Shown here one piece after another: positions 1-64,000 of a stretch of 64,000 nt of DNA (its first letter is position 1; each line of letters opens with the position of its first letter). The notes beneath the pieces are model-generated. The model was not told where the DNA came from, made no database searches, and was given only the letters and a program-made list of their open reading frames with translations. The stretch lies in contig JAGOVG010000001.1 of the NCBI GenBank assembly GCA_018060845.1, forward strand, positions 15,222 to 79,221, in the 5' to 3' direction. The DNA is from Candidatus Woesebacteria bacterium (GTDB lineage: Bacteria > Patescibacteriota > Microgenomatia > UBA1400 > UBA12108). The translations under genes and the position numbers were made by a program.

Positions 1-338
1 AATGAGAGCACTGAGATGATGGTTAAGAGGAACGGGACAGAGAAGAGTCTAGATTTTTTGGCGATCGGCTCGACTAGGCCATGCGGCATGATCTCCCCCA
101 TAACCTCGTCGTAATCGCGGCGATACATAGCAATTAAGGTATCGGGGTTTAGATGGAGGACGCGGGCATAGCTTTTGAGAAAACCCTTGGTAACTGGAGC
201 GCTCGGGAGTTTGTCAAAATCTGATTCTTCGAGTGCGAGTAAATATTCTGGTTTGACCTTGGTGCGACCTGCGACGTCCGAGAGAGTTAGTTCGAGCAAT
301 AGCCTCTTATCTTTTAATAAATCACCTGCAGTTTTCAT
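1..338 (-). CDS. RodZ-like helix-turn-helix membrane protein. Only the 5' part is in the window; the gene runs past the window start.
   Basis: ATG at 338 on the minus strand. Translation MKTAGDLLKDKRLLLELTLSDVAGRTKVKPEYLLALEESDFDKLP...GFLKSYARVLHLNPDTLIAMY matches the XRE-type HTH at the RodZ N-terminus, followed by a hydrophobic segment. Not in the ORF track because no stop codon lies inside the window. Confidence 0.55.
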   Translation of the reverse strand, partial: MKTAGDLLKDKRLLLELTLSDVAGRTKVKPEYLLALEESDFDKLPSAPVTKGFLKSYARVLHLNPDTLIAMYRRDYDEVMGEIMPHGLVEPIAKKSRLFSVPFLLTIISVLS

Positions 339-344
339 ATGAAT

Positions 345-2480
345 TTAGGCATTCTCGGCTTCTTTTGCCTTTAGCTCTTCGAGGCTGTGGATCAAGATAG
401 TGCGTGGTTTGGCACCCTCCTGCTGTCCAACTACTCCGGCAGTCTCGAGCTGATCCATGATACGTGCAGCTTTGTTGTAACCGAGTGACATTTTGCGTTG
501 CAAGAAACTGGTGCTAGCACGGCCGGCGGCAATCACCACATTAACTGCGTCCTCAAATTCTGCGTCGCGCTGCGTTGAGGCACCTACATCATCGCCAGTA
601 ATATACTTTTCGGTGACTTCTTCTTGGTATTTAACATCACCTGGCTCGGTTTTTTTGAGGTAGTCGATTAAAGCTTTGATCTCGTCGTTGGTCACGTAGG
701 TGCCCTGAATACGGGTCGGGAGTGGACGATCGGGTGGCACATATAACATGTCACCACGGCCGAGTAGTTTTTCTGCTCCAGGACTATCGATGATGACACG
801 GCTGTCGATCATGCTGGCCACGTTAAAGGCAATACGAGTTGGGATGTTGGCTTTGATCAGACCCGTAATAACGTTCACAGAGGGCCTTTGAGTTGCTAAG
901 ACTAAGTGGATACCTGTCGCACGAGCCATCTGGGCGAGGCGCACAATCAAGTCCTCGACTTTCGTTGGAGCTGAGAGCATGATGTCAGCGAGCTCGTCGA
1001 TCACAATCACGATATATTCCATAGCAGTAAAGCCGGAGAGTTCGTTATACTCCTCGACGTTTCTGACCCCGACCTCGGCAAACATTTTGTAGCGCTTGTC
1101 CATCTCTTTGGTGGCCCAGGTGAGAGCAGCGACAACCTGATCAGTGTTGGTGATAACGGGAGTCAGCAAATGTGGGATGCCGTTATAGCCGGTTAGCTCG
1201 ACTCTTTTTGGATCGACTAAGATAAAGCGCAGCTCCTGCGGAGAGTTGCGATAGAGGAGAGTTGTGATGATAGTGTTAATACAAACAGACTTACCGGAGC
1301 CGGTCGAACCAGCAACCAAGATGTGGGGCATTTTTTTGATATCGGCAATAATTGGTGCACCAGAGACGCCCAGACCCAGTCCTACTGCGAGTCGAGATTT
1401 TTCTTTTTTCATGTCGGGGTGAGTCATGATCTCTTGCAAGGTCACATATTCTGGTGAGCGGTTGGGGATCTCGAGACCTACGAGATTACGACCAGGGATT
1501 GGGGCTTCGATACGAATCTGACCGGTGGGGGCGGCGAGCGCGAGCGCTAGGTCGGTGGATAAGCCTTTGATTTTGCTGAGCTTGGTGCCCTCGGCAATGC
1601 GGATTGCATACTGGGTCACGGCGGGGCCACCATTTACCTCCATTACTTTGGCTCTAATACCAAAAGAGTCGAGAGTACTCTCGATGATGCTTGCGTTCTC
1701 TTTGATGTCTCCGCGATCGGCTTTGGCACCTTTTTGGGCAGAGAGCAGGTTTAGGGATGGATACTTCCAGATTTTGGTAGTGCCATCTTTGACGCCGGTT
1801 AGAGTAGTCTCAAATTCGTGGGTAGGATTTTTGTCTTTGGGTGCTGCCTTGGCAGCTTTAGCTGGCTCAACGGCAGGTACCGCCGTGTTACTGGGGATAT
1901 TAATCTTGGTTTCGGCATCATCTTGGAAGAGTAGTTTGGTCGAGACTTTTTTCACTGGGTCCCCAAAATCATCTTTTTTGACAAACATCCAAGAGAAAAT
2001 AGTCTGAAAGCTACCGAGTAATCGACCCATACCCATAACCAGTTCTTCGAGTGGTGTATTAGTAATAACCATAGCGCCAATTAGGATAGTGGCACTACTG
2101 ATAATGTTTGAGCCAATGTTACCAACGAGCGCGCCTAAGGCCTCAGAAATAACTAACCCAAGCTCGCCTGCCTGACTAACGCCAAGGGATCCCATAAAAA
2201 CCAGTAGACCCCCGAGGAGTAGGTTGGGGGAGGCGATCGCCCATTTGAGCGACATCATCATGAGTCCAATTGAGATTAAAAGGAAAGGCAAAATTAGCAT
2301 GGTCCAGCCAAATGCTCTAAACAAGACCTGATAGATGTCGCTGAGAACTGGGCTACTACGGGTAAAGCTAAGCATGACTACGGCTGAGGCAACCAAGAAG
2401 AGGATCGAGACCACGCTATAGACAATCTCCTTGCGAAGCTTGAGTTTGAATGGGTTTTTGCGACGACCACGACGAGCCAT
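345..2480 (-). CDS. ftsK: DNA translocase FtsK/SpoIIIE
   Basis: N-terminal TM helices, Walker A GSTGSGKSVCIN, and a C-terminal gamma winged-helix (ASTSFLQRKMSLGYNKAARIMDQLE). The ORF extends to 2525; the likely start is MARRGRRK at about 2480. Confidence 0.93.
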   Translation of the reverse strand: MARRGRRKNPFKLKLRKEIVYSVVSILFLVASAVVMLSFTRSSPVLSDIYQVLFRAFGWTMLILPFLLISIGLMMMSLKWAIASPNLLLGGLLVFMGSLGVSQAGELGLVISEALGALVGNIGSNIISSATILIGAMVITNTPLEELVMGMGRLLGSFQTIFSWMFVKKDDFGDPVKKVSTKLLFQDDAETKINIPSNTAVPAVEPAKAAKAAPKDKNPTHEFETTLTGVKDGTTKIWKYPSLNLLSAQKGAKADRGDIKENASIIESTLDSFGIRAKVMEVNGGPAVTQYAIRIAEGTKLSKIKGLSTDLALALAAPTGQIRIEAPIPGRNLVGLEIPNRSPEYVTLQEIMTHPDMKKEKSRLAVGLGLGVSGAPIIADIKKMPHILVAGSTGSGKSVCINTIITTLLYRNSPQELRFILVDPKRVELTGYNGIPHLLTPVITNTDQVVAALTWATKEMDKRYKMFAEVGVRNVEEYNELSGFTAMEYIVIVIDELADIMLSAPTKVEDLIVRLAQMARATGIHLVLATQRPSVNVITGLIKANIPTRIAFNVASMIDSRVIIDSPGAEKLLGRGDMLYVPPDRPLPTRIQGTYVTNDEIKALIDYLKKTEPGDVKYQEEVTEKYITGDDVGASTQRDAEFEDAVNVVIAAGRASTSFLQRKMSLGYNKAARIMDQLETAGVVGQQEGAKPRTILIHSLEELKAKEAENA

Positions 2481-2540
2481 ATGAGTTCCAATGTACACAA
2501 ATCTCAAATGTACACAAATGTGCACAAATGGGGAAAGTGT

Positions 2541-4184
2541 TTAATTATCAATAATAATTGGGATGACCAAAGGATTTTTGCCGTACTCTTCGAGAAAAAG
2601 TCGACTCACCTCTTTGGCGATCTTGTCTTTACTATACACCTTATCTCGATGAGAATCCTCTGCACGAAGCGCGGAACGGAGCGAGTTCTTAAATCGAGAC
2701 AGAACATCAGGTTCGATATGAGTGATTATCCCCTTGGGGATAAAGTCGACTTCGAGGGCGTTACCTGATCCAGTTACGACCGTAATCACCACCCCTTCTT
2801 GGAACATAGCCTGACGATCGGCGATCGGTTTGTCGCTCCTAGCAATCATGCCTGACTCGACATAGACTGTGCGCAGCGGGATTGGATCGCCCAGGTGAAC
2901 GATACCACCTGGCTCAATAACGAGCGGTTGGTTTTCGCTAGCTAAGATATGGTCCGGCGCGATCCCCATCTCACGAGCTAACTTGCCAAACTGCACGGCA
3001 TGCCGATGTGTACCACCAGTACCCATGACATACTTTGGTTTGGTAAAGGCTATCAACATCTTTATTTCGCTGGAGCTAGCGTGGCCTGAGACGTGGAGGT
3101 CGTCGGCGATGTCGCTATAGCTGACGCGCAGACCTTTGATGCTGAGCATGTCGATTAACCTATACACATTACTCTCGTTGCCGGGGATTGGATCGGCAGA
3201 AAAGATGACCTTGTCGCCTGAATCGAGCTTGATCATTTTATGATCCCCTACTGCGATCTTCTCTAGACTGCTACCGAGCTGACCTTGGCTACCGGCGATA
3301 ATGAGACATTGTTCATCCCTTGGTATATCTTTCATTTTGCGCTTATCAACAATCAGTCGTGGCGGGATTTTGAGAAATCCGAGTTCGGCGGCCACTTTGA
3401 CGTTTTTTTCGATACTGTAGCCGACAAAAGCAACTTTGCGGTTGTGCCGACGCGCGACCCAAAGAGCCTGCTGGATACGACTGATATTACTACTCATGGT
3501 AGTGACAATGACGCGGCCATTACAATCTCTAAACTCTCGCTCAAAAGACTCTTCAACACTCGCTTCGGAGAGTGAGTACCCTGGCTTCTCGGATCTTAGA
3601 CAGTCTGAGAGGAGGAGTGTTACCCCCTCCGCGCCAGCTCTTGTCATACTAGAGACATCCGGTAGCTCTTGGCCAACGGGAGTCCAGTCAAACTTAAAGT
3701 CTGAACCATGGTAGACATTGCCATGAGGAGTTTTGATGATTAGATGTTTGGTGTCGGGGACAGAGTGAGTGACAGGGATCATTTTGACTTCAAAAACACC
3801 GAGCTGGATCGGCTGGCGGTCACCGACTACGTTAATCATCTTAGGGTCGATACCGTAGTCTTTGAACTTTTCGCGCAAAAATCCAGCAGTTAACTTGCTA
3901 GCATAAATCGGGATCTGTCCACCGAGCTGAGGGATGACAAAGGGGAAGCCGCCGATATGGTCTTCGTGACCGTGAGTCACGACAAAGCCACGGATCCTAC
4001 TGATCTTGTCTTTGAGATAGGTAATATCAGGAATTGTTAAATCTACGCCTGGGACCCCTTCTTCGGGGAAGCCCATACCACAGTCGACGATAAAGATATC
4101 GGACTCGGATTCATAGACATACATATTGTCGTGAACATTGGGCATCCCACCGAGTGGGATCATTTTGATTGGAGAGTTAAGCAT
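2541..4184 (-). CDS. rnj: Ribonuclease J (metallo-beta-lactamase/beta-CASP)
   Basis: HGHEDHIGG motif; the N-terminus (KMIPLGGMPNVHDNMYVYESESDIFIVDCGMGFP) is typical of RNase J. Confidence 0.88.
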   Translation of the reverse strand: MLNSPIKMIPLGGMPNVHDNMYVYESESDIFIVDCGMGFPEEGVPGVDLTIPDITYLKDKISRIRGFVVTHGHEDHIGGFPFVIPQLGGQIPIYASKLTAGFLREKFKDYGIDPKMINVVGDRQPIQLGVFEVKMIPVTHSVPDTKHLIIKTPHGNVYHGSDFKFDWTPVGQELPDVSSMTRAGAEGVTLLLSDCLRSEKPGYSLSEASVEESFEREFRDCNGRVIVTTMSSNISRIQQALWVARRHNRKVAFVGYSIEKNVKVAAELGFLKIPPRLIVDKRKMKDIPRDEQCLIIAGSQGQLGSSLEKIAVGDHKMIKLDSGDKVIFSADPIPGNESNVYRLIDMLSIKGLRVSYSDIADDLHVSGHASSSEIKMLIAFTKPKYVMGTGGTHRHAVQFGKLAREMGIAPDHILASENQPLVIEPGGIVHLGDPIPLRTVYVESGMIARSDKPIADRQAMFQEGVVITVVTGSGNALEVDFIPKGIITHIEPDVLSRFKNSLRSALRAEDSHRDKVYSKDKIAKEVSRLFLEEYGKNPLVIPIIIDN

Positions 4185-4204
4185 TTTTCTTCTTTCTTAG
4201 CGTT

Positions 4205-5266
4205 TTAATACGCTTTCATATATTGTTTGTAATTGCTTATGTCGACTTTGACTGTCGCAGTTTTGCCCTCGACAATCTCGCGGGCAACACGCCTAGTTAA
4301 GGCAGCGAGGGTGCGCTGGAGTGTACGGATACCAGCGTCGTAGCCGAGTGGGCGGGCGACCACTGGCCAGACCGATTCGTCGATAACTAACTGGGATGGC
4401 AGTAGCCCTGATTCTTTGAGGGCTTTGGGGAGTAGATACTCGCGACTGATGTGGATCTTTTCTTCGTCTGTATAAGATGGCATCTGGATAAGCTCGAGAC
4501 GATCTAGAACCGCTGTTGCCACGTTGGTCGTATTATTGGCGGTTGCGACAAAGAGGACCTGGGACAGGTCGAGTGGGAAATCTAGGTAGTGATCAAGGAA
4601 GCGGTTGTTCTGGGTAGGATCCAAAAGTTCGACTAAGACACCCATGATGTCCGCACGCTCTTCTGCCCCGACACGATCTATTTCGTCGAGCAGGATAATC
4701 GGGTTCATACTACCAGCGTCCCTTAAGGCTTTGACAATGTGCCCTGGCTCGGCCTCGGCAAATAACCTAGACTTGCCGCGTAGATCCTGGGCACTACCCA
4801 AGCCACCAAACGGAATACGGGCAAATTTGCGACCGAGTGTTTCGGCCAGACTGTAGGCAAAAGTGGTTTTGCCTGTACCAACCAACCCAACCAAAAAGAT
4901 GGCTGGTGCTCTAACTACCTTTTCACCACCCTGGTCCATACGGAGTTTGATGGTTGCTAAGTATTCTAGAATGCGATCCTTGGTCTCCTGCATGCCGTAG
5001 TGACTCTTGTTCATGTTGGTGGCAGCAGCGACGATGTCGAGCTTGTCAGTAGTAGTTTCGCCCCATGGGATACTGGTGATCCAGTCGATGTAGTGGCTGA
5101 TGCGATCGTACTCGGCAGAGTAGACGCCGGTATTGATCATTCGGTTGAGGCGACCCAGCATTTCGATGGCCTTATCTTTTAAATCTTCGGGTAATTTGGT
5201 CGCATCAACTTTGGCTTTGAGCTTGACTAGTTCGTCGGCAAAATCTGTTTGGGCAATAGCATCCAT
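4205..5266 (-). CDS. Lon-like AAA+ ATPase module with no proteolytic domain and no N-terminal LAN domain
   Basis: Lon-type Walker A (GLVGTGKTT), ILLDEIDRV Walker B, and Lon-specific stretches (HYGMQETKDRILEYLA; DAGIRTLQRTLAAL). The ORF ends right after the alpha-subdomain. No S-K dyad protease domain follows. Confidence 0.72.
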   Translation of the reverse strand: MDAIAQTDFADELVKLKAKVDATKLPEDLKDKAIEMLGRLNRMINTGVYSAEYDRISHYIDWITSIPWGETTTDKLDIVAAATNMNKSHYGMQETKDRILEYLATIKLRMDQGGEKVVRAPAIFLVGLVGTGKTTFAYSLAETLGRKFARIPFGGLGSAQDLRGKSRLFAEAEPGHIVKALRDAGSMNPIILLDEIDRVGAEERADIMGVLVELLDPTQNNRFLDHYLDFPLDLSQVLFVATANNTTNVATAVLDRLELIQMPSYTDEEKIHISREYLLPKALKESGLLPSQLVIDESVWPVVARPLGYDAGIRTLQRTLAALTRRVAREIVEGKTATVKVDISNYKQYMKAY

Positions 5267-5280
5267 ATTTTTAGTATACC

Positions 5281-6396
5281 CTATGGCACGATGCGGACCA
5301 GCATGCCGACATCACTGTGATCATAAACATCTTTAGCGTCACTCGCAGATAGTGCGATACAGCCACCGGTTAGCTTGTCACCTATCTCACGATCATGACT
5401 GTATATTTTTTTGCCTTTGATGAGACTGGTGTAGGCTTTTTCGTGAAAGCCAAGATAAGCACCCACGTCATTTGCATATTCAAATGCCATCCAGTAGGGC
5501 ATCCAAGCGTTATAGATACCAGAGAATGCGAGAGGTGCCTTATTCATAATATGAAACTCCCCGACCGGTGTTGGATAATCTAGCCCCGTTGAAATCGTGT
5601 AGGTTTTGGCGAGTTGACCACTTGCAAAGAAATAAAGTTTTTGCTGGGAGATATCTACCTCGATATATTTGGCTGCGTGTTCACCACTGCTGGTTGGGCC
5701 ATCGTCTACACCGAGGACAACCGGAGTCGTCTGGAGTTTAAGACGCTCAAAGAGCGCACTTCGAACATTGCTAGTAGTTGAGTTCAGGCTAAAGTAATCT
5801 TTTTGCTTAGGGGTGAGGCGCGGCAAGATGTAGCCGAGGAGCATGGGCTCGTCGATCCCGAGAGGGACTGAGAGGTCGAGTGAGGTGGGCATAATCATGT
5901 TGCGTAGTAGCTCGGGCGGGAGCTCGAGTTCGGTCCCGCGACTACCGTCTTTGAGTAAGATTGGTAGCGATGACCGGTGGACGATGTTGAGCCTTTTGTT
6001 ATAGAGCTCGACCCGGCTCTGGTAGCGTGGGACTAACGTGTAGTTGGGAGTCAGAACTTGATGGGGCTCGGTGGTACCTCGCAGATTGGGGAGGGAGGAG
6101 AGCGCTATCTGATAATCCTGTGGTGAGCTAGTGAGGGTGACGCTTCCAGTCTTTGCATCATAGCTAAAAGATGGCTCACCCTGGTCAGTACTCGGGATGA
6201 CTATCGATTCCTGTGAGACTGGGAGATCTCTGACTTTGTAGGTCGTTGTAACATCTGGCAGCTCAAATGTTACCTCGGGATCGACTGGCATATCTGCCTG
6301 TACATTCCAGGTCTTTACCAAGACATAAGTAAGGAGAGAGACAAAGATAGTACCAAAAAATGTACCTAGGATAAGCGGGATGTTAGTTGGTTTCAT
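5281..6396 (-). CDS. L,D-transpeptidase (YkuD domain) with N-terminal membrane anchor
   Basis: C-terminal catalytic signature HxxxxGGCIAL..D (GFHEKAYTSL...TGGCIALSASDAKDVYDH). Overlaps the upstream gene by 4 nt. Confidence 0.8.
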   Translation of the reverse strand: MKPTNIPLILGTFFGTIFVSLLTYVLVKTWNVQADMPVDPEVTFELPDVTTTYKVRDLPVSQESIVIPSTDQGEPSFSYDAKTGSVTLTSSPQDYQIALSSLPNLRGTTEPHQVLTPNYTLVPRYQSRVELYNKRLNIVHRSSLPILLKDGSRGTELELPPELLRNMIMPTSLDLSVPLGIDEPMLLGYILPRLTPKQKDYFSLNSTTSNVRSALFERLKLQTTPVVLGVDDGPTSSGEHAAKYIEVDISQQKLYFFASGQLAKTYTISTGLDYPTPVGEFHIMNKAPLAFSGIYNAWMPYWMAFEYANDVGAYLGFHEKAYTSLIKGKKIYSHDREIGDKLTGGCIALSASDAKDVYDHSDVGMLVRIVP

Positions 6397-7559
6397 GGAG
6401 TCTGAGCAGAACTAGTAGCAGGAGTGGGGGTAGGTGAGACTAGAGCACTACTTACAAATGTTTTGAGTATTTCGTCCATCTCTTTGATGATGTTTACATC
6501 ATATTTGGCAGGGACATAATAGGTTACCCCACCAAAGTCGGTAGGAGTCGTAAAGTAAGGACCCTCTGCTTCTTTGTCGCAGAAGAAGAACGTTGATTTC
6601 TCCCCTTCGTTTTGATTAAAGTAACGGCGCATAACGAGATTAGCTTTGGTAGTAAATTCGGTATATTCTTTGTTTCGTAAATCACCTGATGAACCCTGGA
6701 ATGCAGGACTATCTTTAAACAGACAGACGGCACCACCGACAGGAGCCTGATACACCTTAATCTCGTAGTTGTTACGATAAATCGAGACCGTCAGAGTACC
6801 ATTTTCGGAGCTTTCTTTGACTGCCCAAGATTGTGGATGCGAAACAGAGAAAGCGGGATATGCTAGTGCATCAATTTTGCTAGTTACATATTCGACCCAA
6901 TCTATGCCAAGACCTGTTGTGGAGGTTAGCTTGAAAGTGGACAAGACGTTTCTGTATTCTTTGAGCAAACTCTCGCTGCTGATCGCATTTTTGCCGCCAG
7001 CTGGGAGTAGTCTAAAAATATAAATCTTGTCCTGGATCTGCGCATAGGTGATAACTGGTTGAAGACTCGTCTTAGGCCAACTCTCACTCCGCTCAAATGC
7101 ATCGTGATCCCCTACTTTGACTGGACTGGTCTTACTGCTGGTCCTACCATCCTGGAGAGTGCCAAAGTATTCTTCGAGGTTGCTAGTGGTTGCTTTGAAA
7201 CTCTCTATCTCCATAATGGCTGGTTCGTCGGTCTGGACTATTAAGCGACCTGATTGATCGGGACTAGTCTCGACCACGCTCCACTTAGGCGGGAGCGCGA
7301 TGCTATAAAAATGTGGTGTGTTGGTATAGCTGACGTATCCAGGAGGCGCATCTACCTGCTCTCCACCATTCGTTGTAGGAGCCTGGGTGCTACTCCTGCT
7401 AAAGAACGTAATGCCGAGCGCGAGGGAGACCAAGATGGCGGCGACTCCACCCAGAATGTAGGGTAGCCTGTTAGGTTTTTTGGCGTCAGCGACAGGGAGG
7501 ACTGGGGTCGTTTCGAGGATTGGAGCGGTCTGATTTTGAACGGGAGTATTTTCGGTCAT
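6393..7559 (-). CDS. Hypothetical membrane-anchored extracytoplasmic protein
   Basis: One N-terminal TM helix, no recognisable motifs. ATGA overlap with the L,D-transpeptidase gene suggests one operon. Confidence 0.5.
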   Translation of the reverse strand: MTENTPVQNQTAPILETTPVLPVADAKKPNRLPYILGGVAAILVSLALGITFFSRSSTQAPTTNGGEQVDAPPGYVSYTNTPHFYSIALPPKWSVVETSPDQSGRLIVQTDEPAIMEIESFKATTSNLEEYFGTLQDGRTSSKTSPVKVGDHDAFERSESWPKTSLQPVITYAQIQDKIYIFRLLPAGGKNAISSESLLKEYRNVLSTFKLTSTTGLGIDWVEYVTSKIDALAYPAFSVSHPQSWAVKESSENGTLTVSIYRNNYEIKVYQAPVGGAVCLFKDSPAFQGSSGDLRNKEYTEFTTKANLVMRRYFNQNEGEKSTFFFCDKEAEGPYFTTPTDFGGVTYYVPAKYDVNIIKEMDEILKTFVSSALVSPTPTPATSSAQTP

Positions 7560-7589
7560 AGCAAAATTGTACTACAGATTAGACACTTA

Positions 7590-7632
7590 CAGAAAAGCTC
7601 TCTAGTTACCCAGAGAGCTTTTCTTTTTACTT
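7590..7632 (-). terminator. Rho-independent terminator downstream of pnp
   Basis: Hairpin GCTCTCT-gggtaact-AGAGAGC followed by a U-tract on the minus strand. A T-tract on the plus strand also follows it. Confidence 0.5.
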
Positions 7633-7654
7633 TGTAATTACCTAATTACTAGTT

Positions 7655-9856
7655 TTAGCGACGAGGACGGAATCCGCCCCTGTCTCCACCGCGTGATCCC
7701 CCGCCAAAGCCACCGCTTCTGCGTGGACCACCAAAGCCACCTCGACCACCGCGATCTTCGCGAGGAGCCTCAGGCTTTAACTGGTCGAGTGGGACCATGG
7801 AGAGATCTACTCTGCCCTGATCGTCAACTCCTTTGACCCAGACGTGCACAGAGTCGCCTTCTTTGACAAGGCTACTGGCATCCTGGACATACTCAGCGCT
7901 CATGCGAGAGACGTGGACGAGACCCTGCTTGCCTGGGGCAAACTGCACAAAGCAGCCATAACCCTCGACACGAGTCACCTTGCCATCGTATTCTTCGCCA
8001 GCTTCTGGGACATGTACCATTCCCTTGATCCAGTTAACGGCTTTGTCCATCCCCTCGGGATCGACGCCGCTGACTGTGACTTTGCCGACACCTGTTGCAT
8101 CGTCGATATCGACATCTGCACCAGTCTCACTCATGATGAGCTTGATGTTTTTGCCTCCTGGGCCGATGATCTCGCCGATTTTGTCGGTTGGGATCTCGAA
8201 CTGGACGATCTTAGGAGCGTATTTACTCATCTCTTTTCTTGGTTCAGGAATAGCTTTGAGCATGACGTCCATGATCTGCATACGAGCGTCTTTGGCCTGG
8301 GCTAATGCCTGGGTCAAGACTTCGAAGCTGATGCCGCTGACCTTGATATCCATCTGGAGGGCGGTGATACCGTCGCGAGTACCTGCAACTTTAAAGTCCA
8401 TATCGCCAACGTGATCTTCGATACCAGCAATGTCAGTTAAGACAACGCTCTTTTTACCATCAGTCATTAGACCCATGGCTATACCAGCTACTGGTTTTTT
8501 CAGTGGGACACCGGCGGCCATAAGAGCCATACAGGAGCCACAGACACTAGCTTGGCTGGTACTACCATTACTACTCATAACCTCAGACACTACGTGAATA
8601 GTGTAAGGGAACTCTAGTTCGGATGGGAGCATGGGGACAATGGCTCTCTCAGCGAGTGCACCGTGACCAATCTCCCTCCTACCTGGAGCACCAAAACGAC
8701 CAGTTTCGCCTGATGCATAAGGAGGCATGGCATAGTGGTGGATGTAGCGCTTGACTGTCTCGGTTTCCATTGACTCGATGATCTGACCGAGTGAAGGAGC
8801 ACCGAGGGTGGCAATGGATAAGACCTGAGTCTGACCACGCTTAAACATGGCGCTTCCGTGGGGGCGAGGAAGAATGTCTACCTCGGCCTCTAGTGGTCGG
8901 ATCTCGACAGTCTTACGACCATCGACACGAATCTCTTCGTTGATAGTCATGGCACGAGTCTGCTCGGCTAAGACATCGTGAACGATCTCGCCTAGTTGTT
9001 TGCCATCGAGTTTGTCGGTGTATTCTTCTTTAAGTTTACCTACAAATTCTTCGATCAAACCATCCTCAGCCTGAGGAACGCCTAGTTTGGCACGAACATC
9101 TTTGCTTATTTTGTTGCTAACTTCATCTCTTAACTCTTGGGGAATAGTTTCTTTGGTTTCGAAGACCAATTTTTCTTTTCCTACTAGCTTTCTTAGCTCA
9201 TTGATTGAGACGATGATCTTTTTGATCTCGTCGTGGGCAAAAGCTAAGGCTTTTAACGTCTCTTCTTCGGTTACTTCGTTAGCACCGGCTTCGACCATTA
9301 CTATAGCTTCGGCAGAACCGGAGACGACTAGATCTAGCTTGGAGGTAGCGCGCTGCTCGTAGGTAGGATTGGCGACAAAGGCACCATCGATCATACCAAC
9401 ACGGACACCAGCAATAGGACCTTCCCAGGGGATGTTACTGATGTGGAGAGCGGCAGAGGTTGCGACTAGTCCTGGCATATCGGCGTCGTTACTACCATCG
9501 GCAGATAGGACGGTTGCGATAACCTGAACATCTCTTTTGACGTTCTTAGGGAAAAGTGGGCGGATAGAGCGGTCGATAATGCGACCTTTTAGAACTGCGT
9601 CATCACTAGGACGACCATCGCGCTTAACCCAGCGACTACCCTTGATTTTGCCACCAGCGTATAGCTTTTCGGCAAAGTCCACAGAGAGTGGGAAATATGA
9701 GAGAGTGGTGTCACTCTTGCCCATCACGGTTGTGACGTGGACAACAGTATCACCATAAGTTACGAGAATAGCGGCATTAGCCTGCTCGGAAAACTTCCCG
9801 TATTCGAGTATAAGATCTTGGCCACCCACCTGGGCGACGACTTTTGTAGACTGCAT
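7655..9856 (-). CDS. pnp: Polynucleotide phosphorylase with a C-terminal RGG/GGF-rich disordered tail
   Basis: Two RNase PH domains, KH and S1. Unusual C-terminal roughly 48 aa: REDRGGRGGFGGPRRSGGFGGGSRGGDRGGFRPRR. Confidence 0.95.
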   Translation of the reverse strand: MQSTKVVAQVGGQDLILEYGKFSEQANAAILVTYGDTVVHVTTVMGKSDTTLSYFPLSVDFAEKLYAGGKIKGSRWVKRDGRPSDDAVLKGRIIDRSIRPLFPKNVKRDVQVIATVLSADGSNDADMPGLVATSAALHISNIPWEGPIAGVRVGMIDGAFVANPTYEQRATSKLDLVVSGSAEAIVMVEAGANEVTEEETLKALAFAHDEIKKIIVSINELRKLVGKEKLVFETKETIPQELRDEVSNKISKDVRAKLGVPQAEDGLIEEFVGKLKEEYTDKLDGKQLGEIVHDVLAEQTRAMTINEEIRVDGRKTVEIRPLEAEVDILPRPHGSAMFKRGQTQVLSIATLGAPSLGQIIESMETETVKRYIHHYAMPPYASGETGRFGAPGRREIGHGALAERAIVPMLPSELEFPYTIHVVSEVMSSNGSTSQASVCGSCMALMAAGVPLKKPVAGIAMGLMTDGKKSVVLTDIAGIEDHVGDMDFKVAGTRDGITALQMDIKVSGISFEVLTQALAQAKDARMQIMDVMLKAIPEPRKEMSKYAPKIVQFEIPTDKIGEIIGPGGKNIKLIMSETGADVDIDDATGVGKVTVSGVDPEGMDKAVNWIKGMVHVPEAGEEYDGKVTRVEGYGCFVQFAPGKQGLVHVSRMSAEYVQDASSLVKEGDSVHVWVKGVDDQGRVDLSMVPLDQLKPEAPREDRGGRGGFGGPRRSGGFGGGSRGGDRGGFRPRR

Positions 9857-9879
9857 GAGATTTTTAACCGGACCCCTCG

Positions 9880-10146
9880 TTATTTGGCGAGGTTGAGGGT
9901 CTTGACCAGGGCACGATAACGGTCTTCGACGCTAGTTCTCAAATAGTTGAGAAGACGACGACGTTTAGAGACCATTTTCAGTAATCCGCGGCGAGAATGA
10001 TTGTCCTTTTTGTGAACCTTCAAGTGCTCAGTGAGCTCCTTGATTCGCTCAGTCAAGAGGGCAATCTGCACCTCGGGAGATCCAGTGTCTCCTTTCGTTG
10101 TTGCAAATTTTTTAATAATTTTGGATTTGTTATCGTCTTTTAGCAT
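9880..10146 (-). CDS. rpsO: 30S ribosomal protein S15
   Basis: [38 protein letters not shown] is classic S15. Conserved rpsO-pnp order. Confidence 0.95.
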
Positions 10147-10230
10147 GGTTTTTGTTGATCAAATTATGATTAATATTGGTGTATTGTAACTTACGAGGGG
10201 CAATCTGGCAATCACTAGATACTTACCAGG

Positions 10231-10497
10231 TTAATAAACCTGGTTGTGAGTGCCTACATCATAAAAAATTAAGATCCCGTCCTTTTCACCATATACGACT
10301 CTGTAATCTCCTGTAATACTAAATGCTCTCTTGCCAATTTTTGTGCCTGTTAACGCGTGATCTCGAATCAGAGGATCTTTAGGATTAGTTTGGAAAAGCT
10401 TGAGACGCTCGGCAAATTTTTTGGATAGACTAGAGCTTGGCAAGATTCTTTTCTTGAAGGATTTCTCAAAATATTTAGAAAATTTAATTTTCTTCAT
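10231..10497 (-). CDS. Type II toxin of the RelE/ParE superfamily, YafQ-like mRNA interferase
   Basis: C-terminus RDHALTGTKIGKRAFSITGDYRVVYGEKDGILIFYDVGTHNQVY matches the YafQ/RelE core (H.L.G....R..H.....L.Y......L...GTH). Confidence 0.78.
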   Translation of the reverse strand: MKKIKFSKYFEKSFKKRILPSSSLSKKFAERLKLFQTNPKDPLIRDHALTGTKIGKRAFSITGDYRVVYGEKDGILIFYDVGTHNQVY

Positions 10498-10840
10498 ACC
10501 CCAATTGCTTCATAAGATCGTCCACACCGGTTGCTGATTTAAAATTTTTACCTTTGGCTAAATCCTGATCCATCTTGTTATAACGATTAATTGCATCTTT
10601 GGAGAGTTTAACGGTGGATGGCTCAGAGTAGACATCGACACGTAGCGTGCCAGAGGAGAAGCGATGCATAATGACCCTCATCGCCTCTTGCAGACTAGAG
10701 AATCCCTGACTTAGCGCCATTTGGTGGGCGCTATCTCTTAGATCTGTGCTTACCGGTATTTGAACAACTGTTCTACTCATATGCATACAATTGTAATGTT
10801 TTGGTATGCGGTTGTCAATATATCGAGAGTTATCCTGCAC
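10484..10840 (-). CDS. RelB/DinJ-type antitoxin (ribbon-helix-helix), partner of the YafQ-like toxin
   Basis: Its stop overlaps the toxin start by 14 nt. RHH-like segment SRTVVQIPVSTDLRDSAHQMALSQGFSSLQEAMRVIMHRF. The true start is probably the internal MHMSRT at about 10786. Confidence 0.62.
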   Translation of the reverse strand: MQDNSRYIDNRIPKHYNCMHMSRTVVQIPVSTDLRDSAHQMALSQGFSSLQEAMRVIMHRFSSGTLRVDVYSEPSTVKLSKDAINRYNKMDQDLAKGKNFKSATGVDDLMKQLGYEEN

Positions 10841-10949
10841 AGCCGCGAATAACGCAAAGATATCCTAACCTTGGAGGTTACTATTCAACTATCATCGATA
10901 TTAGATTCAATACCTGAACTCAACTCAAATTATAAATAACTAACGCAGA

Positions 10950-11309
10950 TTAATTTTTCCTTGGCAAAAGTGGAGAATTTTTCTTTAATCTTGTTGGAAT
11001 TTTGTTAACCATAGGAGCAATTATATGAAAAACCTCAATTTGACCTTGATCTAACCCATGTTTAATAGTAGAAAGAGCATCATTTAGCCCTGAAAGATAT
11101 TCTCTCGCTGCTACTAATGTGATACTCGATAAAGCGTAAATCGTTTCTTTTGGAAGTTCTTGCAGGAGCATTACTGCAACTGTTGCCCTGTGTTGCATAG
11201 AGATTTCGTGAGGATTAAGGCCTAATGTAAGTGATACTTCTTTTTCAAAGAGAGCACTCCCCAACACTTCCTCTTCGCTAGCGTGAACTTCTCCACCGAT
11301 AATTTTCAT
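10950..11309 (-). CDS. Hypothetical protein, possibly the detached DHHA1-like C-terminal part of the upstream DHH-like gene
   Basis: Starts 8 nt after the stop of the DHH-like ORF. An N-terminal GGEVHAS stretch weakly recalls the DHHA1 GGGH motif. Weak call. Confidence 0.35.
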   Translation of the reverse strand: MKIIGGEVHASEEEVLGSALFEKEVSLTLGLNPHEISMQHRATVAVMLLQELPKETIYALSSITLVAAREYLSGLNDALSTIKHGLDQGQIEVFHIIAPMVNKIPTRLKKNSPLLPRKN

Positions 11310-11317
11310 ACTCGTCT

Positions 11318-12214
11318 TTAGTTATTGTTTTGTTTACTCTTATAGATCTTTGGCTTGAGCCAATCAGCCTGTGGTTCAGCAACTGGCTGCCCCACTTCGC
11401 TTACAGCTTCGGTTGGGGTCTTCGCTTCGCTTCGAGTGTCAATATCTATAATGGGCATGTCAGCGACAATCTTGGCCTGCTGAGGAACGATGGTCTTAAC
11501 CTGGCGACGAGCGCCGGTTCGATAGAGAACGGCCAAGGCTTCGAAAGTATCTGCCGTCATGTTGGGACTACCAAGATTATCAGTACCTGCTTCGATGCCG
11601 ATCATGAGGTTGTTGGCGATATCGACGTCCATGGGGAGAGCTAGCTCTTTGAGGAGTGCTGTAACTAACTCGCTATTACTACTAGATGGGTCTGCGATAT
11701 TGATGGCACCAAAGCTACTAACCTGGTTGCTAACGTTGGCGATAGTTGATTTGCTAAAGAGCTCGATTTCTTTTTCGGCTAGACTACCCACATCTTTCAA
11801 ATCAGCTGCACCAATCACGATTATGAGATCAGCAACAGCGCCAGAATAGCCAAAGACAATATCTTTTTCGGTGACTGGCTCGGCACCTTCTCTCGGATTA
11901 ATGATGAGGTTAAGATGGCCTCCTTCGGTATTACTGGTAACTTTGTCGACCCTATCTTCGGGAACATTTAAGGTTATTACTAGGTTGTTACCACCGAGGT
12001 CTGTACTCACTTTATCAAGCCCTACTAGGTGTGAGTCGCGGACGGTTACAGGGTTACTGGCAACAACGGCGACTTTTTTGCCACTAGTTTTGAGTGAGAG
12101 GTAAAAAGCGAGAGCAGCGGCGATACTATCTTGATTGGGGTTAGCCGCAAAAGTAATGAGAACTGAGTTAACCTCTTGGATTTTGGCTTTGAGAGCGTTT
12201 AGTTGATCTTGCAT
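11318..12214 (-). CDS. DHH-superfamily-like protein (NrnA-like fold) with a degenerate catalytic motif
   Basis: Layout resembles NrnA/DHH phosphoesterases, but the motif reads ITFAANPNQDSIAAALA instead of HxxPDGDA and no DHH triad is seen. It may be an inactive paralog. Confidence 0.5.
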   Translation of the reverse strand: MQDQLNALKAKIQEVNSVLITFAANPNQDSIAAALAFYLSLKTSGKKVAVVASNPVTVRDSHLVGLDKVSTDLGGNNLVITLNVPEDRVDKVTSNTEGGHLNLIINPREGAEPVTEKDIVFGYSGAVADLIIVIGAADLKDVGSLAEKEIELFSKSTIANVSNQVSSFGAINIADPSSSNSELVTALLKELALPMDVDIANNLMIGIEAGTDNLGSPNMTADTFEALAVLYRTGARRQVKTIVPQQAKIVADMPIIDIDTRSEAKTPTEAVSEVGQPVAEPQADWLKPKIYKSKQNNN

Positions 12215-12232
12215 AATTATAAGAAATAGAGA

Positions 12233-13660
12233 CTAATCTTCAGTCTTAATTTTCTTATAGGCTATTATAACGTCCTTTTCTCGGATGTCAAGATTGGGGG
12301 AGAAGAGGATGCCACACTCTTTGCCTGCTTCGATTTCTTTGAGTTCGGTCTTGCCAGTTCGGATATTTTTGATCCTGGCTTCTTTATTTACATCAGTGCC
12401 CCTTTTAATGTGGACAGTATCACCCACACTGATTTTGCCTGAGTCTACGCGGGTCCCACCAATGTGGTCTCCATTAATATCAAATACCTTGATTATTACC
12501 CCTGATCCTAGCTGATCTTCGTCGATTGTGGGCTCCATGAGGCGGAGGATCTTTTTCTCGATATATTCTAGGAGTTCGTAGATGATTTTGTAAGATTTGA
12601 TCACTACCCCCTCAAGCTCGGCGAGTTTGGCGACGCTAGTGGGGATGCGGACTGCAAAAGCGAGGATGAGTGAGCCGGTGGTGCGAGCTAGTAGTATATC
12701 GCTCTCAGACACGTCACCAGTACCTGCCTCGATTACGTGGATCTCGTCGGTAAAACTACCTCGGAGGGCCTCGAGTGAGCCGAGTGAGTCGGCGCGGACA
12801 ATAAGCTTTAGTCTATTGACTGGCATAACCGCAGCATCGGCTGCTCCTGCAGCCTGAGCAGCCTCTGGATCAGCTACTACAGCTTGAGAAGTTATAATCT
12901 CGCCAACTTTTGGAGCCGTGTTAAAACCTAAGAGCTGAACTGGGGTACCAGGTGTAGCGACCGGGATCTGAACACCCGCATAGCTGATGATCGAGCGGAT
13001 TTTGGTAGCAACCTCACCCACATAGACGGTATCGCTAGTTTTTAGAGTGCCCTCTTTGACGATTGCGGAGACTAGGACCCCCCTCTTCATATCTAGTTTG
13101 GACTCGATAATTGGGGCAACTAAGGGTGATTTTTCGTCATTTTTGAGCTCCTCGAGTTCGGAGAGGAGGAGGATGGTCTCGAGCAGCTGATCTACACCGG
13201 CTCCGGTCTTACCTGAGATTAGAACAAAAGGAGTATTACCACCGTAGCCCTCGACAAAGACTTGATGCTCAGTGAGCTGAGCCTTTGGTAATTCTGGGTT
13301 GGCCTGGGGTTTGTCGGTTTTGTTGATTGCAACTACAAATGGGATGCCGGCTGCTTGGATGTATTTAATACTCTCGGCTGTCTGCGGCATGACCCCGTCG
13401 TCGGCGGCGACCACCAACACTGCAATATCTGCAACATTTGCACCCCGAGAGCGCATCTTGGCAAAAGCGGCGTGGCCGGGAGTGTCGATAAAGGTTAGGA
13501 GATTGTCTTTAAAACTAGCCTGGTAGGCACCAATGCTCTGGGTAATACCCCCTGCTTCTTTGGCGGCTACGTGACTGCTCCTGATGTAGTCGAGTAGTGT
13601 GGTTTTGCCATGATCAACGTGGCCGAGGATTGCTACGATTGGAGGGCGTGTATTAGTCAT
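12233..13660 (-). CDS. infB: Translation initiation factor IF-2, minimal form (G domain to C2 only)
   Basis: Starts straight at the G domain ([14 protein letters not shown]; DTPGH; NKTD). It is 475 aa with no N-terminal domains. Confidence 0.9.
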
Positions 13661-13666
13661 AATTGA

Positions 13667-13695
13667 GGGGCGGACACAGGGGTCCGCCCTTACAT
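13667..13695. repeat. GC-rich palindromic element, copy 1 (GGGGCGGAC-acagg-GGTCCGCCC), between nusA and infB
   Basis: Perfect 9-bp stem. A near-identical 27 nt recur at 41585-41611 inside the pcrA coding sequence. Confidence 0.6.
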
Positions 13696-13704
13696 GAGTT
13701 GTTA

Positions 13705-14940
13705 TTATCTATTTTCGGCGTCGCGTTCGGCGGCAAAACGTGCGGCTTTTTCGGCTTCTTCACGAGCCATGTCGGCTTTTTTGTAGAAGCGAGCGATAGC
13801 TTTGCCAGTTTCGACGTAGGCGCGTGGGTCTAGCTCTTCGATGGTTGCTTTGAGTGACTCTAGCTTTTCCTCGAGTTCTTTGACTGTTGTAATCTTGAGA
13901 TCTAGCAAGGTGTTTCTGACTTTGCTGCCTAGCCCTAGTCTATCGATCTCAAACTCTTCTTCGCCAGTTACTGAGTGCACACCACTATCTGTTACACCCT
14001 TGATGTCGACTTTGAAACCAAGGAGCTTGGCGGCAAGGCGAGCATTTTGGCCACCGCGGCCGATTGCGAGACTGAGCTGATCGTCGGGGACGGTCACTGT
14101 GACTTTGCGTTTGCTCTCGTCAATATTTACTTCGAAGCCTTCGGCTGGAGCTAGGGCGGCTTTGACGTATTCGACTAGGTTGGTGCTGTACTCGACGATG
14201 TCGATCTTTTCACCATTTAGTTCGTTGATAACAGCCTGGACACGGATACCTTTTTGGCCGACGCATGAACCGACTGGGTCGATACCATCTTCGGTGCTTT
14301 TGACACTGATTTTGGTGCGGTGTCCGGCTTCGCGGGCAATTGCGACGATCTCCACACTACCGGCACCTACCTCTGGAACTTCGCGGGCAAAGAGTTCTTT
14401 GACGAGCTCTGGAGCTGCGCGACTAACAATGATGGTTTTGCCTTTGTAGGTGTCTCTGATTTCTTTGATGTAGACGGCGACGCGTTGGTTGAGGCGGTAG
14501 AACTCGTTAGGAATAGCCTCGGCCTGTGGCATCATAGCCTGGCCACGACCTATATCGATCACCACATTAGGACCATCAAAGCGCAGGATCATGCCTGTGA
14601 CTAAGGTACCTAGTTTGTCGCTATAGTCGGCGATGATTGCGTCTTTCTCGGCTTCTCTGACTCTTTGCATGATGACCTGTTTGGCGACCTGGGCGGCAAT
14701 ACGACCAAAACCAGCGGGGGTAGCGTCCTTGCCATCTTTGGTGACGGCTATTGCACCAGTTTCTTCGTTGACAGTGACCACGTATCCGACTAGTTCCTCT
14801 TCTTCGGCGATGTTTAGATCACGTTTGAGAGCTGCGAGGATAGCGGTCTTGATAGCGTCGATTACCATCTTGGGGTCGATGCCACGCTCGGAACAGATCT
14901 GGTTAAGGGCGAGCATAAATTCTGATTTAACTTGAGTCAT
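13705..14940 (-). CDS. nusA: Transcription termination/antitermination factor NusA
   Basis: N-terminal domain, S1, and two KH domains (GxxG: IGRGGQNARLAAKLLG). Conserved nusA-infB order. Confidence 0.93.
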   Translation of the reverse strand: MTQVKSEFMLALNQICSERGIDPKMVIDAIKTAILAALKRDLNIAEEEELVGYVVTVNEETGAIAVTKDGKDATPAGFGRIAAQVAKQVIMQRVREAEKDAIIADYSDKLGTLVTGMILRFDGPNVVIDIGRGQAMMPQAEAIPNEFYRLNQRVAVYIKEIRDTYKGKTIIVSRAAPELVKELFAREVPEVGAGSVEIVAIAREAGHRTKISVKSTEDGIDPVGSCVGQKGIRVQAVINELNGEKIDIVEYSTNLVEYVKAALAPAEGFEVNIDESKRKVTVTVPDDQLSLAIGRGGQNARLAAKLLGFKVDIKGVTDSGVHSVTGEEEFEIDRLGLGSKVRNTLLDLKITTVKELEEKLESLKATIEELDPRAYVETGKAIARFYKKADMAREEAEKAARFAAERDAENR

Positions 14941-15035
14941 ATAAATTACCTCCGTAATTAAGTCGTAAGTACCTAGTACTTAGTACTTAGATTATTGATG
15001 CTAATTAATAAATTGAGAGTCGAGTGGGTATATAC

Positions 15036-15062
15036 ATAAAAAGGTGGGAGACCCACCTTCAA
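15036..15062 (-). terminator. Rho-independent terminator downstream of the 15115-15378 gene
   Basis: Hairpin GGTGGG-tctc-CCACC followed by TTTTTAT on the minus strand. Confidence 0.5.
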
Positions 15063-15114
15063 CGTAATAAACACTAAACCTTAGAGAGTATTGTAGCACA
15101 GTGGCAGTCGAAAA

Positions 15115-15378
15115 CTAAAAAAGGTTTCTGATGCTCTCGACAAAATCGAGCCAAGATTCTTTTAACATCATCAGTAGGCCCTGGTTAGCAGGACTAGTTG
15201 GTGTAGCTTCTGTCACTTCGGCTATTGTTAAGCTCTCGGTGGTTAACCTGACGTGACTCTCTGTCACAAACTCGGCTCGGTCAGGACGCCTCTTAGTGGT
15301 GTCGTCTGCTGCACTCACTACTACAGGTGATGTAGTGAGAGTGATGACAGTGAGTAAGATTAAGAATCTATATTTCAT
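15115..15378 (-). CDS. Small secreted hypothetical protein
   Basis: N-terminal signal peptide (MKYRFLILLTVITLTTSPVVVSA). Confidence 0.45.
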   Translation of the reverse strand: MKYRFLILLTVITLTTSPVVVSAADDTTKRRPDRAEFVTESHVRLTTESLTIAEVTEATPTSPANQGLLMMLKESWLDFVESIRNLF

Positions 15379-15381
15379 AGT

Positions 15382-16245
15382 TTAAAAAAGGAACCGCTCA
15401 AGGAAGCGCTTAACGGGATTGGTCTCCCCTGATTTTGTCTCGACTTCGCCGGTCTCGGCTGAGACCTCACTATCTCGTTTAAATTTGATAGCAAAGCCCA
15501 AGATTCTTCTTTCCGCTTCTTGACTGACTTTATAAACGGCTTGACCATCTTCGTTCTCGGTTAACTCTGGTGTTTCATCCTCGACTAGTATCCCCTTTTC
15601 TTGGAGTTTGGCGACAGCCTGGTCAGGTAGTACTGTCAAGACACGACTACTCCCATCAGGTTTGGTGACGATCAACTCGTTGTCTTCGTTAACACTTAAG
15701 TCAAAATCTGTTCTAGCTTTGACTTTTTCTTTGATGAGCTCGAGTTTTTGCTCACGATTTTCGACCCGATCCTCTTTTCTTTCTTCGCGATTTTCTTGAC
15801 GCTCTTCTATTCGATCCATAACCATGGGCTTGATCTCGGTGCGCTCACCTCGCTCGTTCTCAACGTGTAGTGACTCGCCCTCTTTGAGTTCGACTTCTTT
15901 GTTGATCACTCTACCCGTTTTATCTTTGATCTCTTGCTTGAGTTTAAACTTGCCGTCTTCTGAGCGAACTTCTAGTCGAGATTTTGTCTCGTTTTTGTCA
16001 TTCATTTTTTTGCGAGCTTCTACCTCGCGCTCCAACGTTTTCTTGGCCTGCTCTCGTTTTTGCTCTTCTCTTTTATTGTCTGACTCATCTTCAACTGCGA
16101 CTGTAGAATCATCTTCGCCAAGGACAGAGCCATCAATAGATACTAAGGTGCCGGAGCGGTCATAGAGGTAATCAGCTCGTGCGGGGAGTGCTAGGATTGA
16201 AAACATAACTAGACTTAGAACTGTAATGATGGCTGTTTTTTGCAT
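15382..16245 (-). CDS. Secreted, highly charged (E/K/R-rich) hypothetical protein
   Basis: Signal peptide with an ARA cleavage-like site. Long low-complexity charged region (EERQENREERKEDRVENREQK). Confidence 0.5.
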   Translation of the reverse strand: MQKTAIITVLSLVMFSILALPARADYLYDRSGTLVSIDGSVLGEDDSTVAVEDESDNKREEQKREQAKKTLEREVEARKKMNDKNETKSRLEVRSEDGKFKLKQEIKDKTGRVINKEVELKEGESLHVENERGERTEIKPMVMDRIEERQENREERKEDRVENREQKLELIKEKVKARTDFDLSVNEDNELIVTKPDGSSRVLTVLPDQAVAKLQEKGILVEDETPELTENEDGQAVYKVSQEAERRILGFAIKFKRDSEVSAETGEVETKSGETNPVKRFLERFLF

Positions 16246-16254
16246 AATGTCTCC

Positions 16255-17373
16255 TTAATATAAGTTAAAGGTACTAGATTGTTCGTTTTTGTTGCCGCGC
16301 GCGTCAGTCATGCGAACGGCATAAGAGTGAGCACTACCAGAGTTTCCTTTGAAGCAATAGTCCGCTTTTGGTTGAGTAACCCAGTCACCACTATCGATTT
16401 TGTGCTCGATTTTGAGATCTTTTACTTCGGTTACATTGTCGTTGGGATAGTTGAGCAAGAAACAGGTACCATTCTCGTTCCAGTTGTAGGGACCGGAAAG
16501 GGTAAAGTTGGGAGCGATGTTATCGGCAAGATTCTTATAATCTAGCCGTGCTGTATTGTTGGCGTAAGTTGATTCGCCAAGTGCTTTGGCGTTGTTAATA
16601 GTTAACTCTATTTTGTGAGTGCCGATACCAATACTTACATCGCGACAAACATCATAGGTCTTACCTGCTTCTATCTTTGAATACTGCGAGAGCGTACCCT
16701 CTGCTACGACTTTGTCGTCTTCTCTTAAGGTATAACCTAGCTTGCTACCCTCTGTATCCTGATTACTGACGACATGGAAACAGGTGGTTATTTTGGCCGC
16801 CCAGCCTGATTTGAGTTCGTCAAACTCGCCTATCTGGGTACTACTAAATTCTCTATTGATCACACGTCCTGCGCCAGTATTATCATCATAAGTTTGTTTG
16901 ATGTGGGCACTCGGGTTACCAAAACGGACGTCGAGAGTAGCGCTAGATGTTACAGGAGTAGGAGTTGGGGAAGATGTGGTAGATGCTTTTGGGGTGTCTG
17001 TAGCAATGGTCGTGGGTTTACTACTAGCTTTGCTGCTTGGTTTGGCGCTAGTTTTGGGGCTCGCGCTCGCAGTTGCTGTCGCACTAGGCTCCACAGTGGG
17101 ACTAGCCATTACAGAAGGGCTCGGAGAGGGAGTAACACTCGCGACTTCTTTTTTTAGTTTAGAAAAATAGTAGAGGCCAGCAAAAAAAGAGGAGACTATG
17201 ACTACTACTACAACTCCGAGGAGCATGGGGATGATGGGCGAACTACTCTTTGGTTTGCCGAGAGGGAGAACTGGCGTAGTCTCTGGCTGGGTAACTAGAG
17301 GAGGAGGTGTGACAGGAGACTGTTCGGCTGCAACGTCGGGAGTGTCATTTTGATAAGTGTCCATGGACACCAC
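16255..17373 (-). CDS. Membrane-anchored protein with a Ser/Thr/Pro-rich linker and an extracellular domain
   Basis: TM helix at about aa 48-70, then a roughly 90-aa STP-rich linker (SPSPSVMASPTVEPSATATASASPKTSAKPSSK...), then a globular domain. Confidence 0.5.
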   Translation of the reverse strand: MVSMDTYQNDTPDVAAEQSPVTPPPLVTQPETTPVLPLGKPKSSSPIIPMLLGVVVVVIVSSFFAGLYYFSKLKKEVASVTPSPSPSVMASPTVEPSATATASASPKTSAKPSSKASSKPTTIATDTPKASTTSSPTPTPVTSSATLDVRFGNPSAHIKQTYDDNTGAGRVINREFSSTQIGEFDELKSGWAAKITTCFHVVSNQDTEGSKLGYTLREDDKVVAEGTLSQYSKIEAGKTYDVCRDVSIGIGTHKIELTINNAKALGESTYANNTARLDYKNLADNIAPNFTLSGPYNWNENGTCFLLNYPNDNVTEVKDLKIEHKIDSGDWVTQPKADYCFKGNSGSAHSYAVRMTDARGNKNEQSSTFNLY

Positions 17374-18245
17374 TATAGAACAGTTGCGAGTTGTTGTACA
17401 AGGTCCCTGGCTTTACGATTTAATTTGTCTGGCAACATAACCTTGAGTTTGATATAAAAATCCCCCCTACCACTGCTGCGGAGATGTTTAATACCTTTGC
17501 CGGTCAACCTCATGGTAGTGCTAGGCTGGGTACCTGGACGGATCTTGATATCGAGATCACCCTCGAGAGTCGGGATAGTAGTCTCGCCACCAAGGAGCGC
17601 GAGTGTGAGTGGGATCTCATGGAACAGGTAGATGTCGCTACCCTCACGGCGGAACTTGACGTGATCGCGGACACTAATACTTACATCAAATTCGTTGTAT
17701 CTGATACGAGTCCCGTCGTCTGCGCCTGCGGGGATTTTGACAGTATAGGTCTTCCCCTCATGAACAAAACTTTTCTCAACACCATTTACTGCATCCATAA
17801 ACTCGATTGCGAGACTGTAGTGTGGTTTGGGTCTGTACTGATTGCCAAAAGGGTTCTGGCCGCCAAAGAAACTCTCAAAAATATTAAAGGGATCCTGAAA
17901 ACCACCCTGACCCTGTTGACCAAAGAGGTCTTCAAAACCACCTCCAGAGCTGTAGGTATAGGTAAAGGGACCTGAGCGATAGGACTGTCCCCCGCCTCCA
18001 CCACCAAAGCCAGCCGATGGGTCAAAGGCAGCGTGGCCAAACTGATCGTATTTGGTGCGCTTTTCTTTGTTACTTAGGACCTCGTAGGCTTCGTTGATCT
18101 CTTTAAACTTGGCCTCAGCACCTTTGTCTTTGTTGCGATCTGGGTGCCACTGGAGAGCGAGCTTGCGATAAGCGCTCTTGAGCTCGGTCTCACTAGAAGT
18201 CTTGTTTACCCCTAAGATGTCGTAGTAGTCGCGTTTGGTAGCCAT
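17373..18245 (-). CDS. J-domain co-chaperone (DnaJ/CbpA-like, no zinc-finger domain)
   Basis: J-domain DYYDILGV...HPDRN, G/F-rich region, C-terminal DnaJ_C. No CxxCxGxG repeats. Start probably MATKRDYY at about 18245 (the ORF extends to 18281). Confidence 0.85.
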   Translation of the reverse strand: MATKRDYYDILGVNKTSSETELKSAYRKLALQWHPDRNKDKGAEAKFKEINEAYEVLSNKEKRTKYDQFGHAAFDPSAGFGGGGGGQSYRSGPFTYTYSSGGGFEDLFGQQGQGGFQDPFNIFESFFGGQNPFGNQYRPKPHYSLAIEFMDAVNGVEKSFVHEGKTYTVKIPAGADDGTRIRYNEFDVSISVRDHVKFRREGSDIYLFHEIPLTLALLGGETTIPTLEGDLDIKIRPGTQPSTTMRLTGKGIKHLRSSGRGDFYIKLKVMLPDKLNRKARDLVQQLATVL

Positions 18246-18290
18246 ATAGGAGATTATAATGAGATCTGTAGCAGATGACAAGGGAGAGTG

Positions 18291-18599
18291 CTAAGCACTT
18301 TCTAATTCAGCTAAAGTTATGGTCAAAGCTTGGCTAGCTACTTCGTTTAGGAACGCTAAATGGTCTGGACGAGTAGAGAATTCCCACACGTTACCTAGCG
18401 ACATCGCACTGGTAATATTACTAACCAGTCTACCACGTGGGTCACCTTCAGCAGCTTGAGCATGTGCGAGTACCCCATGAAGTAAGAAATTTAGTTCTTT
18501 GAATTTACCAAGAATAATTGCTTGACGATAAACATCAAACCCACTCAAACCTAGTGTGCCTCTGAGTGCATTCTTTTCCTGTTCAGTAAGTATACCCAC
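18291..18599 (-). CDS. Hypothetical protein
   Basis: ORF only, no motif recognised. Confidence 0.3.
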   Translation of the reverse strand: MGILTEQEKNALRGTLGLSGFDVYRQAIILGKFKELNFLLHGVLAHAQAAEGDPRGRLVSNITSAMSLGNVWEFSTRPDHLAFLNEVASQALTITLAELESA

Positions 18600-18672
18600 C
18601 TTACGTGCTAATTAAAGCGGAAACTGGATTAAAAAACTATGTGTCATGAAGATGTATGAAATATCCAAAGAG

Positions 18673-18921
18673 CTATGCGATTGAAGCTAACTGTATCACT
18701 GCCTGAGTAGCACAATTTGGACAAGTGCGAACACCTGTGACCGCATCAACCAACAGCTCAAGGAAGTGCTCGCCACATCTAACTACTCCTGTCTCTGTAT
18801 TTAGAGTTACTGACCCTTTATCAACATGTAAGTCATATCCCTCATAGTTAACCCAGTTAGAAGGATCAGCCGTGAACGTTTTTTCTTTTTTGTCTGCACC
18901 CATGTTTATATTGTATTTCAT
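18673..18921 (-). CDS. Hypothetical small Cys-containing protein
   Basis: CGEHF...CPNC suggests a zinc-ribbon-like fold. ORF only. Confidence 0.3.
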   Translation of the reverse strand: MKYNINMGADKKEKTFTADPSNWVNYEGYDLHVDKGSVTLNTETGVVRCGEHFLELLVDAVTGVRTCPNCATQAVIQLASIA

Positions 18922-19116
18922 CAGTCAATAGTCGTTTCTTGAAACTACAGTTACTGGAATGTGAAAAGTGCAAATATGAATAATAAATTAACTGCAGGTG
19001 AACTATTTGAGTAAGTGGAACTTGCGATTGTGGAAGTAGCTGTAGCTGCTAACTTTAATATTTAATGCGTCATACGTACAGTCGTGTGACACATAGCCTA
19101 AATCAGGAGAAAAAGG

Positions 19117-19692
19117 CTAGCTTCCTGAGTATTGGCAGGTGAAAATTCTTCTTGTAGCGACAATAGAGCTATACCAGTCGTTATCAACTTCTCTTGGTGC
19201 AGGAGTCCATGATTGAGAGTTTACGAGGTCCCACTTTCTTCCGTATTTACCAGAGAATGCGTGTCTTGTGCCTGGCTCGTCCGCAAATACCGTTAACATG
19301 AATAGAGCTCCGTGAACAAGCGAAGGAGAGATATGTTCCAGAAAAGCCTCTAAACTGCTAATAGCTATTAGGTAGTCTTTGGATATTATTGCATGTACGG
19401 GAGTTTTAATCTCTGCATCAAAAATGCTTTTTCTAACTAAGTTCATGTTTGATTTTGCGGGAGTAAGCTCTGTAAGTGAAAATGGAGAAGCGTCGACTGC
19501 AGTAAAAACAAAATTTCCTAATTCATCTACTTTTTTCAAAAGAGAACCTGTACCTGCTCCTACCTCCAAGACATGAGGCACTTCGTTCCGAAACCGCGCC
19601 AATGTGCGTTTTGCGAATGTCTCTACATGAGGCACAAAAGTGGGTAAGATAGCACCCCTATATTGATAAGCAAGGTCATTATATTTTGTCAT
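19117..19692 (-). CDS. Class I SAM-dependent methyltransferase
   Basis: Motif I VLEVGAGTGSL and a post-I acidic residue (TAVDAS). Confidence 0.72.
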   Translation of the reverse strand: MTKYNDLAYQYRGAILPTFVPHVETFAKRTLARFRNEVPHVLEVGAGTGSLLKKVDELGNFVFTAVDASPFSLTELTPAKSNMNLVRKSIFDAEIKTPVHAIISKDYLIAISSLEAFLEHISPSLVHGALFMLTVFADEPGTRHAFSGKYGRKWDLVNSQSWTPAPREVDNDWYSSIVATRRIFTCQYSGS

Positions 19693-19745
19693 CCAGTTAT
19701 TATAGGGTATATATTTTGAAGTTCAAGAACAGCTAGCGGTATCTT

Positions 19746-20204
19746 CTAGACTTTCCTGATCTTTTCGGCGTACTTAAGCCTCTCGACAGGGTCTGCAAGT
19801 TGTTTATCATGCATGTTTTGGTGGAGATCATCATGGTCGTAGCGAGGAAAGATGTGGAGATGATAATGGAAAGCGTGTTGGCCCCCAGCTGGCTCGTTGT
19901 TTTGTAGAAGTGTTATCCCATCACAGCCATACGCTTTTTTCATGGTAATCGAGATTTTTTTGGCAATCGCCAAAATGCGTGAGGCAACGTCAGTGGGTAG
20001 GTCGTAGATATTTTCATAATGTTCGTTTGGGACAACAATTACGTGTCCAGGATTATTTTTGATCCAAAAGGAATTGATAAAGGCGGTCACTGTCTCGTCG
20101 ATATAGACAATATCTTGGAGCCTGAGCAGTGTCCCATCACTCTCTACCCCGTTTACTCCTAGGCAGATGGGACAGGCGTAATCTGTGTCGGCGTGGTTGT
20201 GCAT
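19746..20204 (-). CDS. HIT-family (histidine triad) hydrolase
   Basis: HYHLHIFPR triad; N-terminal CPIC zinc motif. Confidence 0.85.
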   Translation of the reverse strand: MHNHADTDYACPICLGVNGVESDGTLLRLQDIVYIDETVTAFINSFWIKNNPGHVIVVPNEHYENIYDLPTDVASRILAIAKKISITMKKAYGCDGITLLQNNEPAGGQHAFHYHLHIFPRYDHDDLHQNMHDKQLADPVERLKYAEKIRKV

Positions 20205-20208
20205 AAGA
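20166..20208. repeat. Direct repeat A, the native 5' end/start region of the HIT gene
   Basis: gatgggacaggcgtaatctgtgtcggcgtggttgtgcataaga. It recurs at 22781-22823 (about 87% identity) and as a partial copy at 21261-21304. Confidence 0.7.
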
Positions 20209-20212
20209 ATAT

Positions 20213-20518
20213 TTACCGTCCGATAATTGGCTCACCGATATATCCACCTCTAATATCTGTCTGAAATAACCATCCAATAATACCAAATGCTTCGGATGGA
20301 AATGTAGAATGAAATTCTTTGCCGTTAATAAGCCCGTTCAGGACCATGCCTGTTAGAACAAGCACCTTCTCATCTATATAAACAACTACTTCTTGTCCAG
20401 GTAGCGCTTCGATTATATCGTTGAGCTTAATAACTCCATGAGAAACCATTCCGCGGAGATCCCCCGAGCGATCAAACCTATATTCCGCAACAGACAAACT
20501 TGTTCCTCTTATAGACAT
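20213..20518 (-). CDS. Hypothetical protein (in cassette 1)
   Basis: ORF only. Confidence 0.35.
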   Translation of the reverse strand: MSIRGTSLSVAEYRFDRSGDLRGMVSHGVIKLNDIIEALPGQEVVVYIDEKVLVLTGMVLNGLINGKEFHSTFPSEAFGIIGWLFQTDIRGGYIGEPIIGR

Positions 20519-20576
20519 GTTGAAGATTATATACCTGACAGACTAAGGTGTGTTTAACTGGCTTAACACTTAATTA

Positions 20577-21196
20577 TCATTTTATTCCGATAGCAATTGC
20601 TCTGAGTAGAGGTTCCTCGTACCAATCATCATCTGCCTTACTAGGCCACCATAAGAGTAGTTCGTCGTCGAATAATATCCCTGAACGCGATGCAGCCGTT
20701 CTTATTTGATCAAATGTTGTATGTGTGTATTTTTGGTTTGGGGGTGTTTTTTCATTAGGTCCAACAATACTTGGAATCGCGTTAAATACACACATAATTA
20801 TTCCAGGTGAACGTAAAACCCGACTACAGCTCGAGAAGAAAGTTCCCTTATTGGGTAAATGCTCGAGAACATCTTTAATATGTATTATGTCAAAGCTACT
20901 TACAGAGAGTTGTGAGTCTTCGAGTGTAGAGTAAATTTTAGGGGATGTAGTCATGCGCATAGATGCTGGCGAAGGATCGAGGACTGTTACATGAAAACCT
21001 TCTTCTGAAAGGCCTTGGCATAGATGCCGTTGCCAGAGCCAATATCCAGTAATGAGGGAGACTCTACTGAGAGTATCTGCCCAGCTCTCTCAACCAATGC
21101 GCTTATTACTGCATGATATGTTCCCACTGTTTGTGGTGCTTTTTCGTAGCTATGTAGATTGCCTTTTTCGCTATATTCAATATAACTTGTCATCAC
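20577..21196 (-). pseudogene. Class I SAM methyltransferase split into two ORFs by a frameshift
   Basis: ORF 20987-21196 carries motif I (LDIGSGNGIYA). ORF 20577-20960, in another frame, carries the C-terminal part (DIIHIKDVLEHLP). Confidence 0.6.
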
Positions 21197-21260
21197 GAAA
21201 TTTTAACAATATTATGTCAAAAATCATGTTATAGGACTACGTTAATAGCATTTTGCTGTC

Positions 21261-21304
21261 AATGGCGAGATTGGCGGAATTGGTCTTGGCGTGGTTGTGC
21301 ATAA
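21261..21304. repeat. Direct repeat B, partial copy of the HIT 5' end
   Basis: ttggcgtggttgtgcataa is identical to the core of repeat A. Read on the minus strand it gives a remnant MHNHA... reading frame. Confidence 0.5.
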
Positions 21305-21362
21305 CCTTGTTCGATTATAGCATTTTGTTATAATTAACCGAATAAAATACGTACGTCGTAAA

Positions 21363-21926
21363 TTGTGGTATAAAGAAAGTGATATGAGTAATAAACATAA
21401 GTTAAGCACAAGAGACTACATCTTATATCTCTTAAACAAGATAGAACTTGCCAAAGTTGGAAAGATCAGACTTAACAAACTCGCATTTTTTGTTGAGTTT
21501 GGGTACATATATAAGACTGGTAAACAGTTGTCGGAAACAGAATACGCTGGAATTAACCTAGGTCCTGTTATTAACGACTACCGCAAGATCCTAGCACAGA
21601 TGGAGAAAGATGGTGATGTGAAGATGGAAGGCGATAGGATCGTACCGTTGAAAAATTCGAACTTAATACCAGATGAAGTTAGGGTTGTGATTGATCCGCT
21701 GATTGCACGATTTGACGCTCAGCCAGATCGGCTGCTGGTAAGCATGTCCCATGCCACCGATGCTTACAAAATAACAACTATAGACGAAAAAGTTATGGGC
21801 AAGATAATCGATAAATCACTAGCACCACTTGAGACTGCTTTCTTCGATGAAAAAACTATAGTGGAAGACTTACAAGATCTGCCAAGTATCAATAGAAATA
21901 AGTTGGTTCCGTATGAGTTTGGATGA
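21363..21926 (+). CDS. Panacea-domain (DUF4065/SocA-like) putative antitoxin
   Basis: KIRLNKLAFFVEFGY matches the Panacea domain core (LnKLLYfad). Overlaps the downstream toxin-like gene by 14 nt. Confidence 0.68.
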   Translation: MWYKESDMSNKHKLSTRDYILYLLNKIELAKVGKIRLNKLAFFVEFGYIYKTGKQLSETEYAGINLGPVINDYRKILAQMEKDGDVKMEGDRIVPLKNSNLIPDEVRVVIDPLIARFDAQPDRLLVSMSHATDAYKITTIDEKVMGKIIDKSLAPLETAFFDEKTIVEDLQDLPSINRNKLVPYEFG

Positions 21927-22230
21927 TGCGTATCGAGTCTTAACTGATGACAAGTTTAATAAATGGATCAAGAAAAATTTGCCGACACAGCTGAAGAAAG
22001 TATTAGATAAAAAGATCGCGTATTTAGCATCTAACCCACAACATCCTAGCCTGAATACAAAGAAGTATGGTGTTAGTCAACAAACACTAAAGCAGTCCCA
22101 AGTGGATGAAATCTGGGAGTTTCGTATTAACATGAACTTTAGATGTGTCTATTATGTAGTGCACTCTGAGAAAACAATTATCCTGGCATTTGTGGGCAAC
22201 CACGAAGATGTGAAAGTTCGTTTTGAGTAG
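21913..22230 (+). CDS. RelE/ParE-superfamily-like toxin partnered with the Panacea antitoxin
   Basis: C-terminus EIWEFRINMNFRCVYYVVHSEKTIILAFVGNHEDV follows the RelE/ParE pattern (lwElR...yRiiY.v....i.il.vg.H.d). Confidence 0.6.
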   Translation: MSLDDAYRVLTDDKFNKWIKKNLPTQLKKVLDKKIAYLASNPQHPSLNTKKYGVSQQTLKQSQVDEIWEFRINMNFRCVYYVVHSEKTIILAFVGNHEDVKVRFE

Positions 22231-22249
22231 CTTGTGGTAGTATGCGATT

Positions 22250-22768
22250 ATGCAAAAAATACTAATTACCGGCATGGCAGGATCAGGAAAATCAACTGTA
22301 TGCGTTGAGTTAAAACGCAGGGGCTATAATAGCTATCCGATTGAAGACATAGATGGAATGTTTAATATTTATCATAAAGGTACTCGGACATTTTTTGAAG
22401 GCTATAGCAACCTTAATCCGGATGATATAGAAAATGCTGAATGGCTTTGTAACACCAATAAGTTACTGGAACTCATACGTGCCCAAAAGAGTGAGGTTGG
22501 ATTCTACTGTGGGGTCTCGTCAGACATGAACGAGCTATTTCCTTACTTTGATAAAGTATTAGTTCTTAAAGCTAGCGCAAATACGCTTAACGAGAGATTA
22601 ACGAATAGAGAGGGTACTGACGATATAGGTAATAACCAATCTGGTAGAGATATCATTTTGAAGAGGAAGGAACTCTGGGAAAAACAAATGGAGGAAAAGG
22701 GGGCAATATTTATCGACGCCAACAGTTCATTGGAAAAAGTCGTTGAAGATGTGTTAAGAAATATTTAG
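22250..22768 (+). CDS. Small P-loop NTPase/kinase-like protein
   Basis: Walker A ITGMAGSGKST. Size and layout fit the nucleoside/shikimate/zeta-like kinase fold. Last gene of cassette 2. Confidence 0.55.
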   Translation: MQKILITGMAGSGKSTVCVELKRRGYNSYPIEDIDGMFNIYHKGTRTFFEGYSNLNPDDIENAEWLCNTNKLLELIRAQKSEVGFYCGVSSDMNELFPYFDKVLVLKASANTLNERLTNREGTDDIGNNQSGRDIILKRKELWEKQMEEKGAIFIDANSSLEKVVEDVLRNI

Positions 22769-22780
22769 AAATCCGAGGGA

Positions 22781-22823
22781 GATGGGACAGGTGTAGTCTG
22801 TGTCTGAGTGGTTGTGTATAAGA
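22781..22823. repeat. Direct repeat C, HIT 5' end copy with ATG mutated to ATA
   Basis: gatgggacaggtgtagtctgtgtctgagtggttgtgtataaga. On the minus strand it reads IHNHSDTDYTCPISLG, compared with the native MHNHADTDYACPICLG. Confidence 0.7.
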
Positions 22824-22871
22824 GTTCTGCGGGACTTATAGCTCTGGTAATGGTAAAATTCCTGACTATAT

Positions 22872-23195
22872 ATGGCAGATGTAGAAATTCTTCATAAGTA
22901 CGGGATAGTTATGGGAGACGTTACATACGACCCAATAAACCGCTATGCACACCTCGGCCGGTTAATTGTGAACCCTGTAATCCAAAGACGTAACGGAGTT
23001 GGAACTCTTCTTCATAAAATGTTTGTTCAAGAAGCTCTTACGTGGGGCAATATCGCTATTGTTACTTTTCTTGATCCAGACAAAAAGAGTGACATGGAAT
23101 CGACTCGAATTTTTCTCGAAAAGTTAAAATATACGTTGTTTGAATACCAAGAGAAACAAATTTATCGAAAATTTATTGATTGGTCATCCGAATAA
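22872..23195 (+). CDS. Small GNAT-like N-acetyltransferase
   Basis: Motif A-like RRNGVGTLL. Confidence 0.5.
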   Translation: MADVEILHKYGIVMGDVTYDPINRYAHLGRLIVNPVIQRRNGVGTLLHKMFVQEALTWGNIAIVTFLDPDKKSDMESTRIFLEKLKYTLFEYQEKQIYRKFIDWSSE

Positions 23196-23222
23196 AAAGC
23201 CCCCTTGCGGGGGCTTTTATAC
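23194..23222. terminator. Bidirectional Rho-independent terminator between convergent genes (GNAT and dnaK)
   Basis: AAAAAGCCCCC-ttgc-GGGGGCTTTTAT; perfect 7-bp GC stem flanked by A-tract and T-tract. Confidence 0.75.
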
Positions 23223-23294
23223 TTTAGTAATCCTTATTTCTTATCTCCCCACTTTGTCCCGCACAGACGGGACTTCGTTAGGGGCACGGCCACC

Positions 23295-25211
23295 TTACTT
23301 TTCATCAACTACTTCCCCTTCTTCTGCGCCCTTGTCTCCAGACTTGGGTTTTTGTCCTTCGGTGGACTCAGGACCTGTCTGAGCGGAGTCAGACGCGGCT
23401 GCGGCTTTGTATAGGCGCTCGCCGTATTTAGAGAGAGCGTCGGAAGCTTTTTTGAAGGCTTCATCGATACTTTCGACTGTGGCATCAGCCTTGTCTTTGG
23501 CTTCTTTTAGAGCGCCAACGGCTTCTTCGATCTCTTTCTTTTCGTCCTCGGTGATTTTGTCACCGGCGTCTTTGAGAGTCTTTTCGGTCTGGAAGATGAG
23601 AGAGTCTGCCTCATTCTTCTTTTCGACTAGCTCCTTTTTCTTTTTATCTTCTTCGGCGTGGAGCTCGGCCTCTTTTTTCATGGTCTCGATCTCTTCGTCA
23701 CTAAGGTTAGTGGCGTTTTGGATAGAGATCTTTTGCTCTTTGCCAGTCCCTTTATCTTTGGCACTCACGTGGAGGATACCGGATGCATCGATGTCAAAAG
23801 TGACCTCGATCTGAGGGATCCCACGAGGAGCGGGGGCGATTCCATCTAGGACAAAACGACCCAGACTCTTGTTATCCGCGGCCATCGGGCGCTCACCCTG
23901 CAGGACATTGATCTCGACCTGGGGCTGGTTGTCGCTCGCGGTACTAAATACCTGACTCTTACTGGTTGGGACTGTGGTATTACGCTCAATAAGAGCTGTC
24001 CTGACACTACCCATGGTCTCGATACCGAGAGTCAGAGGAGTGACATCTAGCAAGAGGACATCGTTAACTTCGCCACCTAGGATACCGGCCTGAATGGCGG
24101 CACCTACGGCAACAACCTCGTCGGGATTAACCCCCTTATGAGGTTCGCGACCAAAGAAGTCGGCGACAGCTTTTTGGACAGCTGGCATGCGAGTCTGGCC
24201 ACCTACGAGGACGACTTCGTCGATATCGCTGGCTTTGAGTTTGGCATCGGCTAGACATTTTTTGACTGGCTCGATGGTCTTTTTGATTAGGTCATCAACT
24301 AGTTCTTCTAGTTTGGCGCGGCTAATACTCAGCGTTAGATGTAGTGGTGTGCCATCTTTGCCCTGGGTGATAAAGGGCTGGTTGATCTCGGCGCTACTAC
24401 TACTAGAGAGCTCGATCTTGGCTTTTTCGGCGGCGTCACGGATCCTCTGCAGGGCCTGTTTATCGCCCGATAGGTCGACTCCATTATCTTTTTTGAACTC
24501 GGCCACGATGTAGTCGACGAGTTTGTGGTTAAAGTCGTCACCACCGAGGAAGGTGTCGCCGTTGGTGGCTTTGACCTCAAAGACTCCATCGCCAATTTCG
24601 AGGATACTAATATCAAAGGTTCCACCACCGAGGTCGTAGACCGCGATTTTGCCTGATTTCTTTTTGTCGAGACCGTAGGCTAATGCTGCTGCGGTTGGCT
24701 CGTTGACGATACGCTTTACTTCTAAGCCGGCGATCTTACCTGCTTGCATGGTAGCTTGACGCTGAGAATCGTCAAAGTAGGCTGGGACGGTGATGACAGC
24801 TGAGCTTACTTTGGTACCTAGATAGGCTTCGGCATCGGCTTTGATCTTGCCCAATATCTTGGCACTGATCTCTTGTGGAGTGTAGACTTTGCCATCTACT
24901 TTGACTCCTGCCATATCGTCTTTGCCTGCTGCGACCTCGTAAGGGACCTTTTTGATCGTATCTTTGACCATGGCATCGCTCATTTTGCGACCCATTAGGC
25001 GTTTGACACTATAGATAGTGTTCTTACTATTTAGGACCATTTGGTTTTTGGCGACCTGGCCAACTAAGTTTTTGATCGGCTCGACGATACTGGGGATGGT
25101 GTTTCCACCCTCAGCACTAGGGATTACCTTGGCTTTGCCACCCTCCATGACTGCGATACAACTATTAGTGGTACCTAGGTCGATACCGATTGTTTTTCCT
25201 GTGTTAGTCAT
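23295..25211 (-). CDS. dnaK: Chaperone DnaK (Hsp70)
   Basis: [22 protein letters not shown], full NBD and SBD. Confidence 0.97.
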
Positions 25212-25238
25212 ACTTTTGACTCCTTTTTTAACAAATAT

Positions 25239-25715
25239 TTAATTAGACTTTGTAGTTTCGCCATTACCCACTGTGACTCGGGCTGGCCTTAATAGCTTGC
25301 CGTGGAGCAAGTAGCCACGGAGCTGAACACCGATCACCTTATCTTTGTCCCCTGGGACTGTCTCGTGACACTCCATAGTGGCTGGATCATACATACCATC
25401 TACTTTAACTTCGGTTACACCTTCGTCGATTAAGAGCTTGTCAAAAGTAGCGAGGATCATCTTAAGAGAGGTATCGCCTGCCTTGCCGGCAGACAGGCCG
25501 GCTGAGGCAGCCATACCGAGGTGGTCTCTAACTTCGAGCAGTTTACCCAGCAGGTTGCTGTTGGCAAACTTGATGATGCTAGAACTATCACGCTCAAACC
25601 TCTTCTCGAGGTTGCTGTAGTCGGCGAGCGCGCGAGCTAGTTTACCCTTTAGATCGCTTAACTGTTCATCTCTTGGATCTACTGCTTGTGGATCTGGTGT
25701 ATTTTTTTTGGTCAT
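25239..25715 (-). CDS. grpE: Nucleotide exchange factor GrpE
   Basis: Size, coiled-coil N-terminus, conserved C-terminal fold, position between hrcA and dnaK. Confidence 0.88.
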   Translation of the reverse strand: MTKKNTPDPQAVDPRDEQLSDLKGKLARALADYSNLEKRFERDSSSIIKFANSNLLGKLLEVRDHLGMAASAGLSAGKAGDTSLKMILATFDKLLIDEGVTEVKVDGMYDPATMECHETVPGDKDKVIGVQLRGYLLHGKLLRPARVTVGNGETTKSN

Positions 25716-25718
25716 AGT

Positions 25719-26450
25719 TTAACTCCAACTAGCTGCTATTTCGTCTAATAAGCTACTCATGTGTCTGAGCATGGGCATAACGTATGGGTAGTTGAGGCGG
25801 GCGGGACCGAGAACACCAACGTGACCGCGCATCTTGCCGGCGTTCCAGTCTATGTAGGCCATGGCGCAGGGATAGAGATATTCGTTACCAAATTCGTCCC
25901 CTACTACTATATGGAGGGGCTGAGTGTCGATGGTCTTCGCAAAGATACTCTCCATGGCTCGAGAGTCCTCGACGATCGAGAGGACCTGGCGCATGACGTC
26001 GATATCGTAGAACTCGGGGAGACTAAGGAGGTTACTGTAGCCACTACTATAGATGATGCCCTCGCCAGTCGTAGCAAAGCCGATGGTGCCAGTTTTTTCG
26101 GATAGGACGCGAGCTGACTCTTGTAGGAGACGGTCGATCTGAGCGCGGTGGTCCCAGATGCGCTCTTTGACACTAACTTCTTCGGTGACTGGGAGATCGT
26201 TCTCACTCATGAGCTCACTCACGTAGAGCTTGAGGGCGATCGGGGTCGGGACACGACCTGCGCTGGTGTGGGGCTGCTTTAGGTAACCGAGGTCTTCGAG
26301 CCTGACCATTTCGTTTCTTATGGTGGCTGGACTGACTCCGAGATTAAACTTTTTGTCGAGAGTCTCGCTACCCACGGCCTCACCGGTTGAGGTATATTCC
26401 TCAACTATTGCTTTGATGATGCTGATCTGACGTGGACTAAGTGGCTTCAT
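25719..26450 (-). CDS. hrcA: Heat-inducible transcription repressor HrcA (short form)
   Basis: N-terminal wHTH RQISIIKAIVEEYTSTGEAVGSETL, and a CIRCE operator immediately upstream. Confidence 0.88.
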   Translation of the reverse strand: MKPLSPRQISIIKAIVEEYTSTGEAVGSETLDKKFNLGVSPATIRNEMVRLEDLGYLKQPHTSAGRVPTPIALKLYVSELMSENDLPVTEEVSVKERIWDHRAQIDRLLQESARVLSEKTGTIGFATTGEGIIYSSGYSNLLSLPEFYDIDVMRQVLSIVEDSRAMESIFAKTIDTQPLHIVVGDEFGNEYLYPCAMAYIDWNAGKMRGHVGVLGPARLNYPYVMPMLRHMSSLLDEIAASWS

Positions 26451-26472
26451 AGCTAACCTCCGTTTAGAAGTG

Positions 26473-26499
26473 TTAGCACTATGATAGCGAGAGTGCTAG
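26473..26499. promoter_or_regulatory. CIRCE operator (HrcA binding site) overlapping a sigma-70-like promoter of the hrcA-grpE-dnaK operon
   Basis: TTAGCACTa-tgatagcga-GAGTGCTAg versus consensus TTAGCACTC-N9-GAGTGCTAA. On the minus strand TTGACA (plus-strand 26505-26510) then 18 nt then TATCAT (plus-strand 26481-26486) brackets it. Confidence 0.85.
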
Positions 26500-26534
26500 G
26501 TAGTTGTCAATACTCAACGGATCGATTTGCAACC

Positions 26535-27062
26535 CTATCTCCATGTCCTCTCGACGTGAACTGACCTATTTTCGTCGACCCAATTACTGAATTTGTTTAC
26601 ATTAGCTTGAAAACTGTCAGAAATATTTACTTTAAGAGCGCTGAGAATTGTTAATAAACCGATTAGTAGTCCGTTTTTCTCAACTATTTTCATGGCTTCT
26701 ATTGAAGGATTGATCATTACTTTTTTATAGTATTTTGCGTTCCTGTATAAAGGTCGTATCGATCTATGTGAAGTGGTTAAAATGCAACCTATCAACCTCT
26801 GGTCACTAGATTCCACCACTAGCGAAGTCGGGTGACCAAACTCATGAGGTTTCTGTATTACTTTACAAATAGTTGTAGGGAATAGGCTGTCGCCAACTCT
26901 AGCGAGTGCAAACTTTGTTATTGGAAGCTGACCTGAATCTAGGAGCATTGAAAAATAGTCAAAAAAGAACCCTTCGCCTTCTCTACAAGCAGGGTCAGAA
27001 AATGGTCTAGATCTCCACTCTTTCGGGATAATTGATAAATCAAATTTATCTTCCTTGGTCAT
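26535..27062 (-). CDS. Hypothetical protein
   Basis: ORF with ATGA overlap to lepA. No motif recognised. Confidence 0.4.
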   Translation of the reverse strand: MTKEDKFDLSIIPKEWRSRPFSDPACREGEGFFFDYFSMLLDSGQLPITKFALARVGDSLFPTTICKVIQKPHEFGHPTSLVVESSDQRLIGCILTTSHRSIRPLYRNAKYYKKVMINPSIEAMKIVEKNGLLIGLLTILSALKVNISDSFQANVNKFSNWVDENRSVHVERTWR

Positions 27063-28927
27063 ATCTTCAATACTTCAGTAAAGGCGCTCTGCGGAACCTC
27101 GACACGGCCGAGCATTTTCATTTTCTTTTTACCCCGCTTTTGTTTGTCGAGGAGTTTTTTGTTACGTGATACATCACCACCGTGCAGTTTGGCTTCGACA
27201 TCTTTGCGATACGCCCTGATTGTGGCGCGGGCGATAATTTTGCCACCAATTGCTGCCTGGATTGCAATCTCGATCTGGGCTCTGGGGATTACTTCTTTGA
27301 GTTTATCTACTAGTACCCTACCGCGAGCCTCTGCCTGATGACGTGGGGCGATAAAACTGAGCGCTTCGGCAGGCTCAGTATTTAAGAGAATGTCGACTTT
27401 GACAACATCAATCGGCTGATACCCTGCGTGTTCATAACTAACGCTCGCGTATCCAGAACTAACCGACTTGAGGCGGTCATAAAAGTTGGTTATCAGCTCG
27501 GCGAGAGGCATGAGATAGCTCAACCTGACGCGAGAGCTCACGTACTGCATATCGATAAACTCGGCTCTTTTGTTCTGGGTCAGCTCCATGATGCCACCCA
27601 CGTACTGTTCGGGAGTGTAGATAGTCATCTCAACCACTGGTTCCTCGACACTACTGACTAGCTCGGGTCTCGGCCAGTCGGAAGGAGAAGATATTTCAGT
27701 TTTTTCGCCATTATTGAGAGTCATGTGGTAAGGGACAGATGGACTGGTATTAACTACGGAGACCTCAAACTCTCGGGAGAGGCGCTCTGTCACGATCTCG
27801 GCATGGAGGATACCCAAGAACCCGACACGAAAGCCGTGACCAAGGGCGGGAGAGCTAGCGGCGTGATAAGTGAGCGCGGAATCGGATAGAGTTAGTTTGC
27901 CCATGGCATCGACAAAGTCGCGATAGTCGTCGGCATCGATCGGGTAGAGATCCATAAAGACCATAGGTTGTGGTTTTTGATAGCCAGGGACTGGGGTAAT
28001 TTTCGAACCAAAGGTAGTGACGGTGTCACCGATTGTAATCGCCTTAATATCTTTGTGGCCGGTTGCAATAAAACCTACCTCCCCTGCCTTAATTGTTGTG
28101 GCTGATGTCATGAGCGGGGCAAAGTAGCCGATGTCGAGGGGTGAAAACTTTTCTTGGGTCGCATAGAGATAGAGATTGTCTCTATTTCTCTTATTAATCT
28201 CGCCCTCTAAGACTTTGACAAAAGCGATTACGCCCTTGTGGCTGTCAAAAGTACTGTTAAAGATGAAAGCACGCAGATTGGAAACTGGTAAACCTGCCTG
28301 CGCAGGCAGGTCCGTGGAACCGTTAATCCGTGAAGCCGTTTTTGGCGCAGGAATTTTGTGTACTATTTCCTCAAGCAGCGCTGGAACACCCTCGCCACTT
28401 TTGGCTGAGACTCTAAGAATTTCTTCTTTTTTGAAACCTAGGTTATCGATTAGCTCGGCCTCGACCCGATCTGGCTCGGCGGCGGGCATATCAATCTTAT
28501 TAAGCACTGGGATTATGGTCAGCCCTGCAGCTTTGGCTTTGTCGTAGTTGGCTAGGGTTTGCGCCTGGATACCCTTGGTTGCGTCGACCACGAGCACGGC
28601 GCCTTCGCAGGCATAGAGAGCGCGACTTACTTCGTAACTAAAATCAACGTGACCGGGAGTATCTATCAAATTTAACTGGTAAGTTAAATTTGAATTCTCA
28701 AATCCCAAATTCTCAAATTGCTCAAGTTTAGAAGTGTAGTTCATGCGGACGGGCGCGAGCTTGATGGTGATCCCCCGCTCGATCTCGATCGGATTACTAT
28801 CCATGAGCCGAGCTGAACCCCCCATGGCGACAGTCCCGGTCTCCTCGAGCAATCGATCAGTCAAGGTAGTTTTGCCATGATCGATGTGAGCGATGATGCA
28901 AAAATTGCGAATATGAGTGGTGTTCAT
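27059..28927 (-). CDS. lepA: Elongation factor 4 (LepA)
   Basis: IIAHIDHGKTTLTDRLL, DTPGHVDF and the LepA C-terminal domain. The ORF extends to 29023 and would overlap murJ; the likely true start is MNTTHIRNF at about 28927. Confidence 0.9.
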   Translation of the reverse strand: MNTTHIRNFCIIAHIDHGKTTLTDRLLEETGTVAMGGSARLMDSNPIEIERGITIKLAPVRMNYTSKLEQFENLGFENSNLTYQLNLIDTPGHVDFSYEVSRALYACEGAVLVVDATKGIQAQTLANYDKAKAAGLTIIPVLNKIDMPAAEPDRVEAELIDNLGFKKEEILRVSAKSGEGVPALLEEIVHKIPAPKTASRINGSTDLPAQAGLPVSNLRAFIFNSTFDSHKGVIAFVKVLEGEINKRNRDNLYLYATQEKFSPLDIGYFAPLMTSATTIKAGEVGFIATGHKDIKAITIGDTVTTFGSKITPVPGYQKPQPMVFMDLYPIDADDYRDFVDAMGKLTLSDSALTYHAASSPALGHGFRVGFLGILHAEIVTERLSREFEVSVVNTSPSVPYHMTLNNGEKTEISSPSDWPRPELVSSVEEPVVEMTIYTPEQYVGGIMELTQNKRAEFIDMQYVSSRVRLSYLMPLAELITNFYDRLKSVSSGYASVSYEHAGYQPIDVVKVDILLNTEPAEALSFIAPRHQAEARGRVLVDKLKEVIPRAQIEIAIQAAIGGKIIARATIRAYRKDVEAKLHGGDVSRNKKLLDKQKRGKKKMKMLGRVEVPQSAFTEVLKI

Positions 28928-28955
28928 GGAAACTATTATACGGGATAGATCAGGG

Positions 28956-30608
28956 TTATACCGAGCTATCGTCAGAATCGAGGGTTTCTTTGCTCTGTGA
29001 TAGTGCTTTGTGCCAGTTGCCAATTTTTTCCACTAGCGCGACAAAGACTGTTAGCTCGCGGATTTTGAGGAAGTACGAGAGCGTGATGTAGACACCGATC
29101 CCAATTAGACCAACAGAGAGAGTCAGCATAATAAGAGGTAGCGTGCGGGTAGTGTCAAAGACCATTCTGTCTAGTACGCGCAGAGGCACCCAGAGGGCAA
29201 AGCCAGTGATAACGGTCGAGAGGAGGATTTTGCTGAGTGGGACAAGAAGATCCCGGAGGGAAAACTTGGCGTAGCCATAGAGGATCGCGGTTAAGACAAT
29301 GGTTTCGAGAATGCTCGCGACGGTGATCGCAAACGCCATCCCCAGGATCCCGGCCTGAGCCACAAAGAGAAAATAATAACTAACGCTCACATTAATAATA
29401 GTAGAGAGGAGGTTGGCGATTAGTGGCACTGTGGTGTTGTGGAGCGCGTAAAAAACCCGGACCAAAACGTGGGTGAGTGACCGTGCGGCAATGCTTAAGG
29501 CTAGGATCGCTACTAGCTTGCCAGTTAGGACAGTCTCGGCCCAGGGAAAAGAGTCGGCACCATACGCGAGTCTAACTAGCGGGATGCGCAAAACCAAGAC
29601 TATTGCAGACAAAGGAAGTGCCAAATAGAGCATCTCGAGGATCGTGTGATTGACCATAGTCGAGAGCTCCCCGCGCTCGCGGCTGCTCGCGTTTTTGGCA
29701 AAGAACGGGAGAGAGGCCTGGCCGATCGGCACGCCAATTAGCCGGACTGGCATGGCAGAGAGCTGCTGTGCGATCGCCATTAGGGTGACTGTGCCAGTGC
29801 TGAGCCAGGACGAAAAGGTAACAATAATCGTAGCCTCAATCTGAGTGAGAGAGAGCGTTAGGACCCGCGGACCCATGAGCCGCATCATCTCGGCTACTGC
29901 GGGGGATTTTGGCGAGATAGTTGGGGTATAGCGAAACCCTAGCTGGTGAGCAAGTGGGAGCTGAGCTAGTAGATGTAGTACTGCGCCTAGGACGACACCA
30001 ACTGCGGGGCCGTAGATACCAATGGTCGGACCGAGTACGATAATACCAATGATGATGCCGAGGTTATAAAGTATGGGAGAGAGCGCGGGGATCAAAAAGC
30101 GCTGGTTGGACTGGATGATGCCAGTTAAGAATGAGGAAAAGCCAAAAAAGAGCTGGGCTGCAGCCATGATGCGTGTCAGGTTGGCCATGAGGTCAAGTTG
30201 AGAACTCTCAAATCCCCCAGCGATCACACCACTGAGCGGGCGTGCATAGATTAAGAGGAGGATAGTGAGAACCAGCATGACTAGCATAATCGCATTGATC
30301 ATGGAGCTAGCAAGCCTACTACTCTCACTCTTATTACCTAGATATTTAGAAAATACTGGGATAAAGGCAGATGAGAGTGCGCCCACGATGATGATCTGAA
30401 AAACCATGTCGGGCAGCCTAAAGGCAGCCCAAAAAACATCGAGAACAGCGGTGTCGTTGTAAAAGTAAGTGATTAATAGCCTGGTACGAATTAGTCCGAG
30501 GACAGCGGAAGCTAAAGAGGCCCCCATGATCACTGTGGCTGCCGAGAGGATTGAGCTGTTTTCTTTGACAAAGAGCGACCGGCCATTATTAATTAATCGT
30601 TTGAACAT
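28956..30608 (-). CDS. murJ: Lipid II flippase MurJ (MviN)
   Basis: About 14 TM helices; typical MurJ N-terminus. Confidence 0.82.
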   Translation of the reverse strand: MFKRLINNGRSLFVKENSSILSAATVIMGASLASAVLGLIRTRLLITYFYNDTAVLDVFWAAFRLPDMVFQIIIVGALSSAFIPVFSKYLGNKSESSRLASSMINAIMLVMLVLTILLLIYARPLSGVIAGGFESSQLDLMANLTRIMAAAQLFFGFSSFLTGIIQSNQRFLIPALSPILYNLGIIIGIIVLGPTIGIYGPAVGVVLGAVLHLLAQLPLAHQLGFRYTPTISPKSPAVAEMMRLMGPRVLTLSLTQIEATIIVTFSSWLSTGTVTLMAIAQQLSAMPVRLIGVPIGQASLPFFAKNASSRERGELSTMVNHTILEMLYLALPLSAIVLVLRIPLVRLAYGADSFPWAETVLTGKLVAILALSIAARSLTHVLVRVFYALHNTTVPLIANLLSTIINVSVSYYFLFVAQAGILGMAFAITVASILETIVLTAILYGYAKFSLRDLLVPLSKILLSTVITGFALWVPLRVLDRMVFDTTRTLPLIMLTLSVGLIGIGVYITLSYFLKIRELTVFVALVEKIGNWHKALSQSKETLDSDDSSV

Positions 30609-30686
30609 ACGTACTAGTTTATAGCAGGTGGCTCATAGTTAATAGGTATTGTGATTTGCAGGATTACTTGATAAAATGCCCCCCAT

Positions 30687-30935
30687 ATGCCAATAACCAA
30701 ATCAGCGATCAAAAAACAAAGAGTCGACAAAAAGCGTTTTAGTGTTAATGCGCCTATCAAAGGACAGGTCAAAAGCACCCTCAAGGCCGCTCGCTCTAAG
30801 CCAACCAAAGAGAGTATTGGCGCGTTCTATACCGCAGTCGATCGCGCAGTAAAAAAGAGCTTAATCCCAGAACGAACAGCTTCTCGCTTAAAATCCAGAT
30901 TGGTTAAGCTAAGTAAGAAAAAAGCCTCGATTTAG
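30687..30935 (+). CDS. rpsT: 30S ribosomal protein S20
   Basis: MPITKSAIKKQRVDKKR...; basic helical protein of 82 aa. Confidence 0.88.
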   Translation: MPITKSAIKKQRVDKKRFSVNAPIKGQVKSTLKAARSKPTKESIGAFYTAVDRAVKKSLIPERTASRLKSRLVKLSKKKASI

Positions 30936-30965
30936 TTTTTTTTGTTATAGTGTTACACTTAAGTC

Positions 30966-31538
30966 ATGCAGCTGCCCGCTTTTTTTGGTCGTCGTCGTGC
31001 GATTAATTTATTACCCAGAGATTCGTTTGAGAGTAGTCAGATTGGCATTGTCCTCGCATGGCTTTTGTCGTTTGGCAAATGGGCAGTCATTGTTACTCAA
31101 CTGATCGTGATGGGTGCTTTTTTGTGGCGATTTTCGCTAGACCGGGAACTTACTGATCTCAAAAAATCGATAGCAAAGAATGTAGCGATAATTAAATCGT
31201 ATGATCAGATTGAGCGAGACTTTGTGCTAACGCAAAAAAGACTTACTACAGCCAAGACCGTAATAAGTCAGCAAAAGGCTATTACCGAAGAACTAGCAGT
31301 ACTCGCCTCCTCGACTCCGGTTGATGTTTGGTACGAAAAACTCACGCTCACCCCGACCTCTACCACTCTCTCGGCATATAGCAGATCTCTACCAGGATTT
31401 AGCCAATTTTTGTCGAGTGTACAGCGTAACCCTAGATACGGCGGGGTGTCTGTTGCCCGGATCCAGGACGGTGGAGCCCAAAATGCTCAGATGCAGTTTG
31501 AGATCAGTATGAACCGAGCTAAGGAGAGTGCTAAATGA
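30966..31538 (+). CDS. pilN: Type IV pilus assembly protein PilN-like
   Basis: N-terminal INLLP motif (RRRAINLLPRD, the PilM-binding peptide), then one TM helix and a periplasmic coiled-coil. Confidence 0.62.
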   Translation: MQLPAFFGRRRAINLLPRDSFESSQIGIVLAWLLSFGKWAVIVTQLIVMGAFLWRFSLDRELTDLKKSIAKNVAIIKSYDQIERDFVLTQKRLTTAKTVISQQKAITEELAVLASSTPVDVWYEKLTLTPTSTTLSAYSRSLPGFSQFLSSVQRNPRYGGVSVARIQDGGAQNAQMQFEISMNRAKESAK

Positions 31539-32209
31539 GTTCGACACGAAGACTACGCTTAGATCTCATGCGTTACTACCGACTACCCTCGGTGCAGGTA
31601 TCTATTGGTGTTGTTCTAGCTTTGTTTATCACCGCTTTCTTTATCATGTTTGCGATCAGACCAACATTTGCAACCATCGTGACACTGCAAAAAACGATTG
31701 TAGAGTCGAGAGAAACGCTCAAATTGCTAGAGACCAAAGTAACATCACTCGGCAAGGCCTCGACACTACTTGAAAAAATCAAACCTCAGCTGCCACTACT
31801 AGATAGTAGTATCCCAGCTAACGGCATGAACTATGATGAGATCTCGTACAGTCTGGAGGCTCTAGCTCAGAACACAGAGACTACTCTCGAGTCATTTACA
31901 CTAGGCAAGTCAATACTATCTTCACGCCTAGTTAGTGCATATGAACCAAGTAAAAAAAGTGAGGTGATCCCGAGTCCTATCACTATCCGAATTAATGGGA
32001 CATATCCACAAGTAGTAGCCTACCTTAGTCGACTCGCGAGTACGATCAGATTAACTAGCATCGAGAGTGTGGCCATTATCCGAGATGGCACTGGCTCTAA
32101 TAAGACTGGGACCGGCGGGCTCACCATGACGATTGGCGGGAGTGTGTATTACATGGGCGACACAGCTGCTATTAACAAAGTACTAACTACTAGCGAGGGA
32201 GGCAAATAA
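31535..32209 (+). CDS. pilO: PilO-like bitopic membrane protein
   Basis: Short cytoplasmic N-terminus, TM, coiled-coil (LKLLETKVTSLGKASTLLEKIKPQLPLLDSSIP). ATGA overlap with pilN. Confidence 0.5.
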   Translation: MSSTRRLRLDLMRYYRLPSVQVSIGVVLALFITAFFIMFAIRPTFATIVTLQKTIVESRETLKLLETKVTSLGKASTLLEKIKPQLPLLDSSIPANGMNYDEISYSLEALAQNTETTLESFTLGKSILSSRLVSAYEPSKKSEVIPSPITIRINGTYPQVVAYLSRLASTIRLTSIESVAIIRDGTGSNKTGTGGLTMTIGGSVYYMGDTAAINKVLTTSEGGK

Positions 32210-32210
32210 C

Positions 32211-32570
32211 ATGGCTCACCGCACACTAGTGATGGTTAAGAGGACATATCTACATGTTGGCGTAATAACGCTATTTACGGCGGTTTTGTGGTTAATCATT
32301 ACACTCTATAACTCGATGACTGCAGTTACCGAGGTAGCAGTTGACGCCAATATCAAATCCCCTATCAATCCCTCATTTGACGAAGCGGTGTTTATGGAGG
32401 TAATAGGACGCGAGAATCTGAGTAGTCTATCATTCGAAGCCCCAGCAAGCAGTGAGAGCGCTGTCACAATAAACGAGATAGTGGTCGCACCTGAGGCGAG
32501 TGAGACCCCGGCTGCTGATCCGACTGTAGAGGATACAACAGAAGTAAATACTGAGGTGGCAACCCCTTAA
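32211..32570 (+). CDS. Small membrane-anchored acidic protein
   Basis: TM helix followed by an acidic, Thr/Glu-rich tail. In the same operon as pilN/pilO. Confidence 0.4.
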   Translation: MAHRTLVMVKRTYLHVGVITLFTAVLWLIITLYNSMTAVTEVAVDANIKSPINPSFDEAVFMEVIGRENLSSLSFEAPASSESAVTINEIVVAPEASETPAADPTVEDTTEVNTEVATP

Positions 32571-32608
32571 ATGTGATAGCATGAAATTATATTAGATAGG
32601 CTCGCTTT

Positions 32609-33961
32609 ATGCTTGGCAAAAAGATCCCCACATTCCTAGCTCTACTCCTCCTCGTCTCTATTGGGATCTGGATCTGGATATGGCAGCGAAACAGAGTGGG
32701 CGTGACGAGTAATGAGATAGTACCCCAATCTGTCAAAATAACTAACATTGCAGATAATAAATTTAGTGTGTCATGGACTACCCAAGCACCAACTGTTGGT
32801 TACGTAGAGTACGGGAGTGTGGGAGAGAAGCTAGACAAACAAAAAGGTGATGACCGTGGCGAGAGCTACGCAGGTCTAACACACCATATTACAGTCACTG
32901 ATTTACAGCCTGCGACCAACTATGCTTTTCGCATACTATCAGGTGAGCGCTCGCAGCGCTTTGACAACAATGGCAGTGTCTATACAGCTCAGACAGGTGT
33001 GACTATCTCTAGTGTGCCAGCAGCCAGGAGTTTGTACGGTAGCGTGAGCGGAGCCAGCGAGGATACGATCGTTTATATTGCCCTACCCGACGCGCAGCCA
33101 GCATCCATTACTCTTAACTCTAGCGGCACATATAGTGTCCCCTTGTCTACTATCCGTAACGGTGACCTCACACAGTTTGTGTCATATGACCCGGCCGCGA
33201 CAATAGTAGCTTTGACACTGGATAATGGGGTCGCCAAATCTGAGGTTAATGTCTCGACCACCAATATTACCCCAGTACCAACTATTGCGATGGGTCAGAA
33301 TGCAGACTATAGAGCAGCACCGGGACAAGAGGAGCCAGTAGTCTCGCAGATTGCCCAGGTGGAGCCACAGACCACTACCACAGAGCCTGTCGCAACCGTC
33401 GAGCCATCACCCACTATGGCTGCACAACCTGTAGAGATCTTTAATGTAGAACCGCTATCCAATCCAGAAATCAATGCAGTGACCACGGGTTCGTATACCC
33501 TCACCAACCCTGCTGTCGAGGGTGAGGTACTATCGACCACCAAGCCAGAGTTTAGAGGGACTGGGGCAGCTAACGCCTCTATCACCATAGCAATTAGCGG
33601 CCAAAAAGCCGTCACTGACACTGTTGTCATTAGTGCAGGTGGCAGCTGGAGCTGGACACCAGCTATTGCGCTATCTTTGGGTAAACAAAAGATTACAGTG
33701 TCATACAAAGACAAAGATGGCAAAGCACAGACAATCGTCCGTAACTTTAGCATTACTGCTGCAACTACCACTAGCGAACCAGCATTTGTCTCGACACCAT
33801 CGGCTAGCACTACGACTACTATTGCAACTGCTTCGCCGCGAACCAACCTCCCCGCGACTGATAGTGGTGTTCCTGTTACTGGAGTAATGACGCCTATGCT
33901 ATTGACGGGAGCCCTAGGGTTTGCCATTATGGTAGTAGGCGCATTGTTACTGGCGCTTTAG
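32609..33961 (+). CDS. Surface protein with an FN3-like domain, Thr/Pro-rich stalk and a C-terminal LPATD-plus-hydrophobic anchor
   Basis: Signal-anchor at the N-terminus. FN3-like block (FSVSWTTQAPTVGYVEYGS...THHITVTDLQPATNYAFRI). C-terminus NLPATDSGVPVTGVMTPMLLTGALGFAIMVVGALLLAL. Confidence 0.6.
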   Translation: MLGKKIPTFLALLLLVSIGIWIWIWQRNRVGVTSNEIVPQSVKITNIADNKFSVSWTTQAPTVGYVEYGSVGEKLDKQKGDDRGESYAGLTHHITVTDLQPATNYAFRILSGERSQRFDNNGSVYTAQTGVTISSVPAARSLYGSVSGASEDTIVYIALPDAQPASITLNSSGTYSVPLSTIRNGDLTQFVSYDPAATIVALTLDNGVAKSEVNVSTTNITPVPTIAMGQNADYRAAPGQEEPVVSQIAQVEPQTTTTEPVATVEPSPTMAAQPVEIFNVEPLSNPEINAVTTGSYTLTNPAVEGEVLSTTKPEFRGTGAANASITIAISGQKAVTDTVVISAGGSWSWTPAIALSLGKQKITVSYKDKDGKAQTIVRNFSITAATTTSEPAFVSTPSASTTTTIATASPRTNLPATDSGVPVTGVMTPMLLTGALGFAIMVVGALLLAL

Positions 33962-33962
33962 G

Positions 33963-35519
33963 TTGATGAATATGACTGACCCAAATACACCAACAACTCC
34001 ATCCAGTAACCCCCAGGATCTCATCGACCAGGCACTTGGTGGCACACCTACCCCAACCATGACACCAGATCCAACACCCACAGTTACAGAGCCCACCCTA
34101 CCTACACCAGAACCATTAAGCGCCCCAGTAGTCGTCGAAGATACTCCTGTACTACCCCCAACCGGGACAGTCCCAACGGAGTTAACTACTACCCCTGTTA
34201 TCCCCACGATGAGTGAGCCACCAGTAGATACCAAACCAATGGGTGAAGATATGCCTCTAGCTTTTGCTGGTATTCCTAACGATGTAGCTGCTGATATTAA
34301 CCTTAACAATGTCTCTGCGCCTATCATTGAACCTGTAAATAACGTAGTACCACCAATCTTGACTAATCCCGCCCCAGCCGCGCCAGTGAATAAGGGTAAG
34401 GGTGCAATGTCTAAGGTTAAGATGGTGATAGTCGCTGCTCTAGCTTTCTTTGGTATTGCTAGCGCTACTGGTTACTGGGCTTACAGTCAGTATGGAACAG
34501 TTAGTCCAGCCATAATCGCTGGTATTAAAGATCAGTCTGAAGATACTTGTAGCGGCTGTGTAAATGGTGGATGGATGAGATGGGACAAAAAGACTGGAAC
34601 ATGTAAGCATACGGGTATTTGTGGCAGTGGAGTGCCAGGAAAAGATACAGAAGATCCTGTCATTGCACGAGCAGAGGACGCAAACAGTCCCACTGCTTGT
34701 TCACAGGCAAAAGGGGTATGGTGTGATAGTACTGATTCTGTTGGCAAACGCTACTCATTCTGTATCTCAAATCAAAGTACTACCGGTTGTAATCAAGCAG
34801 CCATTGATAAAGGGTACACTATAACTTTGGGAAAGGTCCAATGTGAGTGTAAAGATGCAAAGATCGGAACTAATGGATGTCAGAACTGGGGGGTATCTGC
34901 AGAAACACTGGCAGCGATGGAAAGTGCTCAAGTTGGATCAAATACTTACAACCAGAACTTAATGGCTGCCACCTCACAGTGCCAGAACGGAGGTAATTTT
35001 AGCGCGGTCTCGTCAGAAGCGTTTATATGTCCTCCTGGTGTGAGCGGACCTTGTACAGCATTGAACGGCAAACCATTCAAAGGAAACTTGGGTTGTTTCT
35101 GTGGAACCGTACAGGTAGATACTCCAAATGGTCACACAAGCTACAGTTCAACATGTGGCTGTAACAAACCAGAAGAAACTCCCAACCCAACTCCTACCCC
35201 AACTCCATCAGTCCCAGTATTTAGCACCCTAATGTGTTCTAACTTGACTCGAACACCTACCACTACTCCGGTAATTGGTGACAAAGTGACATTTACATGT
35301 GTCGGCGCATCAGTACCTGCCGGGAGCGTGAATCTCAGCTACAAGTTCCGCTATAGTCTAAATAGCGGCTCATACATCAACCTCACTAATAAGACAGCTA
35401 CTACCTCAGAACTATCTATTGCAGCATGTGGAAACTATAGCGTAGAGTGCCAGGCATGTGGCACAATTAATGGAGTACTAACCTGTGATCCTAATTGGGC
35501 AGGAGCAACAACACAATGA
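33963..35519 (+). CDS. Pro/Thr-rich N-terminal region, single TM helix, then a Cys-rich (roughly 30 Cys) extracellular domain
   Basis: PT repeats (TPTPTMTPDPTPTVTEPTLPTPEP), a TM helix (VIVAALAFFGIASATGYWAY), then many spaced cysteines. Confidence 0.5.
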   Translation: MMNMTDPNTPTTPSSNPQDLIDQALGGTPTPTMTPDPTPTVTEPTLPTPEPLSAPVVVEDTPVLPPTGTVPTELTTTPVIPTMSEPPVDTKPMGEDMPLAFAGIPNDVAADINLNNVSAPIIEPVNNVVPPILTNPAPAAPVNKGKGAMSKVKMVIVAALAFFGIASATGYWAYSQYGTVSPAIIAGIKDQSEDTCSGCVNGGWMRWDKKTGTCKHTGICGSGVPGKDTEDPVIARAEDANSPTACSQAKGVWCDSTDSVGKRYSFCISNQSTTGCNQAAIDKGYTITLGKVQCECKDAKIGTNGCQNWGVSAETLAAMESAQVGSNTYNQNLMAATSQCQNGGNFSAVSSEAFICPPGVSGPCTALNGKPFKGNLGCFCGTVQVDTPNGHTSYSSTCGCNKPEETPNPTPTPTPSVPVFSTLMCSNLTRTPTTTPVIGDKVTFTCVGASVPAGSVNLSYKFRYSLNSGSYINLTNKTATTSELSIAACGNYSVECQACGTINGVLTCDPNWAGATTQ

Positions 35520-36397
35520 AACCACTAACCCCTACACTCAAAAAATCTATTCAGATCGGACTCGCGGTATTTGCTGTGATTACGATCTCGCTCGGTGTAG
35601 TTTATTTGGTTAGACAACCATCAACAACCCGCCCCACTCCTACACCATCACCAAAAGTAGCGATGAGCACTACCTCACCTGTTCCGGTCGGAATAAATGA
35701 AGTAATACCAGCAGCAAAAGCAAAATGTTCTCTAACCTTTACCGTCGCTTGTATTGGCTCACCTACACCTTCACCATCAATCTCACCCACCCCCTCCCCA
35801 TCAGGCACGCCTATGGTCTATGTGTCCCCTTCACCATCTACCCCAGCTTCGGCTGACCTAGACTGTGTATCAAAAGAAGTATATGCCGACGACTCTCGTA
35901 ATAGAGCTGGCTTCTACTATCTTGAGTCACGAATAGCTGAGGCATCATCACTAGCCTCTGGCTCGACCATCGTTTACAGCATCATTGCCAAGAACCACGG
36001 TGGATCGACTGTCCCAGATACCAAGATTACCGACACGCTATCTTCTAACCTGACATTTGTTGACTCTGACAGTGACTGTACCTTTGATAGTGCTACCCGA
36101 ACTGTTACCTGTACCATCGGCACACTAGCAGCTGGTGCACAAGCACAGAGATCTATCAGAGCGCGTATTAATGTCTCATCCAACACCTCTATTGCTAACA
36201 CAGCCGAAGTATTCTCTAGTAATGGCCAGCGTAACAGCTGCTCGGTCCAGCTAGATGCAACAGGCAAGATAGTAGTACCTCCATCCCCAGTACCAACAGA
36301 GCTACCTGTAGCAGGTGTGTTTGAGGTGACTGCAGGAACGATCGGAGTCGGAGTAGTCTTCTTAATCCTCGGCGCACTAGGTCTACTACTACTTTAA
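35516..36397 (+). CDS. Surface protein with signal anchor, PT-rich linker, DUF11-like repeat domain and a C-terminal LPVAG-plus-hydrophobic anchor
   Basis: ATGA overlap start (MKPLTP). DUF11-like block (IVYSIIAKNHGGSTVPDTKITDTL...CTIGTLAAGAQ). C-terminus TELPVAGVFEVTAGTIGVGVVFLILGALGLLLL. Confidence 0.58.
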   Translation: MKPLTPTLKKSIQIGLAVFAVITISLGVVYLVRQPSTTRPTPTPSPKVAMSTTSPVPVGINEVIPAAKAKCSLTFTVACIGSPTPSPSISPTPSPSGTPMVYVSPSPSTPASADLDCVSKEVYADDSRNRAGFYYLESRIAEASSLASGSTIVYSIIAKNHGGSTVPDTKITDTLSSNLTFVDSDSDCTFDSATRTVTCTIGTLAAGAQAQRSIRARINVSSNTSIANTAEVFSSNGQRNSCSVQLDATGKIVVPPSPVPTELPVAGVFEVTAGTIGVGVVFLILGALGLLLL

Positions 36398-36519
36398 TCT
36401 CCTCACTAGCTAGATAGATTACCCGATTTACTTCACACATACTACCCATATATTAGTCTATTCACGCAGGGCGACAGAGCTTGGTTGGCAATGATTGGTC
36501 TCTCTTATTGCTAATCAGT

Positions 36520-38928
36520 TTACTTCCAGGTAGGAAAGATCTTAAACAAGCTATCCCAGTACTCGGTAGGGAGTGGGTAACCATAGAGCATGGGTGAAAT
36601 TAGGACTAGGGAAATGCAACAGAGCAACAATGCAACATTGCGATATTTGATTGGGAAAGAGAGGAGCCAGCTAGCAAGGATTGGGAGCAGAAAAACGGCA
36701 CTAGGCAAGTAATGATAATAGAACATGATGCGAGGAGAGATGACCCAGGGAATAAAGAGAATAAAGTACAAAGTATAAAGAAGCAAGTATGGGAACCGGC
36801 GAATAAGTGGTAGCTGCAGAATGAGAGCGACCAATCCTAGCCAGAGAATGAGTGGGTTGGCGTGAACATAGATGTTACTTATCACGCCCTCCCCATACTG
36901 CACCCAGTACCACACAGGCCTAGCTCCAAAGATCCATTGCAGCGGTGTGGACTGGTAGCCATGGGTTGCGACCAGTGTCGTGTGGTAATACCACATTTGT
37001 CGGTGCAGCTCCCACCACTGAGCCCAGGTATGACCGGCCAAAATAAAGGGAGCGAACGTCAAAATGTACACTGCAGTAGCAATTAAGATATAGCGTATCG
37101 CAAAGATGAGATGCTTAATATAGTGCATGAAATTTTGCTTTGAAAAGAATGAGTTGTTGTAGCTGTAGAGTAGAGATAACGGAAGAGAACCATAGAGAGC
37201 GCTCCATTTACTACCGAGGGCGAGGCCATAGAGGATAGCGACCATCTTCCATCTAGATTTGACGGCCGCATATAGGGACCAAATATAAAAAGTTAGCATG
37301 TAGCTATCGTTCATCGCAATGCGAGACTGAGCGATATGTGTCCCCTCGATGGTCATCAGGAATGCTGTAAGGAGCGCAAGATTTTTGTTGTTAGTAAGAC
37401 TAGATACAAAGAGGTAGAGTCCTAGGATACCGAGCACTCCCATCACAGCTGAGCCAACACGGTAGCCTAGCTCCCCTTCGCCCAAAACCAACATGCCGAG
37501 GACCATCCCGTATTTGGCAACGGGTGGGTGCGTCCACTCGTAGGCCACGCCCTCGGGCGGCTTGGTCCACCACTCCCATGCTTCGACACGACTGTGCAAA
37601 TATTCTCTCGCAGTAAAGCCATGATAGACCTCGTCAAAGATGTAAGCAGCGGGGTGAGAGAGGTTAACAAAGCGGAGGAGCGTCGCTATGATGAGGATTA
37701 GCATCAGTGACTTATTTGATCTAATAATATTCGTAATCTTTTGGTAAAAATCAGGAACCATTGTGGTTATTAATAGTGATAGCGCGGAGAGCACGGTCGC
37801 ATAAGAACTGATAATAGTGACCCAGATCGGGAGTGGCCAGACTTGATTATTCATCACCCAGGAAAAAGCTGAGTAGAGGTTGAGGATGTAGCAAAGACTT
37901 AAGATTATGTAATGACTAATTAATTTGGGATTATTTATAAGCGCAATGATTAGGAATGGCAATCCAAAGAGAAGATGCCTCTCGTGCATACGAGATGTTA
38001 CGGTATAGAAAATAATGAGAACAAGAGCGCTTAGCTGGTAACTCAGCTTAGGGTCAAACCCTGTCTTAAACCAGGATTTAAATATCAAGAATAGAGAAGT
38101 GAAAAATAAGAATAGTCCAAAGGCATGACCAGAGATACCGAGGAGAGTTAAGTTGTCTGGTACCCAGCTAATGTTACCGGTAATAGTCCAGAGATTCCAG
38201 GCATTAATACTAAGGTAGGGGTAGGTACCAGCCTGCTCGACTGCACGAGAATACATAAAAGAGATTACTTCCCAGGGCATTTTGACAAAAGGCAGTGCTG
38301 TTAAAAAGAAAATGGTGCCAGAGACTAGTGGGAACTGCCATGCCTGCTTCTTTTTGATTGCGACTATCCAGAGGATGGGTGCGATCAGGAGCATGATTGG
38401 CTTGTAAGCCACGGCCAGACCATAGAAGAGTGCAGAGAGCATCGTTGATTTGGTACTTAAGGTTTTTGGTGTGACTAACATCGAGAGTGAAAGCAAGCTC
38501 AGGAGACTCGGGATAGAGTCAACCTGTCCCCAATAAGTGGTGTTGCCAATGGTCGCTGGCGCGAGCAGGAGCAGAGCGATGATCACTTGATTTTTGAGAC
38601 CAGTGGAGCGGATGATAAGAGCTAGGAGCAGGAGCTCGACCACAGTATTGGTTGCTTTAAAGACTAGCGTAAAGTCGAGCGAGAACAATTGACTTAAATA
38701 AGTAGGAAGCGCAAAAGTAAGGATTGGGAGCGGCAGATAATCGGACCAGATACTGCCAAAGAACGCTTGTGGGCCAACTGATAGTAGGTGTGATCCCCAG
38801 GCATGGTATGTACCGATATCATAAGGCTGAGCAGGCAGGGTTAGACCATAGATACGAACGGCTAGCGCGACTACTAGCGTGAGATAAAAAAGATTGAGAG
38901 AACTAAAGATTGTCCGAAACATATTCAT
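36520..38928 (-). CDS. Fused two-module GT-C membrane glycosyltransferase; the C-terminal module is GT39/PMT_2-like
   Basis: More than 20 TM helices. The C-terminal half has YIFDEVYHGFTAREYL and WTHPPVAKYG, the PMT/ArnT-type DE and HPPLaK motifs. Confidence 0.72.
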   Translation of the reverse strand: MNMFRTIFSSLNLFYLTLVVALAVRIYGLTLPAQPYDIGTYHAWGSHLLSVGPQAFFGSIWSDYLPLPILTFALPTYLSQLFSLDFTLVFKATNTVVELLLLALIIRSTGLKNQVIIALLLLAPATIGNTTYWGQVDSIPSLLSLLSLSMLVTPKTLSTKSTMLSALFYGLAVAYKPIMLLIAPILWIVAIKKKQAWQFPLVSGTIFFLTALPFVKMPWEVISFMYSRAVEQAGTYPYLSINAWNLWTITGNISWVPDNLTLLGISGHAFGLFLFFTSLFLIFKSWFKTGFDPKLSYQLSALVLIIFYTVTSRMHERHLLFGLPFLIIALINNPKLISHYIILSLCYILNLYSAFSWVMNNQVWPLPIWVTIISSYATVLSALSLLITTMVPDFYQKITNIIRSNKSLMLILIIATLLRFVNLSHPAAYIFDEVYHGFTAREYLHSRVEAWEWWTKPPEGVAYEWTHPPVAKYGMVLGMLVLGEGELGYRVGSAVMGVLGILGLYLFVSSLTNNKNLALLTAFLMTIEGTHIAQSRIAMNDSYMLTFYIWSLYAAVKSRWKMVAILYGLALGSKWSALYGSLPLSLLYSYNNSFFSKQNFMHYIKHLIFAIRYILIATAVYILTFAPFILAGHTWAQWWELHRQMWYYHTTLVATHGYQSTPLQWIFGARPVWYWVQYGEGVISNIYVHANPLILWLGLVALILQLPLIRRFPYLLLYTLYFILFIPWVISPRIMFYYHYLPSAVFLLPILASWLLSFPIKYRNVALLLCCISLVLISPMLYGYPLPTEYWDSLFKIFPTWK

Positions 38929-39868
38929 TTACCTTGATCCAGCTAGTTTGTGGTATCAGTACCCACTGCCCTGCATATGGAGATAGGTTTTTTGGGTTAT
39001 ATAACTGGTTCTCGATCGTTACACTTTTGATCTCATCAAAGTTTAGACTTAGTCCTAGCTTGGTAAACGAAGAGGCAGCTGACTCATCAATGTCGGTCTT
39101 GATAGAGTCGCTCAATGCCTGCTTGAGTGTTGTGATGCGCTCTGAGTTAAAGACAGTGTTTCTGGAGATTAGGCTCGCAATAAAAGCTCTGATTACTTTT
39201 TGTTGTCTTTTGCTCCGGGCAAAATCTGTCCCCTCGTCCCCTAGCGCGTGGCGAGACCTCACATATTTGAGCGCGGTGACGCCGTCCATTTTTTGGGTAC
39301 CTGCTTCAAAGTGGAGGTGCTCGTAACGATCAGCTTCGGGTTCGACATTTTCTTTGCCTGGGATTGGGTATTTGTAGTCATCAAAAGTCTGGTCGACTGT
39401 AACTGTGATCCCACCCACGGCATCGATTGCTTTGATAAAGCCAGAAAAATCGATGAGCAAACTGTAGTGGATCGGCAGACCCGTTACTTCGGTTAACGCA
39501 GTCTTTAATTTGGATAGGCCAGTGCCAGGCTCTGCTTGGTCACCGTAGTAATAGATGCTATTAATTTTGGCTCGGTACGAAGTGAGGTAGATATCGCGTG
39601 GGATACTAATGAGAGTGATCTTTTTAGTGTCATGATGAACTGAGGCGATCAAGATACTATCGGTGAGCTCTCCCCCCTGGTGACCCTGACCCCCGACGCC
39701 GAGGAGGGCGATGTTGGTGCGAGAGTTCGTAGTTGCTAAGACCTCAATAGGCGGCTGTGTGATGCCGCGCGCATAATCTTTTATATTTTGACTCCGGTAG
39801 AGCCGAGCACCTGCTGCCACTAAGAGCGCAGCTACTAGAGCAGCTAGGATCGGGAGTTTAGCGCGCAT
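38903..39868 (-). CDS. LytR-CpsA-Psr (LCP) family cell-wall glycopolymer transferase
   Basis: N-terminal TM; LCP core NIALLGVGG...LTDSILIASVHHDTKKITLISIPRDIYL. Confidence 0.85.
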   Translation of the reverse strand: MRAKLPILAALVAALLVAAGARLYRSQNIKDYARGITQPPIEVLATTNSRTNIALLGVGGQGHQGGELTDSILIASVHHDTKKITLISIPRDIYLTSYRAKINSIYYYGDQAEPGTGLSKLKTALTEVTGLPIHYSLLIDFSGFIKAIDAVGGITVTVDQTFDDYKYPIPGKENVEPEADRYEHLHFEAGTQKMDGVTALKYVRSRHALGDEGTDFARSKRQQKVIRAFIASLISRNTVFNSERITTLKQALSDSIKTDIDESAASSFTKLGLSLNFDEIKSVTIENQLYNPKNLSPYAGQWVLIPQTSWIKVNEYVSDNL

Positions 39869-40550
39869 GTCCTACCCTGATGAGTATCTCGTTTAGACTA
39901 TTGGGGTCTAGGCTCGCGGTCGCGACTAGGACGCCGTCGATCGAAGTAGTTAGGAGTGAGTCGATATTGTCGGGTGTGACACTGCCACCGTACAGAACAG
40001 GGGCACTAGTATAGCGGCGGATCATGGTGAGTGTATCTTCGATGACATCAGCAGGAGCCGCGACAGTCCCGCCAATATCGGCCGGTGGCTCAAAACAATA
40101 TATACAATCGTTTTGAATACCATCATCTAGTGCAGCAAACTGAGGCTCGATATCCTCACGAGAGAGGCAGATCGCGGGAGTAATGCCGGCAGATAATAAC
40201 TCCTTGGCTTTGTTGGCAACATCTGTCATAGTCTCGTGGAAGTAGCGCCTGCGCTCAGTGTGACCAACTAGACCATATTTAATACCATATTCTTTGAGCT
40301 GAGTAGCATTGACCGCGCCAGTATAAGAGCCGGGGGGGAATGGGGAGACGTCCTGGGAGCAGAGGTTGATTGGATATAGGTTGTGACCTATATGATAGGA
40401 GGTCTGTGCTAGGTGGATGGTGCTAGGTGCTACGAGGAGCGAAACTTTATCTTTAGACTCTGTTATCACAGGATTTACAGTTTTTAGCCAGGATTCGACC
40501 TCTGCACTCGTTTTGTGTGACTTAAAGTTAGCCAAGACAATGAAGTTCAT
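39858..40550 (-). CDS. tpiA: Triosephosphate isomerase
   Basis: NFKSHK; active-site region GHTERR (GHSERR type); EPPADIGG (the catalytic Glu loop, EPxWAIGTG equivalent); GGSV. Confidence 0.85.
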   Translation of the reverse strand: MNFIVLANFKSHKTSAEVESWLKTVNPVITESKDKVSLLVAPSTIHLAQTSYHIGHNLYPINLCSQDVSPFPPGSYTGAVNATQLKEYGIKYGLVGHTERRRYFHETMTDVANKAKELLSAGITPAICLSREDIEPQFAALDDGIQNDCIYCFEPPADIGGTVAAPADVIEDTLTMIRRYTSAPVLYGGSVTPDNIDSLLTTSIDGVLVATASLDPNSLNEILIRVGHAR

Positions 40551-40561
40551 ATGTAGTACTA

Positions 40562-42568
40562 TTGTACCTTATGCATACCTACCTAGACGAGCTAAACAAA
40601 GAGCAGAGGCGAGCGGCCGAGCATCTAGGTACGCCACTACTCATCCTGGCTGGGGCGGGGAGCGGCAAAACTAAGACACTCACCTACAAGGCGGCACACC
40701 TCATGCACTCTGGTATTGTGACCCCAGAGCAGCTACTACTCGTTACTTTTACAAATAAGGCAGCTGGAGAGATGAAGGAGCGGGTCAAAAAAGTAGCTGG
40801 AACATACCTACCAAATGTCGGGACTTACCACTCATTGTCTGCTCGAATACTACGAAGGCACGGTGACGCACTAGGGATTGGTCATGACTTTGTGATCTAC
40901 GATGACGGCGACCAAGAGGACTTGGTTAAGCAGATCCAGGGTGAGTTATCGCAGGACCCCAAGAGATTTAAGTCACGTAGCATCATGAGTATGATCAGCT
41001 CGGCCAAACAAGAAATGGTAAACCCAGAAAATTATCGAAGTATGGCTCGTGGACCTTTTCAAGAAGCGGCGGCTGCAGTTTACTCTAAGTATCAAAAATA
41101 CTTAAGGGACTATACGGCGGTAGATTTTGATGACCTACTATCACTAACCGTTGAGCTACTGCAGAAACATGAGCACGTAAGAGATAACTACCAGAACCTG
41201 TTTAAAGCAGTGTTTGTGGACGAGTATCAGGACACCAATACCACACAATACCTGTTAACTAAGCTCCTCGCAGCCAAGGCTGAGCTGACAGTGGTTGGGG
41301 ATGCGTCGCAGTCGATCTATAGATGGCGTGGGGCAGACTATCGTAATATGACCAAGCTAAAGTCGGACTTCCCTACTCTCACCGAGATTAGACTAGAGCG
41401 TAACTATAGGAGCACCCAAAATATCTTAGATGCGGCAACAACGGTCATTGGCCATAACAAAAACCATCCCATCCTGTCGCTCTGGACCGAAGCTGGGGCG
41501 GGCGAGCCAATAGGACTTATCGAAGCGTATTCGGGTAGCGACGAGGCGAGCCGGATCGTTGAACTAATACTGAATATGGTCAACGGGCGGACGCAGGGGT
41601 CCGCCCCTACAAGATGGAATGATATCGCTTTACTTTACCGCACCAACGCACAGAGCCGAGCGATCGAAGAAGCGATGATTAGGAGCAGTGTCCCGTATAC
41701 CTTGGTTGGGGGGACAAAGTTCTATGAGCGCAAAGAAATAAAAGATTTACTTGCATACCTACGAATCCTCTTAAACCCTGCTGACAAAGTTAGCTATACC
41801 AGAGCCGAAAAAGTGGGTAAGAGGAGACTGGCCATGCTCATGGCAATCAGCGAAACTATTGATGTAGCTAAGACTCGGCCTAGTGATCTGCTTGAAAAAG
41901 TAATAGAGACAACCAAATATTTGGACCAGTACGACGAGGATGACCCGGAGGAGCTATCGAGAATTGAGAATATCCGGGAGCTGCAGGTGGTAGCTGAAGA
42001 GTTTGAAGACCTGCCAGCGCTCCTAGAGAATGTGTCCCTTGTACAATCAGAGTACTTTGCCGGAGAAAAGGGCAAAGACAAAGCTAACTCAGTGACCCTC
42101 ATGACGCTGCATGCAGCTAAGGGACTAGAGTTCCCGATCGTGTTTTTGATAGGAATGGAAGAAGGACTGTTCCCCCACTCCCGAGCGCTCATGGATCTAG
42201 AGGAGATGGAAGAGGAGCGGAGACTCGCCTATGTAGGTATCACGCGTGCCAAAGAAAAACTATATATTTCATATGCCAAACAGAGGACAGTCTGGGGTAA
42301 TACTGGTTTTCAAACTAAGTCGAGATTTATTGATGAGATCCCCGCCAACTTGATTCAGAATGTCGGACAACCAGAAAACTCAGAGGGTCGGAAAGTCGGA
42401 GAACCAGTTAACCAGATAAAGAGTAAAAGTGAGAAGGATTTTTGGGTATCGCATGGAGCGCAGTTTAAGACAAAAAAATCCGGCGTCCGGATAGACAGTC
42501 TTAATGACTCGACACTAGATGATTTTCTATCGGGTAATTTGAGTATTGATGAACTGCTGAATCGTTGA
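40562..42568 (+). CDS. pcrA: UvrD/PcrA-family SF1 DNA helicase
   Basis: LNKEQRRAA...AGAGSGKTKTL (motif I), VDEYQDTN, TLHAAKGLEF, VGITRAK. Confidence 0.9.
   Translation: MYLMHTYLDELNKEQRRAAEHLGTPLLILAGAGSGKTKTLTYKAAHLMHSGIVTPEQLLLVTFTNKAAGEMKERVKKVAGTYLPNVGTYHSLSARILRRHGDALGIGHDFVIYDDGDQEDLVKQIQGELSQDPKRFKSRSIMSMISSAKQEMVNPENYRSMARGPFQEAAAAVYSKYQKYLRDYTAVDFDDLLSLTVELLQKHEHVRDNYQNLFKAVFVDEYQDTNTTQYLLTKLLAAKAELTVVGDASQSIYRWRGADYRNMTKLKSDFPTLTEIRLERNYRSTQNILDAATTVIGHNKNHPILSLWTEAGAGEPIGLIEAYSGSDEASRIVELILNMVNGRTQGSAPTRWNDIALLYRTNAQSRAIEEAMIRSSVPYTLVGGTKFYERKEIKDLLAYLRILLNPADKVSYTRAEKVGKRRLAMLMAISETIDVAKTRPSDLLEKVIETTKYLDQYDEDDPEELSRIENIRELQVVAEEFEDLPALLENVSLVQSEYFAGEKGKDKANSVTLMTLHAAKGLEFPIVFLIGMEEGLFPHSRALMDLEEMEEERRLAYVGITRAKEKLYISYAKQRTVWGNTGFQTKSRFIDEIPANLIQNVGQPENSEGRKVGEPVNQIKSKSEKDFWVSHGAQFKTKKSGVRIDSLNDSTLDDFLSGNLSIDELLNR
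41585..41611. repeat. GC-rich palindromic element, copy 2, embedded in-frame inside the pcrA coding sequence
   Basis: GGGCGGACgCAGGGGTCCGCCCcTACA. It encodes the NGRTQGSAPTRWN segment just before the conserved LLYRTNAQ motif. Confidence 0.6.
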
Positions 42569-42596
42569 CCCGTATATCCGTATATCCGTATATCCG
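42569..42596. repeat. Tandem octamer repeat (CCGTATAT) x3.5 in the 35-nt pcrA-femX intergenic spacer
   Basis: cccgtatatccgtatatccgtatatccg lies directly between the pcrA stop (42566-42568) and the femX ATG (42604). Confidence 0.85.
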
Positions 42597-42603
42597 CTAG
42601 AAT

Positions 42604-43617
42604 ATGGTTGTGAATAACAAAGACTGGAATACTCAGGCTAACCACCCCCTACAAGCATGGGAATGGGGGGAGTTTCGAGGGGCGACCGGGATTAAGGTAG
42701 TAAGAGAGAGCGGGATCCAAGTGACTATCCACCCTATCCCCCACACCCCATGGACAGTCGGCTACTACCCCAAAGGCAGTGAGCCGAACAAAGAACAGGT
42801 AGAAATACTAAAGAAAATTGCCACAGACAATGACTGTATTTTTATCAAATGCGAGCCGATGGTCGAGTTACAAGGTGAAGGTAAAGTTTTAAAACAGAAG
42901 CTAGGCCGTTTGGGGTTTGTTGAGGGCCGGCCACTGTTTACCAAATACAACTTTGTATTAGATGTGACCCCGAGCGAAGAGGAGTTACTAGCATCGTTTA
43001 AGCAAAAAACTAGATATAACATCCGGGTAGCACAGAAGCGTGGTGTCACAGTAGAACTTTCAAAAAAGCAAGGTGACTTTGAGAGATACTTGGAGCTAAC
43101 TACTGAGACCACCGAGCGACAAGGGTTTTATGCACACGGAGCTAATTATCACAAAAAGATGTGGGAGACGCTGGGAGATAGGACAAAGGAAAAAGGTGAA
43201 AGTAATAAGGATGAATTGAGCGCACATCTACTAGTGGCAGAATACCAGGGACAGGTAATCACTACCTGGGTGCTATTTAGATTTAAAGATACACTCTACT
43301 ATCCATACGGAGCTAGCACCCGTGAGCACCGAGAGGTAATGGCCAATAACCTGGTGATGTGGGAAGCGATCCGGCTCGCCAAAAAGTGGGGATGTAAATA
43401 CCTAGATATGTGGGGGGCACTAGGGCCTGAGCCAGACAAAAATGATCCGTGGTACGGCTTTCATACCTTTAAATCAGGTTATGGCGCTAGGCATGTAGAG
43501 TATATCGGGACGTGGGATTATGTGGCTAAGCCAATGCTATATCAGATATATACAATAGTAGACAAGGTCCGCTGGACACTTCTTCGCACAAAAAAGCTCG
43601 TGACTAAAGGCAGGTAG
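42604..43617 (+). CDS. FemAB-family peptidoglycan interpeptide-bridge aminoacyltransferase
   Basis: Size and FemAB-type GNAT-like halves (FKQKTRYNIRVAQKRGV; LYYPYGAS). The usual FemX coiled-coil insert is largely absent. Confidence 0.75.
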   Translation: MVVNNKDWNTQANHPLQAWEWGEFRGATGIKVVRESGIQVTIHPIPHTPWTVGYYPKGSEPNKEQVEILKKIATDNDCIFIKCEPMVELQGEGKVLKQKLGRLGFVEGRPLFTKYNFVLDVTPSEEELLASFKQKTRYNIRVAQKRGVTVELSKKQGDFERYLELTTETTERQGFYAHGANYHKKMWETLGDRTKEKGESNKDELSAHLLVAEYQGQVITTWVLFRFKDTLYYPYGASTREHREVMANNLVMWEAIRLAKKWGCKYLDMWGALGPEPDKNDPWYGFHTFKSGYGARHVEYIGTWDYVAKPMLYQIYTIVDKVRWTLLRTKKLVTKGR

Positions 43618-43640
43618 TAGTAATCACGAGCTTAATTTTT

Positions 43641-43808
43641 TTATTTTCGTTTTTTAGTTGCTTTTTTGACAGTCTTTTTGACTATTTTCTTTGGAGCTGC
43701 TTTGACAACTTTTTTAACGGGTTTTTTAGCTACTTTTTTGACGGCTTTCTTGACAGTTGGTTTAACTGTTTTTTTGCCGAGCAGTCTGTGTAGTATTTTT
43801 TTAAGCAT
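43641..43808 (-). CDS. Small (55 aa) lysine-rich histone H1-like/basic repeat protein; too short for the ORF track
   Basis: Minus strand: strong SD AAGGGGGTGA 7 nt before ATG at 43808. Translation MLKKILHRLLGKKTVKPTVKKAVKKVAKKPVKKVVKAAPKKIVKKTVKKATKKRK, stop at 43641. Confidence 0.5.
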   Translation of the reverse strand: MLKKILHRLLGKKTVKPTVKKAVKKVAKKPVKKVVKAAPKKIVKKTVKKATKKRK

Positions 43809-43856
43809 AGTGGTGATTCACCCCCTTTTGAGATTATTTGGCGTGAGCCAGTATGT

Positions 43857-44135
43857 TTATTTGCGGTCTACGGTGATAGTACACTCAGAGATCATGGCAA
43901 CGAGAGCGCCTAGGACGATGAGTGGGGGGAGTAAGAGAGCACCAACGACGCCAACCGTCACGGGGATAGACATTATTACTTTGCCTTTACTATCTTTGAC
44001 AGTAATTTTTCTGACATTGCCCTCTTTGATGAGCTCTTTAACTTTGCTGACTACTTTTTTACCTTCGACTTTAAATTCGTTTTGTTGTTTTTTGCTAACT
44101 AGTGGTTTCTTCTTAGTTGTTTTTTTGGCAGGCAT
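43857..44135 (-). CDS. DUF4342-like small protein with a basic N-terminus and hydrophobic C-terminal segment
   Basis: FKVEGKKVVSKVKELIKEGNVRKITVKDSKGKVIMSIPVTVGVVGALLLPPLIVLGALVAMISECTITVD matches the DUF4342 pattern as I recall it. Confidence 0.55.
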   Translation of the reverse strand: MPAKKTTKKKPLVSKKQQNEFKVEGKKVVSKVKELIKEGNVRKITVKDSKGKVIMSIPVTVGVVGALLLPPLIVLGALVAMISECTITVDRK

Positions 44136-44204
44136 ATACTTCCTTTTTGATTAATTAATACTTAGTTATTTGTATCACAAACTAGGTGGTATTGATACGC
44201 CCTG

Positions 44205-44714
44205 CTAACTCAAACTCTTAGTAAAAAACTTTGCATTACCGTTTTCATAGTAGTCAGATAACTCACCAATTAACTTGTAACCATTTTTCTGATAAAAAGT
44301 ATGGAGCTGTGGCTGCATGCTGTGTGCATTTACCATCACTGTTGATGCGCCAAAATCTCTTGCTGCTTCTTCACATTTTTGTAGGATCATGCTGCCTAGG
44401 CCACCGCGCTGAGTTCCGGGTAAAACACCAATAATAAATAGTTCGACTTTTTTTCCATCTGGCCAGCTGATAGGGTGTTGTTTGGCAACAAAGCCTGCGC
44501 CGATCAATTTATTTTCTTCGTCTCTAGCTTCTACCAATTTTCCATACTTCATGTATTTGATCATTTCGTCGTAGTCGAACCACGCTTTGAGAGTGTTTTG
44601 ATCCAGCTCGGGCGTAAAGTAGCCCGTCTCATCTTCTAAGATCTCATTAAACGCACGCTCAAATAATTCTCTAACTTCTTTGTGATCGGGATTATCTTGG
44701 GTATATATCTTCAT
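44205..44714 (-). CDS. GNAT family N-acetyltransferase
   Basis: Motif A QRGGLGSMILQKCEEAARDFG. Confidence 0.75.
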   Translation of the reverse strand: MKIYTQDNPDHKEVRELFERAFNEILEDETGYFTPELDQNTLKAWFDYDEMIKYMKYGKLVEARDEENKLIGAGFVAKQHPISWPDGKKVELFIIGVLPGTQRGGLGSMILQKCEEAARDFGASTVMVNAHSMQPQLHTFYQKNGYKLIGELSDYYENGNAKFFTKSLS

Positions 44715-44724
44715 GACAAATTAT

Positions 44725-45282
44725 CTAGTGTGATTTGATAATCTCTATGATTTCAGGGAACTCATCGTTAGCTGGGTTTTGTTCTATCAAAAAGTGACCA
44801 CGATTGGGGAGGACTAGTAGCTCGCTACCTACTTGTGACTGGATATACTTAGGCTCGGTAGTATCAAAATATGGATCATCATCACCATGGATCTGCACTA
44901 CCCACCCTGCATTAGTTTTGATCTTTTCCCACTGCCATGGCGCGTCATACCACCCTGCTTCTTTTTCATCTTCAAAACCTAAGTCAGTATAGTTGCAGCC
45001 AACTAGTATAGCTCCTGCCAACTTATGCTCTTCGAGATATCGGAGGGTTGCGACTGCACCACTGCTGTGACCGACCACTATAGTATTTTCGTCTTTGATC
45101 AGCTCGGACTCGATGTATGGCAACCAGATATCCATATGTGCTGCCACGGGATCTGGCATATCGGTCATCGTTACCGAGTATCCTAGTTTGACTAGCTCGT
45201 CCCTGAGCCACGGATACCAGTTATCTGTTTCGACTCGGCTGCCACCGTTACCTGGGATGATTACAATGTTTGGTTTGCTCAT
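44725..45282 (-). CDS. YdeN/RBBP9-like alpha/beta serine hydrolase
   Basis: Nucleophile elbow VVGHSSGA, a His near the C-terminus (NRGHF), about 185 aa. Confidence 0.68.
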   Translation of the reverse strand: MSKPNIVIIPGNGGSRVETDNWYPWLRDELVKLGYSVTMTDMPDPVAAHMDIWLPYIESELIKDENTIVVGHSSGAVATLRYLEEHKLAGAILVGCNYTDLGFEDEKEAGWYDAPWQWEKIKTNAGWVVQIHGDDDPYFDTTEPKYIQSQVGSELLVLPNRGHFLIEQNPANDEFPEIIEIIKSH

Positions 45283-45297
45283 AGCAGATATTGTAAC

Positions 45298-45675
45298 TTA
45301 TCTAATAGGGAAGACGACAGAGTAGAGACTACTCCCTTTTTTGTTAATCTGGATCTGGATATCCTGAACACCTAGGTAGTCAGCTAATACCTTCCTCATA
45401 CGACTGGGTGCAAAGTGACCACGACTACGAAAGGTGGCGATCATGACAGTACCCCTTAGTTCCTGATCTACTATCTCTCCGGCTATCCCACCCTCACGCA
45501 ATATGTTGGTGAGGAGATAATTGTTGTACCAGGTGGCATAGGTATCAGCGACGTTCAGGAGTGTGCGAGAACGTAGCAGGCGCGCCACGTACTGGAGTAG
45601 GTCATTGGTGTGAAACAAAATGTATGCGACCACAGTCGCTAGCCAACTAATTATGGTGCTAGTTATATACTTCAT
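45298..45675 (-). CDS. Hypothetical protein with N-terminal TM
   Basis: ORF with 4-nt overlap to the TfoX-N gene. Confidence 0.35.
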   Translation of the reverse strand: MKYITSTIISWLATVVAYILFHTNDLLQYVARLLRSRTLLNVADTYATWYNNYLLTNILREGGIAGEIVDQELRGTVMIATFRSRGHFAPSRMRKVLADYLGVQDIQIQINKKGSSLYSVVFPIR

Positions 45676-45989
45676 TTTTTTGGTGGTAGGTTATTGTAAG
45701 TAATCGTTATTAGTTGGCAGAGCTTACCCCGGTCATTAATTATTTCTTCTGCCACTTTGATATGTGCCTTGGCACCAGGGTATGGGACCCCCTCTGCATA
45801 ATCAGCATCCAGTAATGTCTTGCCTTGATCCGTTATTTTGACAAAAAGAGTGTCATCACAGACGAGGGCAATTACACGATCTAGGTAGTAGAGAGCGTAC
45901 TCGCCAAACATTTTGCGCGATCTAATGTGAGGCACTAGACTCGATAGCTGATCAACAATATATGTGATTGTGGTTGGGTTACTAGACAT
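45672..45989 (-). CDS. TfoX/Sxy N-terminal-domain protein (competence-regulator-like), no C-terminal domain
   Basis: RKMFGEYALYYLDRVIALVCDDTLFVK is the TfoX_N signature. Confidence 0.68.
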   Translation of the reverse strand: MSSNPTTITYIVDQLSSLVPHIRSRKMFGEYALYYLDRVIALVCDDTLFVKITDQGKTLLDADYAEGVPYPGAKAHIKVAEEIINDRGKLCQLITITYNNLPPKK

Positions 45990-45992
45990 AGT

Positions 45993-46760
45993 TTAAGACT
46001 CCTTTTTTAAGTAGTATTGTCTCTCTGACTCTGATAACTTCTCAATAGCATAGCGCAGCATAGTCCTGGGCATGACGCTTGCGTACTCATTAAGAAAGTT
46101 AAGGAGTGTCATTTTATCTTTTTTGCCCATTTCGCGTAGCATCCACCCAACGGCTTTGTGGATTAGATCATGGGGATCGTGGAGCAAGACTTTGCTTAAT
46201 TTGAGCGTGTCTTCAAATACTCCTGCTCTAATAAAAGCAAATGTTGCCATAATACTGATCCGACGCTCCCATAAATTATCTGAACTGGCTAGCTGATATA
46301 GGACGCCCCGCGGTCGAGATAGTAGGTAGTCACCCACGATCTTCGGCGTGCTCAAATCGACTAGGTCCCAGTTGTTGATAAACTGACGATGTTCTAGGTA
46401 ATATTCATATATTTTAATTTTTTCTGTATCTAATTTAGTCTTCTCATACTTTTTGACTAGCATTAGTAGAGCGACTAAACGGATTTCGTGGTATGGACTA
46501 CTTATTAATTTATCTATGTTAGCTAAATCTAGCTCAAGATAATATTTGCTAACCAGCTTGTGGGCTGTAGGTACCATAATACCTAGGAACTGATCCCCCT
46601 CCCCGTACTGACCAGGCCCAGTCTTAAAGAATCGGCCGAGGATGGCCGCACGTGCTTGATCAGCAAGAGAATGTAGCTCTTTGGTTAGCTCATTTACGCT
46701 CATATAACTATTGTAGACTAGAGAATGTATAATGAGGCTATATGGCGAAGAAACATACAC
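45993..46760 (-). CDS. AlkD/AlkC-like DNA alkylation repair glycosylase (HEAT-like repeats)
   Basis: All-helical, with the family motifs FFKTGPGQYGEGDQFLGIMVP and WDLVD. Confidence 0.72.
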   Translation of the reverse strand: MYVSSPYSLIIHSLVYNSYMSVNELTKELHSLADQARAAILGRFFKTGPGQYGEGDQFLGIMVPTAHKLVSKYYLELDLANIDKLISSPYHEIRLVALLMLVKKYEKTKLDTEKIKIYEYYLEHRQFINNWDLVDLSTPKIVGDYLLSRPRGVLYQLASSDNLWERRISIMATFAFIRAGVFEDTLKLSKVLLHDPHDLIHKAVGWMLREMGKKDKMTLLNFLNEYASVMPRTMLRYAIEKLSESERQYYLKKES

Positions 46761-47080
46761 ACCACAAGTCCCCTTTTTCGGATTACTTTAATGCACTATC
46801 TCGGATAGATAAGGGTAAGAGATATTCGGATGAGTACGGGTCGATCCTGATATTGTCACTAGTTGAAGAGGTGGGCGAGATCGCCCGTGCCTACCTGGCC
46901 GAGCACGGTCGAAAACCCAACAACAAGGCAGCTCAGCGTGATGAGACCTATGAGCAGGAGCTCGGTGACCTGGTGGTGACCATCCTACGATTTGCCAGAA
47001 CTAAGGATATTAATCTAGACGAATACGTCAAGCGTACACTCGCCAAGATAGAGGCACGTAAGAATAAGCCAAAAGAATAG
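46742..47080 (+). CDS. MazG-like nucleotide pyrophosphohydrolase (small, single domain)
   Basis: LVEEVGEIARA...ELGDLVVTILRFA is the EExxE/D MazG motif set. Confidence 0.75.
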   Translation: MAKKHTHHKSPFSDYFNALSRIDKGKRYSDEYGSILILSLVEEVGEIARAYLAEHGRKPNNKAAQRDETYEQELGDLVVTILRFARTKDINLDEYVKRTLAKIEARKNKPKE

Positions 47081-47093
47081 GGATATTCCCTAT

Positions 47094-47549
47094 TTATTTC
47101 CCTTTGCCGTAGCTAGCTTTGACCTGATAGAGGAGGTAGAACGAGATAACGGTCATGACGAGTGAGCCGACATTAAAATATTGGAGAGTTGAGAGGAGTG
47201 AGAGCAGCTGGGAGTAGTACATGAGCCTCCAGCCTTTACCCCTGCGTGCAAAGAGTGGCTTTACTGCCATAGCAGATAAGACTACCTGCGCAGCACCAAC
47301 TGCCCAGAAGAGCCAGAAGATGCCAGTGCGTGAGCCAGCGATCCAGACGAATGGAGTAGCGATAGCACCGAGCCCAAAGACAGCCAGGAGCGCTGGGATG
47401 CCGACGATCGCACCGATTAGGGCGAGATAAGGGGCAACAGAGACGATGAAATCTTTTCCGCCTTTTGGTAGGACTGGGGATTTTTTAACTAGGTAATCAC
47501 TGAGTACTTTGTCTAGTGCGTCGGTGTATGTTTTCATATATGTCTCCAA
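47094..47549 (-). CDS. Hypothetical 4-TM membrane protein
   Basis: Hydrophobicity only. Confidence 0.45.
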   Translation of the reverse strand: METYMKTYTDALDKVLSDYLVKKSPVLPKGGKDFIVSVAPYLALIGAIVGIPALLAVFGLGAIATPFVWIAGSRTGIFWLFWAVGAAQVVLSAMAVKPLFARRGKGWRLMYYSQLLSLLSTLQYFNVGSLVMTVISFYLLYQVKASYGKGK

Positions 47550-47624
47550 GGTGTTTATCTAATAGATACACTATAACAAATTAATCAATGCTGGGTAACT
47601 AGAGATAACTCTAAGTCTTATAGT

Positions 47625-48050
47625 ATGTTATACTCTTACCTTATGATTAACTATGAGCTATATACCCATACTCAGACTCCTGAACTAGTGACGTATGTTC
47701 TGCTCCCTTATACATGGACCGAAGACATTACCACAACTAGCTTTGTTCAGGCTAGGCGTGTCGCATCTGCTCTAATGTGTATTGATGATCTTAATTCAGT
47801 GAGTGAGGGAAATGGAGCTGGGACAGCACTACTAAATGCTATAGCTGTTTGGGGCATGAGTCGTGGACTGGATAAAATTACGGGTAGTGTAGTAACTAGA
47901 GATGGATTTTACGAGGCCCTCGTGAAATGGTACGGAAAACGTGGACTCAGTGTGCAGAATGGGTGGCTAGTGGGCGAGACAAGTGAAGTACGAGACATGA
48001 CTGCAGAAATATTGCACGCACATAACGTAGAGTACAAGATTGCTACTTAA
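47625..48050 (+). CDS. Possible GNAT-like acetyltransferase
   Basis: Weak motif A-like GNGAGTALL. Confidence 0.35.
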   Translation: MLYSYLMINYELYTHTQTPELVTYVLLPYTWTEDITTTSFVQARRVASALMCIDDLNSVSEGNGAGTALLNAIAVWGMSRGLDKITGSVVTRDGFYEALVKWYGKRGLSVQNGWLVGETSEVRDMTAEILHAHNVEYKIAT

Positions 48051-48133
48051 ATATCTCAGAAATAAAAAGGGTGGTAATATCTAGCTTTACAATGTTTGGC
48101 CATAGGTTTAGGAATTGCATATGTGTTTACCAA

Positions 48134-48161
48134 CCCCCTCCCTACAATCGCAGGGAGGGGG
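48134..48161. promoter_or_regulatory. Very stable GC hairpin (10-bp stem CCCCCTCCCT/AGGGAGGGGG) at the left edge of the AT-rich island
   Basis: Lies between convergent genes. No adjoining U-tract on either strand. Confidence 0.4.
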
Positions 48162-48170
48162 TGTTAGGCC

Positions 48171-48368
48171 TTACTTACTCCTGTTATATGGAGATTGATT
48201 TGTTGGCTTGAGTGAAACACCTATATGACCAGCTCTTGACTGAACTGCGTCTGGTGTCCGACCAAGCTTAAGACCGATGACTCTAGTAGGCGTATTCTGC
48301 CTTACTAGTGATCTAAGTTGTGACTCCTGTGAAGAAGTCCAAGGTTTATTGTTATTTTTGGGTGACAT
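48171..48368 (-). CDS. Small GcrA-N-terminal-like HTH protein
   Basis: WTSSQESQLRSLVRQNTPTRVIGLKLGRTPDAVQSRAGHIGVSL follows the GcrA N-terminal pattern W-T-xE-x3-L-...-IA-x2-LG-x-T-x-NAV-x-gK-x-hRLGL. SD GGAGCT precedes the start. Confidence 0.45.
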   Translation of the reverse strand: MSPKNNNKPWTSSQESQLRSLVRQNTPTRVIGLKLGRTPDAVQSRAGHIGVSLKPTNQSPYNRSK

Positions 48369-48530
48369 AATAGCTCCTTATATTTGCCTTCTACCCACCA
48401 GAGAGAGCTTGCTAAAAATTTAATAGTGTAGAATACTAGTCTTGATGTAGAACTGAGAGGAGTGAGTAATTCATTCCTCTCTTTTCGTATTCTGTCGCCA
48501 ATTGTTTTTTGGCATGTTTAATCCTTTGGC

Positions 48531-48558
48531 TACAAAAACCTCCCTTAACCGGGAGGTT
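48531..48558 (-). terminator. Rho-independent terminator ending the hsdR-to-ORF150 operon
   Basis: On the minus strand: CCTCCC-ggttaa-GGGAGG followed by TTTTTGT, about 135 nt downstream of the ORF150 stop. Confidence 0.55.
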
Positions 48559-48692
48559 GCCTTGTTCCCGCTTAAGCGGTTGTGGTGATTAAGAATTACT
48601 TCGCGTCATCATAACTTGAAAACTATCCTAACGAATATTACACATACCATGCAACCACTAGATCTATATCAAAGTAGTGCAACTTAATTTCT

Positions 48693-49145
48693 TCATCCTG
48701 AAATATCTACAATCGCTTTAACTCTGTTTTTGTCGACCCTGTGTATCTGGATGGCCTTACGATTGGCAGATATTTCCATTGCGAGGCGATTAAGGATGTA
48801 CATACGGATATTTTTCTCAGTCATATCCTCATATTTCACAGTCGTAACTAGGTAATTATTTATAGTTTGTACATCTTCAACAGTCACCTTGAAATGTTTT
48901 GAGGTTGTATTCTCATAATCTAGAGCATTATGAATGAGTCTAGCGTTGTACCAGTTGCCATACGACTCAAATACGTTATATGTGAATTCTCCGGGGAAGA
49001 GGTCGTTTAGTGATTTAAGAAAGTCAACAGTTTTTCGAAGAACTATAGACTTTGCTAGTTGAAAAACCTGCTCTATGAATCTAAATACCCAAACCATTGC
49101 ATCCACTATTGGATCACTAGGCTCTTTAATCTTCTTTTTCTTCAT
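48693..49145 (-). CDS. Hypothetical protein (last gene of the R-M-linked operon)
   Basis: ORF with 20-nt overlap to the FtsK-gamma gene. No recognised motif. Confidence 0.4.
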   Translation of the reverse strand: MKKKKIKEPSDPIVDAMVWVFRFIEQVFQLAKSIVLRKTVDFLKSLNDLFPGEFTYNVFESYGNWYNARLIHNALDYENTTSKHFKVTVEDVQTINNYLVTTVKYEDMTEKNIRMYILNRLAMEISANRKAIQIHRVDKNRVKAIVDISG

Positions 49146-49479
49146 ATTTTCTTAGAACATCTCTAGGTTTTACTCCCTCTGCCTTACTAACGACCCCTTC
49201 TTTTTCTAGTTTTTCCATAATCATTGCTGCTTTGTTGTATCCATGTGACATACGGCGTTGTAGGTATGACACACTGGCTTTGCCTGCGTCAGATATGACT
49301 CTCCATGCCTCGTTATATTCTTCATCAGCTATCGTAGTAAAGGGATTTGCGTAAGGAATATCAATTTCATCTTCATCTTCTCTTGGCTCGGTATAAAGTA
49401 AATAAGCCACCATCTTCTCGAGGATTAATACACGATTGGTTAATTCATCTACTTGCTTCATTAATTGATCATCGCTCAT
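49126..49479 (-). CDS. Standalone FtsK gamma-domain (winged-helix) protein
   Basis: C-terminal 58 aa EEYNEAWRVISDAGKASVSYLQRRMSHGYNKAAMIMEKLEKEGVVSKAEGVKPRDVL align almost residue-for-residue with the FtsK C-terminus at 345-2480 (ASTSFLQRKMSLGYNKAARIMDQLETAGVVGQQEGAKPRTIL). Confidence 0.75.
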   Translation of the reverse strand: MSDDQLMKQVDELTNRVLILEKMVAYLLYTEPREDEDEIDIPYANPFTTIADEEYNEAWRVISDAGKASVSYLQRRMSHGYNKAAMIMEKLEKEGVVSKAEGVKPRDVLRKYEEKED

Positions 49480-49487
49480 ACGCCTCC

Positions 49488-50163
49488 TTAGAATGGTAAA
49501 TCACTCTTAGTATTCCGATACCTTTCATTAACATGCCGATACTTACAAAACCGGCAATCCTCATTCTCATTGGGGATTGGGCCAGTGATGAGCGTATTGA
49601 TCTCATCCATAAATTTGGTGAAAGATGACTCGTCGATTGGGACTTCGAGCCACTTGGGTGGGAAAGTTAGAGTGGCAACTCCATTATCGAACTTTACCTG
49701 ATCGGGATACATGACAATAAGACCCATTTGGGTGATGCGAATTGGTTCGTCATGCCTGGGATGTTCCATGGCGAATTTGTAGGAATAGAGCTGGGTCTTA
49801 TATTTATCGATTTTGTCCACATGTGGCTGAGATAGCTTAAAGTCTACTAAAAGATATGTACCATCTCGACGTTTAACTAGTAGGTCATATTTGCCTTTGA
49901 GATACAGCTCTGTGCCGGGTATAACGATAGACTCCACAAATCCCCTCCTGCTTCTCAACGATTCCCTCTGGTAGACTTGGGGATAGGGCACGCAACTCTT
50001 TACCAACTAGCGTTCCTTGTAAGCGAGTATTGATAGCTGAGAAGATCCCTGGCATGGGCATTTGAGGCCTCATAACCTGATCGTGGACTTTCATCCAATA
50101 ACATCGTTTACACTCTTCATATAAATAGGCAAAATCTGATGGAGAGAGTTTGCATTGATGCAT
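49488..50163 (-). pseudogene. Cas4-like/RecB-family PD-(D/E)XK nuclease with Cys cluster, interrupted by a 1-nt frameshift
   Basis: N-terminal ORF has SPSDFAYLYEECKRCYW (Cas4 YCPRrfY-type). C-terminal ORF, in another frame, has GKYDLLVKRRDGTYLLVDFKLS (D...D/ExK), TQLYSYKF (QxxxY) and a C-terminal CRFC. The two frames would join by deleting one C in the CCCC tract at 49942-49945. Confidence 0.65.
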
Positions 50164-50165
50164 AG

Positions 50166-50759
50166 TTATGAGTTCTTCTCTCGTATCTCTTCCTCTAAGG
50201 ACTTCAATGTAGATTCAAATAGTGTCATAAATTCGTCAGTTTTCCCATTAGTTGCTCCGTACAATTCCATCCAAAGCCCTTCTGCATCTTTATTGCCGAT
50301 TCTATTAGTCGGATCGTCCCATTTAGATTCGTAAAAGATTTCAAAATCTATTGCATATCTTTTTATCAGGTCTAGGATTGATTGAATGTATTTAGTTTTA
50401 TCTTTTCCCCATAAGGCGTCGGCTCTGAGCTTTAATATTCTGAGATGACTATTAGTTTCTATTACGTCATTAAGTCTTGCTGCATGTTCACTGTAATGTG
50501 CATCACGTTGTTTTTCCACATCCTTCATAATATCTTGTTGATATCTATAAAATCTTCCTCTCGCATGTATGAGCTTTTCTTCTATCTCATACACACATTC
50601 CATAATTTCAAGTGATAATTTGTATTCATCTTGACCTTTTACTTGCTTCTTCCATGTTGACAACCCTTGATACGCTATCCATACTCCAAAACCTACTAGG
50701 AGAGAGTTAACTAATTCTAGATTTAACATGTTTAATAGACATGGTAGATTAATTAACAT
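50166..50759 (-). CDS. Hypothetical protein with N-terminal TM helix, directly downstream of hsdMS
   Basis: Lies 4 nt after the hsdMS stop. N-terminal hydrophobic helix (LVNSLLVGFGVWIAYQGL), then a charged helical domain with no recognised motif. Confidence 0.45.
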   Translation of the reverse strand: MLINLPCLLNMLNLELVNSLLVGFGVWIAYQGLSTWKKQVKGQDEYKLSLEIMECVYEIEEKLIHARGRFYRYQQDIMKDVEKQRDAHYSEHAARLNDVIETNSHLRILKLRADALWGKDKTKYIQSILDLIKRYAIDFEIFYESKWDDPTNRIGNKDAEGLWMELYGATNGKTDEFMTLFESTLKSLEEEIREKNS

Positions 50760-50763
50760 ATCA

Positions 50764-53163
50764 TCATTCTGACCATAAATTAGATAAAAGTAAATCTACT
50801 TTTTGCTCATATATTTCAACTAGTTGTCGCACGTTATCGACTAACATATATTCTGAATTAATATTTTTAATTATTTCGATTTGAGTTTCAGCCGAGGGAA
50901 AAGGTACTTCAATATCTTCTATTTGAGATTTACTTATTGAATCAAATACTGCACCTCCGTTTCCTACTATTTCCTTTTCAATCATTTTCAAATATGTAAA
51001 TAAAAACATCTGATTTATCTTTATTGGTTTTATTGCTGCCAGACCTCTCCCTATACAGATTTGTTCTGTAGTAATGTTTACGGGTCCAACAGGTGCTCGA
51101 ACTGACATCAGAATATCACCCTTATCTGCAACCTTAGATGTTTTTGTAGTCCACTTCGTAGGCTTCCGTAGATAGACATCTCCAAATTCTGTTTTGCCTT
51201 GATAAAATGCCATCCCTTGCTCAGAATCGTTATAATACTTTCCTTCTGGTGATTGGCCTGCAATAACATTAGCAACTTCGTGTAATTTGACTTTATTCCA
51301 AAGCTTATTAATTTCTATACTAGGTTTCCAATTATTTTTTATTAGCAGAGCCCCATTTATAATTTTCTGATAATTATCTATCTTTGCAACGATTTGATCC
51401 TGAATTTCAATTGATGGTAAGGGTATATTAAACTGTCCTAAATCACTAGTTTTCATTGTTACATTTGCTGCTCCACTCATCAATTTCGCCATTTCCTTCT
51501 TAACACTATTTAATACGTAATACAGGTATTTAGTATTCAATTGGCTCGCATCAATGGGCACTAGCAGAGCTAATAAATTAGCAAGAGCAAACTTTCCTGT
51601 TGTGTAATGTATCCTCTTTATATCGGCTTTCCCGTGTCCCGTTGCGGAAATTAGAGGAACAGCAACTCCTTCGCCCTCAAAATCAAAATGATCTGATGAT
51701 TTTATTATTTCTGCAGTTAAATATAATTTGTATGGACCATTTTCAGTTTTAGTGCTTGATGACTTTCCTTTTACTATTGTGCAAATTTCCGCTAAAGGTA
51801 CATACTTAATATCTGTACTTACAACATCTCTTTTTTTATATTTTAATAATGAAAGATTATAGTTATTATTTATTATTTCTTGTTTATTTATAATTGAAGA
51901 TAAGTGATTAGGTTTGATTTTCGTACTACTTTGGTAAGCTTTAATTATTTTGAGAGCAACTTCTAAATCGTTTTCTTTTATAATTTTTTGAGTTGCGCCT
52001 AGACTTACTCCAGTGCTATGGATATCTATAAATATAAGGTTGTCATTCAGATTATTAAGAGCCTTATCAAAAACTAATATAGAAGTTTTTACTCCTGAAT
52101 ATGGTTGAAATACTCCACTTGGAAGACTAATGACAGCATACAATCCATCATTAATAAGATTTTTACGTAACTCAGTATGGGATTTTCCAGTTTGGAAAAT
52201 AATACCTTCTGGAACAATAATTGCAGCTCTCCCGTTTGGCTTTAAATGATTCATTATGTAGTCAACAAACAATACCTCTGAACGACTAGATTGAATACTG
52301 AATTTGCTGTGTGGAGTAATTCCTCCTTTTGGAGACATGAAAGGAGGATTGGCTAAGATAACATCAAACTTATCATTCCAACGTTCATCTTGTGACAGTG
52401 AGTCGTACTGAAATATTTTTGGGTTCTTAAATTGATGAAGATACATATTTACCTGAGCTATACGGACCATCCCTGGATCAATATCATATCCTTCAAAGTT
52501 ACCCATCATTTTCCTGCGCTCGTCAGGTGTTAGCGCTTTTTCTTTCTTATCTGGATCATTTTTCCCATCATGCTTCTCAAGTATGTGAAGGAAGGATTTG
52601 ATTAAGAATCCTCCTGTCCCACAAGCTGGGTCTAGCACCTTATCATCCTTAGTTGGATTTACAACATCTACCATGAAATCAATAATGTGTCGTGGAGTTC
52701 TAAACTGTCCGGCGTCCCCTTGACTAGACATGATTGAAAGTAGATATTCGTAGGCATTGCCAAGCTCTTCTGGATGAGAGTAATCAAAGAATCCTATTTC
52801 TTTAAGAAATAGTCCTAGTGTTTCTGGTGAACGATATGGTAAAAATGCAGATTTGAATATGCCTCTAAATAACTCTGGGAGCTGTTTAGATTCGGAGAAC
52901 TTAACTAATGCCTCGGCATATAAATTCATTCTCTCCTGATTACCGAGCCGTGAGTCCATAATTCTAGTCCATGCGTATTTCTCTAGGTCACCGACAAAGA
53001 AGGCTGGCTCTCCACCTACTTTCACCGAAGCTTGATCTATATCGTCCATGAACTTGTAGATTAGAGCAGTAGTGATTTGATCAATCTGAGATGTCGGATT
53101 GGGAACCACCCCTACAAGCACTTGTCGTGCCGCGTCTATATGTCTTTTAGTGTCTGTATTCAT
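50764..53163 (-). CDS. hsdM: Type I R-M fused methyltransferase-specificity subunit (HsdM-HsdS fusion)
   Basis: HsdM_N helices, motif I DPACGTGGFL, motif IV ILANPPF. Two HsdS-type TRDs follow, each ending in a conserved spacer helix (LPLPSIEIQDQIVAKID; VPFPSAETQIEIIKNINSEY). Confidence 0.85.
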   Translation of the reverse strand: MNTDTKRHIDAARQVLVGVVPNPTSQIDQITTALIYKFMDDIDQASVKVGGEPAFFVGDLEKYAWTRIMDSRLGNQERMNLYAEALVKFSESKQLPELFRGIFKSAFLPYRSPETLGLFLKEIGFFDYSHPEELGNAYEYLLSIMSSQGDAGQFRTPRHIIDFMVDVVNPTKDDKVLDPACGTGGFLIKSFLHILEKHDGKNDPDKKEKALTPDERRKMMGNFEGYDIDPGMVRIAQVNMYLHQFKNPKIFQYDSLSQDERWNDKFDVILANPPFMSPKGGITPHSKFSIQSSRSEVLFVDYIMNHLKPNGRAAIIVPEGIIFQTGKSHTELRKNLINDGLYAVISLPSGVFQPYSGVKTSILVFDKALNNLNDNLIFIDIHSTGVSLGATQKIIKENDLEVALKIIKAYQSSTKIKPNHLSSIINKQEIINNNYNLSLLKYKKRDVVSTDIKYVPLAEICTIVKGKSSSTKTENGPYKLYLTAEIIKSSDHFDFEGEGVAVPLISATGHGKADIKRIHYTTGKFALANLLALLVPIDASQLNTKYLYYVLNSVKKEMAKLMSGAANVTMKTSDLGQFNIPLPSIEIQDQIVAKIDNYQKIINGALLIKNNWKPSIEINKLWNKVKLHEVANVIAGQSPEGKYYNDSEQGMAFYQGKTEFGDVYLRKPTKWTTKTSKVADKGDILMSVRAPVGPVNITTEQICIGRGLAAIKPIKINQMFLFTYLKMIEKEIVGNGGAVFDSISKSQIEDIEVPFPSAETQIEIIKNINSEYMLVDNVRQLVEIYEQKVDLLLSNLWSE

Positions 53164-53165
53164 AT

Positions 53166-55742
53166 TTATAGATTAGTTAAGTTGTACGCGTAATCGTGAA
53201 TGTATTGTGGTACAACAGTTGAGTATCCATTTAACCTCTGGTACTCATCAAAAGTAAAGCTCGATTCGGTGTTAAATCGCCCAACTTGGCGACTTGCGAC
53301 GATTTCTCTCACCTTTTCATCAGATGCATAGGCTTTGAAGTACATTTTTACGGCGTCGTAGTGTTCTTGGTCAACTGGGTTAACCTCCATAAACTTGCCC
53401 CATTCAGACTCTAATAGGTCATCTTTCATCTCAAAAGCATCTTTGTCTCCAAATGCTACCTGAAGGAATTCTTTGACAGTAATGCGTCTATCGACACTAA
53501 ATATCTTTCTTATTTTGTCTAGGTTGAGGAAATGTTTTGGCTTATCAAAGATATTCTTCTTAGCAAAATCTTCTGCTGCCTCAATGTCACCATTCTCCCA
53601 CATATTTTTGAGAGTTTTGTTTCCAAGCACATCTTCGTCAATCGCACGCTTGAATCCTTCTCTATCAATCTTCATTCCCTCCACCCCGATTGCAGTCTCA
53701 GCGACTGAGACAACTTCATCTCTAGTAGCAAGATCGATGGGACCGTTAAATACTTTGTGACCATTTTCATCTACATAGTCGCTACTAGATGATACTTCAA
53801 CACCAATCTCAGTGACGGGAACTTTTTTGATGTTTGGTAATTTTATCTTTTCGTCATACTCAAATTCTTTTTCAAAATATTCACAAGTAGCGAAGAAATC
53901 AAAGAACTTAAATTGTTTTTTGGGGATCGAGATTGTTTCGTTATTGGTGTAGTCGTGATAGTCGAAGGAGTATTTCCTAGTTCCACGCCCCTTAATCTGT
54001 ACAAAATCGGCAGGACTAAAGACTGGGCGCATCAGAGCAATGTTAAGCAGATCCTGACAATCGTAGCCAGTCGTCATCATTCCGACTGTTACGGCTACGC
54101 GAGTTTTACTTGTATCGTATCCTTCTGGACTTTTAATCTGTCCACCAAGCTTATTATTTGCAAAGTTGATTGTCATTTGTTGTGCACTTTGAACTTGAGA
54201 AGTAACTTGTACTGCAAAGTCTGACTCACTATAAAGCTTTGGCCATTTTTCCATTGCTAGTTTATTGAGAATATTTGTGACGTGAGCCGCATGGCGCTGC
54301 GATACGCAGAATACGATAGATTTACCAAATAGCTGAATGTCGAACTTACTAGCAATAGGATCGAAGAACCCGTTATCAAGAAATGCTTTGGACATGGCAA
54401 TATTTGTTTCTTCATTAAAGAACTTACGCTCGTAGTGACGCTCATTAAAGACCTCGTCAATACTTTCGCCGTCTTCTCCGGTTGTGTGGACTGAATACCC
54501 TTCACCAGATAAAAGTTGAGTTGTGATCTCGGTGCGAGCATCAACTACCGTAGGTTGGATTAAATAGTCTTCTTTCGAACCCTGAACGAGATCATATGAG
54601 AAGGTTGGGTTGCCAGACTCACAGCCGAAGGTTTTATATGTATCCAGAAGAAGTCTTCGTTCGTATTCTCTTTGACTATCGTTGCTTTCACCGCTATCCA
54701 GCCCTTTTAGATAATTCTTGGGTGTAGCAGTAAGTCCAAGCTTATATCCGACAAAATATTCAAATACAGCCCGACTATTTCCTCCGATTGAGCGGTGAGC
54801 TTCGTCAGATATCACAAGTTCAAAGTCGGTAGGAGAGAAATCCTTTCGATACCTATTGCCAGAAAGAAAAGTTTGAATTGTTGAAACAACGACACTTGCA
54901 TTTTGCCAGCTATCTTTTGTATTTTTGTATATTGCACAAGTAAAATCTTTGCCTAAATACTGGATAAAGGCTTTGTTTGCTTGGTCTTCAAGTTCTAGGC
55001 GATCTACTAGGAATAGTACTCTCCTTGCATTCCCAGATTTGAGGAAGAGCTTAATAACTGCGGCAGAAATTAGGGTTTTTCCTGTTCCTGTTGCCATCTC
55101 GAAAAGAAATCTTTGATTACCTTCTAAAGCAGATTGTTGAAGTGCCTTTAGAGCTTGAACTTGATATGGACGAAGTTGTTTAAGATTGTGTTTCTTGAGA
55201 TATGACGAACGAGTATTCTCATCTATAAATTCAGGAACTCTCGAATAATCTGGCATTTGAGTTGAGATAACATAGTTCGCATCAACGCTAGTGTTAGCTA
55301 GCTCTTCTGGGTCTGGAGTGTATTTCTGGTACTGACTGATTGAATCTTGAGTTGGGAATCGAGAGATTGTATCGGGGTTTCCATGTTTCGTATCCCAAAA
55401 ATAGTGAATATTCCCATTTGAGAGAATAATAAATCGAGCTCCGCAATTACGTGCGTAGTTACGAGCTTGCTCTTTGGCAGATAATGGGTCGACTGACTCT
55501 TTCTTTGCCTCTACTACGAGAAGTGGTCGTCCATCCTTATCTAACAAAAGGAAATCAATAAAACCATGCACTTCATGTTCAAAGTCATCTCCTAGCTCGG
55601 AGTACTTAATTCCTGGTTCGAGCTGAATGTTAGCTTTTCCGAGACTATTATCTACAAATCTCCAACCTGATTCCTCGAGAAGTTTATTTATTTTTATCCG
55701 AGCTTGAGCCTCTTTTTGCACCATGAGAGTATTGTACCCCAT
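53166..55742 (-). CDS. hsdR: Type I restriction endonuclease R subunit
   Basis: N-terminal PD-(D/E)XK (GFIDFLLLDKDGRPLLVVEAKKE), SF2 motor motifs (EMATGTGKT; VISDEAHRS), C-terminal helical domain. Starts 3 nt upstream of the hsdMS start. Confidence 0.9.
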   Translation of the reverse strand: MGYNTLMVQKEAQARIKINKLLEESGWRFVDNSLGKANIQLEPGIKYSELGDDFEHEVHGFIDFLLLDKDGRPLLVVEAKKESVDPLSAKEQARNYARNCGARFIILSNGNIHYFWDTKHGNPDTISRFPTQDSISQYQKYTPDPEELANTSVDANYVISTQMPDYSRVPEFIDENTRSSYLKKHNLKQLRPYQVQALKALQQSALEGNQRFLFEMATGTGKTLISAAVIKLFLKSGNARRVLFLVDRLELEDQANKAFIQYLGKDFTCAIYKNTKDSWQNASVVVSTIQTFLSGNRYRKDFSPTDFELVISDEAHRSIGGNSRAVFEYFVGYKLGLTATPKNYLKGLDSGESNDSQREYERRLLLDTYKTFGCESGNPTFSYDLVQGSKEDYLIQPTVVDARTEITTQLLSGEGYSVHTTGEDGESIDEVFNERHYERKFFNEETNIAMSKAFLDNGFFDPIASKFDIQLFGKSIVFCVSQRHAAHVTNILNKLAMEKWPKLYSESDFAVQVTSQVQSAQQMTINFANNKLGGQIKSPEGYDTSKTRVAVTVGMMTTGYDCQDLLNIALMRPVFSPADFVQIKGRGTRKYSFDYHDYTNNETISIPKKQFKFFDFFATCEYFEKEFEYDEKIKLPNIKKVPVTEIGVEVSSSSDYVDENGHKVFNGPIDLATRDEVVSVAETAIGVEGMKIDREGFKRAIDEDVLGNKTLKNMWENGDIEAAEDFAKKNIFDKPKHFLNLDKIRKIFSVDRRITVKEFLQVAFGDKDAFEMKDDLLESEWGKFMEVNPVDQEHYDAVKMYFKAYASDEKVREIVASRQVGRFNTESSFTFDEYQRLNGYSTVVPQYIHDYAYNLTNL

Positions 55743-55898
55743 AGCGGCAACATCTCAGATTGCTCGGGCAACTTTGAAGATGACAATCGCCAACTTACTG
55801 TGAAGGATGTTGTTTCTAAAGATGAGGTTGGCCTAGCCTGCCACAAATGATTTAGGAGATCAGTGGCAAATGCTTCAGTACTAACAGCCACAGCTGAC

Positions 55899-55922
55899 CA
55901 TTTTGTCGGCGTCGACAAAATG
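55899..55922. promoter_or_regulatory. Palindromic operator-like site 1 upstream of hsdR (CATTTTGTCGGCGTCGACAAAATG)
   Basis: 24-bp inverted repeat with one mismatch. It sits inside a roughly 50-nt unit (TGACCATTTTGTCGGCGTCGACAAAATGATATTTGAC) that is repeated 90 nt downstream. Confidence 0.6.
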
Positions 55923-55988
55923 ATATTTGACGGGTTGATCGCTCCTTTTAAAGGATTCTTATGCACACAATATAGAGGATTGACCAAC

Positions 55989-56012
55989 CATTTTACCGGC
56001 GCCGGTAAAATG
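55989..56012. promoter_or_regulatory. Palindromic operator-like site 2 (CATTTTACCGGCGCCGGTAAAATG), a perfect 24-bp palindrome
   Basis: Second copy of the unit (TGACCAACCATTTTACCGGCGCCGGTAAAATGGTTTTTGAC). Half-site CATTTT(A/G)(C/T)CGGCG. Confidence 0.6.
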
Positions 56013-56031
56013 GTTTTTGACTGATTATCTG

Positions 56032-56286
56032 CTATTTTCTTGGATTTAGTATTAAGAACTCTAGAGCTCTCCACAGAGTACCAATAAAGCCGCTGTCTGT
56101 ACATTTTGCGGCACGCATTAGAGACTCGACGGCATCGTGTTGTGGAGGGAGACTAACCCCAGGTTCTGAGGGTACGCGAGTCTTTAACTCGTGCTCTAGG
56201 AGCTGTCTCGCAAAACAAAAACCTAACCAGGTACAGGTATCTGGATTTGGACATGTTGGTGAAATCTTAAATTCTGATTTGGTCAT
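56032..56286 (-). CDS. Hypothetical small Cys-containing protein
   Basis: ORF only; it lies downstream of the 285-aa ORF and immediately before (higher coordinates) the palindromic sites, which sit between it and hsdR. Confidence 0.3.
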   Translation of the reverse strand: MTKSEFKISPTCPNPDTCTWLGFCFARQLLEHELKTRVPSEPGVSLPPQHDAVESLMRAAKCTDSGFIGTLWRALEFLILNPRK

Positions 56287-56301
56287 CTATGTTGCTTGAT
56301 G

Positions 56302-57159
56302 TTATTGGGGTACGCACTCATAGAGATCTTGACACATTGTTAGTAATGCGTGTGCGTTTGCAGCTACTGGGTTATTTGATGCTTTCATTTCGTATTTCAA
56401 AGAATTTGCTACCATTTGATCATAAGAAGCAAATTGATAATCTTTAAGTGGAGTGGGATCAAATATTCCATCTTCCCTGAAAGTAGCTGCTCGATACAGT
56501 TGTCTTACTTGCCATAATATTGCGGCTTGTCGCATACCAAGTATTGCAGTGTGAGCAACAGATGGTTCAAGTTGGACATCTCTACACCCCTTACTCTGCA
56601 TTACTGTATATGATCGCTCTAGTGCACGAAAAAGCGAGTCTCTATATTCAGTAGCATTTTTATCACTAATCTTTCTGTGAGTTGCTTCTTTTAGTGTTTG
56701 GATTGTTGGTGTCACTCGTACAGCGTTAGGGTCTATTCTAAATAATTCGGTTTCTAATACTGACAGTGGGGTGTTTACAATTGCCTGAGATGGCCCACCT
56801 GAAGAGCAGATATTTGTTGAACCAACTAGGTGAAGTAAACGTATTTTCGATAGTTCGCCTGGAGTTCTTTTAATTGTATTCTTTAGAATAGTATTCAGGT
56901 GCGCATCGTTTAGTGCATCTTTAAAATTACCACCTTTGCCATAAAATTGATAAACTCTACTCGAGAAAGTATTTACAGTTTCTGCAAGAGCTAAAGTGAG
57001 TTTCTCGCTTAATTCAGGTCTATTTATCGCTGCTGCTGCTTGTTCAGCTGCTATCACTAACATGGATGAAGTTACTCGATACATGAAGTGTTTCACTGTT
57101 TCAAAAGACTCAGGGCCAAGTCTAATGTTGCTGTATACCGCTTCGTGATCTATAGACAT
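56302..57159 (-). CDS. Hypothetical 285-aa protein between the RecD-like helicase and the R-M locus
   Basis: ORF with no recognised motif. Looks AT-richer than the helicase genes. Confidence 0.45.
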   Translation of the reverse strand: MSIDHEAVYSNIRLGPESFETVKHFMYRVTSSMLVIAAEQAAAAINRPELSEKLTLALAETVNTFSSRVYQFYGKGGNFKDALNDAHLNTILKNTIKRTPGELSKIRLLHLVGSTNICSSGGPSQAIVNTPLSVLETELFRIDPNAVRVTPTIQTLKEATHRKISDKNATEYRDSLFRALERSYTVMQSKGCRDVQLEPSVAHTAILGMRQAAILWQVRQLYRAATFREDGIFDPTPLKDYQFASYDQMVANSLKYEMKASNNPVAANAHALLTMCQDLYECVPQ

Positions 57160-57195
57160 TCTTGGTATTATAGGATAAATGGCTGAAATTTCAAG

Positions 57196-58503
57196 CTAGA
57201 GGATGGTACTGGTTTCGCGCATTAAAGTGAGCCAAGAGGTCACGGTCGGATCCATGATGACGTGGCGGTGGGTGAGCTCGCGGCGGAGATAGACGCCAGC
57301 GAGACTGGTTGCGCGTGATAGTGCGACATAAGTCTGGCCATGGGCAAAGGACTGAGGTAGGTCGATGATGACTCGGTCAAAAGTCTTCCCCTGTGCTTTG
57401 TGGATGGTAACTGCCCAAGCGAGCATAAGCGGGAGCTGGGTGTAGGTGCCGACCACGTCGCTACTGATCCGACGTGATTTTTCGTTGTAGTCAAAACTAA
57501 ACATCTCCCAGGTAGTTGGGGCGACGTCAACGAGCTTTTTGTTTTTGAGCCTGACTGAGACTATAGGCAGGCTATTCTCCCAGTCGATTTCCTCGACCCT
57601 GCCAACTGTCCCATTAACATACCTCTTCTCCCTATCGTTTGCCGTCAGCATAACCTGTGCCCCGATCTTGAGGGTTAACTCGCGAGGAGCTGGTTCGGTA
57701 CGATTATCAAACTTCCCGGTTGCGATCGCAAAAAAATCGTGGCTCTTGCCACTTAGGCTATTTAGCTGATAGTCGTTGTAGTCACCGGCGGTTTTGTTGG
57801 TACCGGTTAGGTTGATCACATACTCCTCGGGAGGTGGCGCATAGTCGGGAGAGACGCGGGTATTTAGAAGATCTAGGTGGGAGCTATTAAGTTTCCCCTC
57901 GCGTAGCGCATTTAGGACCTCGATAAACTCGGCATCACTCTGTCTATAGATATGGTCGAGTTCGATAAAGGTAAGTGCTAGGCGAGACATCACGTCGGCA
58001 CTAAAGAAAAAAGGTGAAGAGTAGCGAGCACGAAAAACCTCTGCCTCCATATATGGTACGACGGGTGGGAGCTGATAGAGGTCGCCAAAGAAAATCATCC
58101 GCTTGCCACCGAACGGGCGAGAGCTCATGCAGACCCTACGCAAGAAAGCATCGATACAGTCTAGGAGATCGGCTCGGACCATACTGATCTCGTCGATGAT
58201 GACTAGATTTAGGTTTTTATAGAGTTCGGATTTTTTGGTTTTGCCACCTAAGCTCCAAGCTTTGTCGATTGTGATGTTGGGTTTAAAACCAAAGAAGCTA
58301 TGAATGGTGGCACCACCCACATTGACTGCCGCCACTCCGGTGGGAGCCAAGACTACATGGGACTGCTCGGTGCTCTTGTGAAAGTAAGTAAGGAGCGTGG
58401 ACTTGCCTGTCCCTGCCCGACCAGTGATAAAGAGGTGGTCGCTACCGTGCTCTAAGAGCTCTAGGGTTTGTTTAAATATTGGAGAGAGCTCAATGTTAGA
58501 CAT
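57196..58503 (-). CDS. RecD/PIF1-like SF1B DNA helicase (short form)
   Basis: Motif I FITGRAGTGKST, Ia VLAPTGVAA, II VIIDEISMV, and a C-terminal SH3-like/2B region (AVTIHKAQGKTFDRVII). Confidence 0.8.
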   Translation of the reverse strand: MSNIELSPIFKQTLELLEHGSDHLFITGRAGTGKSTLLTYFHKSTEQSHVVLAPTGVAAVNVGGATIHSFFGFKPNITIDKAWSLGGKTKKSELYKNLNLVIIDEISMVRADLLDCIDAFLRRVCMSSRPFGGKRMIFFGDLYQLPPVVPYMEAEVFRARYSSPFFFSADVMSRLALTFIELDHIYRQSDAEFIEVLNALREGKLNSSHLDLLNTRVSPDYAPPPEEYVINLTGTNKTAGDYNDYQLNSLSGKSHDFFAIATGKFDNRTEPAPRELTLKIGAQVMLTANDREKRYVNGTVGRVEEIDWENSLPIVSVRLKNKKLVDVAPTTWEMFSFDYNEKSRRISSDVVGTYTQLPLMLAWAVTIHKAQGKTFDRVIIDLPQSFAHGQTYVALSRATSLAGVYLRRELTHRHVIMDPTVTSWLTLMRETSTIL

Positions 58504-58524
58504 ACCTCATGTTACACCACGATT

Positions 58525-61500
58525 TTAAGCGAGCAAGTCAATTTCGAATGATTTGGTGCCCTGGAGGTTCTTGCTATATTTGTCGGTTATTGGGAGGTCT
58601 AAGGCCTGGATCTTGCCCCAAACTACCCCTATCAGTTTTTTGATCTCTTGCTCTTCTGCCTCATTAAACTGAATACTGAGCGGTGCAATGATATCACCGC
58701 TCCTTAGATCTGTGGGCTCGACAAACTCTAGCCGAGCCTCAGTTACTTTGTAGCTCCTCCAAGTGTAACTACCCTCTATAAGGAATTTGTAGAAATATAA
58801 TTGATGCTTGTATTTGTAGGCTTTCATTGAGGATTCCCATTTGGGGAGAGGCTGACCAGTTTTGAAGTCTACAATACGCAGAGTTTTGTTAACTTGATCA
58901 ATCTCTAGTCTATCGATCTTGCCGGTCAATCTAGCATCACCAATACAGACTCCCTCACTATAAAAGTTTACCTCTGTCTGAGCACTCTGGCTAAACATAT
59001 CTCCACGGCTAGTTAGATACTTTTGAAGTACTACACTACCCCGACTAAGTAAGTGATCCTTATCATGCTCGCTTAAGAAGCGATGATTTAGCTCTACACT
59101 ATAGTGAGTCAGTACCTCGGCCATCTCTGGTTTTTTACTGCTTAAAATCTGTTGCTGATACCACTCTAAGGTATTGTGGATCGCTAAGCCATATTCACTA
59201 TCCGGAGTTGGGGCGCTCGGGAAGCGTAGCAGTGTCCGCATCAAAAACTCTTCGGGACCGCTGTGCTCTAGATCCATAAAGGTATTGAGGTGGGTGGGAC
59301 TCATGACGTAGCTGTCCAGGTGCTCACTCAGGAGGTCACGAAAATCGACCGGGAGCGTAACTCGGCCGGCGCTCCAGAGAGTGGCTACATCACGAGCTAA
59401 GTCATCTGAGCTATGCTCTGTAGTCACAATATTCTGTGAAGATAACGGTAAGTGTGGTGAGACACCGTCAACCTCACCCAAGTATTTGAGAGGAGTGGTT
59501 GGTTTGCCGTTATCGTGACTCGAATGTGAGGAAATATAGAGGCCGTAGCGGGAGCGGGTGATGGCAACAAAGAAGAGTCGCAGCCGCTCGTCATCACCAC
59601 TATGGGTATAGCGGATATGGCTCAGATTGGGTGGGAGGGAGAGCTTGGACCCGCCGCCGCGACTGGCACTACCCCAGACATCGTCGTGCGCCTGCAAAAT
59701 AAAGACGTGATCAAACTCGAGCCCCTTGGCTTTGTAGGCTGTCATGAGCTGGACACTACTTAACCCCTGTGCGACAGGATGTGAGTTAATCAGTCCCTCG
59801 CCAGCCGATTCGTACATCGCAAAAAAGTCGAGAAAGTCGGTGAGCGTCAAGCTATGGTCACTACTATTTTGATATTCCCTCAGGTGTGAGCGAATAATAC
59901 TTAGATGTGTGATCGCTTCGTAGTATTTGACTGCATCAACCGAGCGCATTTCTATGGCAAAGTAGTGAGACTTAAGAGGAGTCTCGGTAATTAGCTGGTC
60001 AAGGATAGATTCGAGCGGTGTAGTTGCTACTGCACCACTGAGAGTGAGATAAAAATTAACTGCCTCTGATAATGCATTATTCTCGAGCGCGATCTCGGCC
60101 CAGGCTCTCTTTTCTTCTTTTTTGGCAAACTGCCAGTTGGTACGCCATACCTCGACCACCGGGATACCCCAGTATGGTTGAGACAAAACCTGAGGAAAGT
60201 ATTCGTTTATCTTTGAGCGATTATTAGTCCAAAGCGCGTCGAGTAGTAGTGCTGATTGGTGAAGGATTTTGACTATTTCGGTATCCAGGATGTTCTCACG
60301 CTTTTCGTAGGTTAAGGGGACTCCCAGTTGCTTGAGGAACGGCACCATATTCTCTAGTAGTTTGTGTTTGGGAGCAATGACTGCAACCTCGCTGGGTTTG
60401 GTGCCACGCTTAATTAACTCGTCGATCTGACGAGCGACCCATGAATACTCTGCTGCCTCGGATACAAAATCATTGCGCATAATATTGGAGCTGGGAGGGA
60501 GTGCGTCGCTACTCTCAACTAGTAATTTGTCGATACCCTCTAGCTTGGTATGCAATCGACCACTAATCTGACTGGCGATGTTCTGGGCAACGTGTAGTAC
60601 GTCGCGGTGTGAGCGATAGTTGTTGACTAGGTTGATAACCTGCACTTCACGAAATGATTCTAGAAAATCTTGGATGTTGCCGATGTTCGCACCCTGAAAA
60701 GCAAAAATGGCCTGGTCATCATCTCCTACTGCCATCACGTTGGGTCGACCCTCGTGGACAGGGTGGTCTGCTATCCGCTTGACCAGCTCGAACTGTGCGG
60801 GGTTGGTATCCTGGAACTCGTCGAGGAGGATATATTGATAGCGTTCCTGCAGGTTAAACCTTAGTTCGTCATTATTTTTAAGACCCTCGATTGCGCGGAT
60901 GATCATGTCATTAAAATCGTAAGATGCCTCTACTCTGAGAGCTTGCTCATACGACTCGTAGATGCTTGAGAGATCGACCATTTTTTCGCTGGTCGCGCGC
61001 TTGGTTAATGTAAATTTATCTTTATCATCTTTGTGTAACCAAGCGTTCTTCCATTTGGTTAGGGGAGTGGAAGTGCTACTCTCCTCATATTCATCAAATG
61101 CAAGTTTTAACCCACCTGCTGCTTGCTCGACCAAACTACCACTAAGAGCGGACAAGCGCTCGAGCAATGTCGCATACTGGCTTGGCCACTGATCTTTTTT
61201 GCGCGAGATACCACCCACCTGGTTAATCACCTCATCGATGACTATCTGAGCGGAGTCGATCTGATGGAGGTTGTTAATACCTAGTTCATAGAGTGCTTGT
61301 GGAGTTATTAAGTTTTTTTTGAGATCGCTAATAGTACTCACCACATCTTTGACAAAGTAGCGGGCAGAGAGGAGTGAGCTATCAAATGGTAGCTTACCGA
61401 GGATCGCTTCGACTATCCGGATTTGAGATAACTCATCGATCGCTCGCTCGAGCCTAACATCATCCGTTCGATCTAGCCCTATCTGCTGAAAGTATTCACT

Positions 61501-61818
61501 GTGGCTCTTTATGATGTCGCTACCAAAACTGTGGTAGGTACTAATAGTCACCTCGTAGGCGGCCTCACCAATAAACTCCCTGAGGCGACGACGCATATTG
61601 GCGGCACCGGACTCGGTAAAAGTGAGACAGAGGATGTTGCTGGGTGCAATATCCGTTAGCTTTAGAATATTGGCGACACGAGCGGAGAGGAGCTGGGTCT
61701 TGCCAGTACCAGGACCAGCAAGTACGAGGAGCGGGCCATCGATCGTATCGACTGCCAGTTTTTGCTCTTTGTTTAGATTGTTGTAGGCGGTCGCAAAGGA
61801 TGATTTGTAGTCTGTCAT
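58525..61818 (-). CDS. RecB/AddA-like UvrD-family helicase fused to a C-terminal PD-(D/E)XK nuclease
   Basis: Helicase motifs VLAGPGTGKTQLL, LLDEFQDTNP, YKAKGLEFDHVFIL, VAITRSR. C-terminal nuclease GKIDRLEID...LRIVDFKTGQ plus QLYFYKF. Confidence 0.85.
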   Translation of the reverse strand: MTDYKSSFATAYNNLNKEQKLAVDTIDGPLLVLAGPGTGKTQLLSARVANILKLTDIAPSNILCLTFTESGAANMRRRLREFIGEAAYEVTISTYHSFGSDIIKSHSEYFQQIGLDRTDDVRLERAIDELSQIRIVEAILGKLPFDSSLLSARYFVKDVVSTISDLKKNLITPQALYELGINNLHQIDSAQIVIDEVINQVGGISRKKDQWPSQYATLLERLSALSGSLVEQAAGGLKLAFDEYEESSTSTPLTKWKNAWLHKDDKDKFTLTKRATSEKMVDLSSIYESYEQALRVEASYDFNDMIIRAIEGLKNNDELRFNLQERYQYILLDEFQDTNPAQFELVKRIADHPVHEGRPNVMAVGDDDQAIFAFQGANIGNIQDFLESFREVQVINLVNNYRSHRDVLHVAQNIASQISGRLHTKLEGIDKLLVESSDALPPSSNIMRNDFVSEAAEYSWVARQIDELIKRGTKPSEVAVIAPKHKLLENMVPFLKQLGVPLTYEKRENILDTEIVKILHQSALLLDALWTNNRSKINEYFPQVLSQPYWGIPVVEVWRTNWQFAKKEEKRAWAEIALENNALSEAVNFYLTLSGAVATTPLESILDQLITETPLKSHYFAIEMRSVDAVKYYEAITHLSIIRSHLREYQNSSDHSLTLTDFLDFFAMYESAGEGLINSHPVAQGLSSVQLMTAYKAKGLEFDHVFILQAHDDVWGSASRGGGSKLSLPPNLSHIRYTHSGDDERLRLFFVAITRSRYGLYISSHSSHDNGKPTTPLKYLGEVDGVSPHLPLSSQNIVTTEHSSDDLARDVATLWSAGRVTLPVDFRDLLSEHLDSYVMSPTHLNTFMDLEHSGPEEFLMRTLLRFPSAPTPDSEYGLAIHNTLEWYQQQILSSKKPEMAEVLTHYSVELNHRFLSEHDKDHLLSRGSVVLQKYLTSRGDMFSQSAQTEVNFYSEGVCIGDARLTGKIDRLEIDQVNKTLRIVDFKTGQPLPKWESSMKAYKYKHQLYFYKFLIEGSYTWRSYKVTEARLEFVEPTDLRSGDIIAPLSIQFNEAEEQEIKKLIGVVWGKIQALDLPITDKYSKNLQGTKSFEIDLLA

Positions 61819-62789
61819 GAGATCCTCGGCTGCTCATCGGCATCTGATTTTGTTAAAGCTTTGGTGCCCTCTAGTTTTTGACCCAGCTGGGTGATGCCGC
61901 TACTTACTTCACTATATTTGTTGTAGGCATTGGTTAGATGAGTGCCGAGCGTACCGTATGATTCGCTAACTTTTGTGTAGTCTTTTTGGATACTACGAAG
62001 GAGAGTAAAGACTTCTTTGGCCCGTGACTCGATGCGGCGACCCTCGAAAGATAGGAGGATAGTCTGCAGTGCGGCATAAAGGGTGCTCGGGGAGACGGGG
62101 TAGACCCGGAGCCCTCGCGCATAGTCCATGACACCGTCAGCCTGGACGATCTCGTAATATACGCTCTCTGAGGGGATATACATAAGCGCAAAGTCCAGTG
62201 TCCCCTCGCTGGGATTAATGTATTTGGTGCTAATGGCCTTAACGTGGAGTCGAACATCCCGGACAAAGGAGCGCCTATGCGCAATGACCAAATCTGGGTT
62301 TTGTTCTGAGTAGATTTTTTGAAAATTCTCGAGAGGGAACTTACTATCGATCGGGAGGATGCCAGCATCGGTCTTTACTATCGCGTCGACTTTTTCCCCT
62401 GATTTAAACGCATATTGGAGCACGTAACTACTCTTAGGGAAAATCTGACCTATTAGGTCGGCGAGGACCGCCTCACCAATATTGCCGCGTAGCTTAGGAG
62501 AGCGCAGATAATCCTGGAGATCCTTCATGGAGCGGCCGATCTCGCTAAAGGCCCCTGTCTCTTTTTTTAGTTCACCAATCACATAACTCGCTCGCTCTAG
62601 ACGCGAGCTGATATCACGCGTCGTATCAAGGAGAGAACTGGCCACGCTAGATTTTGTTGAGTCAACGCTAGTTCTTATAGTATCGAGCTCCCGTCTAAGG
62701 GAGCTGATAAAGAGATAGCCTGCGATAAAGATCACAACGGTTATGGCGATTAAGAACAGTTCGAGAGACATAGATTTATTGTATACCAA
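61815..62789 (-). CDS. rmuC: DNA recombination protein RmuC
   Basis: N-terminal TM, coiled-coil, conserved RmuC C-terminal nuclease-like domain (LPIDSKFPLE...DFALMYIPSESVYYE). 4-nt overlap with the downstream recB-like gene. Confidence 0.82.
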   Translation of the reverse strand: MVYNKSMSLELFLIAITVVIFIAGYLFISSLRRELDTIRTSVDSTKSSVASSLLDTTRDISSRLERASYVIGELKKETGAFSEIGRSMKDLQDYLRSPKLRGNIGEAVLADLIGQIFPKSSYVLQYAFKSGEKVDAIVKTDAGILPIDSKFPLENFQKIYSEQNPDLVIAHRRSFVRDVRLHVKAISTKYINPSEGTLDFALMYIPSESVYYEIVQADGVMDYARGLRVYPVSPSTLYAALQTILLSFEGRRIESRAKEVFTLLRSIQKDYTKVSESYGTLGTHLTNAYNKYSEVSSGITQLGQKLEGTKALTKSDADEQPRIS

Positions 62790-62804
62790 GCATATAATGA
62801 AGTA

Positions 62805-63044
62805 ATGCTAATGATACTTAAAATAATCTCGATAATCTCTTTGTGGGTGGTAGTTGCCGCGGCTACTATATATATAGACCCAGTAACGATTAAAGATGTA
62901 TTGATCCCTGGACTATACCTACCTATGATCCTCATAATCGGAGTAGCGACAGGCTATACTGCATACTCGCTCTCTAGTGGGTGGAAGTGGGTGGCAATAA
63001 GCCTCTTTGTTATGGTTCTGACTGGTGTGTTACTGTTGCTTTAG
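62805..63044 (+). CDS. Small 2-3 TM membrane protein
   Basis: Hydrophobicity only. Confidence 0.35.
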   Translation: MLMILKIISIISLWVVVAAATIYIDPVTIKDVLIPGLYLPMILIIGVATGYTAYSLSSGWKWVAISLFVMVLTGVLLLL

Positions 63045-63071
63045 AGTACTAAAGTTGGTACAAATATAGGT

Positions 63072-63416
63072 ATGAACAAAAATATCCAATCCCAGGTGAT
63101 GAAAATCTTTTACCAAGTTTTGGCTGATGCCAAAACAGAGACAGATATGGAGCTGATCCTCAAGTCACTTTTGACTGAGAAAGAATCCCTAACTATCGCC
63201 AAGAGATTAGCTATTGCTGTATTTTTGGACAAAGGACAGTCATACGAGCATATCCACGATACTTTGCAGGCATCGTCGGCGACCATTGCGGCTGTTGCTG
63301 AAAGCATGAACAAAAAAGGAATGCAGATGGCCCTAAATAGAGTTAAGGCAGAAGAATGGGCTGACGTATGGAGTATCAGAATATCGCGAGCACTAGAGAA
63401 GTTGATGAAGAACTAG
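63072..63416 (+). CDS. YerC/YecD (TrpR-like) family small DNA-binding protein
   Basis: LLTEKESLTIAKRLAIAVFLDKGQSYEHIHDTLQASSATIAAVAES matches the YerC/TrpR-like HTH layout. Confidence 0.58.
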   Translation: MNKNIQSQVMKIFYQVLADAKTETDMELILKSLLTEKESLTIAKRLAIAVFLDKGQSYEHIHDTLQASSATIAAVAESMNKKGMQMALNRVKAEEWADVWSIRISRALEKLMKN

Positions 63417-63430
63417 GTTATAATTAGGGA

Positions 63431-64000
63431 ATGGGTAAGTACTACATTACAACGACCGCGCCATACGTAAACTCTGATCCACATATCGGCTTTGCTCTCG
63501 AGATTATCCAAGCTGATACTGTTGCTCGATATCGCCAACTCATGGGAGACGAAGTGTTTTTTAATACAGGCACCGATGAGCATGGCAAAAAGATCTATGA
63601 AAAAGCACTCGAAGAAAAGCGAGATGTCCAGGATTATGTGGATGAGTATGCGGCTAAGTTTCGTAATTTAAAGACACTGCTCGGGCTATCTGAGCTACTA
63701 CATTTCTCCCGGACAACTGATGAGTCACATATAACAGCAGCTCAAGAGATGTGGAAGCGAGTTGACGCAGCCGGCTACATTAGGCGCGGCGTCTACCAAG
63801 CCAAGTACTGTGTAGGGTGTGAGCTAGAGAAGCAGGAGAGTGAGCTAGAGGATGGCGTCTGTCCACTGCACCCTAACAAAAAAATTGAACTTATTAACGA
63901 AGAAAACTACTTCTTTTGTTTTTCTAAATTACAGAAAGATTTGCTAGCTCTATATGAAAAGTACCCCGATTTTGTAGTGCCAGCACACAGACAAAAGGAA
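63431..64000 (+). CDS. metG: Methionyl-tRNA synthetase, 5' portion; the gene continues beyond the window end
   Basis: MGKYYITTTAPYVNSDPHIGFALE (HIGH motif), a CVGCE...CPLH zinc knuckle, and the class I fold order. Not in the ORF track because no stop lies inside the window. Confidence 0.85.
   Translation, partial: MGKYYITTTAPYVNSDPHIGFALEIIQADTVARYRQLMGDEVFFNTGTDEHGKKIYEKALEEKRDVQDYVDEYAAKFRNLKTLLGLSELLHFSRTTDESHITAAQEMWKRVDAAGYIRRGVYQAKYCVGCELEKQESELEDGVCPLHPNKKIELINEENYFFCFSKLQKDLLALYEKYPDFVVPAHRQKE

Follow-up and report, generated by a model that had tools for sequence, protein, structure and literature searches.

PilN and PilO belong to the type IV pilus machine, as its membrane alignment proteins, and the INLLP peptide of PilN is the peptide that binds PilM; in the canonical pilMNOPQ operons, pilN and pilO are adjacent, overlapping genes. 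Classical sorting signals of the LPXTG type (TIGR01167 / PF00746) combine a pentapeptide that carries P at position 2, T at position 4 and G at position 5 with a hydrophobic helix at the extreme C-terminus, and are defined by a positively charged tail; pilin genes normally adjoin the gene of a pilus-type sortase. The CTERM domains (PEP-CTERM, PGF-CTERM, VPXXXP-CTERM) are lineage-restricted, portable pairs of a C-terminal motif and a TM helix, found on many unrelated surface proteins, and, to our knowledge, each known signal of this kind terminates in a basic cluster. The present study is concerned with Microgenomates, a CPR group of ultra-small, uncultured bacteria.

A sortase family is reported to be near-ubiquitous in Microgenomates (PMC6744442), and in a complete genome from this group a sortase is accompanied by a type IV pilus locus for which pilM, but not pilN or pilO, is listed (PMC7143001); the pilus loci of Saccharibacteria contain pilM, pilN and pilO together (PMC11623550). 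CLIPPER/CnaA-like domains typically occur in fibrillar adhesins and in Gram-positive pilins (PMC12617251). CPR also possess pili other than type IV, made of Ig-like subunits with the help of membrane-anchored proteins: the Pam operon is located between ATP/PMF-sensing and ATP synthase genes and encodes donor-strand pilins and PapD-like chaperones, while PamR has two FnIII domains and a C-terminal helix (bioRxiv 10.64898/2026.03.03.709456).

Here, we describe a gene cluster, found throughout Microgenomates, that consists of pilN, pilO and four surface-protein genes. In the analysed 64 kb stretch of a Candidatus Woesebacteria contig, which we refer to as the window, six + strand ORFs of the same direction are located 3' of rpsT with gaps of at most 38 nt, in agreement with the first-pass annotation of this DNA, which had described a six-ORF operon with gaps of 40 nt or less. 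The features of the region are the following:

30649–30677, + strand: promoter-like site (TTGTGA-17-TAAAAT, with TG) just 5' of rpsT, a weak candidate
30687–30935, + strand: rpsT (ribosomal protein S20), an ORF whose orthologues carry PF01649; first gene of the conserved array
30966–31538, + strand: pilN, 190 aa; cytoplasmic N-terminal INLLP (nt 31002–31016), one TM helix, PilN domain (aa 111–182)
31535–32209, + strand: pilO, 224 aa; 4-nt overlap with pilN; PF04350 at 22.7 bits (cut-off 22)
32211–32570, + strand: p3, 119 aa, small bitopic protein; 1-nt gap after pilO; present at the same place in all loci
32609–33961, + strand: p4, 450 aa; 38-nt gap after p3; Pfam fn3, Pur_ac_phosph_N and Big_13
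33836–33958, + strand: C-terminal module of p4, PR..LPATDSG-VPVTG-VMTPMLLTGALGFAIMVVGALLLAL (VPVTG at nt 33869–33883); stop TAG
33963–35519, + strand: p5, 518 aa (515 from the NCBI start, ATG 33972); 1-nt gap after p4; 92 homologues
34457–35169, + strand: hypervariable cassette in p5, i.e. the Cys-rich head; DNA unalignable with the closest relatives, flanks 80–87% identical
35516–36397, + strand: p6, 293 aa from ATG 35516; ATGA overlap with the p5 stop; PF01345 at 57 bits
36302–36394, + strand: C-terminal module of p6, LPVAG-VFEVTAGTIGVGVVFLILGALGLLLL; stop TAA
36520–38928, − strand: PMT-family GT-C glycosyltransferase (Pfam); convergent neighbour, conserved in related loci
38903–39868, − strand: LytR-CpsA-Psr (LCP) enzyme (Pfam); convergent neighbour, conserved in related loci

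The order rpsT-pilN-pilO-p3-p4-p5-p6 is kept in every related locus that is long enough to reveal it, and the conservation of gene order and architecture is far beyond chance. In these loci pilN always comes next after rpsT, which ends 30 nt before pilN in the window; the earlier statement that rpsT, and not pilM, precedes pilN has thus held. No terminator-like site occurs on the + strand between rpsT and the end of p6, and the number of promoter-like sites in the region is not above the shuffled expectation; we infer co-transcription of the tightly packed genes. The Pfam scan took in 36 ORFs of the window, the long ORFs outside it being lepA, murJ, dnaK, grpE, hrcA and tpiA (by orthologue annotation), along with four short ORFs. 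The search for a sortase and for pilM, pilB, pilC and pilT, which had been proposed as a check, has returned none of them among the 36 scanned ORFs of the window and, for the sortase, none in about 0.8 Mb of related loci; a pattern search for prepilin motifs was negative across the whole window.

As in the canonical pilMNOPQ operons, the two genes are adjacent and overlap; PilN combines its PilN domain with one TM helix and the INLLP motif, and PilO matches solved structures. In contrast to those operons, pilM (also absent from the rest of the 64 kb), pilP and pilQ are missing, the genes come after rpsT, not within a pilus locus, and four conserved non-pilus envelope proteins fill the downstream positions. 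The identities of PilN and PilO are genuine, contrary to the refuting outcome considered earlier, in which these calls would fail HMM thresholds: both score above their Pfam cut-offs, PilN reaching 25.0 bits against PF05137 (cut-off 22.8), a family that is matched by 20/20 PilN orthologues (best E 4.6e-10). The INLLP motif reported in the first-pass annotation is found as AINLLP at residues 12–17, with N14, L15, L16 and P17 invariant in the 20 orthologues. The PilO ortholog profile matches PilO of M. xanthus (3jc8, E 1e-7) and of P. aeruginosa (2rjz/5uvr, E ~3e-5), and the PilN profile matches the M. xanthus PilN chain of 3jc8 weakly (E 0.36). The NCBI start of pilO, at 31568, is later than 31535; the start at 31535 is favoured because the nearly invariant D10 and the invariant L11 are located before the NCBI start.

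The protein p3 consists of a basic N-terminus, a TM helix (aa ~12–34), a short conserved ectodomain motif (VD...LEPI.P..D......L..R in the alignment) and a variable acidic tail, and has no match in Pfam or NCBIfam; its gene occupies the place of pilP in pilMNOPQ operons. In p4, a TM helix (aa 5–29) is followed by an FN3 domain (aa 40–128), a second β-sandwich (aa 141–234), a disordered linker, a Big_13 Ig-like domain (aa 300–382), a PST-rich linker and the C-terminal sorting module, an architecture that is kept in more than 170 full-length homologues, counted as protein clusters; Foldseek with the AlphaFold2 model of p4 (pLDDT 83) returns generic FN3/Ig strings and adhesin stalks. The ORF of p6 opens at TTG 35495, but its homologues and the NCBI call begin at ATG 35516. 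This protein begins with a TM helix, continues with a PS-rich linker, in which a Cys pair is conserved, and with one CLIPPER/DUF11 CnaA-like domain (nt 35939–36226), and ends in the C-terminal sorting module; its layout is kept in 190 homologues, likewise counted as protein clusters. The suggested fn3 and DUF11 searches have found fn3 in p4 and, in p6, PF01345 (57 bits) and TIGR01451 (32 bits), with RrgB_K2N_iso_D2 below its cut-off (24 bits). An alignment of 35 homologues of p6 contains invariant K, D and N residues that are compatible with a Lys-Asn isopeptide triad. The single clear PF01345 domain is what p6 has in common with CLIPPER/DUF11 fibrillar adhesins and isopeptide pilins; it differs from them by the lack of tandem stalk repeats and by being small, single-copy and highly conserved. 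Its isopeptide bond is putative.

The N-terminus of p5 is disordered and cytoplasmic and contains two conserved motifs, NPQDLIDQALG (nt 34008–34040) and PMGEDxPLAF; a TM helix (aa 149–177, nt 34407–34493), a Cys-rich α/β domain (aa ~190–405) and an FN3-like domain (aa 420–510) follow, without a C-terminal anchor. The protein has no match in Pfam or NCBIfam; its AlphaFold2 model has a pLDDT of 74, with ~90 in the folded domains, and its Cys-rich domain has no structural match in the PDB. Its cysteines, all outside the membrane, number 24 instead of the roughly 30 counted earlier. The blastn alignments of p5 are interrupted at 34632–35045 against one related locus (L004) and at 34457–35169 against another (L005), and among close relatives the protein identity of the cassette is 5–30%, versus 92–100% in the flanking parts. 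In contrast, p4 and p6 are not variable adhesins but single-copy core proteins, 45–55% identical across the class, a conservation similar to that of PilN; judging from these comparisons, p5 is the only protein among p4–p6 that behaves like a variable, ligand-facing one. The description of all three as Ser/Thr/Pro-rich is correct as to their content (29–34% S+T+P, versus 20–27% in PilN, PilO and p3), with the excess concentrated in the linkers.

The tails of p4 and p6 can be aligned over 33 gap-free columns, in which P, G and G do not vary, and belong to one homologous module: x-P-x-[T/A]-G, followed by V-x-E-x-T and by a Gly-rich helix that runs up to the stop (C-terminal peptides ...GALGLLLL and ...GALLLAL). 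The two C-terminal motifs reported earlier, LPATD and LPVAG, do belong to real and related tails, but LPATD is not the shared motif: VPVTG of p4 pairs with LPVAG of p6, and LPATD is located 10 residues upstream of VPVTG. P422 and G425 are invariant in the p4 alignments, and 13 columns are invariant in the p6 tail (35 sequences). In both proteins, conservation is highest in the pentapeptide (0.87), and the helix that follows has values of 0.63 in p4 and 0.76 in p6, where the CLIPPER domain has 0.69 and the N-terminal TM helix 0.54. As noted in the first-pass annotation, the stop codon comes directly after the helix, with no basic tail; K and R are absent both from the window proteins and from 237 of 238 homologues. 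Hybrid tails, with a p4-type upstream half and a p6-type helix, also occur (L021; P0348, P0358).

The module is portable across unrelated proteins, which answers in the affirmative the question, also raised as a possible refutation, whether other proteins share it: a tail HMM has matched 34 of 1.84 billion proteins, always at the extreme C-terminus and in at least five unrelated architectures; a third tail-bearing family (QDA) occurs in 40 further metagenome loci; and extra tail-bearing genes are appended to the pilN-pilO operon in two loci (L027, L021). It has no match to Pfam Gram_pos_anchor, NCBIfam LPXTG or other CTERM models, the best score being 17.8 bits for VPXXXP-CTERM (cut-off 30). 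The earlier characterisation of the tails as sortase-like yet atypical is borne out by a sortase-type pentapeptide spacing without the basic tail. Like LPXTG signals, the module has P2, T/A4 and G5, a Pro/Ser/Thr-rich, wall-spanning linker before it, a hydrophobic segment after it, and diverse adhesin-like cargo (CLIPPER, FN3, lectin-like, Cys-rich); unlike them, it ends in the helix, has V or T at position 1 in p4 and A at position 4 in p6, and keeps its helix strongly conserved (V-x-E-x-T, G-T-x-G-x-G). The N-termini differ as well: the N-terminal hydrophobic segments are long (at least 20 residues) and look like signal anchors, not cleavable signal peptides. Counting against a sortase are the missing basic tail, the unmatched models, the strong conservation of the helix, the absence of a nearby sortase gene and these N-termini. 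On sequence grounds, the best reading of the p4/p6 tail is an undescribed, sortase-like attachment tag that is specific to the lineage.

We favour, with the balance about even, a class-wide Microgenomates envelope operon that combines type IV pilus alignment genes with envelope proteins, p4 and p6 bearing a sortase-type sorting signal. No sortase gene is present in or near the operon, and sortase cleavage, wall attachment and any physical association with the pilus are therefore inferences; for the source genome, the presence of a sortase is taken from the literature only. The conserved neighbours of the operon, i.e. murJ, LCP, FemAB and PMT, fit the attachment of p4 and p6 to the wall; as candidates for modifying the Ser/Thr-rich linkers, PMT and LCP belong to the genomic context and are not a proven part of the operon.

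It is also conceivable, if rather unlikely, that the tail stays uncleaved and combines the roles of a permanent membrane anchor at the C-terminus and of an assembly tag. The Gly-rich helix of the tail (GT.G.G......G..G) would then pack on the TM helices of PilN, PilO and p3 or on other tails, and p4, p6 and the cargo would become parts of a fixed envelope complex that surrounds the pilus platform. The helix is conserved as much as, or more than, the folded domains, which is odd for a discarded peptide and fits a lasting membrane interaction; the absent basic tail, the unmatched sorting models, the lack of a sortase gene nearby and the clustering of tail genes with pilN/pilO in all genomes, where extra ones join the same operon, point the same way. 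Against it, the most conserved part, the pentapeptide, lies outside the helix and has its P, T/A and G spaced exactly as in sortase motifs, and the large QDA family bears the tail at loci unrelated to pilN/pilO. Several tail-bearing families, QDA included, also have a TM anchor of N-in orientation that is uncleavable and bears a cytoplasmic motif; the tail is thus needless for mere retention, and a second plain anchor seems redundant.

Processing by another system, exosortase-, archaeosortase- or rhombosortase-like, which would cut within the membrane or close to it and attach a lipid or glycan, appears improbable: the short motif and TM helix at the extreme C-terminus of many unrelated cargoes in one lineage reproduce the CTERM layout, the sole weak model match is to VPXXXP-CTERM, and in two unrelated loci the tail genes adjoin GT-C-type membrane glycosyltransferases (PMT in the window and, beside the QDA family, a polytopic HQDDLDW protein without annotation), but that score is far under its cut-off, the basic cluster is absent, and no exosortase-like or rhomboid-like gene, nor any other partner enzyme gene, has been seen beside a tail-bearing gene. 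That p4, p5 and p6 are pilus subunits or adhesins, polymerised by a sortase or attached to the type IV pilus, which is the stronger reading of the first-pass annotation, is equally hard to uphold, despite the CnaA-like CLIPPER domain of p6 with its sub-threshold RrgB isopeptide D2 match, the pilus genes that lead the operon and the CPR-specific Pam pili, with their Ig-like/FN3-like subunits and helpers that keep a C-terminal TM helix (bioRxiv 10.64898/2026.03.03.709456), because the cluster has no pilus-type sortase, p4 and p6 occur in single copy and show strong conservation instead of variability, prepilin signals are absent, and the Pam operon, set apart by its description, adjoins ATP synthase genes, has other components and lacks pilN/pilO.

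The observation made in the first-pass annotation is confirmed, and its interpretation is partly supported. According to the favoured sortase-type reading, PilN and PilO, which are encoded apart from pilM, pilB, pilC and pilT, would be co-transcribed with four bitopic envelope proteins. Besides p3, these would be p4, a stalk of three β-sandwich domains, p5, which would sit N-in in the membrane and combine docking motifs on the cytoplasmic side with an FN3-like domain and a hypervariable, disulfide-rich head, and p6, which carries one CLIPPER (isopeptide-type) domain. Sec would export the tail proteins, and their C-terminal helix would keep them in the membrane; the sortase of the lineage would then cut after the T/A of the pentapeptide, the proposed target stretch being PTELPVAGVFEVT, and join the proteins, with mature termini ...LPVA or ...VPVT, to peptidoglycan precursors. 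As a result, the conserved stalk proteins would be fixed to the wall beside the pilus platform, and p5 would present a variable, ligand-facing head.

The last 33-34 residues of the FN3/Ig stalk protein p4 (32609-33961, + strand) and of the CLIPPER protein p6 (35516-36397, + strand) align without a gap and share the pattern [V/L/T]-P-x-[T/A]-G-V-[F/I/M]-E-x-T-x-x-T-x-G-x-G, which is followed by 12-14 hydrophobic residues with an invariant glycine and then by the stop codon; in this alignment, VPVTG of p4 is equivalent to LPVAG of p6, and a peptide that carries the pentapeptide is PTELPVAGVFEVT. Judged from their sequences, the tails of p4 and p6 are one module. LPATD, which the first-pass annotation had listed as the anchor motif of one of the proteins, is instead part of an additional element further upstream, P-R-x-x-[M/L]-P-[A/D]-T-x-x-G, found in p4 and missing from p6, while the hydrophobic helix that was described as running right up to the stop, with no basic tail, is indeed found in both proteins. 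The two stop codons are TAG and TAA, so that a basic tail concealed by UGA recoding is ruled out.

The module is retained in 238 of the 240 homologues of p4 and p6, and a lysine or arginine is located within the last 8 residues in only one of these 238 tails. The pentapeptide, x-P-x-[T/A/S]-G, occurs as VPVTG (85 cases), LPVAG (59), LPQAG (45) and TPVTG (13); its P and G do not vary, whereas L is replaced in one of the two proteins and T in the other. After the G of the pentapeptide there are 25-26 residues, with the predicted helix of p4 located at aa 427-449. By mean pairwise column identity, the pentapeptide is the top-conserved segment of p4 and p6 (0.87), and the helix that follows it reaches 0.63 (p4) and 0.76 (p6), which equals or exceeds the values of the folded domains (0.58-0.69) and is above those of the N-terminal helices (0.44 and 0.54).

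The search for other proteins with the C-terminal signal, which the first-pass annotation had suggested, has located it on unrelated proteins, so that the refuting condition set there, a lack of other carriers, does not apply. A profile built from the tails of the recorded proteins has given 34 matches at E <= 0.001 against 1.84 billion representative proteins, all of them at the extreme C-terminus; beyond the relatives of p4 and p6, the carriers are a third tail-bearing family (the DQDA family), Cys-rich repeat proteins, a lectin-like protein and one protein in which the CLIPPER domain occurs twice. Hybrid tails, i.e. a p4-type upstream half joined to a p6-type helix, are seen in several of the matches, which indicates that the p4-type and p6-type tails are one evolving module. 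Chance resemblance of the tails is ruled out by the gap-free alignment, the hybrid tails and the C-terminal location of all profile matches.

In the members of the DQDA family, a cytoplasmic M..DQDA.DI.QMM motif and an N-in TM helix are combined with a beta-rich ectodomain and a Pro/Ser linker of some length; a metagenome scan that used the hybrid tail as its query has added 40 further loci of this family. Their genes are located away from pilN-pilO, 3' of a DEAD-box helicase and a methyltransferase, and Pfam matches on the neighbours of the metagenome tail genes comprise helicase, methyltransferase, GNAT, TrpRS/TyrRS, a PIN protein and DprA. Immediately 5' of the DQDA-family gene is the gene of a polytopic membrane protein with a conserved HQDDLDW motif, which looks like a GT-C-type glycosyltransferase; both kinds of tail-bearing loci thus adjoin candidate protein glycosyltransferases, i.e. 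the PMT-family protein next to p6 and the HQDDLDW protein next to the DQDA-family gene. Additional tail-bearing genes are also located at the 3' end of the operon in two related loci, L027 and L021; two of the three extra genes in L021 look like a recent duplication.

Tail-bearing genes outside the p4 and p6 families, and the neighbouring HQDDLDW genes (coordinates are those of each related locus)
L029:9059-10150, DQDA-family gene
L038:9164-10132, DQDA-family gene
L062:7417-8451, DQDA-family gene
37 other metagenome loci, DQDA-family genes
L029:7857-9062, polytopic membrane protein of ~400 aa with HQDDLDW, without Pfam match
L038:7913-9130, the same
L056:6339-7589, the same
L067:7828-8997, the same
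L027:10001-10894, lectin-like tail-bearing protein, seventh gene straight after p6
L021:12554-13741, Cys-rich repeat tail-bearing gene
L021:14898-16118, Cys-rich repeat tail-bearing gene
L021:16115-17122, Cys-rich repeat tail-bearing gene

The operon that encodes p4 and p6 is arranged as the first reading had placed it, with six ORFs on the + strand after rpsT: pilN, pilO, p3, p4, the gene of the Cys-rich head protein p5 (33963-35519) and p6. The junctions from pilN to p6 measure -4, +1, +38, +1 and -4 nt, if one takes the ATG at 35516 as the start of p6, in agreement with its homologues and with the NCBI annotation, and 30 nt separate the end of rpsT from pilN. Pattern searches, whose evidence is weak, have located a promoter-like site directly 5' of rpsT and no + strand terminator-like site from rpsT up to the p6 stop codon. 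Three start codons have been compared with those of NCBI; the longer PilO (start 31535) is favoured by conservation, and the shorter p6 (start 35516) by the lengths of its homologues and by the ATGA overlap.

Start codons compared with NCBI (+ strand)
31535 vs 31568, pilO
33963 vs 33972, p5
35495 vs 35516, p6

The operon is surrounded by ordinary housekeeping and cell-envelope genes: ftsK, RNase J, L,D-transpeptidase, PNPase, IF-2, nusA, dnaJ, dnaK, lepA and murJ on the 5' side, and a PMT-family glycosyltransferase, a LytR-CpsA-Psr (LCP) enzyme, triose-phosphate isomerase (TIM), UvrD and FemAB on the 3' side. Synteny has been compared across three loci found through p4 homologues, 20 species-representative genomes and one JGI metagenome; the order rpsT-pilN-pilO-p3-p4-p5-p6 is kept in every related locus of sufficient length, usually with murJ and lepA on one side, and PMT, LCP, TIM, UvrD and FemAB on the other. 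The nearest related loci belong to Woesebacteria or Microgenomates too, and the 370 residues of p5 that were used as query are 100% identical to KBD69_00265 from a Candidatus Woesebacteria MAG (GCA_020049755.1, JAHZTO010000034.1, 226.7 kb), which places the genome in the CPR/Patescibacteria. Several operon-bearing contigs go by the title "uncultured Pseudomonadales" or "Thiothrix sp." in the public records (L005, L007-L009, L011, L012 and L020-L023, as well as the recorded proteins P0022 and P0165); these titles on Microgenomates operon contigs look like mislabelled bins.

Elsewhere in the window, the stretch at 50-54 kb has a G+C of only 0.335-0.386, as against 0.45-0.50 in the remainder. The region 50001-55742 contains type I restriction-modification genes, for a fused M+S subunit (50764-53163) and an R subunit (53166-55742), and has probably been acquired horizontally as an island. 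A lesser dip in G+C at 18-22 kb contains a SocA/Panacea antitoxin-like gene (21363-21926).

The PilN and PilO assignments hold against the thresholds of the family models, narrowly for the window proteins and solidly with their orthologues. Window PilN scores 25.0 bits against PF05137 (cut-off 22.8), and the same model is matched by 20 out of 20 orthologues (best E 4.6e-10); since the profile search of the PDB has given only a weak match to a PilN chain (E 0.36), the membership of PilN rests on Pfam and on the INLLP motif. This motif, reported in the first-pass annotation, is present as AINLLP at aa 12-17, followed by a hydrophobic segment, with N14, L15, L16 and P17 invariant in the 20 orthologues. 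Window PilO scores 22.7 bits against PF04350 (cut-off 22.0), and the profile of 20 PilO orthologues matches PilO of Myxococcus (3jc8) at E 1e-7 and PilO of Pseudomonas (2rjz/5uvr) at about 3e-5. By these family matches, PilN and PilO of the operon are genuine. The third protein, p3, is small and bitopic; a short motif is conserved in its ectodomain, and no fold could be recognised.

PilM clamps the INLLP peptide, as seen in the complex of PilM with a PilN peptide from Thermus thermophilus, and a PilM partner is therefore expected. As had been noticed, pilN is preceded by rpsT and not by pilM: Pfam has given no match for PilM, PilB, PilC, PilT, PilD or a sortase in 36 of the ORFs of the 64-kb window, no PilM-like gene is listed in the gene tables of the related loci, and a pattern search of the window has found no prepilin motif. 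Two proteins of the cluster belong to the PilN and PilO families, which it also resembles in the way it would work, yet the gene set as a whole does not make up a pilMNOPQ operon. Published pilus loci fit with this split: the single type IV pilus locus of a closed Microgenomates genome is described as having pilA, pilD, pilB, pilT, pilC and pilM, and not pilN or pilO (PMC7143001), while pilM, pilN and pilO are kept together in Saccharibacteria (PMC11623550). The separation of pilN-pilO from pilM would explain why annotated Microgenomates pilus loci seem to lack pilN and pilO.

In p4, Pfam has identified fn3 (31 bits), Pur_ac_phosph_N (39.5 bits) and Big_13 (31 bits). The AlphaFold2 model is confident (pLDDT 83, with the domains above 90): the N-terminal helix is followed by FN3 and by a second beta-sandwich, from which a disordered linker leads to Big_13 and a further one to the C-terminal helix; the structural neighbours found by Foldseek are generic FN3 strings (E 4e-9) and adhesin stalks. 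In p6, an N-terminal helix and a Pro/Ser linker precede a single CLIPPER (DUF11) domain (PF01345, 57.2 bits vs 24.6; TIGR01451, 32 vs 24), and a comparison with PDB sequences has given no usable match. The CLIPPER domain has a CnaA-like fold that was recently shown to contain an intramolecular isopeptide bond (PMC12617251); K120, D173 and N236 of p6 are invariant and would be compatible with such a Lys-Asn bond and its catalytic Asp.

The middle protein of the three, p5, has 24 cysteines, and not the approximately 30 first counted, all of them located C-terminal of its TM helix. Compared with the two closest genomes, PilN, PilO, p4 and p6 are 87.5-97% identical at the protein level, as against 70% and 57% for p5; this loss of identity is restricted to the Cys-rich domain, with the flanks at 92-100%, and residues 281-360 retain 28-30% identity vs L004 and 5-10% vs L005, the related loci of the two genomes. 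At the DNA level, the flanks align at 80-87% around segments that cannot be aligned (34632-35045 vs L004, 34457-35169 vs L005), and the replaced segments are unequal in length between genomes. Such a pattern is typical of diversifying selection, or of an exchange of cassettes, in what would be an exposed, ligand- or host-facing domain.

On the N-terminal side of p5, the motifs NPQDLIDxALG (34008-34040) and PMGEDxPLAF (about 34236-34265) are conserved within a disordered, Pro/Thr-rich cytoplasmic region, and by analogy with INLLP of PilN they look like docking peptides for a cytoplasmic partner. Two more proteins of the window, both without a Pfam match and encoded on the - strand (6393-7559 and 16255-17373), are of the same style as p5, each combining an N-terminus rich in Pro/Thr with a single TM helix and an extracellular domain; the C-terminal module is absent from both.

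The PMT-family protein that is encoded next to the operon (36520-38928, - strand) has 802 aa, with Pfam PMT domains only at residues 410-801 and a hydrophobic, unannotated stretch of 400 residues at the N-terminus. Its relatives have either 398-444 aa or about 804 aa, and these two size classes suggest a fusion of two membrane modules. Among known CPR systems, the recently described Pam pili, compared here by their published description, are similar in having Ig-like surface proteins with C-terminal helices; they differ in their components, with donor-strand pilins and PapD-like chaperones that have a C-terminal helix, and in their location beside ATP synthase genes, as opposed to murJ, rpsT, PMT and LCP. 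No chaperone-like fold is seen in the models of p4 or p5.

The description of the tail as sortase-like yet atypical agrees with our comparison with known sorting signals. Similarly to the LPXTG signal, the module has the exact spacing of P, T/A and G, a Pro/Ser/Thr linker before the motif and a hydrophobic segment after it; unlike the LPXTG signal, it has no charged tail and is matched neither by PF00746 (Gram_pos_anchor) nor by TIGR01167, in p4, in p6 or as isolated tails, at E up to 1-10. As these two defining features have failed, the module should not be filed as a member of the LPXTG family, and it does not qualify for the CTERM families of exosortase systems either. Our literature searches have found no published description of such a signal in Microgenomates or Patescibacteria.

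In the mechanism that we propose, PilN and PilO would serve a type IV pilus machine whose remaining genes lie elsewhere, while the tail-bearing proteins would be exported by Sec and held by the C-terminal helix; a Microgenomates sortase would then process the tail at the pentapeptide, fixing these proteins to the wall near the pilus platform. Processing by a sortase is, in our judgement, evenly balanced. Processing, as opposed to plain anchoring, is favoured by the motif spacing, the linkers and the diversity of the cargo, and by the uncleavable anchor that several families of cargo already have at the N-terminus, next to which a second, plain anchor would add nothing. As context, the conserved neighbours murJ, FemAB, LCP and PMT fit with wall attachment and with glycosylation of the Ser/Thr-rich linkers. 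A sortase family is reported to be near-ubiquitous in Microgenomates (PMC6744442). Against it, no sortase gene has been found in the window or in the about 0.8 Mb of related sequence that was searched, 41 metagenome loci with tail-bearing genes among it; the window and these loci were searched by tblastn with an approximate S. aureus SrtA query and by the TLxTC pattern. Moreover, the module is devoid of the basic tail, which to our knowledge defines every sorting signal of this type described so far.

The unusual conservation of the helix, as expected for a lasting interaction in the membrane, also counts against sortase processing and fits with an uncleaved tail that serves as an assembly tag, which we consider appreciably less probable. 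It is conceivable, and rather doubtful, that PilN, PilO and p3 form a dedicated membrane platform that recognises the Gly-rich tail and assembles p4, p6 and exchangeable cargo into an envelope-spanning display with the p5 head at its tip; if true, the alignment proteins of the type IV pilus would here form the base of a Microgenomates-specific system for sorting and displaying surface proteins, independent of classical sortase rules.

Processing of the tail by another system is improbable: no exosortase or archaeosortase partner enzyme is located in the neighbourhoods of the tail-bearing genes, the module has no basic cluster, and, as isolated tails, the p6-type and hybrid forms match no NCBIfam model, while the sole match of the window p4 tail, to VPXXXP-CTERM, is below threshold (17.8 bits, cut-off 30). 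A true pilin or adhesin role is similarly improbable, and p4 and p6 do not behave as fast-evolving adhesins: where PilN identity is 52-62%, p4 retains 43-49%, p6 37-55% and PilO 34-47%, and p4 and p6 thus resemble core machinery.

Taken singly, the parts of the operon are familiar, i.e. alignment proteins of a pilus, domains of the FN3, Ig and CLIPPER types, and a tag that is sortase-like, while the class-wide operon itself, the sorting module with no basic tail and the hypervariable Cys-rich head appear to be undescribed so far. Attachment to other microbes is the presumed way of life of CPR/Patescibacteria; here, a class-wide operon couples pilus-platform genes with conserved wall- or membrane-fixed stalks and a hypervariable, disulfide-rich head, a pattern that would be expected of a host- or ligand-recognition device. 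The C-terminal module is a short tag that can be searched for in order to predict which proteins make up the surface proteome of Microgenomates; if a sortase processes it, the positively charged tail would be dispensable in Microgenomates, and if not, a different mechanism of anchoring or assembly would be indicated.

Follow-up and report, generated by a model that had tools for sequence, protein, structure and literature searches.

A predicted GT39 protein O-mannosyltransferase module fused to a second GT-C glycosyltransferase module at a conserved locus of a Woesebacteria-type bacterium

Introduction

The O-mannose chains of mycobacterial proteins are the work of two glycosyltransferases, the GT39 enzyme Pmt, which initiates them, and the GT87 enzyme PimE, which elongates them (PMC12757957). 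Known targets of O-mannosylation in Cellulomonas and mycobacteria are PT/ST-rich linkers, and the absence of a MIR domain is normal for bacterial GT39 enzymes (PMC12757957). Among LCP enzymes, LcpA of Actinomyces oris glycosylates the wall-anchored protein GspA (PMC6381275). Here we describe a locus within a 64,000-nucleotide stretch of DNA from a Candidatus Woesebacteria bacterium (hereafter the window, at its full length), at which a membrane protein combining a predicted GT39 module with a second GT-C module is encoded in an overlapping trio with an LCP phosphotransferase and tpiA. The features under discussion are:

39858-40550, minus strand: tpiA, 230 aa, leading the overlapping trio
38903-39868, minus strand: LCP phosphotransferase, 321 aa
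36520-38928, minus strand: two-module GT-C membrane protein, 802 aa
37735-38928, minus strand: N-terminal GT-C module (N-half), aa 1–398 of the 802-aa protein
36520-37734, minus strand: C-terminal module (C-half), predicted GT39 PMT, aa 399–802 of the 802-aa protein
30966-36397, plus strand: convergent neighbour operon encoding pilN, pilO, a 119-aa ORF, an fn3/Big_13 protein, a 518-aa protein (p518) and a DUF11/CLIPPER protein

Results

Public gene calls on this contig have the same starts for all three minus-strand ORFs, and the ORF listing and these calls reproduce exactly the gene coordinates and overlaps reported in the earlier note: tpiA and the LCP gene share 11 nt (39858-39868), the LCP gene and the 802-aa gene 26 nt (38903-38928). 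At both junctions the downstream ATG lies within the last codons of the upstream gene, with purine-rich, Shine–Dalgarno-like stretches shortly 5'. A consensus scan returned no excess of promoter-like sites (5 versus 7.4 in shuffled sequence) or of terminator-like sites (4 versus 3.1). The three genes are presumably co-transcribed. Overlaps are nevertheless common in the window (four other same-strand junctions overlap by 1–4 nt, p518 and the DUF11 gene by 25 nt, lepA and murJ by 68 nt; rpsT lies 30 nt upstream of pilN), so those of the trio are weak evidence for a functional link. The orientation of the surroundings differs from that first described: the trio had been called divergent from the STP-rich plus-strand operon, whereas they run towards each other in a convergent, tail-to-tail arrangement: the operon ends at 36397, and the stop codon of the GT-C gene is at 36520. 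The divergent partner of the trio is uvrD, whose start (40562/40571) is 11–20 nt away from that of tpiA (40550). Cell-wall genes, encoding FemAB, MurJ and a YkuD L,D-transpeptidase, occur around the locus.

The identities proposed for the two upstream genes were borne out. The tpiA product matches Pfam TIM (PF00121) at 5.3e-45 (154 bits) and has as its best PDB match 7r9b, a 223-aa TIM (1e-27), alignment with which places the catalytic motifs ANFK (N8, K10), GHTERR (H97) and FEPP (E153). We regard it as an ordinary glycolytic gene. Its suggested connection to envelope glycosylation received no support: one related locus (L019) carries the LCP–GT-C unit without tpiA, other lineages with the GT-C pair have neither tpiA nor LCP beside it, and operon packing in a compact genome is the simplest account of the linkage, such that the GT-C gene's tie to its glycolytic neighbour looks incidental. 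The LCP product consists of an N-terminal membrane anchor (hydrophobic N-terminus MRAKLPILAALVAALLVAAGA) followed by an LCP domain at aa 69–233 (39170-39664), with matches to Pfam PF03816 (LytR_cpsA_psr; 9.4e-34, 117 bits, cut-off 24.6) and TIGR00350 (95.9 bits, cut-off 62.3). A search of the PDB gave 18 LCP matches, including BrpA, Cps2A, TagT/U/V and MsrR, and the TDS, PRD, RSR and RSKRQQ stretches align with the solved LCPs. An LCP gene beside the fusion gene is retained in one large clade only; LCP and GT-C genes stay side by side down to ~30% N-half identity, including at loci that lack tpiA (L018, L019). No published example came to light of an LCP gene translationally coupled to a GT39-type enzyme.

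The earlier note had described both halves of the 802-aa protein as PMT/GT39-like, a description that holds for one of them. Within the C-half, Pfam PMT (PF02366) covers aa 410–626 (37051-37701; 49.4 bits against a cut-off of 22.7) and PMT_4TMC (PF16192) aa 635–801 (36526-37026; 46.3 bits against 32.4), with PMT_2 scoring 38.6 bits. A MIR beta-trefoil between PMT and PMT_4TMC is a feature of eukaryotic PMTs only; the C-half has no match to this domain, and ~8 residues separate its two Pfam regions. The anticipated DE…HPP-type motifs are present: D432-E433, within IFDEVYH, aligns with VFDEVHF of Pmt4 (phmmer against the PDB), and T466-H-P-P-V-A-K472 (HPPVAK at 467–472) is near-invariant or invariant among 111 homologues. 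In an alignment of 42 homologues, D432, E433, H467, D541 and R733 show no variation, the first four being conserved at 95% or more across the 111, and the PMT_4TMC block WWELHRQMWYYHTTLVATHGYQSTPLQW aligns with Pmt4 residues 551–620. By phmmer, the only PDB matches to the C-half were Pmt4 (9i5k, 1.6e-7) and Pmt1 (6p25).

An AF2 model of the full-length protein (pLDDT 88.4, pTM 0.84) was obtained, and Foldseek ranks 1–7 for the C-half are all Pmt4, Pmt1 or Pmt2 (best E 5.4e-10, TMt 0.66); AglB, OST and PglB follow more weakly at ~1e-3. Assignment of the C-half to ArnT (GT83), the identity that the earlier note had named as speaking against its proposal, was rejected: ArnT gave no sequence match in the PDB at E<=1 and ranks 19–21 by structure (E~7e-3). 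The actinobacterial Pmt equivalog NF058602 scores 41.1 bits against a cut-off of 800, over profile positions 35–193 only. Judged by sequence, the C-half is a predicted distant member of GT39 rather than the orthologue of any enzyme characterised so far; family matches and model together predict that it is a bacterial-type GT39 protein O-mannosyltransferase.

The N-half belongs to another GT-C family. It matches no Pfam model, even at E<=10, and none in NCBIfam, and the DE and HPPxAK motifs are absent. Its AF2 model (pLDDT 93) has PimE as the top Foldseek match, the best matches being PimE, ALG3, ALG6 and PIG-M, with PIG-U chains also among the top; a glycosyltransferase fold was thus found where the earlier note had considered that a non-glycosyltransferase transporter might emerge. 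A profile of the N-half family matches ALG6 (4e-13) and PIG-M (6e-11). Pfam GT87 (PF09594) is the commonest Pfam match among N-half relatives, occurring in 5 of 21 close homologues (best 1.4e-6) and in 38 of 74 distant stand-alone relatives (best 2.6e-10); a Daviesbacteria orthologue (L012:4680-6008) scores 31.6 bits against a cut-off of 25, and further relatives match PMT_2, Alg6_Alg8, PIG-U (9 of 74) or ALG3 instead. On the evidence of the model, the N-half is most plausibly a glycosyltransferase with a compact GT-C fold, akin to ALG3, ALG6, PIG-M and PimE (GT87-like).

Its invariant residues include D37, W61-x-D63-Y64, K91, W133-G-Q135-x-D137, K176-P177 and R313-M-H-E-R-H318. D37 sits at the start of helix 35–51, and its column aligns with the EL1 Asp of ALG6 (‘YGDFE’), as the HE(R) motif does with the ALG6 ‘HE’; K176 and H315-E316-R317 are invariant or nearly so even among stand-alone relatives of 22–31% identity. 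In PimE, the catalytic Asp is D58, where the first juxtamembrane helix begins, and K195 and H321/H322 take part in phosphate binding (PMC12041525). K176 and H315/H318 of the N-half would fit as putative counterparts of K195 and H321/H322.

The association of the two modules is recurrent. A single chain carries both in the window, in L008 and in ~45 of the cluster representatives (146 were scored, among the best matches of the N-half), the N-half always preceding the PMT; they form separate, adjacent, overlapping genes in L009, L010, L012 and L025, pairs of this sort being found in Daviesbacteria-type genomes; ~80 of the 146 are stand-alone proteins of ~400 aa. The neighbours vary. The GT-C pair lacks an LCP neighbour in Daviesbacteria-type and further lineages, and in some lineages adjoins miaA and an AI-2E transporter gene, with no pilus genes. 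A fused homologue is followed by a GtrA_DPMS_TM gene in L021 and lies directly upstream of pilM-(pilN)-pilO in L022, an arrangement unlike that of the window, and additional GT-C genes occur nearby in L006 and L025. Beside the trio, uvrD and femAB are conserved as strongly as LCP.

We take the neighbour operon as context and do not claim it as part of the glycosylation system. Its Pfam matches are PilN, PilO, fn3/Big_13 and DUF11, and its last three proteins (32609-36397) have STP-rich linkers with STP maxima of 0.57–0.65. The STP richness described by the earlier note is well founded: the maximum STP fraction over 40 aa is 0.57–0.70 in these three and in a membrane protein at 16255-17373, 20 kb from the locus, versus at most 0.45 in 41 other listed ORFs. 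Two proteins of the operon carry an LPxTG-like signal near the C-terminus, followed by a hydrophobic tail, and the C-terminal motifs [LIMA]P[AS]TxSG...TM and LP[VQE]AG...TM are kept in orthologues. In the 518-aa protein the STP-rich N-terminus precedes the only predicted membrane segment, which has a Lys-rich flank; this N-terminus is probably cytoplasmic. Synteny of the pil/surface operon with the GT-C gene extends down to 40% identity, and to L018 besides. The 64-kb window contains no sortase gene and no polyprenyl-phosphate-mannose synthase (Ppm1-type GT2).

Discussion

On balance we think it probable, if only modestly so, that the 802-aa protein is a bifunctional enzyme that initiates and extends protein O-glycosylation. 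This reading starts from what was observed, namely how the genes are built, which fold and family each module has, the conservation of catalytic-type residues, the recurrent fusion or adjacency of the two modules and the synteny of the locus; as to the sugar, its donor, the protein acceptors and the order of action, we infer a scheme in which both GT-C modules would act on the extracytoplasmic side of the cytoplasmic membrane. With a polyprenyl-phosphate-sugar as donor, the GT39/PMT module of the C-half would attach a hexose (most likely mannose) to Ser/Thr within the Pro/Ser/Thr-rich linkers of proteins during export, and the N-terminal GT87/ALG-like module would add the next sugar or sugars from the same kind of lipid-phosphate-sugar donor. 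One polypeptide would thereby both initiate and extend, steps for which actinobacteria use two enzymes, Pmt (GT39) and PimE (GT87). Its gene would be translationally coupled to LCP and tpiA, in an operon that one large Microgenomates/Woesebacteria clade has conserved, and the LCP enzyme would most likely link a glycopolymer from its lipid carrier to peptidoglycan or, with lower likelihood, to a surface protein. Since the C-half is of PMT type and the N-half has a glycosyltransferase fold, it is reasonable to expect a lipid-phosphate-sugar as donor and exported, Ser/Thr-rich proteins as acceptors; for the donor, this agrees with the earlier note, and the match to the Pmt (GT39) and PimE (GT87) pathway lends it further backing (PMC12757957). 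The GtrA_DPMS_TM gene behind a fused homologue in L021 also speaks for this reading, as do the STP-rich, exported proteins with anchor signals in the neighbour operon and at 16255-17373. Several points weigh against the bifunctional protein-glycosylation reading. The 64-kb window has no polyprenyl-phosphate-mannose synthase, the C-half scores far below the actinobacterial Pmt equivalog cut-off, the N-half does not match Pfam GT87, and the STP-rich N-terminus of the 518-aa protein is probably cytoplasmic. In addition, lipid-linked glycans are the substrates of all the closest solved relatives of the N-half (ALG3, ALG6, PIG-M, PimE), among which ALG6 uses glucose, and an LCP enzyme as operon partner points towards a cell-wall polymer.

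The last two points feed a rival account, rather unlikely in our judgement, in which the product is a polysaccharide, lipid-linked (undecaprenyl-PP) or wall-linked, that both modules assemble or decorate on the membrane's outer face and that the LCP enzyme joins to peptidoglycan, with no protein as acceptor, much as MptA/MptB, Emb, the Aft enzymes and PimE work on mycobacterial lipoglycans and arabinogalactan. It is suited by the nature of the N-half's best relatives, in structure and in sequence, as well as by the overlap of the LCP and GT-C genes and their adjacency to ~30% N-half identity without tpiA, the FemAB, MurJ and YkuD genes that surround the locus, and the further GT-C genes in L006 and L025. 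It accounts poorly for the GT39-specific PMT_4TMC region of the C-half, which the solved PMTs match far better than do ArnT, Aft or Emb; to our knowledge, every characterised GT39 enzyme glycosylates protein. The LCP adjacency may moreover be inherited synteny and not functional coupling, uvrD and femAB being equally conserved beside the unit, and Daviesbacteria-type and other lineages have the GT-C pair with no LCP neighbour. Eukaryotic PMTs function as dimers, and the N-half could conceivably lack catalytic activity and lend its GT-C fold as a scaffold, as PIG-U does in GPI transamidase, serving the PMT half as a built-in dimer partner; the PIG-U chains and Pfam matches among its relatives, and the fixed arrangement of the halves suggested by the full-length pTM, are consistent with this. 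Invariance of D37, in register with the ALG6 EL1 Asp, and invariance or near-invariance of K176 and H315-E316-R317 into distant stand-alone relatives argue for catalysis, and the stand-alone occurrence of ~80 of 146 representatives fits an enzyme in its own right, leaving a scaffold very improbable.

The earlier note had seen a dedicated module for surface-protein O-glycosylation. In a narrow version of that reading, the PMT/GT-C protein would glycosylate the neighbouring pilus-linked, STP-rich surface proteins, and the LCP enzyme might add a lipid-linked glycan before sortase-type anchoring, for which LcpA acting on a wall-anchored protein is a precedent (PMC6381275). Such dedication is hinted at, because the synteny is conserved (the GT-C gene is tail to tail with pilN-pilO-…-fn3/Big_13-p518-DUF11 in every locus of the clade, to 40% identity, plus L018) and L022 offers a second arrangement beside pilM–pilO; the conserved STP-rich linkers and LPxTG-like C-terminal signals of the neighbours are also in its favour. 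We consider the dedicated version improbable all the same. Convergent genes are not co-transcribed, the entire block including uvrD, femAB, murJ and lepA is syntenic, so that neighbourhood is weak evidence, and pilus genes are absent where the pair adjoins miaA and the AI-2E transporter gene; the second STP-rich membrane protein 20 kb away suits a general enzyme, and neither a sortase nor a Ppm1-like GT2 is encoded in the window.

Set against known systems, the 321-aa protein has in common with TagT/U/V, Cps2A, Lcp1 and A. oris LcpA a canonical LCP domain and an N-terminal membrane anchor. ArnT (GT83, the lipid A aminoarabinose transferase) shares with the C-half the GT-C fold, a polyprenyl-phosphate-sugar donor (predicted for the C-half) and Pfam PMT_2, but lacks PMT_4TMC and matches at E~7e-3 versus 5e-10 for Pmt4. 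ALG3, ALG6 and PIG-M (GPI mannosyltransferase I) are eukaryotic, ER-lumenal enzymes that extend lipid-linked oligosaccharides or GPI, ALG6 by transferring glucose, whereas the N-half is bacterial and tied to a PMT. The closest parallel to a bifunctional initiate-and-extend enzyme is the actinobacterial pathway. Like Pmt (M. tuberculosis Rv1002c, S. coelicolor SCO3154), the C-half has PMT and PMT_4TMC regions, no MIR domain, a DE in the first outer loop and HPP, in ~400 aa as against ~550; like PimE, its top Foldseek match, the N-half is a compact GT-C module whose relatives match GT87 most often, although the N-half itself fails the Pfam GT87 model. The likely substrates have similar PT/ST-rich linkers. 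Pmt and PimE are encoded by unlinked genes of actinobacteria, and their counterparts here are fused, or are overlapping adjacent genes, in CPR/Microgenomates bacteria; a fused enzyme in an uncultured Woesebacteria-type bacterium would be a predictable variant of a known pathway.

Gene organization of the tpiA locus

Three overlapping ORFs were proposed on the minus strand by an earlier note, and the ORF listing bears this out, as does NCBI's public annotation of this contig (GCA_020049755.1, JAHZTO010000034.1; 226.7 kb), in which all three have identical boundaries.

Genes of the minus-strand trio
39858–40550, minus strand: tpiA, 230 aa; Pfam TIM (5e-45)
38903–39868, minus strand: LytR-CpsA-Psr (LCP) phosphotransferase, 321 aa; Pfam LytR_cpsA_psr (9e-34), TIGR00350 above cut-off
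36520–38928, minus strand: GT-C gene, 802 aa; Pfam PMT, PMT_4TMC and PMT_2 across aa 410–801

The tpiA product contains the ANFK, GHTERR and FEPP motifs (N8, K10, H97, E153), and the 321-aa LCP protein has 18 solved homologues. Both predicted overlaps (11 and 26 nt) are present; at each junction the second gene's ATG falls within the final codons of the first, with an SD-like run of purines just ahead of it, and a consensus scan of the trio found internal promoter-like or terminator-like sites to be no commoner than in shuffled sequence. Overlap alone is nevertheless a poor guide to function, because overlaps (lepA/murJ, 68 nt; that between the gene for a 518-aa protein, p518, and the DUF11 gene, 25 nt; several of 1–4 nt) and mixed operons (rpsT precedes pilN by 30 nt) are common across the window. 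For lepA/murJ (28956–29023), the listed overlap is 68 nt; the TTG start of lepA has probably been placed too far upstream.

The trio had been described as divergent from the neighboring operon rich in Ser/Thr/Pro (STP); the two are in fact convergent, the plus-strand operon ending at 36397 and the GT-C stop codon lying at 36520, and the actual divergent partner is uvrD. Within 40540–40575, the tpiA ATG (40550, minus strand) is separated from the uvrD start (TTG 40562 or ATG 40571, plus strand) by 11–20 nt, a gap that implies either promoters inside each other's coding regions or leaderless/very-short-leader mRNAs. In this interval no SD is visible ahead of the tpiA ATG, 10 nt upstream of which a TACAAT hexamer ends; the gap is likewise small (21–50 nt) in the related loci L013–L016.

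The C-terminal half is a GT39/PMT module

The 802-aa protein had been read as a double PMT/GT39 enzyme, which does not hold, the DE...HPPxAK signature being confined to the C-half (aa ~400–802). The assignment of that half as PMT/GT39-type rather than ArnT is upheld, with PMTs leading by both sequence and structure. In a PDB sequence search, its only solved relatives are Chaetomium Pmt4 (9i5k, 1.6e-7) and yeast Pmt1 (DE aligned to DE, the PMT_4TMC block aligning strongly), with no ArnT among the matches. The full-length AlphaFold model (42 homologues; pLDDT 88.4, pTM 0.84) retrieves exclusively Pmt4, Pmt1 and Pmt2 at Foldseek ranks 1–7 against the PDB (best E 5.4e-10), OST-type enzymes following at ~1e-3 and ArnT at ~7e-3. 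Having no sequence match and a structural rank far below the PMTs, ArnT was ruled out.

The C-half lacks a MIR domain, as do bacterial GT39 enzymes (PMC12757957). Residues D432, E433, H467, D541 and R733 are invariant in the 42-sequence alignment, the first four being ≥95% conserved across 111 homologues. Equivalence with the Streptomyces coelicolor active-site residues D113, H159, D233 and R510 (PMC12757957) is inferred rather than aligned; the H467–D541 spacing (74 residues) is identical to that of H159–D233, and the remaining spacings differ. Against the actinobacterial Pmt equivalog model (NCBI), the 802-aa protein scores 41 bits versus a cut-off of 800, and is a distant member of GT39, no orthologue of a characterized enzyme.

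The N-terminal half is a compact GT-C glycosyltransferase

No Pfam family matches the N-half (aa 1–398) even at E ≤ 10, and NCBIfam holds no relevant model. Its AlphaFold model is confident (21-sequence alignment; pLDDT 93, pTM 0.92), and Foldseek against the PDB places PimE, a mycobacterial GT87 mannosyltransferase (9dm5/9dm7), first, followed by ArnT, ALG3, PIG-U, ALG6 and GPI mannosyltransferase I. These fold matches mark the N-half as a compact GT-C glycosyltransferase, and thereby rule out a transporter. Duplication of a GT39 unit was also rejected, since the N-half has no PMT motifs and falls in another GT-C group. Pfam GT87 is matched by 5 of its 21 close homologues and by 38 of 74 stand-alone distant relatives, with fewer matching PMT_2, Alg6_Alg8, PIG-U or ALG3.

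A profile of the close homologues gave no useful match to PDB sequences; one of the wider family recovered ALG6 (4e-13) and PIG-M (6e-11). The latter profile aligns the invariant D37 column with the Asp of ALG6 “YGDFE”, which is probably the catalytic base D69, and the invariant H315–E316 with an ALG6 “HE”. D37 lies at the start of a helix (residues 35–51), and K176 and H315/H318 are also invariant. In PimE, the first juxtamembrane helix carries the catalytic base D58 at its tip, and the phosphate is held by K195, H321 and H322 (PMC12041525); D37, K176 and H315/H318 could fill these roles. The sugar handled by the N-half would be mannose or glucose, a choice that the sequence does not reveal.

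The two modules are recurrently paired

Searching 1.84 billion proteins with the N-half profile returned 6568 cluster representatives (E ≤ 1e-3), and 146 of the best 150 were scored against profiles of both halves. Roughly 80 of these 146 are stand-alone ~400-aa proteins, ~45 are fusions of an N-half followed by a PMT (an order that is never reversed) and 5 are N–N tandems. The fused ~800-aa architecture comprises >100 clusters at 90% identity, mostly labeled Woesebacteria or Microgenomates. Daviesbacteria-type genomes instead encode the modules as separate adjacent genes with slight overlap, the fused locus L008 aside; the genuine split pairs are as follows.

Split gene pairs (first + second gene)
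L009: 409 + 419 aa
L010: 404 + 425 aa
L012: 442 + 400 aa; gene 1 matches GT87 above cut-off
L025: 399 + 400 aa

Database proteins of 444–488 aa that seemingly contain the C-half only (P0104, P0110, P0113, P0114, P0118, P0120) start with “MHERH”, which corresponds to internal Met314 of the N-half, and were dismissed as truncated or frameshifted gene calls rather than real stand-alone PMTs; P0110 comes from a 258-kb contig, which excludes a contig end as the cause of its truncation. That the two modules are repeatedly fused in one order, and adjoin each other in other genomes, is strong comparative evidence for their acting in a shared pathway.

A rearranged module was seen at L006 (7096–9500), where the gene after LCP encodes a 400-aa PMT alone; further downstream, on the opposite strand, are two GT-C genes with weak PMT_2 and weak GT87 matches.

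Conservation of the neighborhood

The recurrent block reads ←femAB ←uvrD, tpiA→ LCP→ GT-C→, ←DUF11 ←p518 ←fn3/Big_13 ←small ORF ←pilO ←pilN (←rpsT), murJ→, and is kept across many loci as GT-C identity falls from 94% to 40%, extending to L018, where N-half identity is ~29%. L019 retains uvrD and LCP–GT-C, with tpiA missing, and at Daviesbacteria-type loci (L008–L012, L025) neither tpiA nor LCP adjoins the GT-C pair, the neighbors, where scanned, being miaA and an AI-2E transporter. Only the link between the two GT-C modules is thus universal. LCP is associated across the clade, inseparably from inherited synteny, given that uvrD and femAB are just as conserved. The most dispensable member is tpiA; a functional link (e.g., DHAP to glycerol-phosphate for a teichoic-type polymer) was judged unlikely, because L019 has LCP–GT-C without it and mixed-function operons are common, and its association is of little meaning.

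A GtrA_DPMS_TM gene (L021:6807–7190) lies directly downstream of a 1213-aa fused homologue, and pilM–(pilN)–pilO directly follows another on the same strand (L022:4609–6955). Pfam analysis of the 45 ORFs of the 64-kb window found no GT2/Ppm1-like synthase, GtrA flippase or sortase. In L004 (8415–14176), a p518-like + DUF11 pair is tandemly duplicated downstream of the GT-C gene.

Candidate acceptors and other envelope genes

The earlier note's description of the neighboring operon and the 16255–17373 product as STP-rich proved sound, three proteins at 32609–36397 and that product all being clear outliers. The 16255–17373 product is membrane-anchored, with an STP-rich linker after the membrane segment; in the fn3/Big_13 and DUF11 proteins the anchors are N-terminal and the linkers STP-rich, DUF11 being a “CLIPPER” isopeptide-bond domain (PMC12617251). 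In the 518-aa protein, the STP-rich segment is N-terminal to the membrane segment and probably cytoplasmic. Typical targets of actinobacterial O-mannosylation are PT/ST-rich linkers (PMC12757957), and the four outliers are plausible candidate acceptors.

At their C-termini, the fn3/Big_13 and DUF11 proteins carry conserved LPxTG-like motifs ([LIMA]P[AS]TxSG..., LP[VQE]AG...) followed by a hydrophobic tail, which may be sorting signals of sortase or a related type; in the window (33830–33961 and 36290–36397) these read LPATDSG... and LPVAG..., and the tail ends without basic residues. The run from rpsT (ribosomal protein S20) through pilN–pilO to DUF11/CLIPPER (30687–36397), which includes a 119-aa ORF after pilO and whose order is conserved in L015 and L018, resembles an operon for type IV pilus assembly with three STP-rich surface proteins added.

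Elsewhere (5281–7559), a 388-aa ORF that is STP-rich (0.28) and has no Pfam match shares 4 nt with a YkuD L,D-transpeptidase gene, forming a further envelope gene pair. A type I restriction-modification system (50764–55742; methylase with fused specificity domains, then R subunit) occupies the lowest-GC part of the window (0.34–0.41 vs ~0.47 elsewhere) and was probably acquired horizontally. A second low-GC stretch (20–22 kb, GC 0.40) contains a SocA/Panacea-domain antitoxin-like gene (21363–21926).

Discussion

On a modest balance of probability, we favor the 802-aa protein as a bifunctional initiate-and-extend enzyme of protein O-glycosylation, encoded in a conserved, LCP-containing envelope operon with tpiA as a passenger; the C-half would initiate and the N-half extend the protein O-glycan within one chain. 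A wall-polymer pathway with LCP ligation as its final step is a rather unlikely alternative, which would accommodate the clade-wide LCP gene and sits uneasily with GT-C pairs that have no LCP neighbor. The earlier note's reading, a module dedicated to the neighboring pilus-linked proteins, draws on their STP content and the shared synteny; with the pair found beside miaA elsewhere, we hold it improbable.

More doubtful again is a CPR-specific protein O-glycosylation in which single-chain initiator and extender work with LCP to place glycans on sortase-type anchored, pilus-associated proteins. In that scheme the two GT-C modules would mimic, as a covalent pseudo-heterodimer, the eukaryotic Pmt1–Pmt2 dimer, and LCP would transfer its lipid-linked polymer to protein-bound sugar instead of to peptidoglycan. 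Least credible is an N-half serving as a non-catalytic scaffold, a notion that PIG-U among its fold matches favors and that its invariant D37, K176 and H315–E316 argue against.

The locus is no novel type of system. Bacterial GT39 protein O-mannosylation is regarded as essentially actinobacterial (PMC12757957); here a distant GT39, widespread in CPR/Microgenomates, is fused to or adjoins a second GT-C module that escapes curated libraries; since Pfam and NCBIfam both fail on the window's N-half, database names cover just the C-half. Searches of the literature on CPR/Patescibacteria PMTs, on LCP with glycosyltransferases in CPR and on GT39–GT87 fusions found nothing relevant. The locus points to surface-protein glycosylation as one aspect of envelope biology in uncultured episymbiotic bacteria, and as a compact, testable construct it would let coupled initiation and extension be studied.

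In actinobacteria, exported proteins receive their first mannose, on Ser/Thr, from polyprenyl-phosphate-mannose through the GT39 Pmt, and the GT87 enzyme PimE lengthens the chain to di-/trisaccharides (PMC12757957). Mainly one genetic study stands behind that pairing, and the recurrent fusion is “Rosetta-stone” evidence, obtained independently, for cooperation between a GT39 initiator and a compact GT87/ALG-like extender; the 802-aa protein looks like a single-chain form of both actinobacterial steps.

Follow-up and report, generated by a model that had tools for sequence, protein, structure and literature searches.

Does the AT-rich island on this Candidatus Woesebacteria (Patescibacteria) chromosome encode one new defence system, a restriction-modification (R-M) system carried by a mobile element, or a set of genes that arrived by separate routes? 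In the 64-kb window, which is the whole stretch of DNA analysed, positions 48134–57190 have a GC content of 0.386 vs. 0.467 for the remainder, and a sliding GC profile places the start of the lowest-GC 9-kb window at 48001 (9-kb windows off the island: mean 0.466, sd 0.015, minimum 0.43). GC3 is 0.24–0.38 in the island genes vs. 0.52–0.59 in the flanking helicase genes. These values confirm the AT-rich stretch at about 48.1–57.2 kb that a sequence-only reading had seen by eye and support the foreign origin proposed for it. Six genes follow one another on the minus strand in the order hsdR, hsdMS, ORF197, a Cas4-like nuclease gene, an FtsK-gamma gene, and ORF150; their coordinates agree with the gene content and the spacing described earlier, from a 20-nt overlap to 8-nt gaps. 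This operon-like packing suggests that hsdMS and the genes downstream of it are co-transcribed. A terminator-like hairpin (48531–48558, minus strand; CCUCCC-GGUUAA-GGGAGG followed by U5) lies after ORF150, and its energy (dG −23.8 kcal/mol, z −3.4) together with the minus-strand T run behind it upholds the terminator called there; the list returned by a simple terminator scan does not include this position. We consider it fairly probable that the locus is a mosaic defence island, in which an acquired Type I core is combined with add-on cassettes, including an ancillary nuclease, that would share its transcription unit while travelling independently of the R-M genes and of each other.

The core of such a mosaic would be a horizontally acquired two-gene Type I R-M system consisting of HsdR and an HsdM–HsdS fusion. 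As in classical Type I systems, the restriction subunit encoded by hsdR (53166–55742, minus strand) combines an N-terminal PD-(D/E)XK nuclease with an SF2 motor. It matches Pfam HSDR_N_2 and ResIII and PADLOC REase_I (1e-53), and its translation shows the motifs VVEAKK, GTGKT, and DEAH. The nearest family to HsdR is EcoAI (type IB), although it scores far below the NCBIfam equivalog cut-off (207 vs. 550 bits). After a 2-nt gap, hsdMS (50764–53163, minus strand) encodes a single polypeptide of 799 aa, with an N6-adenine methyltransferase at approximately 1–450 and a specificity part at approximately 451–799 that contains two target-recognition domains. The protein matches Pfam N6_Mtase (1e-58), Methylase_S (in two stretches), and PADLOC MTase_I (5e-100) and Specificity_I, and the M and S chains of PDB 5ybb each align to it, bearing out the earlier call of a Type I-like R-M system with fused hsdMS; DPACGTGGF and NPPF are visible in the translation. 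The gamma-class N6-adenine methylase with its NPPF motif, the two target-recognition domains, and the presence of all subunits in one operon resemble classical Type I systems, whereas the fusion of M and S is at odds with the usual M2S1 assembly. Genes of the same hsdR and hsdMS families, including the M–S fusion, are located upstream of Cas4-like genes in two other loci (L033 and L077). Judging from its domains and motifs, the core would methylate self DNA and cut unmodified DNA after ATP-driven translocation.

The first of the putative add-ons, ORF197 (50166–50759, minus strand), begins after a 4-nt gap behind hsdMS. It has a hydrophobic N-terminal helix followed by a four-helix bundle, and may be a membrane-anchored protein; its family is large and unnamed and has the motif GL(S/T)TW(K/R)xQLKG. 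In the few contexts compared (n = 3), its close homologues always lie directly behind a restriction gene, a different one each time, and are not accompanied by the other accessory genes. Homologues with 50–54% identity, for example, are found in L005 after hsdM-hsdS-hsdR and in L004 after a GmrSD_N/AlbA_2 protein.

A 2-nt gap separates ORF197 from the Cas4-like PD-(D/E)XK nuclease gene (49488–50163, minus strand). The earlier reading was right about the presence and family of this gene but not about a single ORF, as one additional G within a run of Gs (C4 at 49942–49945 on the plus strand) splits it into two overlapping frames (49885–50163 and 49488–50006). The identical frameshift occurs in the independent assembly L002. 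The gene is unbroken in L008, L009, and L010, with an intact length of 224 aa, and a 99% relative carries it unbroken. Because the frameshift breaks it, the Cas4-like gene is decaying in this strain, and the role it has elsewhere is probably not exerted here.

That role is best approached through the family, which comprises >771 clusters with identities of approximately 60% between candidate phyla radiation (CPR) classes and with invariant D93, DxK, Q..Y, and two CxxC pairs. Restriction genes detected with our own profiles were found upstream of the Cas4-like gene in 21 of 77 loci, all co-directional, and downstream in 2 (sign test by hand, approximately 3e-5). Among 79 CPR genomes, positions −1 to −4 are rich in ResIII (9+2), Eco57I (5+4), N6_Mtase (4+6), Methylase_S (2+4), Fic (5), GmrSD_N (3), Mrr_cat (3), and EcoRI_methylase (3), no neighbour is conserved across the set, and the +1 and +2 genes are unrelated housekeeping genes. 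In 56 of 75 loci, the gene upstream has the same direction, and in 21 it lies within 20 nt; genes at this distance include HsdR, methylases, HsdS, RhuM, Fic, DUF3800, and an EVE-nuclease. The Cas4-like family is thus typically the last gene of CPR restriction operons of many types, a placement that we describe here as new; R-M genes were detected upstream in only about one-quarter to one-half of the loci, and the link is therefore a tendency rather than a rule. All data are metagenome assemblies, and the genes of the compared loci were called by a crude longest-ORF method. The protein may act as an ancillary DNA-end-processing nuclease on the products of the co-expressed restriction enzyme, whichever its type, and its C-terminal D/E-I/L-P-F tail, which resembles an SSB tip, possibly docks it to partner proteins.

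Instead of an ancillary nuclease, the Cas4-like protein could be the product of a DNA-repair gene that is functionally unconnected to restriction, with the space upstream of it serving as a landing site for foreign defence genes that become its neighbours by chance. The extreme variability of the upstream content would fit such a hot spot, as would the GC content of the Cas4-like segment (0.432), the highest among the coding segments of the island and surpassed only by the 55743–56301 gap (0.44). Solo-Cas4 genes have indeed been described as ordinary cellular genes with mostly vertical inheritance and no defined context (Hudaiberdiev et al. 2017, PMC5704561). The downstream genes are, however, also unconserved, and the Cas4-like gene is therefore not at a fixed chromosomal place. 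Its start and stop codons abut those of HsdR, methylase, and HsdS genes, and identities lack taxonomic structure (63.7% within Woesebacteria, not above the 66.2% between Woesebacteria and Berkelbacteria). Furthermore, the cassette is better conserved than its flank: compared to L010, it has 83%–91% nucleotide identity, whereas the flanking hydrolase reaches just 56% at the protein level. On balance, we regard the hot spot as rather unlikely.

The cysteine pattern of Cas4 is 1+3. The family described here has two CxxC pairs instead, and the protein scores below the cut-off of the Cas4 model (36 vs. 65 bits). With the solo-Cas4 and pfam12705 proteins it shares a nuclease core of the RecB type, cysteines at both ends, and an over-representation in small-genome CPR bacteria without CRISPR (PMC5704561), but it is a stand-alone protein of approximately 220 aa with an SSB-tip-like tail, and no sign of vertical inheritance was seen in this sample. 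In the same paper, pfam12705 UvrD–Cas4 fusions are tied to Type III R-M and Dcm–Vsr and proposed to be ancillary (PMC5704561); the genes with which the present family is associated are, in contrast, of Type I, IIG, and IV.

The two remaining genes may form a translationally coupled pair. The FtsK-gamma gene (49126–49479, minus strand) lies 8 nt behind the Cas4-like gene and encodes a protein of 117 aa in which an N-terminal helix, in our reading a coiled coil, is joined to a winged helix. The homology of this winged helix to FtsK gamma is clear: it scores 81 bits against Pfam FtsK_gamma (cut-off 30.6), matches the PDB gamma domains 2j5o and 2ve8, and shares 57% identity with the gamma domain in the host's FtsK at 393–566. 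Unlike the FtsK/Xer-dif machinery, it comes without a translocase motor and with no dif site or Xer gene nearby, and related cassettes do without it. Apart from the window's own strain, it follows the Cas4-like gene in L015 alone, while the closest cassettes (L009 and L010) have an unrelated 84-aa gene in its place. ORF150 (48693–49145, minus strand), which overlaps the FtsK-gamma gene by 20 nt, combines a helical hairpin with a ferredoxin-like domain, has a dN/dS of 0.076, and is the final gene of the cassette in every case, although its contexts are few (n = 4). At 71%–93% identity, it follows the Cas4-like and 84-aa genes in L009, where a PLD-SNF2 helicase and an Eco57I-type methylase precede them, and in L010, where no R-M genes are nearby; in L012 it comes after hsdS and a HEPN-like gene.

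Fic/DOC and RhuM genes can be embedded in Type I loci. The anticodon nucleases PrrC and RloC are likewise accessory genes in or appended to such loci (reviewed in PMC12707154). The small non-R-M genes of the island are similarly co-oriented and tightly packed with hsd, and add-ons vary by locus, with Fic, RhuM, and DUF3800 taking the same position in CPR loci; none of the four is homologous to PrrC, RloC, Fic, or RhuM. By analogy, ORF197 might be a membrane effector, and FtsK-gamma and ORF150 a TA-like pair, acting as PrrC-like guardians or abortive-infection genes that are triggered when R-M is inhibited. The location inside or behind restriction loci, the 20-nt overlap between a small DNA-binding gene and the next gene, the HEPN-like partner in L012, and a weak PADLOC PDC-S19 match of ORF150 agree with this. 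Yet Pfam, PADLOC, NCBIfam, and PHROGs searches found no similarity to known Abi or TA families, the fold matches of ORF150 and ORF197 are generic, and P0005 keeps ORF150 although most of the 84-aa partner gene is missing, so that we judge guardian functions improbable.

It is very unlikely that the six genes form an integrated defence system with the membrane protein, the second nuclease, the winged helix, and ORF150 as obligatory parts. Tight spacing and the single terminator would suit one, and all six genes are again found together in L001, L002, and L008; these three assemblies, however, which share the island, are mutually 99%–100% identical strains. The proposal of one new system fails because the accessory genes are separate or have other partners in all more distant relatives. 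Neither ORF197 nor ORF150 occurs in any of 79 Cas4-like loci, and one part is a pseudogene here. What stands of the suggested R-M linkage is that at least two accessory families, the close homologues of ORF197 and the Cas4-like family, adjoin restriction genes elsewhere, but not as a full co-inherited set. Hardly any weight can be given to the R-M genes as cargo of a mobile element, be it one that moves by Xer/dif recombination, as suggested earlier, with FtsK-gamma activating XerD, or one that uses another recombinase: the foreign composition, the stand-alone FtsK-gamma domain, and the differing chromosomal settings of the cassette are set against a lack of the dif core looked for (CATAA-N6-TTATG, absent from the whole window even with one mismatch allowed, an E. 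coli-type core from which CPR dif sites may differ), of direct or inverted repeats bracketing the island, of integrase or transposase domains in the island ORFs (Pfam, NCBIfam, and PHROGs), and of phage or plasmid relatives, and against the replacement of FtsK-gamma in L009 and L010.

Beyond the six genes, the island contains ORF285, an 84-aa ORF, two palindromic repeats, and a 65-aa HTH-like gene. ORF285 (56302–57159, minus strand; GC 0.389, GC3 0.25), an AT-rich gene at the upstream edge that is called in the source record, had no matches in Pfam, PADLOC, NCBIfam, PHROGs, or plasmids. Just upstream of it, the region has its best match to a sigma-70-like promoter (57167–57194, minus strand; TTGAAA-16-TATAAT, 11/12), where the island transcript may start; the match is to the consensus only, and the total number of matches in the scan equals the shuffle expectation. 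The 84-aa ORF (56032–56286, minus strand) is also called in the source record, is uncertain as a gene, and has no Pfam match on record. In the 289-nt gap before hsdR, two 40-nt direct repeats (55897–56026) are located 90 nt apart, and each has a perfect palindrome within it (CATTTTGTCG-GCGT-CGACAAAATG and AACCATTTTACCGGC/GCCGGTAAAATGGTT; folding dG −18.5 and −17.5). None are expected by chance, they were found in the same strain only, and they could be an operator or hairpin element. At the other edge, beyond the terminator, the 65-aa HTH-like ORF (48171–48368, minus strand) matches PHROG 323 (5.5e-9) and is followed by a strong G+C-rich hairpin of its own (48134–48165; dG −29.9, z −4.3). This ORF and ORF150 are conserved together in two other contigs, and positions 48135–48527 have 78%–80% nucleotide identity to L011 and L012.

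The stretch between positions 48134 and 57190 has a GC content of 0.386, compared to 0.467 in the remaining window, and the 9-kb window with the lowest GC content in the whole 64 kb starts at position 48001. For 9-kb windows outside the island, the mean GC content is 0.466 (sd 0.015, minimum 0.43), and GC3 is 0.24–0.38 in the island genes vs. 0.52–0.59 in the two helicase genes immediately upstream. This confirms the AT-rich island, which lies far beyond the local spread; the sliding GC profile is not flat, in agreement with what the sequence-only reading had noted by eye. The remaining window is ordinary chromosome, encoding LepA, HrcA-GrpE-DnaK, DnaJ, NusA, IF-2, S15, and PNPase, and no tRNA, Rfam match, or CRISPR-like array was found within the window.

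All island genes lie on the minus strand. Among the promoter-like sites in this region, the best (TTGAAA-16-TATAAT, 57194–57167) precedes ORF285 (56302–57159), which is followed by an 84-aa ORF and a 289-nt gap before hsdR. This gap contains two 40-nt direct repeats spaced 90 nt apart (55897–55936 and 55987–56026), each including a perfect palindrome. These repeats are unique in the window, seen in this strain only, and not expected by chance (0 expected); they could act as an operator or attenuator, or could be a remnant. Next come hsdR (53166–55742) and a fused hsdMS gene (50764–53163), and then the genes for ORF197 (50166–50759), the Cas4-like nuclease, the FtsK-gamma protein, and ORF150. 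The successive spacers from hsdMS to FtsK-gamma measure 4, 2, and 8 nt, ORF150 overlaps the FtsK-gamma gene by 20 nt, and a hairpin with a U run (48558–48531, dG −23.8) is located after ORF150. Both the tight same-strand spacing and the terminator are thus present as initially described. Beyond the terminator lie a 65-aa HTH-like ORF (48171–48368; PHROG 323, 5.5e-9) and a second strong hairpin (48134–48165).

The restriction-modification (R-M) core is of Type I character. HsdR contains the Pfam domains HSDR_N_2 (6.5e-10) and ResIII (5.8e-39) and matches REase_I in PADLOC (1.3e-53), and the ExK, GTGKT, and DEAH motifs in its translation indicate a PD-(D/E)XK nuclease joined to an SF2 helicase-like motor. 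The HsdM part of the fused gene (N6_Mtase, 1.1e-58; MTase_I, 4.8e-100) carries AdoMet-binding and NPPF motifs, and the HsdS part that follows has two target-recognition domains (two Methylase_S stretches; PADLOC Specificity_I at residues 451–603 and 621–776). The hsdMS product matches both the M and the S chains (S subunit 5ybb_D) of PDB entry 5ybb, and also the S subunit 3okg. In canonical Type I systems, M and S are separate polypeptides assembling as M2S1 (R2M2S1 with the restriction subunit), whereas the island encodes both in one 799-aa ORF. The "HsdMS" of Pseudomonas aeruginosa was considered as a precedent for this fusion and rejected, as it consists of two genes. The best named relative of HsdR is the EcoAI family (type IB), but its NF046051 score of 207 bits lies below the 550 bits required for this equivalog.

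Among 5.8 billion proteins searched, only three clusters matched ORF197. One homolog with 50% identity is located 105 nt after the hsdR of a canonical hsdM-hsdS-hsdR operon (locus L005), and another with 54% identity lies 7 nt downstream of a GmrSD_N/AlbA_2 protein (L004); homologs of the Cas4-like, FtsK-gamma, and ORF150 proteins are absent from both loci. A further contig (L007:1–555, compared with L005:9723) carries the identical ORF197 homolog and retains upstream of it only the final ~170 nt of hsdR, within which it departs from L005; a recombination breakpoint thus lies at the 3′ end of a restriction gene. A 212-aa membrane protein adjoining the L005 homolog was also considered as a family member, but has no detectable relation to ORF197. 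Searching 1.84 billion representatives with a profile expanded the family to 902 proteins (E ≤1e-3), all of ~200 aa. They share the motif GL(S/T)TW(K/R)xQLKG downstream of a hydrophobic N-terminal helix, and none of them has a Pfam or PADLOC match. The AlphaFold model of ORF197 (pLDDT 79) consists of a long N-terminal helix and a four-helix bundle, with generic fold matches only (four-helix sensor bundles, Z up to 12.6; none in BFVD at E 1e-3). ORF197 represents a family of membrane-anchored helical proteins (P0129–P0278) comprising at least 902 clusters at 50% identity. Its distant members, found at 44 metagenome loci with a 14-sequence alignment, occur in mixed variable regions with integrases (three cases), phage tail genes, and some R-M genes, and a methylase is located directly upstream in one locus only. 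These mixed contexts led us to reject the idea that distant members are found specifically behind R-M genes.

ORF150 has homologs in five clusters (60–93% identity), which occur with varying partners. In locus L009, the gene order is HTH, PLD-SNF2 helicase, Eco57I-type methylase, DUF3800-like, Cas4-like, an 84-aa gene, and ORF150. The last three genes are also found in L010, between a kinase and dCTP deaminases and with R-M genes absent nearby. The 84-aa protein of these cassettes is unrelated to the FtsK-gamma protein that precedes ORF150 in the window. The 169-aa homolog P0005 is an in-frame fusion of ORF150 to the initial 20 residues of the 84-aa gene, most of the 84-aa gene being deleted and ORF150 kept. 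In L012, the end of an hsdS gene is followed by a 251-aa protein (784–1539) with the sequence RNDNLGH, by our reading a putative HEPN-like protein (Rx4-6H), and then by ORF150 with a 14-nt overlap. The block of ORF150 and the 65-aa ORF has 78–80% nucleotide identity in L011 and L012, and a dN/dS of 0.076 for ORF150 (compared to L009) indicates purifying selection. Its AlphaFold model (pLDDT 79) comprises a helical hairpin and a ferredoxin-like domain, with generic fold matches only (ferredoxin-like GspL/M, PilO, and S6, Z up to 7.4; none in BFVD at E 1e-3).

Searches of Pfam, PADLOC, NCBIfam, and PHROGs placed two of the accessory proteins, FtsK-gamma and Cas4-like, and left ORF197 and ORF150 without a family; for these two and for ORF285, they returned weak noise only (PDC-S19, 5e-4; guanylate kinase, 6e-3). 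Viral-contig scans and phage/plasmid tblastn searches with ORF150 and ORF197 gave no match. The winged helix of the FtsK-gamma protein (49126–49479) scores 81.1 bits against a Pfam cut-off of 30.6 and also has matches in PDB. FtsK itself contains an alpha-beta translocase motor, whereas the island protein has 117 aa and no ATPase domain. It shares 57% identity over 58 residues with the gamma domain (393–566) of the host FtsK (ORF 345–2525), and may represent a captured copy that could compete for the same DNA motif or partner.

Accessory genes embedded in Type I loci are already known, with PrrC/RloC as examples (PMC12707154), and those of the island are likewise joined to a Type I locus, on the same strand and with 2–8-nt gaps. 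PrrC/RloC, however, have ABC-ATPase and anticodon nuclease domains, neither of which was found in the island ORFs (Pfam, PADLOC, NCBIfam). Considered as a candidate type II toxin–antitoxin pair, FtsK-gamma and ORF150 are two small overlapping genes, the first encoding a winged helix, and no homology to any toxin–antitoxin family was found in Pfam, PADLOC, NCBIfam, or PHROGs. From their position, a guardian or toxin–antitoxin-like role of ORF197 and of the FtsK-gamma/ORF150 pair is possible, the contexts available for ORF197 and ORF150 being few. The proposal that the R-M and accessory genes form one co-inherited system is unsupported, because the parts separate in every relative outside the same strain; there, they are found apart or have other partners. 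The suggestion that the R-M genes are cargo of a Xer-dependent element (IMEX) is likewise unsupported, as a search with the E. coli-type dif core alone (CATAA-N6-TTATG, up to one mismatch) found no site in the whole window, no repeats bracketing the island were found, and no island ORF has a recombinase domain (Pfam, NCBIfam, PHROGs). We favor reading the island as an acquired Type I-like R-M operon with independent cassettes attached to it, illustrating that tight operon packing in a defense island does not make its genes parts of one system.

The Cas4-like gene, which the sequence-only reading took as one gene, is split into two overlapping frames in the window. In an alignment of the window with four relatives, the window and an independent Logan assembly (L002) read GGAGGGGATT, and a 99% identical strain (L008) as well as L009 and L010 read GGA-GGGATT and have an intact ORF of 222–224 aa. 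The additional G shifts the frame by +1 relative to these intact relatives and breaks the reading frame; therefore, the gene is a pseudogene, or at best two fragments, in this strain, and the island is partly decayed. A programmed frameshift at the G4 run was judged unlikely, as the run is short and no slippery heptamer was seen.

Homologs of the intact protein form more than 771 clusters, mostly with ~60% identity, which are named PD-(D/E)XK nuclease or Cas4 (JGI). In the family alignment (A3), D93, D107-x-K109, Q124, and Y128 are invariant and correspond to RecB-type motifs (D, D/ExK, QxxxY). CxxC pairs are present at the N- and C-terminus in 119/119 members. This 2+2 arrangement differs from that of Cas4 (TIGR00372/COG1468), in which one N-terminal and three C-terminal cysteines bind an Fe-S cluster, and the protein scores below the Cas4 cut-off (TIGR00372, 36.4 vs. 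65 bits) and above that of Pfam PDDEXK_1 (37 vs. 22 bits). Cas4 proper is also adjacent to cas1/cas2 or a CRISPR array; the window has no tandem array or Rfam match, and cas families are absent from the 25 most frequent Pfam families among the neighbors at 79 Cas4-like loci. A PDB profile search with the alignment gave no match.

These 79 loci, all from MAGs, were obtained by scanning one genome per species, and their number is a lower bound because the scan requires one of two exact 8-residue motifs. About half of the locus titles name Patescibacteria-group lineages, and most others read, e.g., "uncultured Gammaproteobacteria". Titles such as the latter or "Bdellovibrionales" (L016, L017, L022, L024, and others) are probably taxonomic mislabels in third-party assemblies. 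No neighbor family is conserved across the loci. Counted per family and not per locus, the Pfam families at positions −1/−2 (140 proteins) include ResIII (9), Eco57I (5), Fic (5), N6_Mtase (4), GmrSD_N (3), Mrr_cat (3), and HNH (3), and those at −3/−4 (118 proteins) N6_Mtase (6), Eco57I (4), Methylase_S (4), EcoRI_methylase (3), and HTH_3 (3). At +1/+2 (134 proteins), families seen at least twice are RpoB, tRNA synthetases, a trypsin-like peptidase domain, a DUF433/DUF5615 pair, and the like, with R-M families absent among them. Using three profiles of our own (methylase, S domain, HsdR motor), we found R-M genes within six genes upstream in 21/77 loci, all co-directional, and downstream in two, for which a sign test calculated by hand gives ~3e-5. 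The gene directly upstream is co-directional in 56/75 loci and at most 20 nt away in 21, as determined from simple longest-ORF calls on metagenome assemblies, from which all sequences of this analysis derive. In L015, the hsdR stop of a different Type I system abuts the nuclease start, and an FtsK-gamma gene follows. In L033 (52% and 41% identity) and L077 (56% and 54%), hsdR and hsdMS of the same family as in the window precede the nuclease gene, separated from it by different small genes. Other tightly joined upstream partners are RhuM, DUF5655, an EVE-PDDEXK protein, Fic, HD, and DUF3800.

The Cas4-like family thus stands out as conserved, devoid of taxonomic structure (63.7% identity within Woesebacteria, 66.2% between Woesebacteria and Berkelbacteria), and terminal in several types of restriction operons, after which unrelated housekeeping genes follow. 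This pattern fits better with a gene traveling or working with restriction systems than with a fixed anchor gene, and the asymmetry, tying one well-conserved family to many restriction operon types, provides a testable hypothesis. Relatives were not found in phage/plasmid tblastn searches, and a viral-contig scan gave one match of 25% only.

A further feature is the C-terminal D/E-I/L-P-F of 57/119 full-length members (DIPF 28, DLPF 13, EIPF 9, ELPF 7; P0009–P0128), and the copy in the window (49488–49560) ends with SDLPF. By resemblance, this end appears SSB-like, the C-terminal tip of bacterial SSB being DDDIPF (PMC5872125); a CPR SSB in L005 (11972–12466) ends with DDIPF. We propose that the nuclease processes restriction-made DNA ends, by analogy with Cas4 and AddB-type nucleases, whose exonuclease activity is known (PMC5704561), and that its tail docks it to proteins reading the SSB tail.

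CPR bacteria mostly lack CRISPR systems and are thought to depend on restriction systems. It is possible, albeit rather unlikely, that the CPR Cas4-like family is a general and portable post-restriction module that docks via an SSB-like tail and resects the ends left by restriction. As the last gene of the operon, such a module would combine with whichever restriction enzyme is present, be it Type I, IIG, or IV, its D/E-I/L-P-F tail would bind the usual SSB-tail readers, and the resected ends would be passed on to destruction, nucleotide salvage, or recombination. If true, this would give the solo-Cas4 of small-genome bacteria a defined role, the function of the widespread stand-alone genes in CPR having been an open question since 2017 (PMC5704561). 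Cas4-like nucleases of pfam12705 were previously linked to Type III R-M and Dcm-Vsr (PMC5704561); the family described here differs from these and the solo-Cas4 in being a stand-alone nuclease with 2+2 cysteines, an SSB-like tail, and links to Types I, IIG, and IV. Differences from known systems are the M-S fusion, such a nuclease with its restriction links, and the two unnamed families ORF197 and ORF150 defined here, which neighbor restriction genes or occupy other variable regions.

The island is flanked upstream by genes of normal GC content for a Pif1/RecD-like helicase (57196–58503) and a 1097-aa UvrD with a C-terminal PD-(D/E)XK domain (58525–61818). UvrD–Cas4-like fusions have been reported to adjoin R-M systems (PMC5704561), and the pairing of these helicase genes with the Cas4-like gene is not conserved among the 79 loci. 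Further AT-rich dips with small accessory genes occur in the window at ~10–11 kb, with a YafQ-type toxin near 10.5 kb, and at 18–23 kb, with a SocA_Panacea-like gene and an AAA_18 kinase near 21–22 kb.
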